Shown here: positions 1-64,000 of the stretch, piece after piece | How the letters are laid out: the number at the start of each line of letters is the position of its first letter | How positions within the stretch are numbered: position 1 is the first letter of the stretch | DNA from: Schmidtea nova | Taxonomy: Eukaryota | Length of the DNA: 64,000 bases | Reading direction: 5' to 3' | Assembly (NCBI GenBank): GCA_044892505.1 | Contig: CM097883.1 | Location: 276,644,001-276,708,000 of the forward strand | Notes under the pieces: model-generated | Database searches by the model: none | What the model saw: only the letters and a program-made list of their open reading frames with translations | Told to the model about the DNA's origin: nothing | Position numbers and translations under genes: made by a program

Positions 1-1894
1 CTTCCACTATATCTGGTCTATAGCTGACCACCAATGTTTCGCGTGTTTCGACTTCCTTATATACCAAAGACGAAATCACGTATGATTTTCCGTTGGCCTC
101 CAATACGCCATAGTAAGGGAAGTTTGAAACTGATGATTGGTGTACCGGTTTCCCGTCGTATTCTTTTATCCGAGGTACCCAATTTCTCTCTGGTCGCTGC
201 CAAAAACTAGGGTCTTCATTGTCCAAATCCTGGGGTATCTTTGCTGAATTTCCCGTTCCAACGAAATCCCCTTCTCTTATAATAATAGGTTCGCCCTTAA
301 CCTCCGGAATCTGTTCCATATCGGGTGGGATGAATGCTGTTTCGATTAAATCTTTGTCTTCCGTCGAGATGGGATTTGGTACTTTCTTTTTGATCTTTAG
401 ATCTTGTAACCTTACAACAGGTTCTTGACTTTTCTTTGGGGGTGACTTTTCTACTGAAGTCAATTTTTTAAAAGTCTTAGTAACTTTTTCCAAGAGCTTG
501 TTCTCTTTCTTTGGTGGATTTTCTGGCACGATCTTTGTAATTGTACGGCTGTCTCCGTGTAAAGTTAAACGCATCTCTGTTTGCTCCTCACCCTCGCTTT
601 CGCAGGTGGCGTAATCGTCTTCATCAGCTAAGGATATAGCTGGAGGGGATAGTGATTCTTCCTCAACTATCTTTTGCAATTTGGTTGATAATGGTTGTTC
701 CTGGGGTAAGCTCTCAATAGCTTTCCTTTTACTCGTTTCTTGTGGCTGTATTGTATGAACCATTTTGACTTCTGATGTAATCGTCCCACTACGATTACCT
801 GGGGTAATGTCATCTACCCAAACTTCTCTCAGTTTAAGGTAAATATTACGTGTCGTTTCCACGTCATTTTCCGTTTTCAGATCTGAACGGTTTAGTTCTT
901 CTTTTTCGAGAATTGACTTTGATAAATACGCGAGTCGATAATGTCCGTTACATTTCTTTAGTTCTCTCGCTTCCAGGCATTTTGCTGCTCCTAGTTCTCT
1001 AATGCCCAATACTCGTTGAGGGTGTAACTGGACTGCTTCCAAGAAATCGTTGACTTGGAGACCTATTAGAATTTTCCCATCACATAATTTTCTAATACGG
1101 TCTGCGCAATCCTCTCCATCAAATTGTCCGATGATTTCTTTTTCGGTCATACCATGCACGTGCGATTGGTAATGTTTGACCTGGTTTCTGGGTGTAACCA
1201 CCGTGTTTAGTATTAAATCACCACAGTAGTTTGCTATCGAAACAGCCACCAAAGCTGGCTTTAAATAATCTCGCAAAGTTGCGTAATGCGCTGCAACAAA
1301 TATTGACAATCTATCTTCTTGATTGGGGTGCAGATTCATCCGAACAAAGGATTTGAATGATTTGAGATCGTTCTCATTCACATTATAGGTCCAGGCAGGT
1401 TCATTTTTCCACAATGATTGCACTGCCTTGCTAGGTTCCAAAATCTCTAATACCACAATAGTATTATATCCGTCACATTGGATGGAGATATTCTTTTCTC
1501 TGCCATCTCCGTTACTAATTTCTAGAGTTGATTCTGGTTGAAGTAGGATGGGTCCTGTGGCTCCTGCCATGAAGATTGTAAAGGGTTTATTGATCGCGTG
1601 AATCAGGAGATGGTGAGTAAATGTTGATCTGTTAAATTCCGCCATGTGTTCAGTCAACCGGGTGTTCTCACGGCTGGTAATTGTGACTATGCACATTTGT
1701 CTCTTAGGCGATCCGAGAAACTTAAAATTGTTTGGGATGCCGGTGCAGTGCCCGTAATACCAATAGCGACGACCTTTCCGTGCTTCTGCGGATATCGCTT
1801 TTTCGATGTTTCGATAAATCAGTTTTTCCTTCTGTACTGTTTGCACATCGATAGTGCTATAACGCTGCTTGTATTGTGACACTTGATGCTTCAT
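1..1894 (-). CDS. Accessory ORF (>630 aa, open to window edge) with a REXO4/ISG20-like DEDDh exonuclease fold lacking the Exo I acidic residues
   Basis: Manual translation from ATG 1894 (MKHQVSQY...) shows no stop down to position 1; the frame is also open upstream to the TGA at 2083-2081. Residues at about 818-1306 read ALVAVSIANYCGDLILNTVVTPRNQVKHYQSHVHGMTEKEI...DGKILIGLQVNDF...LAYLSKSIL...ENDVETTRNIYLKLREVW, paralleling REX4-family motifs. Confidence 0.8.
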   Translation of the reverse strand, partial: MKHQVSQYKQRYSTIDVQTVQKEKLIYRNIEKAISAEARKGRRYWYYGHCTGIPNNFKFLGSPKRQMCIVTITSRENTRLTEHMAEFNRSTFTHHLLIHAINKPFTIFMAGATGPILLQPESTLEISNGDGREKNISIQCDGYNTIVVLEILEPSKAVQSLWKNEPAWTYNVNENDLKSFKSFVRMNLHPNQEDRLSIFVAAHYATLRDYLKPALVAVSIANYCGDLILNTVVTPRNQVKHYQSHVHGMTEKEIIGQFDGEDCADRIRKLCDGKILIGLQVNDFLEAVQLHPQRVLGIRELGAAKCLEARELKKCNGHYRLAYLSKSILEKEELNRSDLKTENDVETTRNIYLKLREVWVDDITPGNRSGTITSEVKMVHTIQPQETSKRKAIESLPQEQPLSTKLQKIVEEESLSPPAISLADEDDYATCESEGEEQTEMRLTLHGDSRTITKIVPENPPKKENKLLEKVTKTFKKLTSVEKSPPKKSQEPVVRLQDLKIKKKVPNPISTEDKDLIETAFIPPDMEQIPEVKGEPIIIREGDFVGTGNSAKIPQDLDNEDPSFWQRPERNWVPRIKEYDGKPVHQSSVSNFPYYGVLEANGKSYVISSLVYKEVETRETLVVSYRPDIVE

Positions 1895-2080
1895 ATCTGA
1901 AAGAAAAATAATTAACGTTAATATCAGATATACTGATAGGCCAATATTGGCTAAAAAGAAATGCATAAATCTCGATTTACGGGATCTACTTATGCTGTAA
2001 GTTAATGCTACTCGGAGCTCAACAAGATTATAGATTTTAATATATATATAAATACAAATATGCGATTTTATCTGTAATTG

Positions 2081-2242
2081 TCATAATCTCGTCATCATAA
2101 TCCCATCAACCGACTCAATGGCCTGACTGAAGAATAGTTTCATCCAAACTCCCATTGCTATCAATGTAGTGATCATAGCTAATACTGCTGACGTAATAAT
2201 CCATACCCAACGGGTAATTTTCCCAAGTGAGTAATGGGGTTT
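2081..2242 (-). other. Transmembrane-anchor peptide encoded in the -1 frame relative to the polyprotein end
   Basis: The -1 frame reads KPHYSLGKITRWVWIITSAVLAMITTLIAMGVWMKLFFSQAIESVDGIMMTRL*. It opens just before A-AAC-CCC (2242-2236). Confidence 0.6.
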
Positions 2243-5200
2243 ACTTCATTAACTTCACACTGACAACTTTTAATATAGCTTTCTGTTGATACTGTTGGTT
2301 TTACCATTTTCAATCCTTTCAATCTCTGCCATATTGCAGGATGAATGACGTAACTTTCTTTCCGTATCAATGATGTAACCGATTTCGTTGTCGTCGATGA
2401 TTGTGGTAATTTCAAAGAGATAACTTCATAAAATACCTCATTCCATTCATCGACTCCTGGCTTTTGTTTATTATTCATATAAGTGATATGAGCTTCCCAC
2501 TCCACTGAGCTGTTCCACTTGAGATTTTGTTTCTCAATATCTTCATTTAGCCACAATTCTTGTACTATTTCCTTGTCGGAATGGATTTCTATCTTTACTC
2601 TATCCACTCCTTGTTTTGGTTGGCTGAAGGTAATCATACCTTGTTGGATATTTATTCTAACTTTCCTTTTGAAATCTGCTGTCTTCAACTTCCATTGTGA
2701 CTTTGAAAAATCTGACCATCGTCCAAACATAAAATGTTGAACAAGTATATCTAACAGATATTCCTTTTCTGCTCGTAAGTCCTTTATGACTTTCACTCTT
2801 GTGTTTGAATCCAATGTAAAATGGAAACAACGTCGTTCGCAAAACGAGAACTTGAATTTTGTATCATTTTCAGCTAATGATATTATCCTAAATTCCTGGA
2901 AAGATCTTCTAAATGCGAGATCTTGAATTTGTACCGCTGTTGGAACAAATGTCTTTACACAGGATATAAGGCAACTTATTATTACCAAAAACGTAACTGA
3001 TTTTGGCACGCCTCTTGATCGTAATGGATATCTGTCTGAGACTGGTTCTGACCCTTTATCCTCCTTTTTCTTAATCGGATCTTTCTCCGTGACCGCAACT
3101 TTCTTGCATCTGTTAGCATGTACCATTATTGGTTCAGCTTTTCTATTTGCTACTAATTGCAAGATTAAATTCGTGTCTGTGGTTCTCAAAACCTCATATG
3201 GTCCTTTGAAGTTTCTCATTAATTTAGGTGATAAGCCCTTTTTATTATAATGGCTTTCCAACATCACCTTGTCTCCAACTAACATGCCATGTCCTTTGGC
3301 TTTCTTATCATGATAATCTTTCGACGCTTCCTGACTGAATTTTATACTAAGACCTGCTTTTGTCCATGCTTCTTGCATTCTTTCTCTCATTTCCATGAGA
3401 TAATCCTCTTGGTCTAAATACTGCGTTGCTTTTGGGAAAAACAACAAGTCTATAGGCATTTTACTTTGCCTTAAATACATGAGATAGAACGGCGTTTGTC
3501 CCGTACCCTCATGAACAGCATTTCTGTATGCGAATAAGCATGATGGAATATGTATATCCCAATCCGTTTGCCCTGAATTTACGTATGATGCTAGCATATT
3601 TGCGAGCGTTCCGTTAAATCTCTCTACCAATCCGTCTGTTTGTGGATGATACGGAGAGGTATTCAATTTTAAAATGTCGAAATAATCATTTATTCCTTTT
3701 AACAGATTACTCATGAAATCTGCTCCTCTATCTGTTAGTAGTTTTGTAGGTACTCCATACCTAAAAACAATTTGCTCTACGAAAATCCTGGCTATCGTAT
3801 CTGCCTTGTGATTCGGTATCGGATAAGCCTCCAGCCATTTTGTCAGGTAATCGCAAAATACCAATATGTATTTGTTACCACTATTTGATTCTTTGAATGG
3901 CCCTAAAACATCCATCGCCGTCATTTCCATCGGTGTGGATGGTACTGGCATTGGTTTCATTGGCACATGAGGTTTCTTCCCCGTATTTCTCCTGGTGATA
4001 CAGATCTTACATGTCTGACACCATTCCTGTACGTCTTGTTTTATTGTCGGCCAGAAATATTTCTGCTTCAACCTTGACAATGTTTTCCTGGAAGACAAAT
4101 GCCCTCCCAGTGCTCCATCATGATATTGTAACATCAAGGCTTCCCGATATTTCTTAGGGACCATTATGACATTATCCCTTACGTCTACATATTTGACTAA
4201 TCCTTCTTCTAGAATAAATTTGTCTCGATTTTTCTCCCAATATTTATTAAATTCCGTCGGTATGAACTTTGCTTCTAAAGCCTGTCTGATTTGGTTTATC
4301 TCTTCATCCGATTGTTGTGCTGCCATTAAATCCGCGAGTCTGTTTGCTTCTCTTGTAAGTGCGAAGATTGTTCCTTCTAATCTTCCTTCTTTGATATCTT
4401 CTGCTTCATCACCTTGGTCCATTCGCGAAAATGCATCTGCATTCCCATTTTGATGTCCTTTTCGGTAATGTATTTCGATGTCATATGGCTGCAAGATCAA
4501 TGCCCATCTAACCAACTTTGATGTATCCATAGTATGCTTTGTTAACCACTGTAATGGTCTATGATCCGTATACACAATGATCTTTCGACCCCATAAATAT
4601 GTCCTGAATTGGTGTATAGCATACACAATTGCTAATGCTTCTAATTCGATAACTGCATAATTCTTTTCATGTGGTTTTAATCCTCTGCTAGCATACGCTA
4701 TGGCATATTCGTCTCCTAGGTCATCTCTTTGACCTAACACAGCACCAATACCCCGAGTGCTGGCGTCCGTCATGACCAAAAATTGTTTCTCAAAATCTGG
4801 AAACCGTAATATAGGAGGTTCCACGAGCATCCTCTTTAGCATATCAAATGCTTCCTGTTGCTCTTTTCCCCATACAAATTTGACATTTTTGCCCTCTAAT
4901 TGTGTCAGAGGAAATGCTATTGCCGAAAAGTTCCTGATGAACTTTCTATAATATCCCACTAAGCCCATAAACCCTTTTATATGTTTGACTGTCTTTGGCT
5001 CTGGAAAATTCTTTGCTTTCTCAACATTTGCTGGATCTGGTTTTACTCCATCCTTCGAGATAATGTGACCGACATAGACTACCTCTGATTCGGCCCATTT
5101 ACATTTCGATGGTTTTACCTTAAGATTTGCATTAATTAACCTTTTGAATACGTCCTCTAAATGTTCTAAATGTTTTTCCAAATCTGGAGAAAATACTATG

Positions 5201-8200
5201 ATGTCATCTATGTATACCATTGCATGATGAACATCCATTAACATTAGATTCATGGCTCTTTGAAACGTTGCCGGCGCTCCTGTGAGACCAAATGGCATTA
5301 CTGTATATTCGAAGTGTCCAAGGCTTGTAGAAAAAGCCGTAATTGGTATTGTCTCCTCTTTTAACTTGATTTGGTAAAATCCCTTCTGAGCATCCATCAC
5401 TGAGAAATATTTTGAATTTCTCATGCGTCCGTAAATGTAATCCAGTAATGGTAATGGGTGACTATCCTTGCAAGTTGCTTCGTTTACCATTCGATAGTCG
5501 TTGCATAGTCGTACCGTTCCATCCTTTTTGGCCACCACTATCATTGGTGACTGGTATGGTGATTTACTATGCCTGATGATGTTATGTTTTAACATCAGTT
5601 TTACCTGCTTATCGACAGGTTCTTCCAAGCTAAACGGAATTCGATACGGTCTCAGTTTTATTGGTTTCATGTTGTTAAGAACAATTTCATGTTCCAACAA
5701 GTTCGTCTTTCCCAGATCATATTCGTGCTTGGCGAATACTTGATCATATTTTCTTAATAACATGTTGACTTGGATATTCTCTCTTCGTGAAAGAGCTTTG
5801 CTATTTGCCGTTGGCGCATCATAGTACTCGATGTCTGATTCTCTATTTTCTGCCTTTATTGTCAGGACAGATCCTCCATTTGGTAATTGATCCGACTTTG
5901 ATACTCTCCCTACTCTTGTATCTGGGTACAATTTTAATGGTTTTATATCTAAATTGGCTACCCGAATTGGTATTCTGCCATTTTCAACTTTACCAATGCT
6001 ATGCGTAATTGGTAGATTATATTTTGCTGAGAACCTTTCATCTGGTTCGAATACAACTTCTCCTTCCCACTGTTCGCTAGTGGACACGAAACATACTGTT
6101 TCTGCTCTGGGTGGTATTATCATCGTATGGTCGATGAAAACTGTATCATCATTATAAACTTTTCTTTTCTTACCGATTGATCTAACTAACAATCCGGTAG
6201 CACAGTCAAATACAACTCCTTTTAATCTTCTTAAAAGATCCATTCCTAGTAGACATTCTACTGGACAAGTTCTCATGACTATAATATCATGACGAAATTC
6301 TTGGTCACATAGCTTGATGTTACAAGCTAGAGTACCAATAATATTCAATGATGTGCCTGTAGCACCTGTTAGCGAAACTCTTGAGGTTTCCATTGATTCC
6401 AATTCTTTTTGATTTAATAGTGTTGCCTCTATGATGGTGCCGTCTGCTCCTGAATCTATCACTGCATTAACTGTGTGTCTGTTTATTTTTATCTTTATCA
6501 TGGGTTTCTTATCCAAGTTCACCCCATTTGCCATCAAAATAGTAGCATGCGTTATCCCGATGGTATTTGCTCTGAATTTCTCTGCTTCATCTTGTTCGGT
6601 ATCACTCAATTTTGGATTATATTCCTTAAATTTAGCTTTTATTGCTTCTAACGACTCGATAGGATACAGTTTCCCTTCATTTTCTAACGATAATGATATG
6701 CTTTTACCAGTCTCTCGAGCATCTTTGTCGAGAATTTGTTGATGTTTAGAAATGTACATTTTGTTTCTTGGAGTGGTTAAAGCATAATTTTGTTTGCCCT
6801 CTCCTGATGTCTTTTGAAACTCTGGCGATTCCCCCTTTGGCGCTGTTGGCAAGCTTCTAAGATATGGTAATTGCATATATCTTGGGCTTCTTTTCAATCT
6901 AGGTGATGCTGTATTGATTGTAAATTTCTGGTCTGCACTATCGTATTCATCTTCTGAAATCATACTTTTGTCGAAAATCTGTTTTGTCGCTTCGTAAGGT
7001 GGTTGATAATCCCGATATTTCATTTTCCTTAACTGATGATTCGGTTTTTTATTGTAGTTTCTTTTTCGACTTCTACTTTGCCTCTGAACTGTATTAAGAG
7101 AGTCTCCATTACCTCCTCCTTCCGAATTGTTATCGTCCCGATAACTTGTATTACCCTCCATTTCGATTCCAATAATCTCGTGTTTTACCAAGCTTCTCTG
7201 TTTGATTGTCTTTATTTCTTTACGATGATGTTTAAACAATGCAAATTCCGCACACATAGGACACAATCCTAGTATCAACTTCCAAGACCATCCACCGATT
7301 TTGAATATACTGTATGTGGAGATTAATTGTGTTATTATTAACTTTAGAATTACGAATATTGCATATATTCCTGAGCAGCCTGCCACGAAAATACCAAAAT
7401 TGGTAAACCTTCCCCATATTTTCATCATCACATTTTTAGCTGCTTCTTTATAATGATCTGGACCGAATAATAAATTGTAATCTGGTCTCATTTCGTTTGC
7501 TTGGTAAATTGTTCTTATGATTTCAGTGATACCTCTTTCTCTTACTTGAGGGAATAGCAATGTCTGTCTTGCCTCCTCAATGTCTGCTGAAGTGTAAATT
7601 CCTCCTTGTGATAATTCATCGAGTGATTTAAATTCCATGTTTTCCTCGAGTTTCGTGACTTCCAATGTTTCCACCTTTCTATTAGATGGTTTTCTGTCAG
7701 GTAATGAGATCCATCTATCATTTACCTTGTATAACGGTGATATTGCTGGATTGCAAATTGAAGGTTGAGGCTTTTGTTTTTCATCCAAAAGTCTCCTCGT
7801 AACTGGCATTACAAATCGTATTTTGTTTTGATATGACACTGGTAATTCTAGAGTACATTCATTATACCGAGTTAATTGTACCTCTATGGGTTGACATTGA
7901 TAGCTGTATATAGCTTCCCCCATAATTCTGCCAAACATTCCATCTTCTAGCAACATAGGTGTCACTAGATCCGGATTCACAATTGATATCGCTAATCGAT
8001 TTCGAACTATTTCGCGATTTAGTTTGCAATCATTGAGTATTACTTCCTGATACATTTCCTGCATTTGTCCTTGCAGATCATGATATAAATAATCTATTTT
8101 ATTATTTATATAGTTCGTGATTTTGATATCCTGGCTGTGAATATTCTTGGCTTTTTGGATGAATGTTTTTGACAAATATAATCCTTTATAGTTGGTCTCA

Positions 8201-11200
8201 TACACCACTTTTCCGCATTTTGTCTTCTTATCTTTTCTGACAAATCTGATTGCATCTTTCTTATCTTCTGATACTAATACTAGAGGTGTGATTTCCTCAC
8301 TAATATCCTCTTTTTGCTGTTTGTTGATCCTTTTCAACGTCTTTTCTTTATCCCAAATTCTTTCTCTTTTGGGTAAATCTCGATACTTTGTCCCGTTCAA
8401 CTTATGGAAATTAATTTTCTTTAGTAATGACAATTCGCAATGGTCTAGTATTTGATCGTATAATAATGTAATGACCCCTGTTCTGCAGCTTCCAAATTTC
8501 GCAAGGCACTGAGGGTGTGCCATTAATCTTCCTGATAATACATCGAACGTTCCTTCGTATTCTCTTAATTCGATTGAATAGTCCTCGATATCTACGACAA
8601 AACTTACCAACTCCGATCCGCGAGTTTTCTTTCTTCCCGTACAGGTACCATCTGATCCGATTGATCCTCCTCGTGTAATGGTTACTCCCAGTGTTTTTCC
8701 TACTTCCGCGGCGATGGTTACCTCGTTATCGATTCTTAAAGTACCTTTTCGAAAGGCGTCTAGACAATCCTCTGGCAATATGTTGACAGGTCTAGGTATT
8801 AGAGTGGCTGATAGAAAAGCTGTATAGCTGTGTGAACCACAATAATATTCAAACGTTGCTCTTTGGACTCTACATTCTCTTATCTTAGTTCTGAAGAATT
8901 CACTTTCTTGGTAGACATAGTATTCGACCTTTTCTCCTGTTTGGACCTTTTCTGGATGTGCCTCTTTGCACTCAATTGCATCTACGAGCGAATATATCCG
9001 AGCTAACTTTGGATCACTGCAATCAAACGCTGTCATTGTGTTTGTCTGTTTCATTATCCCCATCATTACTAAAAACATTAATATCATATTCGTCATATTC
9101 CCCATTCCTCCATTTTCGAGGTGGTTGTTATTCATAGCCTCTTCCACAAATTCATATCGTGGTTTATGTTTCTCCTCTTCCCAGAAATTATTTTCACTCA
9201 TCCACGTTCCGAGATAATGCTCCGTTATCTCCGTGATCTGGTCTATTTCTCGATTAATAAGCTTCTTCTCATTGCCTGCGCGGGCTAAAGCATCTTGAAT
9301 CAACATAGATAATGCTGTCACTATTTTTCCTTTAGATAACCCATCTTGTATGAGTGTCTCTAACATACTCTGTATCTCGTTTTGCGGTACCCCTCTAGGT
9401 AATCTCCTCATCGTCTTCGCGATTGACTGTGTTACTTTATCCACTTGAATTCCTTTAATCCGAGTAATCTGCCATTCTGGCTTTAATATTCCTATGATCT
9501 GTTTTAATCTCTTCCATGTCAGAGATTTTTCTGGTATATGTACACCTTCGTCTCTCATATCAACATCCCTGGCTATTCCTGACAGAGTTTTCATCTGAAC
9601 CTGTTTAATGGTTTCTTGGTTTAATTGCTCCGTTGGTGGAGGTTTCATTTGATCTTTCCTAGGCCTTCCTCGCCTATCTTTCTTTGTCTGCCATGCTGGC
9701 CTGATAGTTTCTACCGCCTGAGAAGTTGAAGCTCCCACGTTAGTTTCCTCATTATTGAGTCTGATTTCCTCTTCTCCGTGATTATCGGCATCGATATCTA
9801 CATTAAATGGTTGTGTTTCAACATTACCAGTGACCATTTCATCTGGTAACCGTAATGCTGACCATTGAGATTCAGGTGGCTCTACGGGAATGATTGCTAC
9901 CGTTGTAGTTTCAAAAGGTAGACATCCCACATCTACTAAATATTCATCATCATCCACTTGTCCTCCATGAATCATAATCAAGAATATACCGGTAGTCTGC
10001 CCAGTATCTATTAAATCCTTTCTCAACGTTATCACTTTGCTAAAACAACGATATAACCTCGTCATGGGTTCTTTTCCCGATATTCGAATGTCTAAAGTTA
10101 TCATGCCTTGTCGATGTGCTTGATGACGTATTGCTGTTCCATTTTTTCTTATTAACATTTTTATTTCTGTTTGAAAAGAACTAGTTTCTTTTACTACAGG
10201 TAGTAATATAGGAATTATATTCTCCAATGATTCTACTGGTATGCGCAATACCAACATCCAGTCTAATATTTCCTTGATTGTTTCTCCATCCCTCGGAGAT
10301 TTCTGCAGCTCTATCTTCAGACGTTGCTCTATTTGTTGGACCTCCTCCAACTGTGCAATTTCCATTTGTGTGAGTAGAAACACACTGTCTTGATCCACTA
10401 CTGGGACCGATATTCCTGTCAGTTTCGTTGTGAGTTTCGTTACCCTTCCTGGTAATACACCATTTTGTAGTAGTGTTTCCCCAACTACTAACTTTTCTCC
10501 ATATAAATAAAAATCATATCTATTATGTTTCAATTTCATCATTGTATCTGACAACTTATCTGTTCGACATCTTACATTCATGTCGATGTTAAACTCCTGC
10601 TCCTGAGGAAGTTTTATGTTTAAATGCGAATCCTGAAGATCCCATTCATGCTCCATTGCAGTTCCTATCTTTCGTAGGATTTTATGTATGTCGCTATTAT
10701 ACCTTGGATCATCTTCGACCTGAGATATTAATTGTAATATCTTTCCAATTTCACTATTCTTGATATCACCTTGTGATAATTTCTCTAATTCTCTAGTCAG
10801 TCTCTGCTGATACTCATATCTGGAATCCACCAGTTTTAAACATTTTGCTAGGGTATCTGACCCTTTCTTGGCCTTTGTTTCCTTGAACAAAGCCTGGTCG
10901 AACTCGCTCAGTATGGTACTCATACTGGGTTCGTCATCATTATCAGAATTTGTCTCTGATTCTATTACCTCATGATTCTCGCTGCTGGAATCCATGGGTT
11001 CACTATTTCCTTGCTCATCTGTGTAAGCATCATGATTTTTCTCAGCTGAAATCATCAAAACTGTTCCTTGCCCAACTGTGTGAGCATCATCGCTTTCCTC
11101 AATGGGATTCATTATAACTGTTCCTCGCCCATCCATGTGAGCATGATTTTTCTCAGCTGAAATCATAAAAACTGTCTCTTGCCCAACTGTGTGAGTCTCA

Positions 11201-12468
11201 TTTATTTCTTCAATTTTATTCATCAAAACTGTTCCTCGCTCATCTGTGTGAGCATGATTTTTCTCAGCTGAAATCATAAAAACTGTCTCTTGCCCAACTG
11301 TGTGAGTCTCATTTATTTCTTCAATTTTATTCATCAAAACTGTTCCTCGCTCATCTGTGTGAGCATGATTTTTCTCAGCTGAAATCATAAAAACTGTATC
11401 ATCTCGATCCATTAGCCGTGCTAATCGATTTTTCTCCTCCTGGATTTCCATTTCCAGTTGTTGCAAATACGTCAATTCTTTATCGTGATTGACCATGAAC
11501 GTAGTTTTCGGCTTGCTGACATTACCACTATTGGTAATCCTACTATTCGTATTATTACTCTGATTTTGAGGACACGACCTCAGAATATGCCCGAATTTTC
11601 CACATCCGTGACATTTTATCTTCCCTGATGAATTCACATCATCCCTTTTAATATTAAAATTCCCATTCGTTGGGAGATTCCTAACTCTACAAACGGAAGC
11701 AACATGCCCTCTGCGTTTGCATTTATCACACTGCAAGTTCGTGACTCTACAGTTCTCAACACTATGATTATTCATACCACATTTAGTACACTGAATACCC
11801 CTACGAGTATCAGCTACCTTCTTACTGTGGCAATCTTTTGATATGTGCCCTTTCTTATGGCAGTTAAAACATTCAATTGCTGGCTTCTCATTATTTACCA
11901 TAAATGATGTAGCTTTTTCTAAGCTGCTTTCGATTACGACAGCTTTTCTTGTTAATTCCCAAAAATCATCTCCCGTGTGGAGAATCAATGCATTTCTCAT
12001 TACATTTGTGAATCCAGCTAATAATTGGTCTTTAACCATAGCTTTAGTTGCATCATTCCAGGTAGTTCTGAGCCCAAATGCTCTTTCTGCTAATAACAAT
12101 AATTGATAGGAAAATTCTCCTACATGTTCATTTGCATTCTGCTTCCTGTGATAAAATTGTTGTCGGAAAATTCTACTTGAATCTCCCGGTAATATTCTAG
12201 CCGTTAGTGATTCTCTCATCTTTTCCCATGTACCTGGTTTATCTGCTGCTGGTAACGCCATAATATCATTGTAATTTTCCCTTGCCATACCCTTAAGGTA
12301 AATTGGCAGTCTTTGTATCATTATTGCATCTGGATACCCATAGGCCTTTGCCATCTGATAATACTCTGACATAAACTCCGGAAATTCCCCTGGATCTCCG
12401 CTAAATGCCTTGACAGGTAAAGCGGGATATCTAGCAAAAACATTATTCTCTTCAGCCATGTCCTCCAC
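2179..12468 (-). CDS. 3429-aa Gag-glycoprotein-Pol-ectodomain polyprotein
   Basis: Uninterrupted ORF in the track, with recognisable Gag, viral glycoprotein, PR, RT, RNaseH and IN motifs in that order. Confidence 0.95.
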   Translation of the reverse strand: MEDMAEENNVFARYPALPVKAFSGDPGEFPEFMSEYYQMAKAYGYPDAIMIQRLPIYLKGMARENYNDIMALPAADKPGTWEKMRESLTARILPGDSSRIFRQQFYHRKQNANEHVGEFSYQLLLLAERAFGLRTTWNDATKAMVKDQLLAGFTNVMRNALILHTGDDFWELTRKAVVIESSLEKATSFMVNNEKPAIECFNCHKKGHISKDCHSKKVADTRRGIQCTKCGMNNHSVENCRVTNLQCDKCKRRGHVASVCRVRNLPTNGNFNIKRDDVNSSGKIKCHGCGKFGHILRSCPQNQSNNTNSRITNSGNVSKPKTTFMVNHDKELTYLQQLEMEIQEEKNRLARLMDRDDTVFMISAEKNHAHTDERGTVLMNKIEEINETHTVGQETVFMISAEKNHAHTDERGTVLMNKIEEINETHTVGQETVFMISAEKNHAHMDGRGTVIMNPIEESDDAHTVGQGTVLMISAEKNHDAYTDEQGNSEPMDSSSENHEVIESETNSDNDDEPSMSTILSEFDQALFKETKAKKGSDTLAKCLKLVDSRYEYQQRLTRELEKLSQGDIKNSEIGKILQLISQVEDDPRYNSDIHKILRKIGTAMEHEWDLQDSHLNIKLPQEQEFNIDMNVRCRTDKLSDTMMKLKHNRYDFYLYGEKLVVGETLLQNGVLPGRVTKLTTKLTGISVPVVDQDSVFLLTQMEIAQLEEVQQIEQRLKIELQKSPRDGETIKEILDWMLVLRIPVESLENIIPILLPVVKETSSFQTEIKMLIRKNGTAIRHQAHRQGMITLDIRISGKEPMTRLYRCFSKVITLRKDLIDTGQTTGIFLIMIHGGQVDDDEYLVDVGCLPFETTTVAIIPVEPPESQWSALRLPDEMVTGNVETQPFNVDIDADNHGEEEIRLNNEETNVGASTSQAVETIRPAWQTKKDRRGRPRKDQMKPPPTEQLNQETIKQVQMKTLSGIARDVDMRDEGVHIPEKSLTWKRLKQIIGILKPEWQITRIKGIQVDKVTQSIAKTMRRLPRGVPQNEIQSMLETLIQDGLSKGKIVTALSMLIQDALARAGNEKKLINREIDQITEITEHYLGTWMSENNFWEEEKHKPRYEFVEEAMNNNHLENGGMGNMTNMILMFLVMMGIMKQTNTMTAFDCSDPKLARIYSLVDAIECKEAHPEKVQTGEKVEYYVYQESEFFRTKIRECRVQRATFEYYCGSHSYTAFLSATLIPRPVNILPEDCLDAFRKGTLRIDNEVTIAAEVGKTLGVTITRGGSIGSDGTCTGRKKTRGSELVSFVVDIEDYSIELREYEGTFDVLSGRLMAHPQCLAKFGSCRTGVITLLYDQILDHCELSLLKKINFHKLNGTKYRDLPKRERIWDKEKTLKRINKQQKEDISEEITPLVLVSEDKKDAIRFVRKDKKTKCGKVVYETNYKGLYLSKTFIQKAKNIHSQDIKITNYINNKIDYLYHDLQGQMQEMYQEVILNDCKLNREIVRNRLAISIVNPDLVTPMLLEDGMFGRIMGEAIYSYQCQPIEVQLTRYNECTLELPVSYQNKIRFVMPVTRRLLDEKQKPQPSICNPAISPLYKVNDRWISLPDRKPSNRKVETLEVTKLEENMEFKSLDELSQGGIYTSADIEEARQTLLFPQVRERGITEIIRTIYQANEMRPDYNLLFGPDHYKEAAKNVMMKIWGRFTNFGIFVAGCSGIYAIFVILKLIITQLISTYSIFKIGGWSWKLILGLCPMCAEFALFKHHRKEIKTIKQRSLVKHEIIGIEMEGNTSYRDDNNSEGGGNGDSLNTVQRQSRSRKRNYNKKPNHQLRKMKYRDYQPPYEATKQIFDKSMISEDEYDSADQKFTINTASPRLKRSPRYMQLPYLRSLPTAPKGESPEFQKTSGEGKQNYALTTPRNKMYISKHQQILDKDARETGKSISLSLENEGKLYPIESLEAIKAKFKEYNPKLSDTEQDEAEKFRANTIGITHATILMANGVNLDKKPMIKIKINRHTVNAVIDSGADGTIIEATLLNQKELESMETSRVSLTGATGTSLNIIGTLACNIKLCDQEFRHDIIVMRTCPVECLLGMDLLRRLKGVVFDCATGLLVRSIGKKRKVYNDDTVFIDHTMIIPPRAETVCFVSTSEQWEGEVVFEPDERFSAKYNLPITHSIGKVENGRIPIRVANLDIKPLKLYPDTRVGRVSKSDQLPNGGSVLTIKAENRESDIEYYDAPTANSKALSRRENIQVNMLLRKYDQVFAKHEYDLGKTNLLEHEIVLNNMKPIKLRPYRIPFSLEEPVDKQVKLMLKHNIIRHSKSPYQSPMIVVAKKDGTVRLCNDYRMVNEATCKDSHPLPLLDYIYGRMRNSKYFSVMDAQKGFYQIKLKEETIPITAFSTSLGHFEYTVMPFGLTGAPATFQRAMNLMLMDVHHAMVYIDDIIVFSPDLEKHLEHLEDVFKRLINANLKVKPSKCKWAESEVVYVGHIISKDGVKPDPANVEKAKNFPEPKTVKHIKGFMGLVGYYRKFIRNFSAIAFPLTQLEGKNVKFVWGKEQQEAFDMLKRMLVEPPILRFPDFEKQFLVMTDASTRGIGAVLGQRDDLGDEYAIAYASRGLKPHEKNYAVIELEALAIVYAIHQFRTYLWGRKIIVYTDHRPLQWLTKHTMDTSKLVRWALILQPYDIEIHYRKGHQNGNADAFSRMDQGDEAEDIKEGRLEGTIFALTREANRLADLMAAQQSDEEINQIRQALEAKFIPTEFNKYWEKNRDKFILEEGLVKYVDVRDNVIMVPKKYREALMLQYHDGALGGHLSSRKTLSRLKQKYFWPTIKQDVQEWCQTCKICITRRNTGKKPHVPMKPMPVPSTPMEMTAMDVLGPFKESNSGNKYILVFCDYLTKWLEAYPIPNHKADTIARIFVEQIVFRYGVPTKLLTDRGADFMSNLLKGINDYFDILKLNTSPYHPQTDGLVERFNGTLANMLASYVNSGQTDWDIHIPSCLFAYRNAVHEGTGQTPFYLMYLRQSKMPIDLLFFPKATQYLDQEDYLMEMRERMQEAWTKAGLSIKFSQEASKDYHDKKAKGHGMLVGDKVMLESHYNKKGLSPKLMRNFKGPYEVLRTTDTNLILQLVANRKAEPIMVHANRCKKVAVTEKDPIKKKEDKGSEPVSDRYPLRSRGVPKSVTFLVIISCLISCVKTFVPTAVQIQDLAFRRSFQEFRIISLAENDTKFKFSFCERRCFHFTLDSNTRVKVIKDLRAEKEYLLDILVQHFMFGRWSDFSKSQWKLKTADFKRKVRINIQQGMITFSQPKQGVDRVKIEIHSDKEIVQELWLNEDIEKQNLKWNSSVEWEAHITYMNNKQKPGVDEWNEVFYEVISLKLPQSSTTTKSVTSLIRKESYVIHPAIWQRLKGLKMVKPTVSTESYIKSCQCEVNEVNPITHLGKLPVGYGLLRQQY
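2236..3000 (-). other. Post-integrase extension: hydrophobic signal-like segment, one or two FN3-like domains, Ser/Thr stalk
   Basis: RYPLRSR then VTFLVIISCLISC; IKDLRAEKEYLLDILVQ...GRWSDFS (FN3 L-x4-Y-x3-V pattern and WSxWS-like motif); sequons NDT and NSS; stalk PQSSTTTKSVTS. Confidence 0.55.
3140..4330 (-). other. Integrase domain
   Basis: HDGALGGH...CQTCKIC; MDVLGP; TDRGADF; LVERFN; GPYEV; no chromodomain seen. Confidence 0.93.
4425..5760 (-). other. Reverse transcriptase and RNase H domains
   Basis: RLCNDYRMVN, MPFGLTGAPATFQR, VYIDDIIVFS, TDASTRGIGAVL, ELEALAIV, TDHRPL, NADAFSR; catalytic residues intact. Confidence 0.95.
6200..6510 (-). other. Retropepsin (aspartic protease) domain
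   Basis: VNAVIDSGADGTII ... CLLGMDLL. Confidence 0.9.
7200..9105 (-). other. Chuvirus (Jingchuvirales)-like fusion glycoprotein embedded in the polyprotein
   Basis: Signal-like MILMFLVMMGIM, then AFDC, CRVQ...YYCG, GSIGSDGTCTG, CLAKFGSC, YETNYKGL, YINNKIDY, GRIMGEAIYSYQCQP, CTLELPV...FVMPVTRRLL, GGIYT, and WGRFTNFGIFVAG leading to a TM segment. The motif order matches the chuviral G family as I recognise it. Confidence 0.85.
9653..9684 (-). other. AT-hook motif
   Basis: KKDRRGRPRKD fits the R-G-R-P core with basic flanks. Confidence 0.6.
9886..10623 (-). other. Two putative ubiquitin-like (beta-grasp) modules separated by a helical segment
   Basis: FYLYGEKLVVGETLLQNGV (10432-10623) and LIMIHGGQVDDDEYLVDVG (9886-10104) resemble the ubiquitin/SUMO LIFAGKQLEDGRTLSDYNI segment; neither ends in GG. 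Confidence 0.4.
11010..11397 (-). repeat. Coding tandem repeat, 111 bp / 37 aa, about 3.5 copies
   Basis: TVFMISAEKNHAHTDERGTVLMNKIEEINETHTVGQE occurs twice identically, then a diverged third copy and a partial fourth. Confidence 0.97.
11570..12468 (-). other. gag: Gag: capsid-like domain plus four CCHC zinc knuckles
   Basis: FSGDPGEFPEFM...LPIYLKGMA; CFNCHKKGHISKDC, CTKCGMNNHSVENC, CDKCKRRGHVASVC, CHGCGKFGHILRSC. Confidence 0.9.
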
Positions 12469-12528
12469 AACTTTTGTCTTTTTAGGAGCTATTTTGTATA
12501 TAACAATATGCCCACTGATAATAATTGA

Positions 12529-12546
12529 ATCACGTCGGGCTCACCA
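12529..12546 (-). promoter_or_regulatory. Primer-binding site complementary to the 3' end of tRNA-Trp
   Basis: TGGTGAGCCCGACGTGAT differs at one base from the tRNA-Trp PBS TGGTGACCCCGACGTGAT, and lies 3 nt after ...CCGAACA. Confidence 0.85.
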
Positions 12547-12549
12547 AAA

Positions 12550-13358
12550 TGTTCGGTTCGTATCAGTGGTTTACGACGAACACAGAAATATAAATATATA
12601 TTTGATACTTTAGTTTGATTATCGGACTCCAAACGATAATCCGCTTATTAATTATAAATAAATTATATGTTTTAGGTTGTGTGTAAAGAAAAACAAGATC
12701 TAATTCCTTTTAATAATATGTATTGTGAAATATGTAAATCAATGTACAATATAATAAAATAGCTGCTAAGCAAAAGTTAGAGAATCGGTTATACAAACCG
12801 TCCTAAGATGTTTAAGAACGAAAGCTGGACCTAAAAGGCTCAACAGCTCCGACTAAATGAAAGGACACAAGATGAGGGGTTTCCCTGTAGTTTAACCGCG
12901 ATAGTGACAACCCAGAATTGGTTGTCACTGTGACTTAATAATTTTCCCTTCTAATAATTTATTATTTAACGATTTTGCTGAAGGGGAAAAATAGTAATAC
13001 AACTATTTCCCCGTGATCGATTTATAAGATTTAAAACAAAACTAGGAAAATTACCAGCTACTAAAGATTATTCCAATTTAGGGAAATTATCACGAACGAA
13101 ATTCAAGCTAAGCTTCTTGTAATACTTCTGCCGTAAAATTAATTTCTCCAATTCACAAATTTGTCAAACTAAAATTCTAAAATTCACTTCGGTAAAATTT
13201 ATGTTCTGTAAACACTTATGTTTCTCTCTCTACTTCTGTCAAAATTACTTTCTGTTTCAACTGATTTTGCAATCAGTTTATATACAAATTATTTTCTCTC
13301 ATGTAGGTCTAGACGACCACCTATTACTAACTACGTGTAGGTCGAAATTGACCTTACA
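12550..13358 (-). repeat. Putative 5' LTR (~809 bp)
   Basis: Ends in ...AACA just before the PBS; candidate start TGTAAGG at 13358, beyond which the sequence becomes low-complexity AT. The outer boundary is unconfirmed because the partner LTR is off-window. Confidence 0.6.
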
Positions 13359-13580
13359 AAATATTACTTTTAAAGTAATTTATTATTACTATATATATCT
13401 TATTATTACTATTTAAATTTCTTATGTATTTATTTATTACTATATTTATTATATATTATTTAATTATTACTGTATTTAATCTATATTTATTTATAGTAAT
13501 TATTTATTTATTTTCTATTTATCTATTTATTTATAGTATTTTTTAATTACTATTTATATTTATTTATTTACTTATAATAT

Positions 13581-15605
13581 TTAATTACAAAAACCCCGAG
13601 ATCCCTTGATCTCGAACCCTAACAGTCCTTCATCCTGTGACATTTCTTCATGAAATCTCTTTCTTTGCCGAACTCTTTGTTGCTTATAGTCAGTATTAAT
13701 ATCACATTTTTTAGCCAGCTCAGTTGCTTCATTCTCAATCTGTTCGAACTCAGATTCAAATTCACTACGCATGTTTTTCATATCGTTTTGAAATAGTTGA
13801 ATCAAATGAGAAGCTGTTGCCAAATCAATACTACTTCTCTGCAAATATGTGGACAGACTGAAAGCCTTATCTAGCACTTTTTTCCATAATATTAAAAGAA
13901 CTAAGAATTTGTATGCATAAAGTGTTACAAGAATACCCTTTGCCTCAGCCACCTGTTTAGAAGTACAGTTTTTTAACTCACCATCCACAATTCGTTGCAG
14001 GGCAACTAATAGTGCTGGTAAATTCTGCAAGACTGCATCTACAGCTGATTTCCTGGATGCCCATCTGGTTTCGCAAAGTCTTTTTAGAGTTAATGTAAAC
14101 GATTTTATATGATTGCATTGTTCTTTTAATATTGAAAGACGAGGTAAACTGCCAGAAAAAAATGTATAAAAACTTTCAAGGGTTCCAAAAAATAACTGAG
14201 TTTGAACATTGGAGGTTACTGTGTCAATTAGAATTAAATTTAAATTTGGTGCACAACAGTGGGTAAAGAGCGCATTTGGAGCAATCTGCCTAACTCTTGC
14301 TTGGAGACCTGATATTTCCCCCGACATTGTGCTAGCTCCATCATATGACTGACCATAACTCATAGTTATTGACAAATCCAAGTTTTCAATTGCTGAAACA
14401 AAAACGTTGAAAAAATCTGGGGCACTTGCTCCCGGTAATTCACTGAATTTTTTAAACCTCTTTACTGCATCGCCATTTTCTGTTACATATCTTAAAGATA
14501 AAGAAAACTGGTCAATGCTACTTATATCAATAGTTGAGTCAACAATCACTGCAAAATACTTAGCTACTTTGATTTCATCCACAATATTTGATAGAATCTG
14601 AGATGATATGGATTGTATCAGATCATTTTGTATATCGGGTCTGAGATATGTTGCATTTCGATCAATCATTAATAAATGTTGTTCCAATATTGCATCATTT
14701 TTAGCCAACAGTTTAATCAGTTCAAAGAAATTCCCTTCGTTTGTCACTGGTGAACCTAAGCCTTGATACTCACGATGGCCACGGAATGCCAATCCTTGTT
14801 TTCCCAAAAAAAGTACTGCATCAATGATACGTTTTAAAATCATCCTATTTTTTCTATTTCTTTCTTTTCTGTTGTCAGAAGACCAGACAACACAATTCTA
14901 TCGTTAAACAACCGGAATTTTGTAAGAAATAGTTCTTTCTCTGCTTTTTTGTGACTTTCGCTACTTTCATGTTTTTCAATTTTGTGCGTGCCTTAAGCAA
15001 AATTCTTGCAGCCAATATTTGGATCACTTCAAGTATCGGATCGACTAGCAAAAAGCCAACAAGCAAAACAAATCATTATATTAGCTTTTGGTGAGTAGAC
15101 CAGCCAATGTCTATCAATTTCTCGACCACCTTTTACTTGTTTCTTCTTATACCAATTAGCACTGAAATGACGTCCAGTTTCATCTTTTGGGAAATTTTCA
15201 AATTTATCTTTAAGACCCAGCTGACACGGACTTAACTCAAGTAGTGCACGAACTAGTTCTGGCGGCACAGGTTTGTCACAAAACAGATGTGGATCTGTTG
15301 GGTATTCCATGTTTGGGTCAATAACTGCACGAAGTCTTATTCTAACTGTGTCATCTTCGTCCTCCACAATAGGGTCTGTTGACGTGATTAGGCCTACTGT
15401 TGAATCAGAACCCACTTCCTGAATAGTCACGGCAGCCGGAGTTGTGGTGTTGTTATCAACTCCTAGATTTGTTGTGAATTCTTTTTCTGACACGGAAGAC
15501 GTCGCAGACATTGTTGGATTGCTGAATGAAAAATATGCATCCAATTTTGTATATTTTGAAGATTCTCTTTCACGATCTTCGACTTCTTTTTTCCTCTTTT
15601 TATCC
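13581..15605 (-). pseudogene. hAT (ZMYM1-like/DUF4371) transposase, frameshifted and truncated at both ends
   Basis: TTF-type zinc finger WLVYSPKANIMICFACWLF; KHESSESH in a shifted frame; LGKQGLAFRGH, DSTIDISSIDQ, YDGASTMSG, HCCAP (HCxAH altered), CETRW; no C-terminal dimerisation domain. Confidence 0.88.
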
Positions 15606-17820
15606 TGGTGGGTTGTTGATCGTCAATATGACCTTGACGTTACTATGGCTCTCATCAACAACTCAACACATAAAACATTTAAACTACCATCTTGTTACCC
15701 GTCACTATGTAACGTTGGTACTGTAACAAGTGGGTGGGTATTCGCAATCAGTGAGCGTCGTCAATACGAAACTATGATTGACCGGATATCTCCTGGGTCC
15801 AAGGGCTACCGATAGAAGGTTTAATGCCCATTTTGTCCCTTCTTCGACGATTTATCTGTAAGCTTTCAATAAAAATTTTCATCGGAAATTCAACATAAAC
15901 ACTCTACATAACTATAAATTCATTATTGCATCCAAATAAATTATTCCGAGCATCAAAAACACTAATATAACCCTATATTTTACCAATATTGCATTTTATG
16001 ATAATTAATACATAAAATATTATATTTTTATAGAAAAATTTTAATCTGCATTTGAAATTTAAGAAAAAATTTTAATTATTACCGTAATTTTATCGAGTTT
16101 AGAAATAATAAAAATAAAATTTCCGTTTGTTTAAAATTGCTAATTTAATCAAAAGGACAAATTTACTCAATTTAAAAATTATATTAATTTTAAATGTAAT
16201 TTTCTGAATTTTTCACTAAATTGATTAATTAACGATTTCTATAGTTCAGATCAACAAGAAATGGATCTCCCCAGAAACTACGAAGTCAGAGGAAAATTCT
16301 CCCACCCAAAATGGGTCAAACCAACTAGAATTCCAGCTCCTACGAAGCAAAATTGCCCGCTCTACCGACCAAGTAAAATTTTGATTATTTCCGAATTATA
16401 ATTTATTTTGAACAATTTTAGAAAATTTCTTGAAGAGAATATGTTGAAACTGGCCCTTCAAGCACTGTAAACCGAAAAATTCCTTGCCGGAGATTCTTAT
16501 CCCTCAAACTGAATGACCATCAATTTTTATCAATAAATTTTTAAATAATTTTTTTTCGTCTTTACTCTTTTTCGTTTGAGTTTTTATTATTTTTATGAAA
16601 TTTTTGTAAATGGGAAATTAAAATAAACTGTAATGTAAATGGCCTATTTGATTTTTACTAAGTTTGGCTGGGTATATTTAATTTTATATGGTATGGTTGA
16701 ATGATAGATATAAGTGAATGAAATTTTTGTATGGGTTTTCTGGATGTATGATGCCGACTAACATAACTGTGTAGAATTTTCAGTATGGTTTGCTTGTGTG
16801 TATATAACTATTGAATGCTAATAAATGATTCTGTGTATGTGTGTATATTGTATTTTAAATATATGTTGCTTGTGTATTAGTATGGGAAATGTTATTGAAT
16901 GAAATGGATGTAATTTTTTGCAAATAGGGATGCGTTATGATTTTTGAGATATCGTGGGGGTATTTATAATATACTATATATAAATTATATAAAATATTTT
17001 TAAAATTAAAATAATAATAATAATTTTTATATTAAAATAATAATAATAATTTTTATAATATTTTTATAAATTTTAGATTTATAATTTTACGAAAATAATA
17101 CAATAATAAAATTTCCAATTTTTATATTATAAATTTTTATAATACTTTTTATAAGTTTTAAATTTATAATTTTATGAAAGTAATATAATAATAAAATTTC
17201 TAATTTTTATAATATAAATTTTTATAATCGAATTTTTATATTTTAAGTATATATATATATATAGTAAAAAAAATTTTTCCTATAAAATTTTGAAATTTTG
17301 GATTTTTTAAAATGATAAAATTTTCAATATAATAATAATATTTTCGATTTAAAATTTTTATGGGTTTCAATATAAGTTTTGATTTATAAATTCTTAGGAA
17401 TTTTATAAAATAACAAAATCTTTTATATCATAACAATATTCGGAGAATTTTTGGTTCACAATTTTTCATTATAAAAATTTTTCCAATATAATAAAAAGTA
17501 AATTTTTATTTTTTGATCGAAACGAAATCCACATCATAATAAATTTCTCATCCATAGATTTCGAAATCTAAATAAGCATTTAATCTAAAAAGTTTTTATA
17601 TGCTAAATAAAAATAAAATAAAAATAAGTTATAAATTTTTCAACGAAATTTTTTCGACATCGAATAAAGTTAATTTCGGTTTCATTATTATTCCATCGGA
17701 TTTGAGCATTAATTCGAACGATTTACTTTTTAATATCGGTTTTTAATATTCTGGATCTTGGATGAGAAGAAAATTATTGTGAAGGTGAAGGCGAAGGACG
17801 AGTAAAATGTTTTTGCATAA
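15606..17820. repeat. Copy A of an unclassified dispersed repeat (collinear with 53924-58690)
   Basis: 15606-15860 closely matches 53924-54178 (shared CTCCTGGGTCCAAGGGCTACCGATAGAAGGTTTAATGCCC); 16897-16970 matches 57659-57740; 17761-17815 resembles 58631-58685. The right boundary is approximate. Confidence 0.7.
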
Positions 17821-20449
17821 TTATTTTCCTAATGGAAAAGACATTGTTGGAGAGATTCGTCTTTACGTTTTCATGTGGTATTAATTTTTAATATATCAAA
17901 AATTATAAATTCGGATAAACTACATTTATTATAAATTAAATATCATTAATATAACACCTTGCCTTGGGCCAAGCCACTGTTCCCCAGTTGGGATGAAGTG
18001 ATCATGGATGGTTAAGCTATTCACCTGAACTCAGAAAAATGGACTGATCGATTTACGTATCGAACCAGCGATCCGCTCAGGCTACTTCCACCCGATCGGC
18101 ACAAGGCCAGACACAGGCTTCAGGGGGTATGGAAAAAAAAATTTTTATTTAGTTACTTTTATCATTTTTTAAAATAATATTGTGGATTTAACTCTCTGAG
18201 ATTTTGTGACAAACAAAAATAAAAAAAAAAAAAAATTATAAGTAAATATTTTAATATTCATTCGATAAAAATAGCATAACAATAATAATATAAAATTATA
18301 AACATATTACCGGTACGGGGTAATCAAACAGGCATGGTGTTCGATGACCCCGCGCCAATAAAAGAATAAGACTTACGAATAAATTAAAATTTATAAGTTT
18401 TCTTGAATAAAATTTCACAAAATTCTTAACAGCAAAATTTTTTCACAAATTCTGAATAGATTCCATTTTGATGGCGGTATATATACCGTCGATTTTCGTC
18501 ACCTTCACCAGTGTAATAAAACAAATTGTTCTAGAATTTTCCATTTAATTTTTCTAAATTAATTCTAATGATTTTCCGAAAATTAAATCCATATTTTTGT
18601 GTAATAATTTTTTACAAAACACAAATAATTTATTTTAATTCCAAATTTTTGTTTTTGAATCGAAATTTGTTCGATTTGATTTAATTTACGATATTTCGAT
18701 TAATATTAGTTCTTTTTATTGTTAATGTGAAATATTTTGATAAAATCACAATTTTCGGCTAAAATTTTTGTTAATTTTTTCTGCATGAAGGTTTTATAAC
18801 ACAATTCCGTTTTTTGGGTATTTTCAATGGGTTTTCCGCCTATTCTAACTTTTAAACGTTCTTCTTTTGATGGCATTTGATTTTTCTCGAGGTTTCAATG
18901 TAAGGGCTTTCAGACTCACAGCTAGCGCGTTCTCTACTGGTTGATGTGTTGTGAGTCCAATTCACCTTTTGTTGTTTTTCACTTAATTGCTTGGATTTTT
19001 AATGGATTTTTGGGTTAAAACTGAATCTTGCGCGCTCTCTACCTATGGGGTTATCGTTTTATTAAAACAGTTTGTGGTTTTTGCCCAACAATCCCATCCA
19101 AATTTCTGACTTTAGATGAGTTGGAATTTTTATTTTTTTAGTATTTAATTATTAGGTTAAAATCATTGAGAGGGTCATTGGAGACAAAATGCCAGAATGA
19201 AAGATTTTATCATTGTCAATATTAACTATCATTATCCACTTTAATTTTAAATATTTTGAATTTTTTAGTTTTTTTTAATTTTAAAATAAAATTTTAATAT
19301 CACGTATGAAAAATTTATTAATGCTTATAATAAAATTTATACTTATGCAAAAATAATATGTTGTCATCGATTATATAATAAAAATAAATTTACGTCATCG
19401 ATTACGCAATAAAAATATTGGGGAAGGGGTCGCTAGATTTAGATTGACTATGATTAATCGATTAAGTAATTTCCTTCATTGATGAACCCGTAATTCTACA
19501 TACTCCACCGTTTTTAACGCTACTTTTGTCACTATTTGGGCACAAACGAGTTTCAGTGTAATAATGGAAAGATAGAATTTAATTGTCTTCAAAATGGTTT
19601 GAGTCAAAATTTTTTATGTTGTGCAAATTACTGTGCACACATGTTTTGTAAATAATTTTGTAAGTTTTAACTATTTTAACTGAAATAACCTTCATGAGAT
19701 TTCATTACAAAATTGTATGTATAAAATTCAATTTCCTACAAAATTGTATATGTCGTTAAGCTTGTGGAGCATACGTGATTTTTAATTAATTTTATATTTT
19801 TCACCAATATATAATAAATGTATTGAGTTTTCATTGCAAATTGTATGTATGAAATTTAATATTTTACAAAAAGAATTTATTATATTGAGCGGAAACTAAA
19901 TCAAATTAATTTGGAAGTGAGGTTTACATAATCATGCTAGAAGTATACTTAAATATCTGAGCGAACACCAAATAAACAAAAACAAGTAAAAACACAGAAA
20001 AAATGAATTAAACCAAAGTTAGATTTGAATTGAACAAAAGCAAGAAGTAACTACAAGAAAACAAACTTAAATTCAAAAAATTTTATAAATAATTATCTTA
20101 ATTTTGAGAGTTTAAATATGAAAAATGTAAAAGTAAATTACAAAAATTAAGAGTAAAAAATATGTAAAATATAAACTTTTGATAAAATAAAATTTATTAG
20201 AAAAGAATGAAATGTTATGTAAAAATATAAACTAATTTTAGTATAAATTAAATATTTCGTTTTTAAATTAAATTAAATTAAACAGAAAAGAATCCTAGAA
20301 GCTTAAGTTTTATTGCATCAATTTAATTAAATGCTGTGAAAATTGTATAAATATAAATGAAAATTTCATTATTTTAACACTCTTGAGAATTGTAGAAATT
20401 TAAGCAAAGGATTAAGATTCTTTCAGAAAAAATTGAAGGTACTTTAAAC

Positions 20450-22010
20450 AAAAGATTAACACCTCTCACAAGCTGAAGGGAAGGTTTTGAAGGCTTATCG
20501 CTGTTCAAATTTCTGTAGAGACGATATCATTCTGATAATACAAGGTATGTCTTCTTAATGTTTTGCTCGTCCTCTTATTATTTTCTGCACCGGTTTATGC
20601 CACGGTTATTCATGTTGTTCATGTTCATATGATATTCAATAAATGCTATTCGATGACCGAAACATTATCGGTGAAAGAATGAAATCAATGCATGCACCAA
20701 AATGAATTTTTTTGTTTTGCTATTTTTCTTGACCTTCCGAATCATTAACTCACTGTGAGTATCTCCAGATTGTCTTGATACAGGCACATCCATGTTGGTT
20801 TACGAGTGAAGAGTGTATTCTCTCAAACTGTCCGACTTAATGCGGTCAACGTGATATCGAAGCTCATACTTACATACATGTAAGAAATGACTGAAGAATC
20901 ATCCACAATGCTGTTATATTAAAAATTGCTTCTTTACAAATTAATTTTTTTTTAATTAAAATATCCTACTAAGTATGAAAAACATGCACTGTTACAAATA
21001 TTTTGTGTAAAATTATGTCCACAAAGATGACAGAGATATTATCGAAATGTAAGAATGAGAGTAAAGAGAGTACTTTCAAGAGTGGCAGCAAACAGAATCT
21101 GTGTTGAAATAATAATTAGACAAATTTGTCCCTGCCTCAATCAATAAACCGAAAACAGCAGAAACTTTCATGATGAGCTTCAATTCATTCATTGTGCATA
21201 TAAAACCCCAAAGGCTTTAACTCTTTTTCTTCTTATCTCATTTACATCCATACTAGCATTTTTGTCAAATTTAGGTCAACACAATAACCTCACTCAAATC
21301 ATTTTACCAAAACCCAAACTCAAAAAACCTTTCAATCAAAACGCCCTTAATTCTCTAAACCCCAAATGATTGTATGCACACAGATGCACTACACCAGAAA
21401 ACTACTATCACAAAACGTACATATGTGTAACTCAAAATGCACAAATGCGCATTGACTCCATATAGCTAGTGTTTCAAAAATACTTCTTGGCTTTTTCGTC
21501 GAATTTACTGTTGGTGTATGTGGTTGTTTATAGGGATTACGGTAACCCACACACCATCATGAAAATGTTAAAATCTCCCTCACTCATGTATCCATAGTAA
21601 TTCTATGGTAATCTATGTTGGTAATGTACACAGTGGTGCAAAGATTCAATGAACTGATGAGCTTCATTGCCAAAATTACTCCTCATTGTATTCTCTTTCG
21701 CTTTCCTGCTACCGATAGAAGGTCTTTACTTTATCTTTTCAAAGGTCCTCTTGCTTTATCAACTCGTGACTTTCTATAACATCGCTTTATGATATCTAAC
21801 ATCTACACATATCTATTCCCAAAAATATTTGAATAACATCACGTCTATTCCTCCTGGTTCAACTCCCAATTACACCCTGTAATTTACATTTTCCTAGTAA
21901 ATCAATATAATTTAATACGCGATGGTCAGAAGACTCGACCCGACAATTCAAGAATCTCCACCAATCGGAAACTCATCACCTGAGTTGTCAGAGCTCCTCC
22001 ATAATCAGTT
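20450..22010 (-). pseudogene. Highly decayed piggyBac (PGBD4-like) transposase remnant
   Basis: Fragments across frames in the expected order: acidic N-terminus near 22000, FNIFMMV..LP and ..VHF near 21600-21430, FTDNVSVIE..LL...GAENNKR near 20680-20570; many stops. Confidence 0.45.
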
Positions 22011-23539
22011 TAATTCGGGACAATCAAATTGAGATAGAGCAAAAATGATATTTCAAATATTTATTACCAAAACTAAATAGTTACATTATATACAACAAAA
22101 CATAAAACATATGTATTAGTTCGATTTGTTCCGCAAGAATCAATAAATTACCACTGGTGCTGGCTGGTAGAGTAGTTGTCCAAAGTTCCACAGTTAAAAA
22201 TTGGTTCCAAAAATTGGTTGTTTTAATTTGGTTAAAATAATGATTTCGGAGGCTTTTTATACTAATTTTGTATTACGCCTAGGCCTTTGCTTATTAAATT
22301 AAAATATTTATAATTTAATTTATATATTTATTTTTATATTTAAATTATTTATTTTTATAAATGAATTATTTATTTATTTTTCAATAAATTTAGTTTTACA
22401 ATAAATTTAATTAATTTTCTAAATATTTATTTTTAAGTTCTAATAAATTATGCATGTATCCAATATGGGTTGCTTTTGTGTGCGAAAATTGATTAAATAA
22501 TCAAATTTTCCTTCTTTTAATCCTATCTCTGTAATTTTAACTATTTTTAATGGGTATTTCTTCTAAAATTTTTAATAAATTATTCTTTTTATTTTAATAC
22601 TGATTTTATTCTTCGATCATACTTATCCAAGCAATAATCTTCACCATTCAATTTTCGTGCAATCTTTCGTATGTAAATTCGAGTTGCCCTCAAATTGTGT
22701 GCTCTCTTTTAAGGATGCTTCTTTTTTATACCTAACTCGATCGAATTATAAAATGCGGTTCGCGTGCCTAATATTTGTGCGTTAATATTTTATATTTTTT
22801 GTGTGTTTTTTCTGCTTAATGCTCGTATGTATTATCGCGAGCTTTGAATTCGCTTCTTTTTGAGTAATTATCTTTGGACTTATTAAAACAAATATCTTGA
22901 CTTCTCTTCTACCAGCCCAATACTACCAGTCAGTAATTGATTATTTGTCAGTATCTATTTTTCAGCGTGTCTCAGTTAGTATTCACTTTCCGTTGATTCT
23001 AACCAATCTTATAAGCAAATGTTTAATAAAACATATTTTGACAAACATTCCATTAAATACGTAGTTATTTTTGAAACAGTAATAATATTTTGATTTTCGT
23101 CGTGATCGTCAATTCAATCAGATTTATTTAATAAAGACAACATCGATAATAATTTTTATTTAAATCTACACCCACAATAAAGAATATCAAAATATTAATT
23201 ATTTCTAAAATCTACATAACTAACACATAATTAATTTTTAATCAAAATTTAATAAATATATTTAAGTTAAAGATAAAATTAGCAATATGAAATTAAATCC
23301 AAATTAAAAATTAAAAATGAACACAATTTAAATAAAACGTTTACATTAACAGATGAAAAATTCCATATCTATACAACTTTTTAACTTTTATTGTGAATTT
23401 ATTTTTAATATTTGTTTTATTTCGTAAATATTTGTTACATTTTCAATATCTTAAAATCGTAATCATTTTTTCAAAAGATTTATCCAAATACTATATTAAT
23501 ATTGCATAATTATTAATATTGCATAAAAACTACATTTGG

Positions 23540-51008
<27,469 letters not shown>

Positions 51009-52267
51009 TTTATTTGAATATGGATCGATTAATCTAATTTTTAGTGTTGTTATGTTGCGCGCATATGTGATGAATTCGTATTGTCATCAGCATTCCTTGT
51101 CTAGCGGGCAGTCCAATAATAATGTGATAATTATGCTATTGGCCCATTCTTGATTTGGTTTTGGACAATAATATAAAATGATATTTCTTTTTCTGGTGCG
51201 ATACTGTTGTGCTGTGATGCGTGTGTGACTGATTGGTTGACTTTGTTGCGATTATGGATTTCGTCCTTAATTTTTTGTTTTGTTTAAATTTAATTTTAGT
51301 GAATTCAGTCTTGGAAAGTCATTGTCAAAAATGATTTGCATTATTTTGCTGTTTGACTTCGTTGTTTTGAAAAGATTATAAACTTCTAGGCCGAGAATTG
51401 AGTTATCGCATGAAAAGTAGGTGTAATTTATATTTATTGGTTGAATTTACGTGAAATTAAGTACTCTGAAAATGTCTATATTTTTTGCATTATTGGAGTT
51501 GATTTTCAATTCGAATTTGTTTTTTGGCGATATCAAAATATCCGTGTTTTATTCATACATTGAAATAAGTGCAATAGAAAAAAATGCTTTGATATTACCT
51601 CATATTTTTGTATACGGCTGGTTAGATATTATGTACAATCGGGAATTGTCCGATTTGCCAAAGCTCGTCAATTACGGGATTGATAAACAAAACTAAATGA
51701 AACTTACAATAATTAATTACAATTAAACATCAGGTCCTTGTTTTCCAACAAGATTAAAAAACACTGATATCATTTGAATTCTGTTCTGCGCTTAGTTGAT
51801 CATAAATTTAATTCTATTAAATTTTTAAACATGATTTTTGTGCAAATTGAACGTTGGTGGATGATTTGTACTTAGGTATATGTAGAAACTCGAGTATACA
51901 GTGAGGTTGTTGTGACAAAAAGTTAGGTAAAGCTTGTGGTTGGAGACACTAGAAATAAAACTGTCAATACATTTAAGCGTTGAGGTTGCATTCATTCATA
52001 AAATAACGCGATCCACAAGTTTTAATCTAATTTTGTGTCACTAAAAATCGAGTATTTACGGAAGTCTCGAAAGCTAATCATTGTTATGAAATTGTGAATC
52101 TTTTGTAAAATTTGGCTTTTTGTTCTGGATTTTAATGATGTCAGTTTATGTTTTTTCAGTGTTCATAATAATTTCTGGTTCTATTTTTAGTGTGTTCATT
52201 AAGTCAGTTAGACGTACTTCTTCTATTTAAGTAGCATCACATTGTATCTAGATTGTTTTGAATACTA

Positions 52268-52644
52268 CGTGGTGCGGTCAAAAAGTTTCCGGCCTACCCT
52301 ACTTAACAAATTGATTTTTTAATGGAAATAGGCTTATTTTATTGGAAATTTATTTACAATTTCATGTTGAAAATCTTATTGAACTAATCCATTTACTTTA
52401 TCTGTAGCAGATGGAAATGTCGTTGCAAGTGCATTCGCTGGAAAAATTGAGTGTCGCAGTGCTATTTGTTTTTGTGTTCTTCTCGGCCAAACCAACCAGG
52501 AAATCATGGCAAATCTGAATCGAGTCTATGGAGAAAAGTGTCCCTCTCAGTCTACCATCAAGTTTTGGATTGCTGAATTTAAAAGGGGTCGGCAAAGTGT
52601 TACTTTTTTCTGGGGTAGGCCGGAAACTTTTTGACAGCACCAAG
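52268..52644 (+). mobile_element. Internally deleted mariner (MITE-like)
   Basis: 31-bp TIRs C(G/T)TGGTGC(G/T)GTCAAAAAGTTTCCGGCCTACC, TA flanks; HTH fragment EIMANLNRVYGEKCPSQSTIKFWIAEFKRGR. Confidence 0.9.
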
Positions 52645-55192
52645 TATATTTATGGAGAAGGAAATGTGTCTGGTCGTAAAACCGCAGACATTTGTTGGTA
52701 TTGTTAAAATAAACAAAATCAATTTAAAATGCACAAATCAATAAAAATACGAAAAATGATAATTAAAATGCAAACATTAATTAAAAATTTATGATATTCA
52801 AAAATAAAGAAGGGGAAACTGGTATGGGGTATGCCATATGATGAGACGAATTCAAATATAAGTATATAAAATTAAAAAGGGAACCCGGCAAAAATATGAA
52901 AAATTTCCAAATTACTTACTTTTTAGGAAACCCGGGGCATCAACAAATCTATTAATTAAAATAAATGGACTAATTGAAGGGTGCCCCGAGGAAAGAAGCC
53001 GCAAACCCACTTAGCGGCAACTCCTTATTTAGTTGATTAATTGAAGGGTCTATTAAGGCGTGCCAAAACTAATCGAAAAATTACTATAAAATGAAAGTCA
53101 AAATTGCCGTACTCGCCAGGTGGTCGAAGAAAATTTTAAAAGAAATGAGCGAGAAATCTGAAAGGTGGAAAAGAAAGCTGAAACGATAATATGTTTAAAG
53201 TATCGATCTATCAATTTCTTGCGTACCAGAAAGGGAGATATCCCATTGGGTCTTCTACCTTAGTGCAGAGTACAGAACATTTATTACTTTCTGTGATTTA
53301 GAGTGTTGATATTGAATCGAAAAAATAGAAATTATTGTGTTGCGTCTAATTTATTTTGTGAACGAAAGAACACCGGAGTCTGATACTAATCGACTACTCA
53401 TTAATAACTCAACACATTTATGTTTGCATGTTTGATATTGCTGTCTTTCTAAATCCTTATTTTAACGGTGCAGAAATTATAAAAGTAGGCTGGATTTGGT
53501 TAGGTAAATCTGTTTGATTTTTGAAGAAAGTTTTAGTCATTTACGAAAGGTTCTCTTATAATTGTTGTATATCTGTTAATGTGTTTCTGATGTTTCTAAT
53601 GATTGCGTATATCATTTTTTAACGTGGGAGGATATTTTAGGTACCATAGCAGGATGTTATTTTAGAGTGATCAAATAATTGTTGATTTCACCAATAGGTA
53701 CTCGTTGCAAGCAAAGTTAATTAATGAACGCTGCATCCAGAACTATATTTGCTAGAGTAATCTCTTCGGGTTCACGACCTGCCGATAGAAGACATGAACT
53801 CGATTTCGATGTTATGTCCCTTTTTAATTACAAAGTGTTTTTACCATTAATAAATCTAGCTATTTTTATCATACTATTGATTTAGTCAGAAGACGAATAA
53901 AAATTCATGTTAACAAATTCGTGGTGGGTTGTTGATCGTCAATATGACCTTGACGTTGCTATGGCTCACATCAACAACTCAACATACTAAACATTAGATT
54001 AACCATCTTGTTGCCAGTCACACTGTAACGTTGGTAATGCAACAAATGGGTGGGTATTCGCAATCAGTCAGCGTCGAAAATTCGAAACTATGATTGACCG
54101 AATATCTCCTGGGTCCAAGGGCTACCGATAGAAGGTTTAATGCCCAATTTGTCCTTTGTTCAACGATTTAACTGCAGATATATATTTAATTAACAAAAAT
54201 GAGCTAATTTCATCAATTAAAATTTATTAATTTGTCCCAATTAATCATTATGCACGGTATTATCTAAATTCTCGGGAATTTTCGCACATTCACTCTATTC
54301 ATAAGCTCGTACTCAAACATCATCACAAACTCAATTCGGGAATCAATTATTCTTTAGAAAAATACACATAGTTGGAATATTCACTATTTAGACTCGAATT
54401 TTATTATTCTCGTGATTTTTCTAAATTATTATGTTTTTAATATTAAAACTCTACGTAAATTTTATTTACAGCATTGTCCTATTGTATATCTTGCTTATAA
54501 ATTAGGATAATGAATTTTAATTAAAATTATCTTTTTGAGTTTTAAAACTTTGCCGAGGCCTTAGTAACGACTTTGATTCAGTAAAACTTTCCCTATACAG
54601 TTTTTAGACATCGCATTTTGGTGTTTTTAACATTATTTAAATTTTTAATCTCAATTAAAATTAAACAAGAATTCAAAAAAAAAATTTATTTATTAGTGAG
54701 TATTTTTAAAATACTCTTGTTTAAAATAATTTTAAAAAATCAACTTCAAACAAACGCAACTTGATTGGTTGGCGTTTATATTATGGCATTTTAATAGTAT
54801 ATGATGATCGATTTTCCGTCTCCATTCGTAATTTTTCACTAAAAATAGGTAAATATAAAAGTTCAGGGTTTTATTTCCTTTATTTATTTCTATTTTCTTT
54901 TTAAAGTCAAAACAGAGTATCATCAGCGTCTGAAACGGAAATCCCAATGGAAATCTCCCTGTCAACATCACATTTGACATTTTCTCGATAAAGAAAAATC
55001 TCTGGAGTTTATGCCAATCGCATCGATAATCAGAAACGGGAGGTTCCGAATTAAATGAAGGTTGATCATTTTGGCCCTTCTCACAAGGGAGATCATGGAG
55101 AATCCTAGCTTCGACGGGAAAAATTCGGAACTATTTTCAATGCCCTTGATCTAATGAACAGATGACATTTGTTAACTTGATTTTACTAATTA

Positions 55193-57104
55193 CCGTATTT
55201 TCGCGCATATAACCCGCATACGCGTATAATCCGCACACACGTATAACCCGCACAAATTACATAATAAGTAAAATAAAATCGTATAGCCCGCACCTATGTA
55301 TACCCCGCATATGTACAAGGTTAACTAATCATTAATCATTAACTAATCATTAGCATTCATTATAGATATTCAGTAGTGTTTGTTACGTCTAAAAATGCCA
55401 AAGCGGAAGTCTTATACCGCTGATTTTAAGCTACAAGTTTGTGCGCTTGCTGCTACAATAGGCAATAGAGTAGCTGGGAGGCAGTATGCTGTTGATAAAA
55501 AATCTATTCGTTAATGGCAAAAAGACATTAAAAGTTTAGAGCAGATTAATCCACGCAAAAGAGCTCGTCGATGGGGAAAGGTTAGAGGGCCGCAGCTTGA
55601 GACAAACCTTTCAGCATGGGTTCGCTCTCAGCGTGAGAACAACAGGGCAGTGTCAACAGTTGGTATTAAATTGAAAGCGAAAATAATGGCTGCTGAAATG
55701 AAGATATATAATTTCACTGGTGGCATCAACTTGGTTTTAAAATTCATGAGACGTAATCAACTTTCCGTTCGTGCACGCACAACGGTTGGCCAGAAACTGC
55801 CAGAGAATTGGGAAAAGAAAGTAGACGACTTTCAGGAATTTGTTAGAAGAGATATTGCAGAACAGAACTTAAATCCTTGCGATGTCATTAACATGGATGA
55901 GGTGCCTATTTCTTTTGATATTCCAGCAACTCGCACTGTCGCAGATACTGGTTCTAAAACGGTTCCTATTACCACAACCGGACATGAGCGCACATGTTTC
56001 ACAGTTGTCCTGGCATACTCAGCTGCTGGTGAGAAGTTGAAACCAATGGTTATATTCAAACGAGTGACAATGCCACGTGAGAAACTGCCACAAGGAGTGA
56101 TTGTTGTGTGCAACAAAAAAGGATGGATGAACACTGGTGTGATGAAAGAGTGGATTGAAAGATGCTATCGTGCTAGACAGGGTGGATTCTTTATGCCAAA
56201 ATCGTTGTTAAGTTTTGATGCAATGGCTGCACACAAAGAGACATCTGTTCACAAACAGATCAATAAGACTGGTGCTCACATTTCTGTCATTCCAGGCGGT
56301 TTAACATGTAAGCTTCAGCCACTTAATATTGCTGTTAATCATCCATTCAAGTGTTTTGTCCACAATGAATGGGAAAAATGGATGAGTGAAGGCGAACACA
56401 CATTCATACTAGCTGGAAAGCAGAGACGTGCTACGTACGTTGAAGTATGCAAATGGGTTCTGGCAGCGTGGCAGCAAATCAGCACAGAAACTATTCGCAA
56501 CGGTTTCATTAAGGCTGGCCTGCTAACGGTGACCAGTAGTGAAGTTAATGCAGAGCCAGCAGTAGAGGAATGTTTCGATTCAGCTGACGATGATGATAGT
56601 GATGAAGAGTCAATTTATGACCAAGGTACTGCTGCCAACATGCTTCGGTTCCTTGATGAAGACAGTGAATATGATACAAGTTTCGATTGCTTCACTAACT
56701 GTAGCGAGGACAGTGACAGTAATGGTGATTGATTATGAATGTATTGCATGAAATGTGGACTATAGGTTTGGACATTACTGCCGAATTGGTTTACTTGCTT
56801 ACTTATGGCAATTGATTATATTAAATGTTCTCTGCCACATCCGTATAACTTGTTTTCTAAACGTGTATTATTTGTAAATTTTCTTCTAATGAGATGTTCA
56901 TAAAGTTATTCGTTTTACATTTGAGAACCACACAGCGAAACTACAGATTTTAACACAGTGGATAAATGCGTGAACCTCTATTGAAGGTAAAAGTTTTATG
57001 AGTAAAATTATTTTTGAAAACCCCGCACCCTTGCATACCCCGCACAGCGACAGTTTGTTTGTAAAAACTTGTATAACCCATGGGTTATATGAGCGAAAAT
57101 ACGG
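55193..57104 (+). mobile_element. Full-length pogo-family (POGK-like) DNA transposon, inactivated
   Basis: 23-bp TIRs CCGTATTTTCGC(G/T)CATATAACCC, TA TSD. Confidence 0.93.
55395..56732 (+). pseudogene. pogo transposase (Brk-type DBD, CENP-B HTH, DDE_1) with a premature stop
   Basis: MPKRKSYTADFKLQV...; TAA at 55512-55514; NMDEVP, SFDAMAAH, and LQPLN in place of QPLD. Confidence 0.9.
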
Positions 57105-57744
57105 TAATAAATTTTTCGTAGTTCATAAATAAAATTTTAAAGATTCTTATTTTCTTATGTCGATTTTTATGTTTCGTTTCTATGGCGATAACTGGAGTAT
57201 CTTAATTCGGAAAATGTAAAGGATAGCTTGTCCAGAACTAAGCTTTTTGTGAATGGTTGTTGAGGGAAACTATTATTTTACCTTCGAATGTATAAAAGTA
57301 AGATTTTTGACAAAATGTTTGAAGGCAGGATGCGATATGTGAGGTATGGATGTATGAATTTGTATGTGTGGTATGAGATTTGGATGTAGATTGTTGATTT
57401 CATGTTTGTGTGTATGTATATTATTTTAAATTTAAGATAAATATCCTATTGTTGTGAATGTATGTGATGGTGTGTCGGTGAAATAAGTAATTCAGTGATG
57501 GATGTGAATGCTTGTACAAATTCTGGATGTATGGTGAATGGATGTAGTGTCTATTGTAGGGTCTAGTATAGGGGATCTTATTGATTGAAATGTGGTAGTG
57601 TGTGTGTGTTGGGAATTGAATGTATTTTTGTATTGTATTAGGTATGGGTGTTACTAATGAATGAAATGGATGTAAGGTTTTGCAAATATGGATGCATTAT
57701 GATTTTTGTGATATCGTGGGGGGGGGGTATTTTATAAAATAATA

Positions 57745-57932
57745 NNNNNNNNNNNNNNNNNNNNNNNNNNNNNNNNNNNNNNNNNNNNNNNNNNNNNNNN
57801 NNNNNNNNNNNNNNNNNNNNNNNNNNNNNNNNNNNNNNNNNNNNNNNNNNNNNNNNNNNNNNNNNNNNNNNNNNNNNNNNNNNNNNNNNNNNNNNNNNNN
57901 NNNNNNNNNNNNNNNNNNNNNNNNNNNNNNNN
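57745..57932. other. Assembly gap (N run)
   Basis: Run of N. Confidence 0.99.
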
Positions 57933-58009
57933 TAAATTTATAATTTTATAAAAGTTATATAATAATAAAATTTCTAATATAAATTTTTGAATTCTAATTT
58001 TTATATTTT

Positions 58010-58011
58010 AA

Positions 58012-58075
<64 letters not shown>
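58010..58075. repeat. (TA)n microsatellite; others at ~37545-37575, 43070-43102, 44806-44880; (AAT)n at ~60340-60396
   Basis: Direct reading. Confidence 0.95.
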
Positions 58076-58077
<2 letters not shown>

Positions 58078-60182
58078 ATTGTAAATTTTCTACGAAATTT
58101 CAAATTTCAAATTTTATAAAATGATAAAATTTTTAATATAATAATACATTTTTTAACTTATAAATTTTCACGTTTGATACAAGAATTTCTAGGAAAAATT
58201 TTTTTTATAATTTTTATATTATAATTTTTACATAACATAATATCTATAAAAGTAAAATTTTATTTTTATAACCAAATTTAAAAATTTTATAAAATTCATA
58301 CCATAATAAAATTCTCTACACAAATCTAAATAATAAAAAAATTATATATCAGCTTCGAAAATAAATTATAAATTTTTACAAAAGTCTTCAGTTTAATGAA
58401 GTTCAAATAGATGAAATCAATTCCTATTCACATGTTCGAAGCATTCCTAATAATCATTGAGCTGTTGTTTTCGAGAAATCTTTGTAATTTTATATAATTC
58501 TATGAGGTTTAATTTTTTATAAATCGACAATTATTCACTTCTCTGTCATGATCTAAATAACTATATTGATCTTTAAGCATCTGTTTTTAACAATTTTCAC
58601 AATTTCAACTTCCATTTGGATCATAAGTTCTGAGGAGATAAGAAGGTTTTTGCGAAAGCGAAGGCGAATATCGAGCTGTGTGTTTTATACTAATGTTGGG
58701 CTATTATTCTGTTAAGATCGGCTTACTGACCTGACTCCTCGTGCTCTTTAATTATCAAAATCAATGAACCCAACACAGAACAATCTTTTTATTCACGATC
58801 AACACAAATTACAAATTTTTTTATACACACTTTTGGTCAATTTACGCTTTCTGTTGGATTCGGATTTGACTCTTTAGTTAAAAGGATACTTTCTCACTTT
58901 GTCTGTTTGATTTCTTCAGGATCTTTCTTTATTTGTTTTCGAAACTTTTTAATATTCTCCTTTTTTAACTATCAACTCGTCGGCTCCGTCCTCTGTTTTG
59001 CGCTGCCTTTTAGAGTTCTCGCAAAGAGCAATTAGGTTTTATCGATACCTAAAGGTTAACCAATCTCGGGTTTAATTGTTTTGCTAACCAATTATTTTAA
59101 TTATCCTTGGATGGATTTTTCCTAATTGACCCGACTTTGATCTCTCGGGTCTCTTTGCGCTTGGGCTTTCCTTATCGCTCGGGTTTCCCATTGCCTCGGA
59201 CTTCCCATTGTCTCGGACTTCCCATTGAGCGATTAATTAATTTTAATTAGTTTGTTTTTATTAAATAACTTTCTCTGGGGACCCCTTACTAAATTTATAT
59301 TATTATTTTTGGGTTTGTCTTTTGATTTGGCATTCAACCATACCCATTTTCCCCACTGAATATTAATTTTAAATTTTTGATAAATTTTAATTAATTTTTG
59401 CACTTTTATTTATTTTACTTTTGTGATTTTTATATTAACCCCAACATATCTCACCCCTTTATTTAAGATTCGTCCTCGAATCTATCTTTTCATATATTAG
59501 ACTGGTAGAGTCCACTCAATACCATAAATTTGTATAATAAAATTTTGATTATAAATAAGGTGGTAGAGTAATCTCAATACCAACTACAATATTATACAAT
59601 TAAATATAATAATATTAAATGCTAGTAATAATAGCAGCAATAATAATAACTAATATTAAATGATGATACTTCCAATAACCATATATTTATATACTTATAC
59701 TAATAATAATGATAGCAATAGGATAAAAATAATTATTGTTGATAATAATAATAGTAATACAAATTATTTATTATTTTTTTTGATAATTTTATATTGATGA
59801 TAAGAATAAAAGAATAATAATTAATAATAAGGACAACTTAAATGATAATAATTTTTTAAAAAAATTTTAATTTGATAATAATAATAATAAAAATCAATTT
59901 TTTTGCAATAATACTAATAATAATAATAATCATTATTTTTCCCATTATAATAAGAATAATAATAATTTTTTTTTGTAATTATAATGATAATAATTGTAGC
60001 TACTAATAATTTTAATTATAACTTATAATAATTTTTTATAATAATAATAATTATAAATAAAGTTTTATAATAATTATAATAACTATACTTTACTCATAGC
60101 AATAATTAATTAATAATCTTAATAATAATAATAAAAATAATAATATCATAATTATCTTTTTTCACCTTTGATCTTTTTTTAT

Positions 60183-60324
60183 TATTATTATCAATAATTC
60201 TCATAATGACTATAGATCAAATTTTTTTTTTAAACAATAACACAATATTTCGGCCGAATATTGTGTTATTGTTTATAAAAAAAAATTTGATCTATAGTCA
60301 TTATGAGAATTATTGATAATAATA
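60183..60324. repeat. Near-perfect ~140-bp palindrome
   Basis: Arms ATTATCAATAATTCTCATAATGACTATAGATCAAAT...AAACAATAACACAATATT around the self-complementary centre TCGGCCGA. Confidence 0.93.
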
Positions 60325-60334
60325 AAAAATAATA

Positions 60335-60396
<62 letters not shown>

Positions 60397-60515
60397 TGTA
60401 GTGCCTTAGATTAAATTTTCAATTTTATAAATTAATTAATTATTAAATGGAGTAAAATAGATGTTGTTTTAATATTTACATATTTTCACTTTCATGCTAA
60501 TCAAAAAAAAACAAA

Positions 60516-61739
60516 ATGCAAGCTGTTAACAATGATTCGATATTCCCATTCACCCAAGACATTCACAGTGACTCGTTTTCATCAAATGACAACAATTATC
60601 AGTTCTACTCTAGTGGAGATGGTGTAGTCAATATTCAAAGAAGAAACAATTGCCTGTTCCGTAGATTGCAGAAATGTTTCGCTGCTGAAATGCGTAAAGA
60701 AGCCGTACAAACTGGAACATGCCTGTCAACAACTGGATCAATATTAATCTACTATCCAGACAAATCTGAAATCACTAACTCAAAAAATCTACAAATCAAT
60801 ACATTGGATCACAATCAATCTCGATTAAACGATTATTCGCCAGCACCAGAAATCAATCAATACGGACTGTCATGGAGCTCGCTCATTTCAACTCTTGTTA
60901 TCATCGGTCAAGATTTCCGGTTGCCAAAAACCGACTTATCAATTAGCGATCAATTTCTATTAATAAAAACTTATTTGCTTTTATTATTCCTACGATTGGT
61001 GTCAGAAGTGACAAAAGTAAGCTTTTTGAATTTATTATGTAAATATTTAAATTCGTTTAATTGCTCCATTTATATTAATAATAATTTTAATAATATATTC
61101 AATAAAAATTTTAATAATTATTTTAATAATAATTTTCATACTCCGATAACCAAAACTACAACAGTTTCCTCTACGTGTTCACAACCATTTACCCTTCATG
61201 ACGGCTTACTCAACATCACTGTACGCCACAAAAATATTATTCACTCAATTAAAATACCACGACAAACTTTTTTAACGATATTAAACGTTTTTTTAATAGA
61301 ACACAACGACTTCTTTATTTTAAATAACAGAGTTCCCATCACAGATCCTCTTTCAGTCCCAACAAACGCAATAATAACACTCTTCATGCGGGCAAGAGGC
61401 GGTGCCAAAACTTACAATGACCATAACCCTCCCACGTCCATAGGTCACACTCAACTGATATTTTTAGACGCAGACGGCACACTATCATCTTGGTTCCGAA
61501 TTTTTGAATCGCGCACTAGAGCCAATCCCAAGTCTAGGCAAGATCTTCTGCTGGATGCAATACCCGACGAGTTAATGTCAGAATTAGGCTCACAAATAGC
61601 TGACGCATTAAACTCAGAAACCCCTTATGAATCAATCAAAGCGGTCATAGAAAAAAAATATTCACCCACGCGCACTTCAGCGATCGAAAAGTTATCAAAA
61701 CCCACCCTATACGCCGGTCAACCCCCATCATCCTTTTGA
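60516..61739 (+). CDS. 407-aa ORF: unknown leader, ubiquitin-like domain (61209-61403, ends RGG), N-terminal Gag
   Basis: ORF track; LNITVRHK...ITLFMRARGG followed by the Gypsy Gag-like SWFRIFESR...YESIKAVIEKKYSP...PPSSF*. Confidence 0.55.
   Translation: MQAVNNDSIFPFTQDIHSDSFSSNDNNYQFYSSGDGVVNIQRRNNCLFRRLQKCFAAEMRKEAVQTGTCLSTTGSILIYYPDKSEITNSKNLQINTLDHNQSRLNDYSPAPEINQYGLSWSSLISTLVIIGQDFRLPKTDLSISDQFLLIKTYLLLLFLRLVSEVTKVSFLNLLCKYLNSFNCSIYINNNFNNIFNKNFNNYFNNNFHTPITKTTTVSSTCSQPFTLHDGLLNITVRHKNIIHSIKIPRQTFLTILNVFLIEHNDFFILNNRVPITDPLSVPTNAIITLFMRARGGAKTYNDHNPPTSIGHTQLIFLDADGTLSSWFRIFESRTRANPKSRQDLLLDAIPDELMSELGSQIADALNSETPYESIKAVIEKKYSPTRTSAIEKLSKPTLYAGQPPSSF
60997..61010 (+). promoter_or_regulatory. 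Primer-binding site (tRNA-Leu type)
   Basis: TGGTGTCAGAAGTG is a common tRNA-Leu PBS of animal Gypsy elements. Confidence 0.75.
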
Positions 61740-62287
61740 TCGCAACTAGTACGCGAACTTAAGGCCGCCCACACCGGTTTATCAAAAAACACTGCTCTCC
61801 TATGCCATCAATTTTAACCAGCTCTTCCACATCACATCTAGACCTCACTCCTCGTCGTCGATTCCGATGATCCTTTTCACCTTGCAAAGATTGCTGATAA
61901 GTTGGTTACTCGACGCCCCATCCGAAACGCACCAACTACCATCGCATCAGTTTCCGACCCTTCATTACAGGAACAGATATCTTCTCTGACAAATACAGTC
62001 GACGCGATACTCAACTCCTCTCAGCTAACTACACACACCCAAAGAAACGTTAAACCGAATTCTTTTCCCCCTCTGACTTGTTTTTTTCACAAGAAATTCT
62101 CATCTGACGCAAGAACATGTTATATAGGATGTTCATGGCCAAACCCTCCTTCCACTTTGAGGATCATTCCTATTTGCATCTATCACAACATCTTCGGTAT
62201 ACACGCACAAAAATACCTTTCAGGTTGCACTTTTGTAAACCGTTCCTCAAATAAATCATACGACAAAATTAATTTCAATTCTCCCAA

Positions 62288-62333
62288 AAAAAACTAGCGC
62301 CGCTGTCTGTCAACCCTGGATTTTCAGGCAGCG
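62288..62333 (+). promoter_or_regulatory. -1 ribosomal frameshift cassette (gag to pol)
   Basis: A-AAA-AAC slippery heptamer before TAG, 6-nt spacer, stem CGCTGTCTG/CAGGCAGCG. Confidence 0.8.
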
Positions 62334-64000
62334 TCCTTGCGATCAACAATATCTTCACTGTTGAAGCAGACTTCGACTCCAGCTTATCAATTCATTTTCT
62401 CATAGATTCGGGCTCGTCATTTTCAATCATTCCAACAACTTTCACACCAGACTTCAAATCTTCGTTCACTGTCTTGGCTGCTAACAGCACACCGATCCAA
62501 TTTTTGGGAACAAAAAAACTTTCATTCACAATACCAACTTTAAACTCAACTTTCACTCACACATTCCACATAGCAGACACGATCCACCCAATATTAGGCT
62601 CCGATTTTTTAAGCAACGAATCCATCATGGTAGATTGCAAAAATCGTAAGTTGTTCACTGTAAAACACGACATTGCCAATATACCGACAATTTCATCGTC
62701 AAATGTAACATCAATTTCAGCGCAGACATCTACACCGACACAACTCAACTCGATTCATCAAGATTCCACGATGGAAAACGATAAAAACACGTTGGACATC
62801 GACCAATCAGCCAATCTAGATACGATCGATGACATGATCAAATTAATTTCTATCAAATATCCAAACCTCATCACTAAATCCGATACCATACCACCCACTA
62901 CCCTATCGACTCACTATATTCACACATTACCATGCATACCACAACACAATCGAGCCAGACCTCTCTCTTCCACGAAACTCGACGCAGTCAAAGCTGAATT
63001 TGTTAGTCTAGAAAACGCAGGCAATATACGTCGTTCATCTTCACCATGGGCTTCGCCAATACACGTAGTAACAAAAAAAGACGGGTCATTCAGACCCTGT
63101 GGAGATTATCGACAGCTCAACCAAGTAACAGTCCACGACGCCTACCCAATGCCCCTCATTAAAGATTTAATAATACGCTTTTCACAATCTACAGTGTTCT
63201 CAACTATAGACCTCTCGAAAGCATACCACCAATTTCCCATCCATACGGACGACGTCCCCAAAACGGCTGTCACTACACCATTTGGGAATTTTGAATACAT
63301 GTTAATGCCTTTTGGTCTTAGAAACGCAGCTCAGTCCTTACAGCGTTTCATGGACACAATTTTTCGCGATGTCCCTCACACTTTCGCATACCTTGACGAA
63401 ATCATCGTAGCGCCCCCGGATCGAGACAGCCACAAAAACGATTTACACACGGTCCTTGATATATTGAACCGTCACAACTTACAGATAAACGTAAACAAAT
63501 GTAGCTTGTTTCAAGAACGCGTCAGATTCCTTGGCCATATACTTTCATCTACTGGTTGTGAACCTTTCCCCGAAAGACTTGACGTAATCCGCAGCTTTCC
63601 CCTGCCAACCACCGTGACACAACTACGTAGCTTTTTAGGCATCGTCAACTTCTGCCATAGATTCATTAAAAACGCATCTCACATAACAGCACCTCTTTCA
63701 GCACTGAACACAGGAAAAAAGAATTCCGTCATCAATTGGTCCGGCACAACACGCGACTCATTCAACAAAGTCAAAGACGCTCTAACCAAAATTACCACTC
63801 TTCACTACCCATGTCACGACCTCCCATTCACCCTGACAACTGACGCATCAAATATTGCTGCAGGCGCAGTCCTTCACCAAATTAAGGATAAAATCTCACA
63901 ACCAATAGAATTTTTTTCGAGAAAATTTTCATTAGCAGAGTCAAAGTACAGCGCGTTTGACAGAGAATTACTTGCCATTTTTCTAGCAGTCAAACATTTA
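62291..64000 (+). CDS. pol: Pol (PR-RT-RNaseH), open to window edge; RT motif reads YLDE
   Basis: Manual translation: FLIDSGSS, SPWASP...GDYRQLN, MPFGLRNAAQ, AYLDEII, LTTDAS, FDRELLAIF. Confidence 0.88.

Follow-up and report, generated by a model that had tools for sequence, protein, structure and literature searches.

ORF2, the second reading frame of a Ty3/gypsy LTR retrotransposon in Schmidtea nova, encodes a conserved accessory protein that joins two predicted enzyme folds, neither of which appears to retain its full set of catalytic residues. In our favoured reading, which we hold at about even confidence, this double pseudo-enzyme likely binds RNA without cutting it and likely protects the RNA of the element or sequesters host small RNAs. 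While exonuclease cargo of LTR elements is known, the sequences point to two new features: the fusion of an AlkB-like with a REX4-like domain, an architecture not met in the accessible literature searched, and a dead form beside intact sisters. Families of the same layout with and without catalytic residues, both under purifying selection, form a natural matched pair in one genome, which makes the question of whether such proteins cut or just bind directly testable with natural domains. To our knowledge, few animal retrotransposons encode counter-defence proteins.

The element that carries ORF2 measures 15,064 bp and extends from the window (the whole 64,000-nt stretch analysed) into the neighbouring genome stretch. 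It has a TG...CA LTR pair, a primer-binding site, a polypurine tract and a short target-site duplication, and its domains follow the Ty3/gypsy order, with Gag preceding PR-RT-RNase H-integrase. The features up to the end of ORF1 are:

13629..14897, minus strand: hAT-type transposase (DUF4371), broken by the element; its C-terminal part resumes past the 3' LTR
13625..13628, minus strand: target-site duplication, 4 bp (GGAC on the minus strand)
12550..13624, minus strand: 5' LTR, 1075 bp, TG...CA; an identical 3' LTR lies 365-1439 bases left of the window
12530..12546, minus strand: primer-binding site, the same in four families and presumably tRNA-Trp-like
2179..12459, minus strand: ORF1 polyprotein, 3426 aa, with Gag carrying CCHC knuckles, fusion glycoprotein, PR, RT, RNase H, integrase and a tail
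7204..8949 (start approximate), minus strand: Monjiviricetes-type fusion glycoprotein (PF24664), in frame in the Gag/PR interval, Pfam E 3e-89, best Pfam stretch 7204-8298
3595..6513, minus strand: PR-to-integrase region as a whole, with Pfam matches to PR (6217-6513), RT (5059-5532), RNase H (4483-4872) and integrase (3595-4161)

The family of this element is young and abundant. Its 40 scored DNA matches are 98-100% identical, the 30 bases around the ORF2 start are matched exactly at 76 places in the genome, and LTR pairs are 99.4-100% identical in five of the nine other fetched copies (the five with both LTRs recovered).

The original prediction described a stop-free frame of more than 630 codons that runs off the edge of the window and forms an accessory ORF of an element. 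Indeed, on the minus strand no stop interrupts this frame between 2080 and the window edge, and it holds 631 codons from the ATG at 1894. Extension to the left placed the stop 70 bases past the edge, followed by the polypurine tract and then the 3' LTR. Because ORF2 lies within the LTRs of an element that interrupts a hAT-type transposase, it is cargo of the element and not a host exon. Its layout is:

1897..1911, minus strand: putative 3' splice acceptor seen in the sequence, a pyrimidine tract plus CAG two bases before the ORF2 ATG
2..1894, minus strand: ORF2 accessory protein, 654 aa
1415..1894, minus strand: N-terminal domain, aa 1-160, modelled as a double-stranded beta-helix of AlkB/2OG-Fe(II) oxygenase type
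809..1327, minus strand: REX4/ISG20-like DEDDh pseudo-exonuclease domain by predicted fold, aa 190-362
1286..1294, minus strand: Exo I D-x-E position, reading A201-A-H203
1043..1048, minus strand: Exo II, with F284 at the catalytic position and D283 one residue off register
863..880, minus strand: Exo III, with L339 replacing His and D344 kept
260..808, minus strand: low-complexity linker, aa 363-545, with a P/E/S/T/K/Q fraction of 0.56
2..259, minus strand: conserved C-terminal block, aa 546-654, running off the window, 36-42% by tblastn to other dead families

The acceptor AG is retained in 39/39 other copies, and an acceptor-like AG stands shortly before the ORF2 ATG in most sister families and in a metagenome contig, which suggests that ORF2 is expressed through splicing at this site. 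A search for genomic copies joined at the acceptor gave 0 matches versus 76 unspliced ones, with a pattern that is blind to a junction with C three bases upstream. An in-frame ATG at 1966, which would add 24 hydrophobic residues, was not accepted as the start, because the pyrimidine tract overlaps it and the homologues start at the position of 1894. The C-terminal part had been described as low-complexity and probably disordered; this holds for the linker, which is probably disordered, but not for aa 546-654, a block conserved within the dead families. Word-seeded searches with ORF2 aa 1-370 found no homologue, a metagenome scan with an alignment gave 143 pattern matches and 0 relatives, and homodimer prediction for aa 1-370 gave a score of 0.00 and no verdict.

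The resemblance of aa 190-362 to REX4/ISG20 nucleases, first read from sequence motifs, extends to profile and structure comparisons. Phmmer matched this part to ISG20L2 (E 1e-5), and the Atlas assigned ORF2 a PF00929 score of 0.96. An AlphaFold model of aa 1-370 built on a 77-row alignment reached pLDDT 94.6, Foldseek with this model returned ISG20L2 (E 5e-9), and comparison with ISG20 gave Z 18.2 and rmsd 2.9 over 161 aligned residues. The domain is thus predicted to fold like ISG20/ISG20L2, and the objection that a DEDDh fold might be missing fell away. Comparison with known structures also argues against the DEDDy class: the best matches are DEDDh, and the intact relatives carry H...D in Exo III, the window copy itself being degenerate.

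The five catalytic positions read A201, H203, F284, L339 and D344, so that by alignment four of five catalytic residues are lost and D344 alone is kept. A201, F284 and L339 are each present in 40/40 copies, H203 in 38/40 (Q and Y once each), and D344 in 39/40 with E in the remaining one; across the dead clade, the last position is D, E or M. The loss of the Exo I D-x-E, the missing Exo III His and the retained Exo III Asp were read correctly in the original prediction. The retained Exo II Asp was not: D283 is off register, and in an ungapped profile-profile alignment to intact relatives F284 falls on the catalytic D/E. In ISG20, the catalytic Exo II Asp is D94 (PMC5388505, accessible text); counted in the phmmer alignment, it stands six residues past a conserved Gly, where F284 aligns. 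The residue before Exo II is D, N, E or K in dead relatives and never acidic in 37/37 intact element-type relatives. Catalytic degeneracy is therefore real, but it goes further than claimed, with one of the five residues left.

The N-terminal region, originally described as an unknown domain of about 190 aa, comprises a domain of about 160 aa and a link of about 30 aa, and an AlkB-like fold is now predicted for the domain. Modelled alone, aa 1-160 reached pLDDT 87.9 and matched OsALKBH1 with Z 11.1 and rmsd 3.4 over 139 aligned residues; ALKBH6, ALKBH7, Ofd2 and a prolyl hydroxylase tie within 1 Z of OsALKBH1, whereas plain cupins reach Z 8.4 or less over about 95-107 residues. Foldseek gave ALKBH7 (E 3e-4). 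The model therefore predicts an AlkB/2OG-oxygenase-like fold without the iron triad: aa 1-160 contain no HxD/E motif, and the last strand lacks the Arg expected from RxxxxxR. Within the segment assigned from general AlkB topology, HxD/E occurs in 3/57 rows at unrelated positions. P54, N55 and H99 are invariant in 14/14 rows and E150 nearly so, and these residues may mark an unusual ligand site.

Sequence comparisons did not link the N-terminal domain to AlkB proteins. Alignment by hhalign to a two-sequence host AlkB alignment gave a probability of 0.05, a PDB profile search returned nothing significant and the Atlas no usable match, and a word-seeded search with the N-terminal alignment among longer proteins found no homologue. 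A search for an element-borne intact AlkB with PF13532 gave five matches in the genome, none at ORF2; the two loci opened look like host ALKBH3- and ALKBH8-type genes. On the predicted structure, the domain is at most a degenerate member of the fold, and we withhold its assignment as AlkB.

Residues retained in both domains bear on whether ORF2 could still be an enzyme with a rearranged metal site, built for example from D283 and D344 or from H99 and E150. D283 adjoins the Exo II position and is fixed in 40/40 copies of the window family, and H99 and E150 show the conservation described above. However, D283 varies across the dead families, and neither the two Exo I acids nor the His remain. 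In ISG20, losing just D94 is enough to abolish activity (PMC5388505, accessible text). With the HxD/E motif missing from the N-terminal domain as well, we regard a surviving enzyme as quite unlikely.

Conservation around the nuclease domain and in the old active site speaks partly for nucleic acid and partly for protein as the ligand. Basic or polar residues kept in at least eight of nine dead-clade rows are R185, K240, H241, R268, R294, R299, K314, K326 and R349; as this genome supplies five of the nine dead rows, such clade-specific conservation is partly kinship. The net charge of the nuclease core is 0 in the window copy, +3 to +9 in the other eight dead rows and -8 to +9 in 17 intact rows. 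Since the dead and intact ranges overlap and the window copy has 0, charge does not single out RNA binding. The old active site of the dead forms is occupied by A, F and an invariant L (L339, 9/9 dead rows), and this hydrophobic filling, like the neutral core of the window copy, counts against RNA binding, as it could close the pocket or form a protein-binding surface.

The filled pocket would suit a decoy or adaptor whose dead folds imitate a host oxygenase or RNase and thereby occupy the partner proteins of that enzyme, with no RNA contact needed. A G131-R132-E133 patch conserved in the N-terminal domain of the dead clade fits this idea, as does the vaccinia C16 domain among the fold matches of the N-terminal domain (Z 8.1). 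C16 is a non-catalytic oxygenase-fold binder of a host protein. Moreover, related giant elements carry many host-interference domains (PMC6431247, accessible text). As a mimic, however, the domain would be poor, being far from host REX4-like proteins, and the conserved basic residues suit nucleic acid. We consider a protein decoy doubtful, and less probable than RNA binding.

To place the dead domain among its relatives, a HMMER search of 1.84 billion representatives was used, which gave 127 matches: 27 incomplete, 74 with all five catalytic residues, 26 with none to two, and none with three or four. Such bimodal counts fit a functional switch rather than slow decay. Labelled by motif, the 74 intact matches comprise 37 REX4-like and 37 element-type proteins. 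One library protein, P0042, sits behind a retroviral-type protease ORF on the metagenome contig L112. On that contig (L112:3-3547), the protease ORF and hydrophobic segments are followed, with no RT before the stop, by an ORF2 homologue with intact residues; this may be a non-autonomous element in which the nuclease was retained.

Searching this genome with an intact library match yielded 116 matches. Twelve of these loci were fetched; an integrase lies upstream in 11 of them and a fusogen in seven within the fetched stretch, and the 11 read D-E-E-H-D at the catalytic positions. By sequence, sister families of the same layout in the same genome thus keep the full catalytic set. Several copies are rearranged: in L121:1835-9733, one copy of an intact family, a single frame of 2633 codons joins ORF2 to a shortened integrase, apparently through an internal deletion, and L117, L120 and L124 are internally deleted copies with part of gag and the nuclease ORF but without pol.

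A tree was built from 55 rows, picked by hand, after deletion of the catalytic columns. It places the dead forms inside the element-type clade (99/93) and REX4-like proteins as sister to that clade (100/100). Because their closest relatives are intact element-borne nucleases, the catalytic loss arose inside the retrotransposon lineage. The twelfth fetched locus, L071 (1909-3711), holds an ORF2 homologue that has lost catalytic residues in a different pattern (D, T, K and K at four positions); it clusters with intact relatives (91/90) and is likely a second inactivation, and the 20 kb fetched showed no pol of its element family. Two losses are required by the best trees, and a single origin of the dead forms is not rejected (AU p 0.39). 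The original prediction had proposed a captured host nuclease fold. The REX4/ISG20-like fold is supported, but a recent capture from this host does not fit: the element clade is old, and the host REX4-like gene (L113, G000:C1, 10.19 Mb), which is intron-split and distantly similar to the element-borne domains, has no tblastn match to the ORF2 domain at E<=1e-3 and reaches about 25% with an intact relative. The distance of the host gene indicates that the capture is old.

The integrase and nuclease trees divide the same nine dead and ten intact rows, which indicates that ORF2 was inherited together with pol. Such vertical inheritance would suit a protein that aids replication from within and has no anti-host role, chaperoning RNA or cDNA during packaging or primer handling or protecting reverse-transcription intermediates. 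In the accessible texts, dead ISG20 competes for a packaging stem-loop (PMC5388505), and 3'-end processing or RNP roles have been suggested for such ORFs (PMC5408684). Yet it is established that ordinary gypsy elements replicate without such an ORF. ORF2 is also separate and probably spliced, and two dead families are only 44% identical in the nuclease domain versus 88% in their integrases, which looks like an accessory gene under host pressure. A replication aid therefore seems fairly unlikely to us, more so than a decoy.

Selection was measured on 40 DNA-ranked copies with shared variants, defined as present in two or more copies; since copies are related, p-values are nominal. A first dN/dS set was dropped, as 20 of its 30 copies came from the top of a protein-ranked list, which biases against amino-acid changes. 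In the nuclease domain, shared variants comprise 22 synonymous and 1 non-synonymous changes (omega 0.01-0.02), compared with 72 and 6 in the RNase H-integrase control. The N-terminal domain has a corresponding ratio of 18:5, the linker, which is thus also under purifying selection, one of 37:14, and the C-terminal block one of 19:2; omega across the whole ORF2 is 0.06-0.09. Singletons, which include post-insertion decay, give 0.2-0.45. Eight copies of another dead family, whose nuclease domain is 44% identical, have 15 synonymous and 1 non-synonymous changes, and between families the domain omega is 0.12-0.24 in three of six dead-family pairs (those with dS unsaturated). The dead domain is kept as tightly as the integrase, and neutral evolution among copies, on which the original prediction could have foundered, was not observed.

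These values weigh against ORF2 being a functionless relic or a host exon carried along by the element. ORF2 has no match in a Pfam scan, and 6/40 copies carry a stop or frameshift, as a relic would suggest; however, 34/40 are open, and flagged copies are fewer than for the 3' part of pol (10/40). The ORF is intronless, lies inside the LTRs and is kept across families only 34% identical. Since the selection test shows constraint, the relic reading is refuted, and we rate it as very improbable.

RNA binding without cleavage is favoured because the catalytic loss is fixed, constraint is strong, basic residues are conserved, and dead DEDD folds bind RNA elsewhere. ISG20 D94G still binds a viral stem-loop (PMC5388505), and PML PXL, left with one of its four acidic residues, is inactive and binds G-rich RNA (PMC13659232); Maelstrom and EXD1, cited in PMC5408684, are further dead DEDD-fold precedents (all from the accessible parts of these papers). 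Under this reading, ORF2 would be expressed from a subgenomic RNA spliced at the acceptor that precedes its ATG, RNA would be held uncut in the old substrate cleft, and the bound protein would shield element RNA or trap host small RNAs. The counter-defence purpose would be common to the intact relatives, which would trim or degrade RNA ends. A broader version, which we put forward tentatively and consider much less secure than the reading for ORF2 itself, sees a widespread env-bearing animal retrotransposon lineage with a two-domain RNA-silencing suppressor that exists in RNA-destroying and, through more than one independent switch, RNA-trapping forms, both recently spread in this genome.

The closest precedent for ORF2 is the set of intact DEDDy ORF3s of bdelloid LTR elements. 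In the accessible text of PMC5408684, Juno/Vesta LTR elements and Athena/Terminon carry an exonuclease ORF3 after pol, a placement like that of ORF2, and its DEED variant at Exo II is shared by the intact sister families found here. ORF3, however, is RNase D-like, DEDDy and intact, it replaces env, and no significant departure from neutrality within the genome was reported for the extra ORFs (PMC5408684, accessible text). In contrast, ORF2 has a DEDDh nuclease fused to an AlkB-like domain, lies beside a fusogen, occurs as dead and as intact lineages, and shows strong purifying selection. No test of the role of the rotifer-element exonuclease ORFs was met in the accessible literature searched.

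Among planarian elements, the giant gypsy Burro/GYPSM1 likewise has a mononegavirus-like fusogen in frame in the Gag-PR interval as well as accessory ORFs, but it exceeds 30 kb, and the Burro section of PMC6431247 names no exonuclease or AlkB-like ORF (this and the layout from the accessible text). MATH, BIR, BCL2, ankyrin and dUTPase cargo of the Burro/GYPSM1 type had no Pfam match in the window element. The second ORF of orchid Gypsy_Pa_2799 likewise encodes a 2OG-oxygenase fold, for which a role against host RNA surveillance has been proposed. That protein was captured recently, is ALKBH5-like, retains HxD...H and RxxxxxR intact and is a proven m6A demethylase (PMC9289625, accessible text), whereas ORF2 shares a predicted fold alone, the motifs being absent and no AlkB sequence homology detected.

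As for host proteins, human ISG20 and ISG20L2 provide the closest solved fold among the DEDDh exonucleases; the ORF2 domain shows 17-18% identity in the structure alignments and differs by the beta-helix fusion, its mobile-element location and the loss of four of five residues. PML PXL, Exuperantia, Maelstrom and EXD1 share the DEDD fold with one acidic residue or none and bind nucleic acid (PMC13659232 and PMC5408684, accessible parts), and Exuperantia is among the fold matches of the ORF2 nuclease domain (Z 10.2). These are host proteins, whereas ORF2 is transposon-encoded and its binding is predicted. The accessible main text of an env-bearing gypsy survey (PMC13524379) does not contain 'exonuclease', 'DEDD' or 'ISG20'. 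A search of open full texts found no REX4/ISG20-type, dead or AlkB-fold-fused retrotransposon nuclease and no dead/intact nuclease pairs in retrotransposons.

ORF1 of the window copy has a private frameshift at about 2200 (minus strand), near the end of the frame, either a real lesion or an assembly error. Its tail is shortened and has no C-terminal hydrophobic membrane-anchor-like segment, which is present in 38/39 other copies. Past the integrase (2182-3050, minus strand), ORF1 contains a signal-like hydrophobic stretch at about 3000 and a domain without a Pfam match; together with the terminal anchor of the other copies, this part resembles another membrane protein, additional to the fusogen. 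The Gag-fusogen interval (9100-11601, minus strand) holds about 830 aa without a Pfam match, including a 37-aa tandem repeat whose number differs between copies. No tRNA genes were found in the 64-kb window. Other transposon ORFs in the window, named by eye, lie at 24939-25484, 32351-36561, 55515-56732 and 60501-64000 and comprise two pogo/Tigger-like transposase pieces and two unrelated gypsy-like elements.

Follow-up and report, generated by a model that had tools for sequence, protein, structure and literature searches.

Background

Errantiviruses with the gene order GAG-ENV-POL and an envelope of the HSV/gB type are described from Nematoda, Bryozoa and Platyhelminthes in PMC13524379. Extra open reading frames (ORFs) of LTR elements are, according to PMC5408684, typically expressed from spliced messages, and PMC10309623 reports expression from a spliced message for CERV, the extra ORF of Cer1. 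Suppression of a stop between pol and an env-like ORF is described for SIRE1 of soybean, a plant element of the Ty1/copia type (PMC2194720). A 2026 review of stop codon readthrough (PMC13517186) states that type I readthrough works in mammals and yeast with no need for RNA structure, that in plants and yeast any of the three stop codons can be read through in a type I context, and that type II readthrough, found in CTFV and VEEV, combines UGA-CGG with a stem-loop; the same review reports type I from plant viruses and assigns only types II and III to animal viruses. The readthrough elements of MoMLV and CTFV are reported to shield transcripts from nonsense-mediated decay (PMC10141005).

In this study, we analyze a retroelement contained in a 64,000-nucleotide stretch of genomic DNA from Schmidtea nova (hereafter the window). 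An initial annotation had proposed double recoding at a junction near the 3' end of this element, in which a -1 frameshift at the heptamer A-AAC-CCC would add a transmembrane (TM) anchor to the polyprotein and readthrough of UGA-CAA-UUA would then carry translation into an exonuclease-like ORF. Using sister copies, diverged lineages of the same element family and a distant relative, we find that a single recoding event is probably real and that the double one is not.

Results

The element and its genomic setting

The element is encoded on the minus strand and is a 15-kb LTR retroelement with an envelope, a young member of the Ty3/gypsy group (Metaviridae), as its LTRs, target duplication and PR-RT-RNase H-IN order attest. 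Its 5' LTR (TG...CA; 12550..13624, minus strand) is 99.8% identical to the 3' LTR, which lies to the left of the window (L031 6561-7642), and the duplication flanking the element is 4 bp long. A single polyprotein frame (2179..12459, minus strand) runs through gag with its CCHC knuckles, an envelope glycoprotein, PR, RT, RNase H, IN and a post-integrase membrane protein; in the window copy it comprises 3453 codons and is cut off early at a TAG (2181-2179). The envelope, a fusion glycoprotein of the Monjiviricetes type (gB/class III-like; Pfam PF24664, E 8.6e-91), lies between gag and pol at 7204..8298 on the minus strand. The genome holds at least about 86 copies with 96% or more ORF2 identity, plus several diverged lineages; with the window's lineage designated A, a gB-type glycoprotein is also present in lineages C, D, E and G.

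Several further features were observed around and within the element. It interrupts a transposase gene that we take to be hAT-like (window 13625-15858 and L031 5958-6560), and a 256-nt end segment is seen again at 53919-54174. A sequence resembling a primer-binding site follows the 5' LTR at 12549-12525 and presumably corresponds to the 3' end of tRNA-Trp. The gag region contains three in-frame tandem repeats of 111 nt at 11031-11400.

The post-integrase membrane protein (2084..2995, minus strand) consists of a signal-like hydrophobic stretch after RYPLRSR, an ectodomain, a TM helix at about 2209-2146 and a short tail. It is a second membrane protein, fused behind the integrase of an element that already has an envelope, and it matches no family; a Pfam search with the ectodomain gave no match, and a single-sequence model of it (pLDDT 41.9) is too poor for use. 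The ectodomain may be fibronectin-like. Among variants shared between lineage A copies, omega is 0.15 for the ectodomain, 0.21 for the TM and tail and 0.05-0.11 for ORF2, values that point to purifying selection on all three.

The membrane anchor lies in the polyprotein frame

The features on which the proposed frameshift was built are present in the window. The zero frame ends at the TAG named above, the heptamer occupies 2236..2242 (minus strand) in the right phase, and the -1 frame, open from 2245, encodes a hydrophobic helix whose Kyte-Doolittle mean over 19 residues reaches 2.05, and is closed by a TGA (2083-2081) with CAA TTA after it. The frameshift itself is contradicted by the sister copies. 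We compared 69 of these, 29 being the best DNA matches and 40 being chosen to include unusual frame lengths, so that broken copies are over-represented; one lacks the region, which leaves 68 informative sisters. All 68, including the nearest at 99.9% identity, are one base longer than the window copy, and in 64 of the 68 the polyprotein frame continues through the TM helix to the TGA. The four exceptions are two premature stops, one lost TGA and one copy (L118) in which the heptamer run has itself lost a base. Likewise, 10 of 10 copies checked from lineages B, C and E are stop-free over the 200 codons before the terminal stop, with the TM in the polyprotein frame.

The break, for which the initial annotation had allowed a simple one-nucleotide indel, lies not at the heptamer but at about 2200-2215 (minus strand), some 30 nt downstream. 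The heptamer is kept in 65/68 sisters without being a frameshift site. A Y of C is non-canonical for X-XXY-YYZ slip sites, and no stable structure was found 3' of the heptamer (-10.0 against -11.7 +/- 2.7 kcal/mol in shuffles, in a model without pseudoknots). The frame break is private to the window copy and may be either a real mutation or an assembly error. The longer form is found in the main contigs of four runs from one study, contigs being prone to drop rare variants, and accounts for all of the depth in X1 and X3, for 508.9 of 519.5 in X4 and for 347.3 of 864.7 in X2. Because the sisters carry the anchor in the polyprotein frame, we conclude from these alignments that the frameshift is not programmed and that a one-base loss confined to the window copy cuts off its anchor. 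The suggested switch between secreted and anchored products falls with it, as does the predicted junction peptide EVNPHYSLG. A frameshift called on one copy of a repeat must be checked against sister copies.

A stop context shared by four lineages

Lineages B, C and D close the polyprotein, after the TM and tail, with the same TTA-TGA-CAA-TTA-C that stands at 2074..2086 (minus strand) in the window. With one representative for each of A-D, 13 of 13 bases are equal, against 7/57 in the upstream flank and 3/53 in the downstream flank. Identity of B, C and D to A is 78-83% in the integrase, 40-45% in ORF2 and 21-33% in the ectodomain, and judged against these values the stop context is kept far beyond what descent explains. 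TGA-CAA-TTA is retained in 67/68 sisters, and 29 of the 30 diverged copies with the motif use TGA as their stop, L040 having TAA instead. Of the 773 stop triplets within the element only one has the hexamer CAATTA after it, and a genome count of the 15-mer gave 135 occurrences against 5 for the reversed control. Four 15-mer matches (L052-L054 and L064) were set aside as chance occurrences with no element around them.

The TMV-type leaky-stop context noted in the initial annotation is therefore conserved in diverged lineages. The window reads TGA CAA TTA CAG ATA where TMV has UAG CAA UUA CAG AUU, and all of A-D have a stop followed by CAR-YYA, as in type I contexts, with UGA in place of the UAG of the strict definition.

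The linker between the stop and ORF2

In the window, the 186 nt (62 codons) from the TGA to the ATG at 1894 are open as described (1895..2080, minus strand), in frame with ORF2 and with a slippage-prone TA run near 2051. The second hydrophobic run reported there, FFLANIGLSVYLILTLIIFLS, is present with a Kyte-Doolittle mean of 2.41; it need not be a real helix, because it is a pyrimidine tract read as F, I and L. The openness of the linker, put forward as something that should be conserved, is likewise found in diverged lineages. Linkers are in frame and stop-free in 59/68 sisters and in 18 of the 30 diverged motif-bearing copies (A 5/7 with the window included, B 2/7, C 7/9, D 4/7; L157 and L158 are without the motif region), at lengths of 186, 192 or 195 nt in A, 102 or 108 nt in B, 102 or 105 nt in C and 96 nt in D. 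The other 12 are broken by one- or two-base changes, TA-run expansions or a stop, mostly in copies decayed elsewhere, and lineage B is the weak one, with 5 of 7 linkers broken. We read the broken linkers as decay and infer the active state, most copies of B-D being decayed elsewhere too.

In the four representatives the stop's own frame contains 0 stops against 2-8 in each other frame. A linker of the window's composition is stop-free in 1.1% of dinucleotide shuffles (range 1-8% over the four representatives), and for C and D taken together, with A left out as having been picked for its openness, the probability of open in-frame linkers arising by chance is 2.8e-4, an optimistic figure that assumes independence of lineages sharing ancestry, the linkers of B and C being alignable. 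No RNA structure is shared among the A-D linkers (hairpin z -0.62, -1.80, -0.05 and +0.55). A motif resembling GCTC-n-GAG-n-AGC was seen by eye after the TA run, at 2021-2004 in the window and at equivalent positions in B, E and G, and seems to be kept whether or not a lineage has the readthrough motif.

Variation within lineage A adds a further constraint. The linker carries 7 shared against 23 single variants (p 0.00018 against synonymous sites), its synonymous variants dividing 3 to 8 (p 0.057), and its omega of 0.55 is based on 7 shared variants, too few to inform on protein-level selection. This depletion argues that the linker is constrained at the nucleotide level, a pattern that a non-translational cis element would give too. 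Changes in TA-run length occur in 12 sisters, 9 of them frame-breaking and 3 frame-preserving, all on terminal branches, and coding stop alleles are also unshared (0/12). As far as allele sharing can tell, the unshared TA-run variants show constraint on length, not on frame, and they do not name its cause.

ORF2 and its own start

ORF2 (1..1894, minus strand) encodes 654 aa, ends 67 nt to the left of the window and comprises an N-terminal beta domain, a DEDDh exonuclease-like domain (about 1342-830, without the Exo I acids) and a low-complexity tail. A direct Pfam comparison gave no match and a word-based search found no homologue. A profile search of a representative library gave 183 unnamed proteins that grade into RNase_T exonucleases, and a model with pLDDT 67.5 matched ISG20 in Foldseek (E 8.5e-4; TM 0.63 by target length) and, weakly, cupin/AlkB-like folds; an Atlas RNase_T match at 0.84 is a lead only. 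Profiles and model together indicate a DEDDh (RNase_T/ISG20) exonuclease-like fold. The Exo I D-x-E is missing in 6/6 aligned ORF2 sequences, which have AAHY, SAGF, SAQY or ASHY (matched by eye) at the site where two homologues, P0040 and P0049, have DIEC and DCEF. ORF2 looks like a catalytically dead DEDDh exonuclease, and, with none of the six retaining the Exo I acids, nuclease activity is unlikely. The weak cupin/AlkB-like fold matches come from the N-terminal half (window 1894-1345). Scanning metagenomes with the ORF2 alignment produced 178 pattern matches, of which 0 were confirmed.

Two nucleotides before the ORF2 ATG, a pyrimidine tract ends in an AG (1898-1897; tract and AG 1897..1915, minus strand) that we take to be acceptor-like from the splice consensus. 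This AG and the ATG are kept in 68/68 sisters, and such a tract and AG precede the ORF2 start by about 2-16 nt in every lineage examined, in differing phases. Because every lineage examined has the acceptor-like AG before the start, a spliced mRNA is probably the main source of ORF2.

Lineages without the motif

Lineages E and G are young and intact and have the same envelope and ORF2, with the polyprotein ending in TAA or TAG followed mostly by GGG. Anchored copies (34 of 42) have 4-11 stops in the 80 codons past the stop, with ORF2 in any of the three frames, and an open in-frame linker is present in 0 of the 34. A fusion is not generally required, because E and G replicate without motif or open linker. 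In the unrooted tree of ORF2, A, B/C and D are spread out and E and G group together on a single branch.

Some copies of G (L072 and others) show, in the 30 nt after the stop, a TAA/TAG-GGG of type III-like appearance and a donor-like GTAAGT 23-26 nt on, and copies of E have GTAGTG at +26/27 after the polyprotein stop. An intron that runs to the ORF2 acceptor may begin at these donor-like sites. Readthrough of TAR-GGG coupled to such a splice was considered for lineage G and rejected, being in frame in 16 of 22 G-type copies and out of frame in 6, 5 of which share a change; it is impossible in 12/12 E-type copies. E and G (L072-L089 against L049-L051) are nearly identical in integrase and ectodomain and clearly different in ORF2, at 80% in the exonuclease-like part, a sequence pattern that suggests exchange of the 3' module.

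A distant relative with a different readthrough context

A scan of metagenomes with the integrase gave six loci, in only one of which, L160 (64% identity), the junction is visible; a scan of viral contigs with the integrase alignment gave none. L160 has the layout of the window element (RYPLRSR, signal-like stretch, ectodomain, TM and tail). Its polyprotein stop is UGA-CGG-UGU, followed by a hairpin (z -2.92, 0/200 shuffles; stop and hairpin at L160:3047-3150), 33 open codons and an in-frame ATG. ORF2 profiles gave no direct match to L160. Its post-stop stretch matches the N-terminus of the protein P0077 (58% over 47 aa, E 2e-12), which is itself an ORF2-profile match (E 1.1e-9) and in which the hairpin region is conserved at the protein level. 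Among the 1020 stop triplets of these loci, such a readthrough context is found after 7. L160 is one decayed locus among the six, and its frame past the stop closes after 87 codons. That this junction has a readthrough context of another class is not readily accounted for by a promoter or a splice element.

Discussion

The observations taken together make readthrough at the polyprotein stop probable. In the fuller reading that we favor, and to which we give nearly as much credence, the family's TGA-CAA-TTA-C would be a leaky stop that leads into ORF2 through the open linker, the frame break in the window being a private loss. In the family, the polyprotein frame passes unbroken through the TM and ends at the TGA. 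There a near-cognate tRNA would decode the UGA with an efficiency of a few percent, comparable to that of type I motifs elsewhere, and the minority of ribosomes that read on would translate the open linker and enter ORF2. Free ORF2 would for the most part be made from spliced mRNA, with the site ahead of its ATG as acceptor. In the readthrough product, the nuclease-like domain would be tethered to the membrane protein of the element. In addition or instead, continued translation could clear the 2.4-3.5 kb behind the stop, moving termination from that distance before the RNA 3' end to near the 3' LTR, and so spare the genomic RNA from nonsense-mediated decay. We lean toward RNA protection as the purpose over a fusion protein, because the lineages differ freely in the length and amino acids of the linker but preserve its frame and its openness; the two uses are not separable here. 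If readthrough is real, this one genome, with young lineages with and without the signal, offers a natural comparison of a fusion protein against the shielding of a long genomic RNA from decay.

The main competing explanation involves no recoding: the 13-mer would be a non-translational cis element (an internal promoter or factor site, or a splicing or packaging signal) that happens to overlap the stop, ORF2 would be made only from spliced mRNA, and the open linker would be inherited or a by-product of nucleotide constraint. An acceptor-like AG and an ATG in all lineages examined, in varying phase, fit it, as do the depletion of shared synonymous and non-synonymous variants alike in the linker and the fact that E and G do without the motif; extra ORFs of LTR elements are also typically expressed from spliced messages (PMC5408684; for CERV of Cer1, PMC10309623). 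It leaves unexplained, however, why length changes at the subfamily level are multiples of three, why only the stop's own frame is open (0 against 2-8 stops), why the motif equals the TMV context and why the corresponding place in L160 is taken by a readthrough cassette of another kind, and we therefore consider it unlikely, though the most serious challenge to readthrough.

The remaining possibilities are weaker still. Other decoding of the TGA, by selenocysteine insertion, RNA editing or host reassignment, would suit the near-uniform use of TGA in the diverged motif-bearing copies (29/30, with TAA in L040), yet the A-D linkers have no shared hairpin and the conserved bases are those of a type I context, which makes it very improbable. 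We give practically no credence to the original proposal of a -1 frameshift at A-AAC-CCC followed by readthrough. The heptamer is in the right phase and kept in 65/68 sisters, and L118 has a one-base loss of its own within the heptamer run; against this, the anchor is already in frame in 64/68 sisters and in the other lineages checked, the heptamer is about 30 nt away from the length difference and has no stable structure 3' of it, and a Y of C is non-canonical.

Comparison with known systems

The window element resembles errantiviruses such as Smed_errantivirus_1 in its gag-env-pol order, its gB/chuvirus-like glycoprotein and its many near-identical copies (PMC13524379). A class III-like glycoprotein between gag and pol, as in GAG-ENV-POL errantiviruses with a gB-type env, is present here, and the likeness is one of gene order and glycoprotein. 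One flatworm env row in supplement file 3 of the same paper shares YYVYQES, REC, PRPV and DGTC with the window element (compared by eye, unaligned). Unlike the GAG-ENV-POL errantiviruses described there, the window element adds a post-integrase membrane protein and ORF2; the main text of PMC13524379 mentions no readthrough, exonuclease or fibronectin, and its supplements may bear on the point. An exonuclease-fold ORF downstream of pol also occurs in the bdelloid LTR elements Juno and Vesta (PMC5408684). Their ORF3 is of the DEDDy type with intact catalytic residues, whereas the window's ORF2 is nearer to RNase_T/ISG20 (DEDDh) and without the Exo I acids; PMC5408684 makes no mention of readthrough.

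As to the junction itself, SIRE1 is like the window element in being an LTR element whose pol is separated by an in-frame stop from an ORF further downstream (PMC2194720). The two differ in that the window's env lies upstream, its stop follows a TM anchor, and a linker of 32-65 codons, an acceptor-like site and an ATG of its own precede ORF2. Within the literature surveyed, with subscription papers and most supplements lying outside it, SIRE1 is the only case of readthrough at the end of pol, and no description of the window's junction was found. The stop context resembles TMV type I, in which the stop is followed by CAA UUA CAG AU and no downstream structure is needed (PMC13517186), as none is shared in A-D; it is unlike TMV in having UGA rather than UAG and in belonging to an animal retroelement rather than a plant virus. 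The UGA CGG UGU of L160 is the type II context listed for CTFV (PMC13517186, Table 1). The hairpin in L160 begins about 12 nt on, counted from the first base of the stop, and this cassette stands outside the window's lineage in a single decayed locus.

We find it somewhat easier to believe than to doubt that readthrough links the polyprotein to a 3' pseudo-exonuclease gene in a clade of animal retroelements with envelopes, which would have arrived at this solution more than once (UGA-CAA-UUA in A-D and a coltivirus-type UGA-CGG with hairpin in a distant relative), and that ORF2 is expressed twice, free from spliced mRNA and membrane-tethered by readthrough. If so, a type I readthrough signal, of the class that PMC13517186 calls absent from animal viruses, would be at work in a virus-like element of an animal.

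Follow-up and report, generated by a model that had tools for sequence, protein, structure and literature searches.

Predicted membrane topology of a Gag-Env-Pol polyprotein encoded by a Ty3/gypsy-type element of Schmidtea nova

We analyzed a 64,000-nt stretch of the Schmidtea nova genome (contig CM097883.1, positions 276,644,001 to 276,708,000), termed here the window. It holds most of a young, multicopy Ty3/gypsy-type element of 15,064 nt with identical LTRs, whose features are collected in Table 1. The LTRs of the form TG...CA, the tRNA primer site, a polypurine tract, a 4-bp target-site duplication and the Pol order PR-RT-RH-IN are all those of the Metaviridae. ORF1 encodes, in order, Gag, a spacer, a Bcl-2-like domain, signal 1, the glycoprotein G, TM1, a tail, PR-RT-RH-IN, signal 2 and a region that we call GP2. 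All 40 of the 40 matches listed are 98-100% identical to the element, and exact 20-mer marks taken from it occur 72, 84 and 97 times in the genome. Apart from the window element's own family (family A), the same genome contains families B, C and F, and in the window element and these three Gag, G and Pol are joined without a stop or shift. In families B and C, G is ~42% identical.

Table 1. Positions of the features of the element, in window coordinates except for the 3' LTR.
Feature	Position	Strand	Remarks
5' LTR	12550..13624	-	1,075 nt, TG...CA, identical to 3' LTR
3' LTR	G000:C2:276642561-276643635		left of window; identical to 5' LTR
Primer-binding site (PBS)	12529..12546	-	complementary to 3' end of host tRNA-Trp
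ORF1	2179..12459	-	3,426 aa, no internal stop
Gag	11470..12459	-	weak Retrotrans_gag match (E 0.023), four CCHC knuckles
Tandem copies in Gag-G spacer	11031..11400	-	three, in frame, 111-nt (37-aa) spacing
Bcl-2-like domain	9175..9606	-	BH1-like motif at aa 1036, BH2-like at aa 1086
Signal 1	9037..9096 (aa 1122-1141)	-	internal signal sequence; predicted cleavage after aa 1141
G ectodomain	7411..9036	-	PF24664 Monjiviricetes-type fusion glycoprotein, class III, herpes gB-like fold
TM1	7330..7398 (aa 1688-1710)	-	predicted stop-transfer anchor of G
Patch 2	7231..7293 (aa 1723-1743)	-	GWSWKLILGLCPMCAEFALF (aa 1723-1742, nt 7293-7234); family-wide motif, broken at Cys-Pro in window's clade
Pol	3100..6513	-	predicted cytosolic loop
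Protease (PR)	6513-6217	-	part of Pol
RT	5532-5059	-	part of Pol
RNase H (RH)	4797-4483	-	part of Pol
Integrase (IN)	4161-3100	-	part of Pol; with GPY/F-like module
Signal 2	2944..3003 (aa 3153-3172)	-	downstream of basic RYPLRSRG motif; predicted Pol C-terminal tether and GP2 entry signal
GP2 predicted lumenal domain	2212..2943	-	fibronectin type III (FN3)-like sandwich ~2661-2398
TM3	2141..2206	-	GP2 C-terminal anchor; in frame in siblings, displaced in window copy
Family stop codon	2083-2081	-	end of ORF1 in siblings
ORF2	1..1894	-	extends 67 nt left of window; DEDD-exonuclease-like

In many siblings the gag and IN marks lie 111 nt closer together. The Bcl-2-like domain ends ~30 aa upstream of signal 1 and matches Bcl-xL (E 6.5e-6); the Pfam Bcl-2 match is under its cut-off in three of four members, and the domain was undetected in 10 of the long relatives listed. 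No CCHC knuckle precedes G in P0002-P0004 and P0019, so Gag may be separate there, or the records may be partial. P0001 gave a weak UBX match (E 0.006, Pfam only). The G ectodomain matches PF24664 with E 3e-89, and its 14 cysteine columns are all common to relatives (median 14/14). A structure model of G (pLDDT 89) matches HSV-1 gB with E 6.3e-15.

The overall architecture is already known. The nematode endogenous retroviruses of Sacco et al. 2022 are said to have a continuous gag-env-pro-pol ORF, and that work may already discuss topology. To our knowledge, infectious enveloped errantivirus particles have been demonstrated only for Drosophila gypsy. Gag-Env-Pol order in one frame was published for planarian Burro and for errantiviruses (PMC6431247, PMC13524379), Burro being described as the earliest case of an env placed in frame between gag and pol (PMC6431247), and Env before Pol in a metavirus was likewise seen in the nematode elements (Sacco et al. 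2022, as cited in PMC13524379). Burro/GYPSM1 has one ORF with Gag, a BCL2-like motif, a mononegavirus-like fusion Env and then PR-RT-RH-IN (PMC6431247), and the window element also has a BCL2-like motif followed by in-frame Env and PR. It is much smaller, however, at 15,064 nt and 3,426 aa compared with >30 kb and 4,873 aa for Burro (PMC6431247). The MATH, BIR, ankyrin, ubiquitin/SUMO-like and dUTPase-like domains of Burro had no Pfam match in the window. The gag-env-pol order, class III gB-like Env and high identity of multiple copies agree with the GAG-ENV-POL errantiviruses of HSV/gB type from Nematoda, Bryozoa and Platyhelminthes, which are multicopy and LTR-flanked with the gB-type Env between gag and pol (PMC13524379, Chary and Hayashi). 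Aligned by eye, G of the window corresponds best to the ectodomain of Smed_errantivirus_4, and those of families B and C to Smed_errantivirus_1 and 2 (PMC13524379). Errantivirus ectodomains that lie between a signal peptide and a TM, or between a pair of TMs, are noted in that paper (PMC13524379).

In the 3,426 aa, Kyte-Doolittle values over 11 residues peak above 2.2 only at signal 1, TM1 and signal 2, whose hydrophobic segments span aa 1122-1136 (nt 9096-9052), aa 1689-1709 (nt 7395-7333) and aa 3154-3172 (nt 3000-2944), respectively. The three occur at matching places in families B, C and F, as well as in polyproteins of other origin, which argues against chance. Among the G-then-Pol polyproteins that include the region a hydrophobic segment occupies the place of signal 1 in 13 of 13, with a small residue at -1 in all 13 and at -3 in 12. 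In stand-alone relatives mature G starts at residue 15-53 in 84 of 97, the other 13 being N-terminally cut. Signal 1 sits at the place of this N-terminal signal region, and by sequence comparison it is homologous to the signal peptide with which glycoproteins of the family normally begin.

Insertion energies have comparative value only; on this scale TM1 has a median of +0.09 and is below 1.5 in 15/15 polyproteins, while patch 2 has a median of +2.18, and is below 0.5 in 0/15 and below 1.5 in 3/15. The patch 2 score is not different from that of stand-alone G (p = 0.43). A proline is present in patch 2 of 15/15 polyproteins but of only 7/99 stand-alone G, and the patch 2 helix is broken at this residue in the G structure model. 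The proline marks one clade of the G tree (18 rows, support 98), and therefore counts as one event. The first-pass annotation had made its topology conditional on patch 2 not spanning the membrane, and by these energies it scores as non-spanning. Patch 2 is predicted to lie on the cytosolic membrane surface.

Signal 2 is found downstream of IN in eight of the nine polyproteins that reach past IN (it is not present in P0004), and a C-terminal anchor in seven of the nine, family A being taken from siblings. GP2 has an excess of sequons, with 32 against 18.5 expected in seven proteins. Its FN3-like fold (Z 8.4, rmsd 2.2 over 83 residues) comes from a model of low confidence (mean pLDDT 42), and GP2 gave no Foldseek match below 1e-3 and no Pfam match. 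We predict that GP2 is a second type I membrane protein following integrase. Net positive charge is greater on the N-side of signal 1 (5:1, 3 ties), the C-side of TM1 (5:1, 3 ties), the N-side of signal 2 (6:1, 2 ties) and the C-side of TM3 (4:1, 3 ties), where the counts are small and the proteins related by kinship. The bias thus alternates as a four-pass topology predicts, and signal and stop-transfer segments with the (-3,-1) pattern also alternate in silico.

The single ORF, its domain order, the four conserved hydrophobic segments, the multicopy spread and the identical LTRs are direct observations. We consider that the ORF1 product is probably a four-pass ER polyprotein, in which Gag would likely be separated from G by signal peptidase, with Pol as a cytosolic loop tethered between the anchor of G and signal 2. 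The Gag-spacer-Bcl-2 section would be made in the cytosol, and signal 1 would then enter the translocon N-in/C-out and be cut after aa 1141. Cleavage at this point had been expected to release Gag. Yet the N-terminal product would keep the signal helix as a C-terminal anchor, so that Gag would be membrane-anchored and not free, held as Bcl-2 proteins are by their tail anchor. G would fold in the lumen, with TM1 as stop-transfer and patch 2 at the cytosolic face. The tail and PR-RT-RH-IN (~1,440 aa) would remain cytosolic until signal 2 re-enters the membrane and passes GP2 to the lumen, where it would be anchored by TM3. The suggestion that PR-RT-IN is tethered to the tail of G receives comparative support from the homology of signal 1, the -3,-1 pattern and the TM1 and patch 2 scores, but since a predicted second type I membrane protein follows integrase the tether is predicted at both ends and not at one.

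Gag, G-Pol and GP2 would be produced in equal numbers in one membrane patch, beside the mRNA that encodes them. Instead of travelling as a Gag-Pol fusion, Pol would be brought to the assembling capsid by the membrane tethers that it has in common with Gag and by the tail of G, and RT and IN would afterwards be released by the element protease. That Env delivers Pol and that particles have a 1:1:1 composition is an inference; one ORF leads to equal synthesis of the products, but particle content need not match. We advance only tentatively, as something rather less than probable, the combination, in a clade of envelope-bearing retrotransposons, of signal 1 as a tail anchor of a Gag-Bcl-2 product, Pol carried into particles as the tail of a gB-like fusogen, and the FN3 glycoprotein as the missing attachment partner of that fusogen. 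If true, this would add to Gag-Pol fusion and RNA-bridged capture a third route by which reverse transcriptase is packaged.

Related solutions exist elsewhere. In the polyproteins of flaviviruses, hepaciviruses and alphaviruses, signal peptidase cuts a single chain that carries a capsid, an internal signal, a glycoprotein and an anchor; the capsid is initially held by the signal, and the enzymes lie in cytosolic loops. This is a likeness of working without homology, as the window element is reverse-transcribing and has a class III fusogen. Excess Gag in particles of Tf1/Tf2 is reportedly achieved by regulated degradation (Atwood 1996). The Tf1 and Tf2 elements of fission yeast make Gag and Pol 1:1 from one ORF (PMC7175516), but they are without Env or membrane segments, and there too 1:1 synthesis need not mean 1:1 particles. 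In foamy viruses Pol is not a Gag-Pol fusion and has its own packaging route, and the Env leader is a stable type II membrane protein (PMC7828637). Foamy Pol is made from a spliced RNA and packaged through genomic RNA, however (PMC7828637), whereas the prediction for the window element is that Pol belongs to the Env precursor and is tethered to the membrane. In the available descriptions of Gag-Env-Pol elements we found neither this topology nor the second glycoprotein, and the way in which Pol enters the capsid when Env splits Gag from Pol is not addressed there. The text consulted on Burro deals neither with signal peptides nor with membrane topology, and mentions no membrane protein downstream of integrase (PMC6431247). 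The errantivirus paper has, in its main text, no mention of splicing, frameshift, exonuclease or single ORF and, in the part available, nothing on Pol packaging or a second glycoprotein after IN (PMC13524379). The comparative data offer a specific and testable answer, namely that the products are tethered together on the ER membrane and Pol is held there by both of its ends. How gB-type elements achieve entry is called unknown in the errantivirus paper (PMC13524379). Fusogens of gB type need an entry partner, and GP2 is a candidate for this role.

Pol might instead come from a spliced RNA that joins gag or the leader to PR, giving a Gag-Pol fusion or free Pol in the manner of foamy viruses (PMC7828637), with G-Pol as a by-product. 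Splicing of the element is itself probable: by an ad hoc score, the two highest-ranking acceptor-like sites among 1,051 AG in family A are just upstream of ORF2, there is an acceptor-like AG 2 nt upstream of the ORF2 ATG, and in families B and C a T-rich AG stands shortly upstream of that ATG, at a distance of a few bases. A donor-like GTGAG lies inside the PBS; its use would destroy the PBS, and so leave no processed copies to be found. But between patch 2 and PR the best acceptor-like site ranks only 30 in family A, at a place not common to B and C. None of 64 gag+IN copies is short enough to be without G (shortest 6,382 nt compared with the usual 7,786); all four shortened copies retain the G mark, and no two of them share a breakpoint. 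The leader or gag was joined to the start of PR in none of the 10 IN-only copies fetched. Moreover the G-Pol fusion is kept in frame across lineages in which G is 28-47% identical to that of the window. We therefore regard this explanation as unlikely.

Part-time use of signal 1 is a second alternative, to which we give still less weight. Chains that skip the signal would be uncleaved Gag-G-Pol, with TM1 and patch 2 as a hairpin, and would supply Pol, while the rest supply Env. Signal 1 lies 1,120 residues into the chain and in the window copy and its family is marginal (dG +1.4, on the comparative scale above) with no basic n-region (net charge -1). Patch 2 is borderline in the 3/15, near enough to TM1 for a hairpin, and, at 91% identity, better conserved between families B and C than any other stretch. 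The depletion of G sequons in the window's clade (22 against 37.1 expected in 13 proteins, compared with 311 against 322.7 in 88 stand-alone relatives) also fits. Against this, families B and C have a strongly hydrophobic signal 1 (dG -1.5 and -0.6 on the same scale) with basic residues ahead of it (net +4), and the -3,-1 pattern is kept in 12/13. The skipped chains would also place a reduced, cytosolic G of 540 aa between Gag and PR.

If patch 2 spanned in all chains, full-length Pol would be lumenal and inactive and a separate route for Pol would be needed. The ectodomain is indeed followed by a run of ~60 residues that are mostly hydrophobic, and over 15 residues the Kyte-Doolittle value of patch 2 rises to 2.0. 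However, spanning would invert signal 2, GP2 and TM3 against the charge bias, the sequon excess and the FN3-like fold, the insertion energies and the broken helix speak against it, and the copies and acceptor-like sites examined showed no sign of a separate route. We think this very improbable.

Our preferred four-pass topology includes TM3, and the 3' end of the window copy is atypical in this respect. Of the four hydrophobic segments in the first-pass annotation, signal 1, TM1 and signal 2 were correctly placed, but the supposed -1-frame TM (~2206-2141) is shifted in the window copy only. A one-base frameshift near 2208 is private to that copy, and all 29 other copies, from the best 30 loci of 40 matches listed (135 candidates), read one base longer. 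The frame is open from signal 2 through TM3 to the stop in 27/29 siblings, the other two having private premature stops. The longer form is present in contigs of four public runs (type unrecorded) at depths of 481/488, 517/1108, 618/623 and 497/497. The break could be either a mutation or an assembly error. Recoding by a -1 frameshift that adds the last TM and stop readthrough that fuses ORF2 is exceedingly improbable, for although there is an in-frame GGGAAAA at 2224 and the stop is followed by CAATTA (which we take to be a readthrough-type context, as in plant viruses), the shifted frame occurs in 0/29 siblings, and in families B, C and F two consecutive stops end ORF1 and ORF2 starts 300-550 nt further on in varying frames. 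We therefore reject a programmed -1 frameshift for TM3 as a false lead; the heptamer is not needed, because the siblings read TM3 in frame. The acidic motifs of ORF2 are degenerate in the window element's family.

ORF1 is a single stop-free frame of 3,426 aa. Its Pfam domains are, in order, CCHC knuckles, a Monjiviricetes-type fusion glycoprotein (PF24664, E = 3e-89; hereafter G), aspartic protease (PR), RT, RNase H and integrase (IN). With the flanking genome joined the element measures 15,064 nt. Its two LTRs, of 1,075 nt each, are identical; it is flanked by a 4-bp target-site duplication and carries a polypurine tract as well as a primer site matching the host tRNA-Trp. It lies within a hAT-type transposase (DUF4371) gene, whose frame picks up again past the 3′ LTR on host contig G000:C2. 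The family of this element (family A) is young and multicopy. Among the matches listed all 40 copies are 98–100% identical, and exact 20-mer marks, which miss diverged copies, number 72 for gag, 84 for G and 97 for IN. The same genome holds at least three further families, with ORFs of 3,387–3,442 aa and a G about 42–44% identical to that of the window. Compared by eye, the nearest named relatives are planarian elements, which makes a planarian flatworm the probable host. A distant relative, P0005 (22% in G), has the reverse order, Pol then G, likewise in one frame. A tandem array of host tRNA-Trp genes, at ~282-nt spacing, lies at loci L114 and L115; this tRNA serves these elements as primer. 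The tRNA-Trp 3′-end pattern has 1,984 genome matches on one strand only, and the first 100 listed all fall within that array.

Coordinates of the element's features and of neighboring sequences (window positions unless a contig or locus is named)
Feature	Position	Strand	Remark
ORF1	12459 to 2179	−	
hAT-type transposase gene	13581-15622	−	element inserted in it; also on G000:C2 left of the 3′ LTR
Ubiquitin-like-looking stretches	~10600-9900	−	aa 620-850; one or two, by eye
Cys adjoining patch-2 proline	7231-7293	−	
Hydrophobic stretch	1960-1898		
ORF2	1-1894; also L094:2324-3772	− (in window)	DEDD 3′-5′ exonuclease-like
Tandem duplication	27185-27472		exact, 144 nt; not related to element
Tandem array	38663-39900		AT-rich, ~111 nt; not related to element
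tRNA-Trp array	G000:C3 from 128,022,754		

This is a compact Burro-like GAG-ENV-POL element, and that architecture is already known. Burro encodes Gag, BCL2, Env and Pol within a single frame (PMC6431247), gB-type GAG-ENV-POL elements are catalogued in nematodes, bryozoans and flatworms (PMC13524379), and foamy viruses are a precedent for Pol without Gag (PMC7828637). Topology, Pol packaging and a glycoprotein after integrase are not worked out in the parts consulted of the first two. We think it reasonably probable that ORF1 encodes a four-pass polyprotein whose parts assemble together on the ER, next to the RNA that encodes them. Gag would be anchored, G lumenal, Pol cytosolic and tethered at both ends, and a second type I membrane protein would follow. 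Support is good for the predictions of a four-pass topology, a signal doubling as a Bcl-2 anchor and an FN3-like second glycoprotein, none of which we have found in print. The literature search, which did not extend to Sacco 2022 or Grohme 2018, gave no prior account of the topology, FN3 protein or Bcl-2 anchor.

The leading alternative is a splice that skips G and joins gag to PR, which we consider improbable. If such an RNA were packaged it would leave G-less genomic copies. An IN mark lies downstream of 64 of the 72 gag marks, with a shortest spacing of 6,382 nt versus the usual 7,786 nt. Four short copies with gag and IN keep the G mark and have four different breakpoints. Four of the five gag and IN copies that have no exact G mark were fetched and all have G; the fifth (C2:247.6 Mb, spacing 30,573) was left out of this check. 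Ten copies with IN only comprise full-length, truncated and deleted forms; in none of them is the leader or gag joined to the start of PR. By an ad hoc score families A, B and C have no acceptor-like site in common ahead of PR, unlike the region before ORF2. Yet no copies would be expected from a spliced RNA that was not packaged, or from one made with the donor-like site that lies within the PBS. The surveys of genomic copies and of acceptor-like sites lower the probability of the splice but do not remove it. In run contigs of unrecorded type the gag–PR link was absent from all of the 15 listed of 53 joints and all of the 12 listed of 30 with letters between, which is not evidence on splicing.

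The first-pass annotation had placed three in-frame hydrophobic segments and a further patch in ORF1, and we find all of them at those positions. In an alignment of 128 G-containing proteins, stand-alone G has its mature start at residue 15–53, after an N-terminal signal region, in 84 of 97 sequences, the other 13 being cut short. All 13 polyproteins with Pol in frame after G (G-then-Pol) that include the region keep a hydrophobic segment at this place (signal 1). Their cleavage pattern has a small residue at −1 in 13/13 and at −3 in 12/13, the stand-alone values being 62/78 and 70/78. Fourteen ectodomain cysteines are common to the aligned relatives, and the structure model of G (pLDDT 89) matches herpesvirus gB (E = 6.3e-15), a lumenal disulfide-bonded fold. 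Two properties point the other way. Signal 1 of the window copy is marginal (dG +1.4) with a net charge of −1 before the segment, and G of the G-then-Pol clade is depleted in sequons (22 versus 37.1 expected). Use of signal 1 for only part of the time is unlikely in our estimation. Two loci, L055 and L058, have internal deletions with different breakpoints that remove signal 1 and keep gag and Pol.

The region before signal 1, as an alignment of four elements, matches Bcl-xL (E = 6.5e-6), and all 60 matches listed belong to the Bcl-2 family. The Pfam Bcl-2 model agrees, but below its cut-off, in three of the four members. A BH2-like motif ends ~30 residues ahead of signal 1, and Bcl-2 proteins have a tail anchor at the corresponding place. 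Since signal peptidase cleaves on the lumenal side, the signal helix would remain part of the Gag–spacer–Bcl-2 product and hold it at the membrane. Cleavage at signal 1 had been proposed to release Gag and uncouple it from Pol; the covalent uncoupling holds in the predicted topology, but Gag would not be released, being predicted to remain membrane-anchored. The Bcl-2-like domain is also present in the relatives P0007, P0009, P0017 and P0025. It was not detected in ten other long relatives listed, and is therefore not required for the G–Pol layout. A single ORF implies equal synthesis of its products. This does not imply the 1:1:1 stoichiometry at budding sites suggested earlier, as Tf1 particles can hold excess Gag (PMC7175516). 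At aa 620–850 we noted one or two ubiquitin-like-looking stretches; P0001 has a weak UBX match (E = 0.006), and Burro has a Ubi/SUMO-like motif at the matching place (PMC6431247).

The proposed topology depends on the hydrophobic stretch (patch 2) after the predicted membrane anchor of G (TM1) not spanning the membrane, as the first-pass annotation recognized, and the analysis favors that. On an insertion-energy scale whose values serve for comparison only, the medians for 15 G-then-Pol proteins are +0.09 for TM1 versus +2.18 for patch 2. None of the 15 patches scores <0.5 and three score <1.5. The patch 2 motif occurs throughout the family, and stand-alone G scores much the same for it (median +2.49, p = 0.43). 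It contains a proline in 15/15 G-then-Pol proteins versus 7/99 stand-alone G, and its helix is broken there in the structure model. This counts as one event because the G-then-Pol proteins form one clade in the G tree (a quick method; 54 aligned rows, 14 G-then-Pol and the first 40 others). A Cys adjoins the proline in 13/15 versus 5/99, and might be palmitoylated on the cytosolic face.

The parity of the later segments makes the stronger case. A signal (signal 2) follows integrase in 8 of the 9 polyproteins reaching that far; then come a domain of roughly 210–320 aa (GP2) and, in 7/9, a C-terminal anchor. Family F has the same layout. Under the four-pass model positive charge lies on the cytosolic side by 5:1, 5:1, 6:1 and 4:1 across the four segments, with 2–3 ties each. 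A spanning patch 2 would invert signal 2, this charge bias and the GP2 sequons and FN3-like fold, and would put Pol in the lumen; we regard it as very unlikely. GP2 is enriched in sequons (32 versus 18.5 expected) and under purifying selection between families B and C (pN 0.23; pS 0.71, near saturation). Its low-confidence model folds like an FN3 domain (Z = 8.4, with an rmsd of 2.2 across 83 residues), and the atlas lead is FN3 (0.90). The low-confidence single-sequence fold gave no Foldseek match under 1e-3, and a Pfam search of GP2 no match. The relatives P0002, P0003, P0004, P0006, P0008 and P0015 have two or three aspartic-protease-like domains. In P0002–P0004 one directly follows the G tail and another follows integrase; speculatively, these could release Pol from its two tethers.

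Recoding at the 3′ end is exceedingly improbable. The final TM had been read as lying in the −1 frame, but all 29 other family A copies read (from the best 30 loci of the 40 matches listed) have one extra base near 2208, and in 27 the frame is open through the TM to a stop at 2083. Contigs of four public runs (type unrecorded, one study) also carry the longer form. A membrane anchor thus closes the family A polyprotein, and it is at this point that the window copy is broken. A programmed −1 frameshift at 2224 is ruled out by the siblings and run contigs, and the downstream fold is weak too. Stop-codon readthrough into ORF2 is discounted as well, not being common to families B, C and F.

The hydrophobic stretch between the two ORFs is probably a T-rich acceptor tract read as codons. 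By the ad hoc score acceptor-like sites precede ORF2 in families A, B and C, with the AG at 1898–1897 in the window, and ORF2 is probably expressed from a spliced RNA. A processed ORF2-only copy was sought by comparing 76 ORF2 marks with IN marks by eye; the one without a partner proved to be a fragment that stops at window position 2925 rather than at the acceptor. A Pfam search of ORF2 gave nothing relevant, and the atlas lead is RNase T (0.84). Families B and C keep its acidic motifs mostly intact; in the window's family they are degenerate. Rotifer LTR elements are reported to carry DEDDy exonucleases as extra ORFs (PMC5408684).

Follow-up and report, generated by a model that had tools for sequence, protein, structure and literature searches.

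A second membrane protein with predicted tandem FN3 domains downstream of integrase in a GAG-ENV-POL Ty3/gypsy element of Schmidtea nova

Introduction

Elements with the gene order GAG-ENV-POL are known from nematodes, bryozoans, and flatworms (Chary and Hayashi, PMC13524379). Those errantiviruses that carry an HSV/gB-type Env, including Smed_errantivirus_4 of Schmidtea mediterranea, share with the element described here a Ty3/gypsy Pol, the placement of Env, a length of around 15 kb, and the presence of many recent copies; Smed elements are listed at 14.5-18 kb, with up to 215 copies in the laboratory flatworm (PMC13524379). HSV entry requires gD and gH/gL in addition to gB, and entry by the gB-carrying errantiviruses is left unexplained (PMC13524379). 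In the main text of that survey (PMC13524379), only chromodomains are listed after integrase and there is no mention of fibronectin, attachment, or exonuclease, whereas the element analyzed here has both a second membrane protein and a further open reading frame, ORF2, in this region.

Two other groups of LTR elements invite comparison. The sORF2 of Drosophila MDG1-group retrotransposons is likewise a gypsy accessory membrane protein tied to cell-to-cell transfer, but it is short, takes the place of Env, and is similar to cell-cell fusogens, whereas the protein considered here has a folded FN3 ectodomain, as predicted, and stands beside Env (PMC11952523). In bdelloid rotifer elements, the ORF3s that follow pol include additional membrane proteins and a DEDD exonuclease, in the manner of our ORF2; they differ in that they encode exonucleases (of the DEDDy type), esterases, or short membrane proteins and replace env, and there is no FN3 protein among them, fibronectin going unmentioned (PMC5408684). 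No description of a retroelement FN3 protein was found in the literature searched, which left most subscription journals outside its scope. The element type and its GAG-ENV-POL layout are thus known; the second, FN3 membrane protein is apparently undescribed.

Organization of the element

The window is the whole stretch of 64,000 nucleotides that was analyzed (GCA_044892505.1, contig CM097883.1, positions 276,644,001 to 276,708,000). The element is of the Ty3/gypsy type, around 15 kb in length, and is read from the minus strand, with protease, reverse transcriptase (RT), RNase H, and integrase following one another in that order between LTRs. The 5' LTR (12550..13624, minus strand, ~1075 bp, TG...CA) has its partner 1.4 kb to the left of the window, with 1051 of 1051 compared bases the same in both, and a target-site duplication of 4 bp flanks the element, which is very young. 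Adjoining the LTR is a primer-binding site (12529..12546, minus strand) that starts with TGG and is presumably tRNA-Trp-like.

A single minus-strand frame of 3453 aa (2179..12540) encodes the entire polyprotein, in which Pfam recognizes, in order, Gag zinc knuckles, a gB-like fusogen, protease, RT, RNase H, and integrase, the final 273 aa being without a match. The class III fusogen (7204..9036; PF24664, Monjiviricetes_fusion, E 2.7e-85) sits between the zinc knuckles and the protease, has a membrane helix at ~7327-7395, and is preceded by the first of two internal signal-like stretches (9037..9096; 11-mer hydropathy 2.8). Pol, in which integrase has an SH3-like end, occupies 3172..6513.

Downstream, and separate from the polyprotein, lies ORF2 (2..2080, minus strand), a relative of DEDD exonucleases in which the first catalytic motif has apparently been lost. 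It has no Pfam match itself and was placed by comparison with the ORF2 of families D and E (see below), to which it is 29-32% identical (E 1e-18 to 1e-22); PF00929 scores above the cut-off in related families. The one Env-less gypsy element in the window, a single case, has no FN3-type tail after integrase.

The protein encoded after integrase

A sequence-only reading of the window had proposed that the region after integrase encodes a second membrane protein with an FN3 ectodomain. All the motifs on which it drew are read from the minus strand in the frame of gag-env-pol, and they lie at or adjoining the places where it had put them. The basic RYPLRSR (3033-3013) falls slightly outside the range 2236..3000 originally given and, together with the second internal signal-like stretch, makes up the segment 2950..3033; the hydrophobic stretch ahead of the FN3 pair corresponds to aa 3177-3195 (Kyte-Doolittle 19-mer 1.93), and families B, C, D, and E have one in the equivalent position. 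In the first FN3 domain (2677..2928), IKDLRAEKEYLLDILV (2787-2740) forms the predicted E-F strands and GRWSDFS begins the G strand at exactly the expected 2724-2704. ITFSQPK (2634-2614) and VDRVKI (2607-2590) belong to the second domain (2407..2667). Both of the N-glycosylation sequons that had been proposed are there (NDT at 2868 and NSS at 2514), as is the Thr/Ser stalk, a Ser/Thr-rich run after domain 2 (2207..2406) with a C-x-C pair that is shared by family C.

What had been overlooked is that the frame of the window copy is broken at ~2200-2210, where the stalk ends, so that the ORF is closed at 2182 and lacks a membrane anchor. The membrane helix (2144..2206; 19-mer hydropathy 2.17) and a short cytoplasmic tail ending in T-R-L and a stop (2081..2143) are encoded in a different frame, at 2206-2084. 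A genome search, in which 141 of 283 candidates were scored, yielded 143 matches. The best 30 of these, a selection that favors intact copies, include 29 copies other than that of the window, and in every one of the 29 the frame continues into the helix, for a tail of 306 aa. In contigs from three public runs of one study, too, the majority form is unlike the window copy at the break site. Because these contigs and the 29 copies read into the helix, the window copy is either exceptional or the product of an assembly error. The proposal of a second membrane protein after integrase is supported. In the four families tested, hydropathy of the tail fits a signal, an ectodomain, one helix, and a cytoplasmic tail, the helix of the window copy being out of frame as described.

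The three runs are DNA-like, with flat depth that rises to ~2x at the LTR, and in such reads no splice-type joint was seen. A crude scan found no pyrimidine-rich acceptor ahead of the signal stretch in any of five families.

Predicted fold

The tail is predicted to consist of two tandem FN3 domains, in agreement with the earlier suggestion of an FN3 ectodomain with a second FN3 unit. An FN3 domain is a seven-stranded beta-sandwich of ~90 residues, and AlphaFold returned two seven-stranded sandwiches (7+7 strands). Of five models, the best reached pLDDT 79, with 70-91 across domain 1; three models were above 77 and two below 41. The underlying alignment comprised 18 rows from families A (to which the window tail belongs), B, and C; D and E were excluded, as alignments misregistered them in the F strand. 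A model from the single sequence was poor (pLDDT 47) and usable in the second domain only.

The best Foldseek matches, among 338 at E<=0.001, were tandem FN3 pairs, namely those of Tie2 (Fn2-3, E 9e-8), fibronectin, and tenascin. Whole-model TM-scores were low (0.3-0.4) because the angle between the domains differs. Individually, domain 2 of the single-sequence model superimposes on fibronectin EDB with Z 8.6 and rmsd 1.8-1.9 A over 78-79 residues, and domain 1 gave matches in a wide structural search with Z 7.8-7.9 and rmsd 3.0-3.3 A. That wide search agrees with FN3, bacterial Ig-like sandwiches tying with FN3 for domain 2 alone. In a structural library of viral proteins, the matches were confined to generic FN3 proteins, from phages and large DNA viruses. 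ESM features also suggested fn3 for the family A tail (0.92), a call in which all ten best named matches fall in one clan, as they also do for a third of shuffled proteins; fn3 was suggested for the family E tail as well (0.89), at 13% identity and as a lead only.

Sequence-based searches were far less informative. With Pfam fn3 (PF00041), neither the tails of the families nor their individual domains gave a match at E<=10; a search of 5.8 billion proteins with the single tail and a 19-row alignment as queries, which covered longer proteins only and is weak evidence, found no relative; none of 1.84 billion representative proteins matched the tail; and the best hit among PDB sequences (E 0.74) was to an unrelated protein. 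The domain 1 profile aligned with 30 host FN3 domains over 18 E-F-strand columns with a score of 19.7, compared with at most 12.9 in 30 column shuffles.

The tail had been thought to be host-derived, which the FN3 fold makes plausible. The donor itself was sought by comparing domain profiles with the 30 best of the 92 fn3 matches in the host, where the best scores were generic (E 0.004 for domain 1 and 0.0005 for the middle domain of D/E), and no donor gene was found either there or in the protein searches. Host FN3 proteins such as Tie2, the RPTPs CD148 and CD45, Dscam, NCAM, and DCC/neogenin have the same succession of signal, tandem FN3, stalk, and single helix; they differ from the tail in sequence (7-16% identity in structural alignments), no single family is best, and the tail has no kinase or phosphatase.

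Comparison with cytokine receptors

The sequence-only reading took GRWSDFS for a WSxWS-type motif and saw in the tail a captured receptor of the Domeless/gp130 kind that might act as an immune decoy. A class I cytokine receptor has two tandem FN3 folds, the pattern CX9-10CXWX26-32CX10-15C in the first of them, WSXWS ending the second, and an intracellular Box 1 (PMC1963337). Of these features, the tail has only the two tandem FN3 folds. There is some resemblance to such receptors, in that the FN3 pair spans ~185 aa, a W-x-x-W/F pattern stands at the G strand in families A (WSDFS) and B (WIDWF), and gp130, IL-12R, and class II cytokine receptors are among the fold matches. GRWSDFS is, however, at the G strand of the first domain and not of the second, is not WSxWS (a strict form of which has no match in the four family tails tested), and has nothing similar to it in C, D, or E; G-x-W-S is also found in 2 of 30 ordinary host FN3 domains. 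The L-x4-Y-x3-V that was said to accompany it had no match in the window protein when coded strictly as L-x4-Y-x-hydrophobic-x-V/I/L. The four-cysteine pattern is absent, family A having C-x3-C only and family C one Cys in domain 1, and by eye there is no Box 1 or Box 2 in cytoplasmic tails of ~20-30 aa, that of family A (~20 aa) being without proline. Finally, cytokine receptors do not outrank other FN3 proteins, the first of them standing at rank 31 in a Foldseek list headed by Tie2, fibronectin, and tenascin. Position and loss of the motif, cysteines, Box 1, and fold ranking together largely refute class I cytokine receptor kinship, and a captured receptor serving as a decoy is very improbable.

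Related families

Besides that of the window (family A), four further Env-bearing or Env-lineage families have a similar protein after integrase. B and C were reached by searching with the tail itself. Every copy of B that was read is decayed, its layout being the same; C has a frame of ~3549 aa and contains the string G-L-x-P-x-T-x-Y, which is familiar from FN3 domains, and at least 70 loci match its ectodomain at near-full length. D and E, with frames of 3401 and 3393 aa, were reached via Env (68 of 3413 candidates scored). In A, C, D, and E alike, the tail protein follows integrase in one frame with Env. When Env fragments were compared by eye with those in the supplement of the published survey, A and C stood beside Smed_4, and D and E beside Smed_1 and Smed_2 (PMC13524379).

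The D/E tail occupies the same slot and is longer, with a signal, a beta-rich ectodomain of ~290 aa, a stalk, a helix, and a short tail. Compared as whole profiles, the D/E and A/B/C tails are not significantly related (probability 0.16, E 0.38), and only their membrane-proximal (last) domains align (P 0.005). Because of this, the common origin of the A-E tails rests on position, layout, and fold class.

Family F, of which two copies were read, is non-autonomous. Besides gag and ORF2 it has a tail that is shortened and weak in its helix, and it has neither Env nor RT. The tail frame is thus able to endure where no fusogen is encoded in cis, although F could obtain Env from a helper. Conversely, Env families without the tail may exist.

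Selection and divergence

In pairwise comparison of the 29 copies of family A, pN/pS was lowest in domain 1 (0.019) and next lowest in domain 2 (0.034); the helix and cytoplasmic tail together had 0.066, and the stalk 0.16. Both FN3 domains are under strong purifying selection. The family C tail has pN/pS 0.16 (five copies), and D compared with E has dN/dS 0.11-0.17 at dS ~1.8; dS is saturated for A versus C and A versus B. The integrase control (pN/pS 0.25) includes a variable linker in doubtful register and is not relied on.

These values bear on whether the tail is a neutral passenger or decaying remnant, as might be supposed from a window copy broken ahead of the helix and from a family B in which all the copies read are decayed. 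Families A, C, D, and E are nevertheless open and under purifying selection, by which the passenger reading is refuted, and we give it next to no weight. Nor is the segment missing from or unconserved in other copies, an outcome that would have spoken against the original proposal; it is kept in them and in the related families. With 143 genome matches, pN/pS of 0.019 and 0.034, and a confident tandem FN3 model, the feature is more than chance.

Between families the picture is different. A and C are ~28% identical in the ectodomain, compared with 60% in Env, 76% in RT, and ~90% in the integrase core. Given the low pN/pS within A and this low ectodomain identity, the FN3 protein is needed, yet it evolves faster than the fusogen; the contrast is the pattern expected for a host-facing surface.

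A conserved C-terminal pattern

The sequence-only reading made no mention of the C terminus, where the end of each family fits S/T-x-V/L, the class I PDZ-binding pattern as defined in PMC4810129. Over all loci examined, some places being counted twice, the tail ends in TRL in 34 of 35 cases in A, SQL in 5 of 6 in B, TEV or TDV in 10 of 10 in C, TFV in 9 of 10 in D/E, and SRV in 10 of 10 in F. The chance of such an end is ~0.025 for each, to be read with the reservation that the pattern was spotted post hoc and that the families share ancestry, making their ends non-independent draws. Elsewhere the cytoplasmic tails have little in common between families, and the weight of the pattern would seem to lie in its survival while its surroundings changed.

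Viral precedents suggest what such an end might do. HTLV-1 Env carries a class I motif through which it engages DLG1 at virological synapses, an interaction that favors fusion (PMC4810129). There the motif is on the fusogen itself, whereas in the element of the window it is on the separate FN3 protein, because Env continues into Pol. TEV is also listed for HTLV-1 Tax, and SRV for RhPV1 E7 (PMC4810129).

Two alternatives draw on this pattern. In the first, the tail acts in the producer cell as an anchor or sorting tag, its PDZ-binding end tethering Pol and the assembling capsid to a membrane domain, and the FN3 pair is a spacer or a folding partner of Env. Uncleaved Pol would indeed stay tied to the signal stretch of the FN3 protein, no feature is kept better from family to family than the C-terminal pattern, and the Env-less family F still has its signal and its SRV end along with some of the ectodomain. 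Constraint on the FN3 domains (pN/pS 0.02-0.03, compared with 0.16 in the stalk) is tighter than a spacer requires, and we consider this role unlikely. In the second, the protein manipulates the host, as a mimic of an adhesion or signaling receptor that blocks superinfection, loosens junctions, or occupies PDZ scaffolds, for which several PDZ-binding proteins of viruses offer a parallel. In fold it comes closest to the ectodomains of receptors and adhesion proteins (Tie2, CD148, CD45, Dscam, NCAM), the TEV and SRV ends are the same as those of Tax and E7 (PMC4810129), and family F, with part of the gene and no Env, counts somewhat for this reading as it does for a sorting tag. One-to-one production with Gag, Env, and Pol in a single frame is better suited to a part of the particle, and neither the host fn3 matches nor the protein searches contained a donor or a mimicked receptor; host manipulation is, in our estimation, decidedly unlikely.

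Discussion

On balance, we favor by a modest degree the view that this GAG-ENV-POL Ty3/gypsy element encodes in its tail a second surface glycoprotein of type I, one that acts as attachment or adhesion partner of the gB-like fusogen at cell contacts. That attachment might be split from fusion was already part of the sequence-only reading, and it stays the best guess; the origin proposed alongside it, from a cytokine receptor of the host, is not supported.

The attachment reading builds on the topology of the polyprotein, in which one frame contains a pair of signal-like stretches and a pair of membrane helices; Env follows the first stretch and the FN3 pair the second. Threaded through the ER, such a polyprotein would have Env and the FN3 pair on the luminal side and Gag and Pol in the cytosol. 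Signal peptidase would then release the N termini of Env and of the FN3 protein, and the protease of the element would release Pol. The FN3 protein is the last in the frame and the sole product with a natural free C terminus, on which every family has its S/T-x-V/L end. By binding host PDZ scaffolds, this end may place the protein at junctions or at a polarized membrane, much as in the interaction of HTLV-1 Env with DLG1. The FN3 pair, quick to diverge yet under purifying selection, could there bind a molecule on the host surface and hold the particle or the producer cell against its target, upon which the conserved fusogen would act.

Fusion and receptor binding are known to be divided between separate glycoproteins in the paramyxoviruses, where F is accompanied by H, HN, or G. 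The same division is seen in the herpesviruses, in which gB works with gD and gH/gL (PMC13524379). No sequence or fold link to these partner proteins was found; unlike them, the pair described here comes from one retroelement polyprotein, and we infer the partnership. As a more tentative possibility, the two proteins could constitute an entry machine, of a kind not known to have been reported from retrotransposons, in which the FN3 attachment protein, steered to junctions by its PDZ-binding end, takes the role of gD and gH/gL beside the gB-like fusogen, and a synapse-like contact passes capsids from cell to cell, for example into stem cells. Related class III fusogens of viruses carry out both binding and fusion on their own, and a partner is for that reason perhaps unneeded. 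The shared FN3 fold by itself shows no function.

The polyprotein of a retroelement would cross the membrane four times, for which the flavivirus polyprotein offers a comparison, and its free C terminus looks tuned to the PDZ scaffolds of the host. Were the protein only a sorting tag, it would still be an undescribed gene of a very abundant group of elements. Conserved and encoded in one frame with Env, this second surface protein is open to study in a laboratory flatworm that harbors relatives of the element, and it is a direct candidate for the helper that is missing in the gB-only elements of the 2026 survey (PMC13524379).

ORF2 and the non-autonomous family F

A separate ORF2 downstream of the membrane protein is common to all of the families, lying at 2-2080 on the minus strand of the window and, at genomic loci outside it, at L065:2886-4334, L068:1653-3059, and L107-L117. 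In families D, E, F, and G, it carries the DEDD exonuclease motifs D-A-E, GHD, and H-x-A-L-E-D, and in the last two of these, PF00929 scores above the Pfam cut-off. In the ORF2 of family A, the Ty3/gypsy GAG-ENV-POL element of the window, and of its sister family C, the first acidic motif is substituted, and for this reason, the sequence of their ORF2 suggests a pseudo-nuclease.

Family F is a non-autonomous derivative present in multiple copies, among them L118:881-3712 (-) and L119:5873-9900 (+). It retains gag, a shortened membrane-protein ORF in which the signal is preceded by its own Met, and an intact-looking exonuclease ORF; neither Env nor RT was found in the L118 and L119 copies.

Close to copies of families F and G lie frames (L118:8862-9899 (-) and L120:198-1826 (+)) that, by eye, we take to resemble protein-primed DNA polymerase B of the Polinton type. 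Elsewhere, a 240-amino acid frame with a Nudix-like motif adjoins a decayed copy (L032:2798-3517 (-)), its resemblance presumably being to a decapping enzyme.

The interval between Gag and Env

In families A and C, the stretch separating Gag from Env contains two putative ubiquitin-like repeats, located at 10402-10632 and 9874-10107 (-) in the window (family A) and at L053:3165-3395 and 3693-3923. The likeness is weak: Pfam gave ubiquitin at E 0.07 and UBX at E 0.035, and a four-row profile matched a redesigned ubiquitin at E 0.0024, together with two further ubiquitin-like domains. Downstream of the Gag zinc knuckles, three to four near-perfect 37-amino acid repeats occupy about 10990-11380 (-) of the window, and their number probably differs from copy to copy.

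Other elements and the extent of the Env families

Two other gypsy-type elements, with no detected Env, are present in the window, at 32354-36561 (-) and 60501-64000 (+). The former has a broken reading frame and no hydrophobic tail after its integrase. DNA transposon remnants comprise a DUF4371 frame (13584-14897 (-)), the end of which is the insertion point of the family A element, and a Tc5/DDE_1 transposase (55515-56729 (+)).

A search of the whole genome for the gB-like Env returned 3413 first-look candidates, 68 of which were scored, and the genome probably harbors many further gB-like Env families.

What the first reader, a model, noticed from the sequence alone, without database searches (positions are those of the whole stretch)
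7200..9105. A complete chuvirus-like fusion glycoprotein sits between Gag and protease inside one Gypsy polyprotein
Seen: in the stop-free 3429-aa ORF, about 630 aa between the Gag-side region and the IDSG protease carry a signal-like segment, the ordered Cys/Gly motifs of chuviral G proteins and a C-terminal TM. Known: env genes captured by invertebrate LTR elements (errantivirus baculovirus-F type, nematode phlebovirus-like and gB-like env, chuviral G in mosquito BEL/Pao elements) lie 3' of integrase. Inference: an intact Ty3/Gypsy with Gag-G-Pol order in one frame is an architecture I do not recognise. It may be a distinct lineage of enveloped, possibly infectious retroelements. All RT, RNaseH and IN catalytic motifs are intact.
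Basis: partly seen in the sequence, partly recalled or inferred. Interest (0 to 1): 0.95.

Follow-up and report, generated by a model that had tools for sequence, protein, structure and literature searches.

The report
Known Gag-envelope-Pol Gypsy retroelement, planarian type
The stretch really encodes a complete chuvirus-like membrane-fusion glycoprotein in frame between Gag and protease of an intact Gypsy-type retroelement, but this odd gene order was already described in planarian "Burro" and "errantivirus" elements, so it is a further member of a known lineage.

Summary
Observation confirmed. Window 2179-12468 (minus strand) is one stop-free 3,429-codon ORF. Residues 1122-1760 (nt 7189-9105) match Pfam PF24664 (Monjiviricetes fusion glycoprotein) at E 3e-89. 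They align from signal peptide to membrane anchor with the G of a true chuvirus, Tacheng tick virus 4 (E 5e-48), and keep 11 cysteines invariant across 80 homologues. The AlphaFold model (pLDDT 85) matches chu-like virus G (Foldseek E 1e-42) and herpesvirus gB (E 1e-13), which is the class III fusogen fold.

The order Gag-spacer-G-linker-PR-RT-RNaseH-IN is not an artefact. At least 17 other long ORFs from independent contigs carry G upstream of Pol. Their Pol sequences form one clade, and G and Pol identities co-vary.

In-frame env between gag and pol was published for planarian Burro elements (Arkhipova & Yushenova 2019). GAG-ENV-POL Gypsy elements are catalogued in nematodes, bryozoans and flatworms (Sacco 2022; Chary & Hayashi 2023/2026). 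The closest published envelope is Schmidtea "Smed_errantivirus_4".

What my analysis adds:
- a conserved 18-nt primer-binding site;
- evidence that the G signal peptide is truly internal in many relatives;
- a conserved downstream ORF with an ISG20-like exonuclease fold.

Interest is low to moderate.

The parts
12550..13358 (-). Putative 5' LTR. The 3' end is firm; the 5' start is approximate.
   Evidence: It ends in ...ACA three bases before the primer-binding site, and the same ...ACA-PBS junction is seen in relative L001. The start is guessed from a TG and a change from AT-rich simple sequence. The 3' LTR lies outside the window, so no pair could be found.
12529..12546 (-). Primer-binding site, 18 nt, beginning TGG and complementary to a tRNA-like ...CCA 3' end
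   Evidence: It is unique in the window, with 0 matches expected by chance. An identical 19-nt block lies at the same relative place in L001, whose flanks are otherwise diverged.
2179..12468 (-). ORF1: 3,429-codon polyprotein with no stop; first ATG at 12459
11434..12468 (-). Gag: capsid-like part plus four CCHC zinc knuckles (residues 1-345)
   Evidence: Pfam zf-CCHC, and a weak Retrotrans_gag match. It is 44% identical to the same part of P0001.
9106..11433 (-). Spacer region of unknown function (residues 346-1121). It includes three 37-residue tandem repeats at nt 11031-11400.
   Evidence: No Pfam or PDB match. It is colinear with P0001 at 23% identity. Repeats.
7189..9105 (-). Chuvirus-like class III fusion glycoprotein G (residues 1122-1760)
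9034..9105 (-). Internal signal-like hydrophobic segment (residues 1122-1145), ending just before the conserved FDC
   Evidence: D28 and C29 of G are nearly invariant.
7303..7398 (-). Membrane anchor of G (residues 1691-1722)
   Evidence: Hydropathy. It aligns with the anchor of the chuvirus G.
6514..7188 (-). Low-complexity, K/E/S-rich linker between the G tail and PR (residues 1761-1985)
6217..6513 (-). Aspartic protease (DSG)
   Evidence: Pfam RVP E 7e-12; motif read
5059..5532 (-). Reverse transcriptase (YIDD)
   Evidence: Pfam RVT_1 E 5e-33, covering profile positions 2-205 of 205
4483..4872 (-). RNase H
   Evidence: Pfam RT_RNaseH E 4e-37, full-length match
3097..4161 (-). Integrase: HHCC finger, D,D35E core and SH3-like C-terminal domain
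   Evidence: Pfam Integrase_H2C2 and rve. The C-terminal 163 residues are 60% identical to P0001.
2182..3096 (-). Variable tail of ORF1 with a membrane-anchor-like segment (residues 3153-3181, nt 2926-3012)
   Evidence: Hydropathy. No sequence similarity to P0001 here.
2..1966 (-). ORF2: at least 655 codons, cut by the window edge. It has an N-terminal hydrophobic anchor and an ISG20-like exonuclease fold.

Best explanation
What it is (shown). Nt 7189-9105 encode a complete type I, class III viral fusion glycoprotein of the chuvirus / Monjiviricetes G family. It is embedded in frame in ORF1 of an integrated Ty3/Gypsy-type LTR retroelement.

Element layout on the minus strand: LTR, PBS, then ORF1 [Gag with four zinc knuckles, spacer, signal-G-anchor, linker, PR, RT, RNase H, IN, tail], then ORF2 (ISG20-like). 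The rest runs off the window start.

The element belongs to one Pol-defined clade of Gypsy elements that all carry this G upstream of Pol. That is the lineage already described in planarians (Burro; 'Smed errantiviruses').

How it most likely works (inferred):
1. ORF1 is translated as one chain.
2. The hydrophobic segment at residues 1122-1145 acts as an internal signal sequence, as in the glycoprotein precursors of flavi-, pesti- and bunyaviruses.
3. The G ectodomain is threaded into the ER, and signal peptidase cuts just before the conserved FDC.
4. The anchor at residues 1691-1722 stops transfer, so linker-PR-RT-RNaseH-IN stays cytosolic, tethered to the G tail until the element's own protease frees it.
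5. Gag and Pol assemble under a G-studded membrane and give enveloped particles able to fuse with another cell.

The intact 10.3-kb frame says this copy is young or under selection.
For: G identity:
- Pfam PF24664 at E 3.2e-89.
- 1,460 homologues in the representative library.
- End-to-end alignment with Tacheng tick virus 4 G, a member of Chuviridae.
- 11 invariant Cys.
- AF2 model with pLDDT 85.2. Its best viral matches are chu-related G, E 2.4e-42 to 1e-30, TM 0.54-0.65. All top 50 PDB matches are herpesvirus gB, E down to 7.5e-14.
- The family profile hits only gB among PDB sequences.

Gypsy identity: PR, RT, RNase H and IN Pfam matches in that order, with motifs intact, and a conserved PBS.

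Lineage:
- G followed by PR-RT-RH-IN in one ORF in P0001, P0003, P0007, P0016, P0017, P0152 and others.
- Every Pol at 40% identity or more to the window's carries G. The 18 carriers (window included) sit in one NJ clade of 20 tips, and the two others are ORFs cut before PR or RT.
- G is always N-terminal of Pol, and Pol and G identities correlate (r 0.84).
- The whole of ORF1 and ORF2 is colinear with L001.
- Relatives L004 and L005 have terminal direct repeats about 15.3-16 kb apart.

Internal signal: in 6 of 11 relatives examined, no Met lies within 25 residues upstream of the hydrophobic segment at the N edge of G. Translation cannot start there.

Prior descriptions: PMC6431247; PMC13524379 and its preprint supplements.
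Against: - No LTR pair is in the window, because the 3' end is cut off. Full element structure and age are therefore unknown.
- No transcript or protein data exist, so polyprotein processing, signal-peptidase cleavage and topology are inferred from sequence alone.
- In this copy a Met opens the signal, so a separate env message is not excluded.
- A one-to-one Gag:G:Pol output is unusual for retroelements. In three relatives Gag is a separate ORF from G-Pol, which may point to regulated expression or to sequencing error.
- G has a second short hydrophobic stretch after the anchor. It is also present in the chuvirus G, and its topology is unsettled.
- Only one N-glycosylation sequon lies in the ectodomain.
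- The host is inferred, not shown.
Confidence: 0.8

Rival explanations
1. G is made from its own spliced subgenomic message, as retroviral env is, starting at the Met of residue 1122. The uninterrupted frame through Gag-G-Pol would then be a by-product of compact coding, not a sign that G is cut out of a polyprotein.
For: This copy, and P0001, P0012 and P0017, have a Met directly before the hydrophobic signal. Retroviruses and insect errantiviruses use spliced env messages (established knowledge).
Against: Six of 11 relatives have no Met within 25 residues of the signal. G is fused to Pol in every carrier. Removing G by splicing would be needed to make Gag-Pol, yet the frame is kept open across both junctions in diverged relatives. 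No splice prediction or transcript data were available.
Confidence: 0.25
2. The G domain is a relic that no longer serves transmission, or has been taken over for a host or intracellular role. The element would then spread only as an ordinary intracellular retrotransposon.
For: Function cannot be read from sequence. Only one sequon lies in the ectodomain. Many envelope-bearing elements multiply mainly within the germline (discussion in PMC13524379).
Against: All 11 family-invariant Cys, the signal, the anchor and a confident class III fold are kept. G is retained in all 17 related carriers, down to 40% Pol identity, and co-varies with Pol. That is not expected of a dead passenger.
Confidence: 0.1
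3. The G block is a mis-assembly, a one-off insertion into a Gypsy copy, or contaminating exogenous virus sequence.
For: Nothing positive. Metagenome contigs that hold relatives are partly chimeric with bacterial DNA, which shows such assemblies can mislead.
Against: The same in-frame order occurs in at least 17 other long ORFs from ENA, JGI and NCBI records. Both junctions are in frame and colinear with L001. GC content is even across the element. The element is flanked by AT-rich host-like DNA and other transposons. The arrangement has been published independently.
Confidence: 0.02

Closest known systems
Burro / GYPSM1 giant Gypsy elements of planarians (Grohme 2018; Jurka 2007; Arkhipova & Yushenova 2019, PMC6431247)
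   Same: Gag with CCHC knuckles, env in frame between gag and pol in one huge ORF1, env hits to mononegavirus-type fusion glycoproteins, accessory ORFs, and an AT-rich host. P0152 (4,844 aa, with ankyrin repeats and several PR copies) looks like such a giant, and its G is 39% identical to the window's.
   Different: The window's ORF1 is 3,429 aa, against 4,873-5,140 aa. Pfam finds no MATH, BIR, BCL2, ankyrin, SUMO-like or dUTPase domain in it. Relatives with both repeats measure about 16 kb, not over 30 kb. Burro sequences themselves could not be fetched for comparison.
'Smed_errantivirus_1-6' of Schmidtea mediterranea and other GAG-ENV-POL Gypsy elements of flatworms, bryozoans and nematodes (Chary & Hayashi, PMC13524379 / bioRxiv 10.1101/2023.10.26.564294)
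   Same: Gene order GAG-ENV-POL, Gypsy Pol, class III ('HSV/gB-type') envelope, elements of about 14.5-14.9 kb, many copies per genome. The printed envelope rows share long motifs with the window's G. Smed_errantivirus_4 is the closest, about two-thirds identical by eye.
   Different: It is not identical to any printed row, so it is another family or another species. The paper does not discuss a single fused frame or an internal signal. Identity was judged by eye and not computed, because the rows have no reference usable in the tools.
Non-canonical nematode endogenous retroviruses (Sacco et al. 2022, J Gen Virol 103:1739)
   Same: By its title and by how PMC13524379 cites it: a metavirus that captured an RNA-virus glycoprotein gene, with env and pol order flipped.
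   Different: A different host phylum. The paper is not held, so nothing further could be checked.
Mosquito BEL/Pao elements with chuviral G (Dezordi et al. 2020, PMC7642597) and arthropod Gypsy elements with the same G (PMC13524379, Methods)
   Same: The same glycoprotein family, captured by an LTR retroelement.
   Different: There G is a separate ORF next to or after pol, and the backbone is BEL/Pao in mosquitoes. Here it is Gypsy, with G in frame upstream of PR.
G of exogenous Jingchuvirales, e.g. Tacheng tick virus 4 (Chuviridae, Morsusvirus)
   Same: Colinear from signal peptide through FDC, all domains, the anchor and the juxtamembrane stretch. 23% identity, E 5e-48. Best structural matches.
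   Different: In the virus it is a free-standing gene of an RNA genome. Here it is a domain of a retroelement polyprotein.

Membership tests
Monjiviricetes / chuvirus-type class III fusion glycoprotein (Pfam PF24664) | Profile match above the curated cut-off | tested here: met
   300 bits against a cut-off of 27, E 3.2e-89
Monjiviricetes / chuvirus-type class III fusion glycoprotein (Pfam PF24664) | Type I layout: signal sequence, ectodomain, single C-terminal anchor; colinear with a viral G | tested here: met
Monjiviricetes / chuvirus-type class III fusion glycoprotein (Pfam PF24664) | Family-wide conserved cysteine pattern | tested here: met
   11 Cys invariant in 80 sequences
Monjiviricetes / chuvirus-type class III fusion glycoprotein (Pfam PF24664) | Class III fold (gB / G type) | tested here: met
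   Predicted model only: pLDDT 85. Foldseek to chu-like G at E 2.4e-42 and to gB at E 7.5e-14.
Monjiviricetes / chuvirus-type class III fusion glycoprotein (Pfam PF24664) | Trimer formation and membrane-fusion activity | not testable with these tools
   Sequence and a monomer model only
Ty3/Gypsy (Metaviridae) LTR retroelement | Pol order PR-RT-RNaseH-IN with intact catalytic motifs | tested here: met
Ty3/Gypsy (Metaviridae) LTR retroelement | Gag with zinc knuckles | tested here: met
   Four CCHC knuckles. The capsid part has only a weak Pfam match.
Ty3/Gypsy (Metaviridae) LTR retroelement | Primer-binding site next to the 5' LTR end | tested here: met
   The 18-nt TGG... site is conserved with L001. 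The primer tRNA was not identified.
Ty3/Gypsy (Metaviridae) LTR retroelement | Pair of long terminal repeats with target-site duplication | tested here: inconclusive
   No pair in the window, because the 3' end is off the window. Relatives L004 and L005 have terminal direct repeats.
Planarian-type Gag-G-Pol Gypsy lineage (Burro-like / flatworm 'errantiviruses') | Envelope gene in frame between gag and pol | tested here: met
Planarian-type Gag-G-Pol Gypsy lineage (Burro-like / flatworm 'errantiviruses') | Pol groups with other G-carrying elements | tested here: met
   NJ tree of 110 Pol segments; identities
Planarian-type Gag-G-Pol Gypsy lineage (Burro-like / flatworm 'errantiviruses') | Envelope similar to published Schmidtea elements | tested here: met
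   Compared by eye with the rows printed in the preprint's Table S2; not computed
Planarian-type Gag-G-Pol Gypsy lineage (Burro-like / flatworm 'errantiviruses') | Host is a planarian | not testable with these tools
   Only indirect support: host DNA at 22-31% GC and the nearest published relatives. Exact look-ups found no source record.
Burro in the strict sense | Giant size with MATH, BIR, BCL2, ankyrin and dUTPase domains in ORF1 | tested here: not met
   None of these domains in Pfam scans. ORF1 is 3,429 aa.
Insect errantiviruses (gypsy, ZAM and the like) | F-type envelope as a separate ORF 3' of pol | tested here: not met
   The envelope is class III and lies upstream of PR.
BEL/Pao elements with chuviral G | BEL/Pao-type Pol | tested here: not met
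   The Pol domains and nearest relatives are Gypsy-type.

The most novel reading that the evidence does not exclude
In this lineage the polymerase is obligatorily made as a membrane-tethered fusion behind the envelope protein, reached through an internal signal peptide. This would be a retroelement whose expression copies the polyprotein logic of enveloped RNA viruses. The element also carries a captured ISG20-type exonuclease gene: catalytic residues are kept in some members and lost in this one. Neither point is discussed in the papers I could read.
Probability: 0.35. Interest if true: 0.6.

Novelty: new member of a known kind. Interest (0 to 1): 0.3.

Why it matters
The arrangement matters because it shows a retrotransposon turning into an enveloped, retrovirus-like agent by taking a fusion protein from a negative-strand RNA virus and placing it inside its own polyprotein. 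That point was already made for planarian Burro elements in 2019 and was broadened to nematodes, bryozoans and flatworms in 2022-2026.

What this copy offers is a compact member (about 13 kb or more) with ORF1 fully open, on which public transcript and protein data could settle descriptive questions:
- Is the envelope really cut out of a polyprotein by signal peptidase?
- Is Pol tethered to the membrane?
- What is the conserved exonuclease-like ORF2 for?

Tried and rejected
Searches that found nothing:
- Exact-sequence look-ups of ORF1 and of two neighbouring transposon ORFs found no source record, so the host could not be named.
- The word-index protein search with G alone returned nothing. 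The exhaustive representative search had already found the family.
- A single-sequence PDB search with G gave only noise. The family profile and the fold search were needed.
- No LTR pair in the window at two seed settings.
- No tRNA gene in the window to name the primer. The PBS complement is not among the PBS strings of the preprint's tables.
- No Pfam or PDB match for the spacer or the ORF1 tail.
- No 2A-like NPGP motif, and only one RxKR site, which lies in the linker.
- No second G copy in the window.
- Sacco et al. 2022 is not held.

Rejected idea: that relatives sit inside bacterial genomes. L003 and L004 carry bacterial genes, but GC jumps from 0.35 to 0.65-0.77 at the joins, so these contigs are chimeric.

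Corrected slips: two calls failed on a wrong reading frame and were corrected.

Left out: a computed identity to the published Smed envelope rows, because those letters have no reference and long strings may not be typed.

The likeness was then tested properly.

Full report
THE OBSERVATION. The window holds one very long open frame on the minus strand, 2179..12468, of 3,429 codons without a stop. With the strand's base composition a stop is expected every 13 codons or so, and the chance of none is about 1e-117. The frame is therefore kept open by recent origin or by selection. A Pfam scan of the whole protein gives, in order:
- CCHC zinc knuckles (residues about 200-305; four are visible in the translation);
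- PF24664 'Monjiviricetes_fusion' (E 3.2e-89, 300 bits, cut-off 27);
- retroviral aspartic protease (1986-2084);
- reverse transcriptase (2313-2470);
- RNase H (2533-2662);
- integrase zinc finger (2770-2828) and integrase core (2845-2942).

The finding's coordinates 7200-9105 are residues 1122-1757. Residue 1122 is a Met that opens a hydrophobic segment. A strong membrane anchor lies at 1691-1722 and is followed by a basic cluster. The catalytic motifs DSG, YIDD, the RNase H acidic residues, HHCC and D,D35E can be read directly in the translation. The one correction is that a 225-residue low-complexity linker separates the G tail from the protease.

IS IT A CHUVIRUS-LIKE, CLASS III FUSION PROTEIN? 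Yes, on four independent lines.
1. Sequence. An exhaustive profile-free search finds 1,460 homologues, 133 of them at E 1e-30 or better. One is the glycoprotein of Tacheng tick virus 4, a member of Chuviridae, Jingchuvirales. The pairwise alignment runs from residue 9 to 614 of the 639-residue G against 10-601 of the 658-residue viral protein (E 5e-48). It includes the motif just after the signal peptide, the anchor and the juxtamembrane stretch. The word 'complete' is therefore justified.
2. Conservation. In an alignment with 79 homologues of 19-36% identity, eleven cysteines and two glycines are invariant.
3. Profile against solved structures. The only hits are herpesvirus gB, at the central helix (E 0.035-0.2; weak but exclusive).
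4. Structure. The AlphaFold2 model has mean pLDDT 85.2. Its best matches among predicted viral structures are G proteins of chu-related and chuviruses (E 2.4e-42 to 1e-30, TM 0.54-0.65). Its 50 best matches among solved structures are all herpesvirus gB (E from 7.5e-14). gB is the type example of the class III fusogen.

IS THE GAG-G-POL ORDER REAL AND RECURRENT? Yes. A search restricted to long proteins finds P0001 (3,181 aa) and P0002 (2,296 aa) with knuckles, G and PR in the same order. Among the best G homologues, the closest 17 are parts of long ORFs. Pfam shows G followed by PR-RT-RNaseH-IN in one ORF in P0003, P0007, P0016 and P0017, and G followed by one or more PR domains in P0004, P0005 and P0012. 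P0152, of 4,844 aa, adds ankyrin repeats and several PR copies.

Searching with the RT-IN part gives the converse. Every protein whose Pol is 48-57% identical to the window's carries PF24664, while the Pol hits at 29-43% identity among those listed in that search do not. The two most distant carriers, P0016 and P0017 (Pol 40-43%), came from the G search.

In a neighbour-joining tree of 110 Pol segments, the 18 G-carriers (window included) fall in one clade of 20 tips. The two other tips are ORFs that begin just before PR or RT, so their upstream part is simply not in the called protein. G always lies N-terminal of Pol. Identity to the window in Pol and in G co-varies (Pearson 0.84).

The whole element is colinear with contig L001:
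- Gag 44%;
- spacer 23%;
- G 47%;
- Pol 57%;
- integrase C-terminal domain 60%;
- ORF2 28%.

This excludes mis-assembly and a one-off insertion.

THE REST OF THE ELEMENT. The element's GC (0.35-0.42) stands out from host-like DNA at 0.22-0.31. It continues to the first base of the window, so the 3' part is missing. That is why no LTR pair is found.

Seventy bases upstream of the first ATG lies an 18-nt site that begins with TGG (12529-12546) and is unique in the window. The same 19 nt, preceded by the same ...ACA, lie just upstream of the ORF in L001, although the flanks have diverged. This is a conserved primer-binding site at the end of a 5' LTR. The LTR start near 13358 is only a guess from composition.

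Two relatives on longer contigs have terminal direct repeats 15.3 and 16.0 kb apart, which gives the likely size of such elements.

Downstream of ORF1 and in another frame, a second ORF (first ATG at 1966) runs off the window. It is conserved in L001 and L002 and matches the human exonucleases ISG20L2 and ISG20 (E 5e-5 for the whole ORF, 7e-6 for the domain). In relative L004 the match is clear (Pfam RNase_T 1.2e-7; ISG20L2 8e-12), and the acidic and histidine residues of the DEDDh site align. In the window's copy those positions are substituted.

HOW IT PROBABLY WORKS. Shown: the domain order, the hydrophobic segments, the conserved residue pattern and the fold. Inferred: everything about expression.

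The most economical reading is a polyprotein with an internal signal sequence. The Gag-spacer part is made in the cytosol. The segment 1122-1145 then engages the ER, G is translocated, and signal peptidase cuts before the conserved FDC (small residues at -1 and -3, as in the chuvirus protein). The anchor halts transfer, and the linker and Pol remain cytosolic, tethered to G until the element's protease cuts.

The main support is that in six of eleven relatives no Met lies within 25 residues of the signal, so translation cannot start there. There is also no 2A-like motif.

The rival is a spliced env message. It remains open for this copy, which does have a Met at that point. In three relatives from one long-read metagenome, Gag is a separate ORF from spacer-G-Pol. 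Whether that reflects regulated expression or read errors cannot be told.

COMPARISON WITH WHAT IS KNOWN.
- Arkhipova & Yushenova (2019, PMC6431247) re-annotated the giant planarian Gypsy elements Burro/GYPSM1. [quoted passage not shown] - Chary & Hayashi (eLife 2026, PMC13524379; preprint 2023) list GAG-ENV-POL Gypsy elements with class III envelopes in Nematoda, Bryozoa and Platyhelminthes, following Sacco et al. 2022 for nematodes.
- Their tables include six elements of Schmidtea mediterranea of 14.5-14.9 kb with up to 215 copies.
- The envelope rows printed there share long motifs with the window's G. Smed_errantivirus_4 is the closest, roughly two-thirds identical by eye (not computed).

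Together with the AT-rich host DNA, this makes a planarian source likely but unproven. The window's element is not Burro in the strict sense. It is shorter, and Pfam finds none of Burro's accessory domains.

NOVELTY AND VERDICT. The kind is known, and this is a further, compact and intact member. Three small additions come from my own analysis and are absent from the papers I could read:
- the conserved primer-binding site;
- the sequence evidence that the signal peptide is internal in many members;
- the ISG20-like ORF2, with an apparently intact active site in some members and a degenerate one here.

Interest is 0.3.

RULES AND SLIPS.
- The N runs (30412-31132 and 57745-57932) were left as they are.
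- Nothing in the window looked human.
- In my reasoning I once wrote from memory an approximate stretch of a human ISG20-type exonuclease.

Noticed in passing
window 2-1966 (-); also L001 9935-11689, L002 13863-15188, L004 19559-21610, L005 13230-14726: A conserved second ORF downstream of the polyprotein, with an N-terminal hydrophobic anchor and an ISG20/RNase_T-type (DEDDh) exonuclease fold. In L004 and L005 the catalytic residues align. In the window's copy, L001 and L002 they are substituted. I found no description of such an accessory gene in the papers read.
   Followed up: partly
window 11031-11400 (-), residues about 357-480 of ORF1: Three tandem copies of a 111-nt (37-residue) unit, 88-89% identical, just after the zinc knuckles.
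   Followed up: no
window 2926-3012 (-), residues 3153-3181 of ORF1: A membrane-anchor-like segment in the tail about 210 residues after the integrase core. P0001 and the Pol ORF of L002 have a hydrophobic segment at a similar distance (about 240 residues), although the tails do not align. Its function is unknown.
   Followed up: partly
P0002/L002, P0003, P0004, P0005, P0012, P0152: Relatives carry two to five tandem aspartic-protease domains between G and RT, whereas the window's element has one.
   Followed up: no
L003 about 17000 onward; L004 1-6000; P0007 (NCBI HBK71150.1): Metagenome contigs that hold relatives are joined to bacterial genes with abrupt GC jumps (0.35 to 0.65-0.77), so they are assembly chimeras. 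One relative is filed in NCBI as a Flavobacteriaceae MAG protein, which is very likely a mis-binned eukaryotic contig.
   Followed up: partly
window 32118-37018 (-): A separate, ordinary 4.9-kb Gypsy element with 238-nt LTRs that are 100% identical, so it is a very young insertion. Its Gag, RT-RNaseH and IN are separate ORFs, and its Pol is 32% identical to that of the G-carrying element.
   Followed up: partly
window 13581-14843 (-): A 420-codon ORF with a DUF4371 domain (hAT-transposase-like) lies directly upstream of the putative 5' LTR. It is probably a different transposon.
   Followed up: no
window 55650-56732 (+) and 63026-64000 (+): A pogo-like DDE_1 transposase ORF, and another Gypsy RT that runs off the window end (37% identical to the element's RT). 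The region is a transposon-rich stretch.
   Followed up: no
window 38663-39941: A satellite-like array of units of about 111 nt in very AT-rich DNA (GC 0.15).
   Followed up: no
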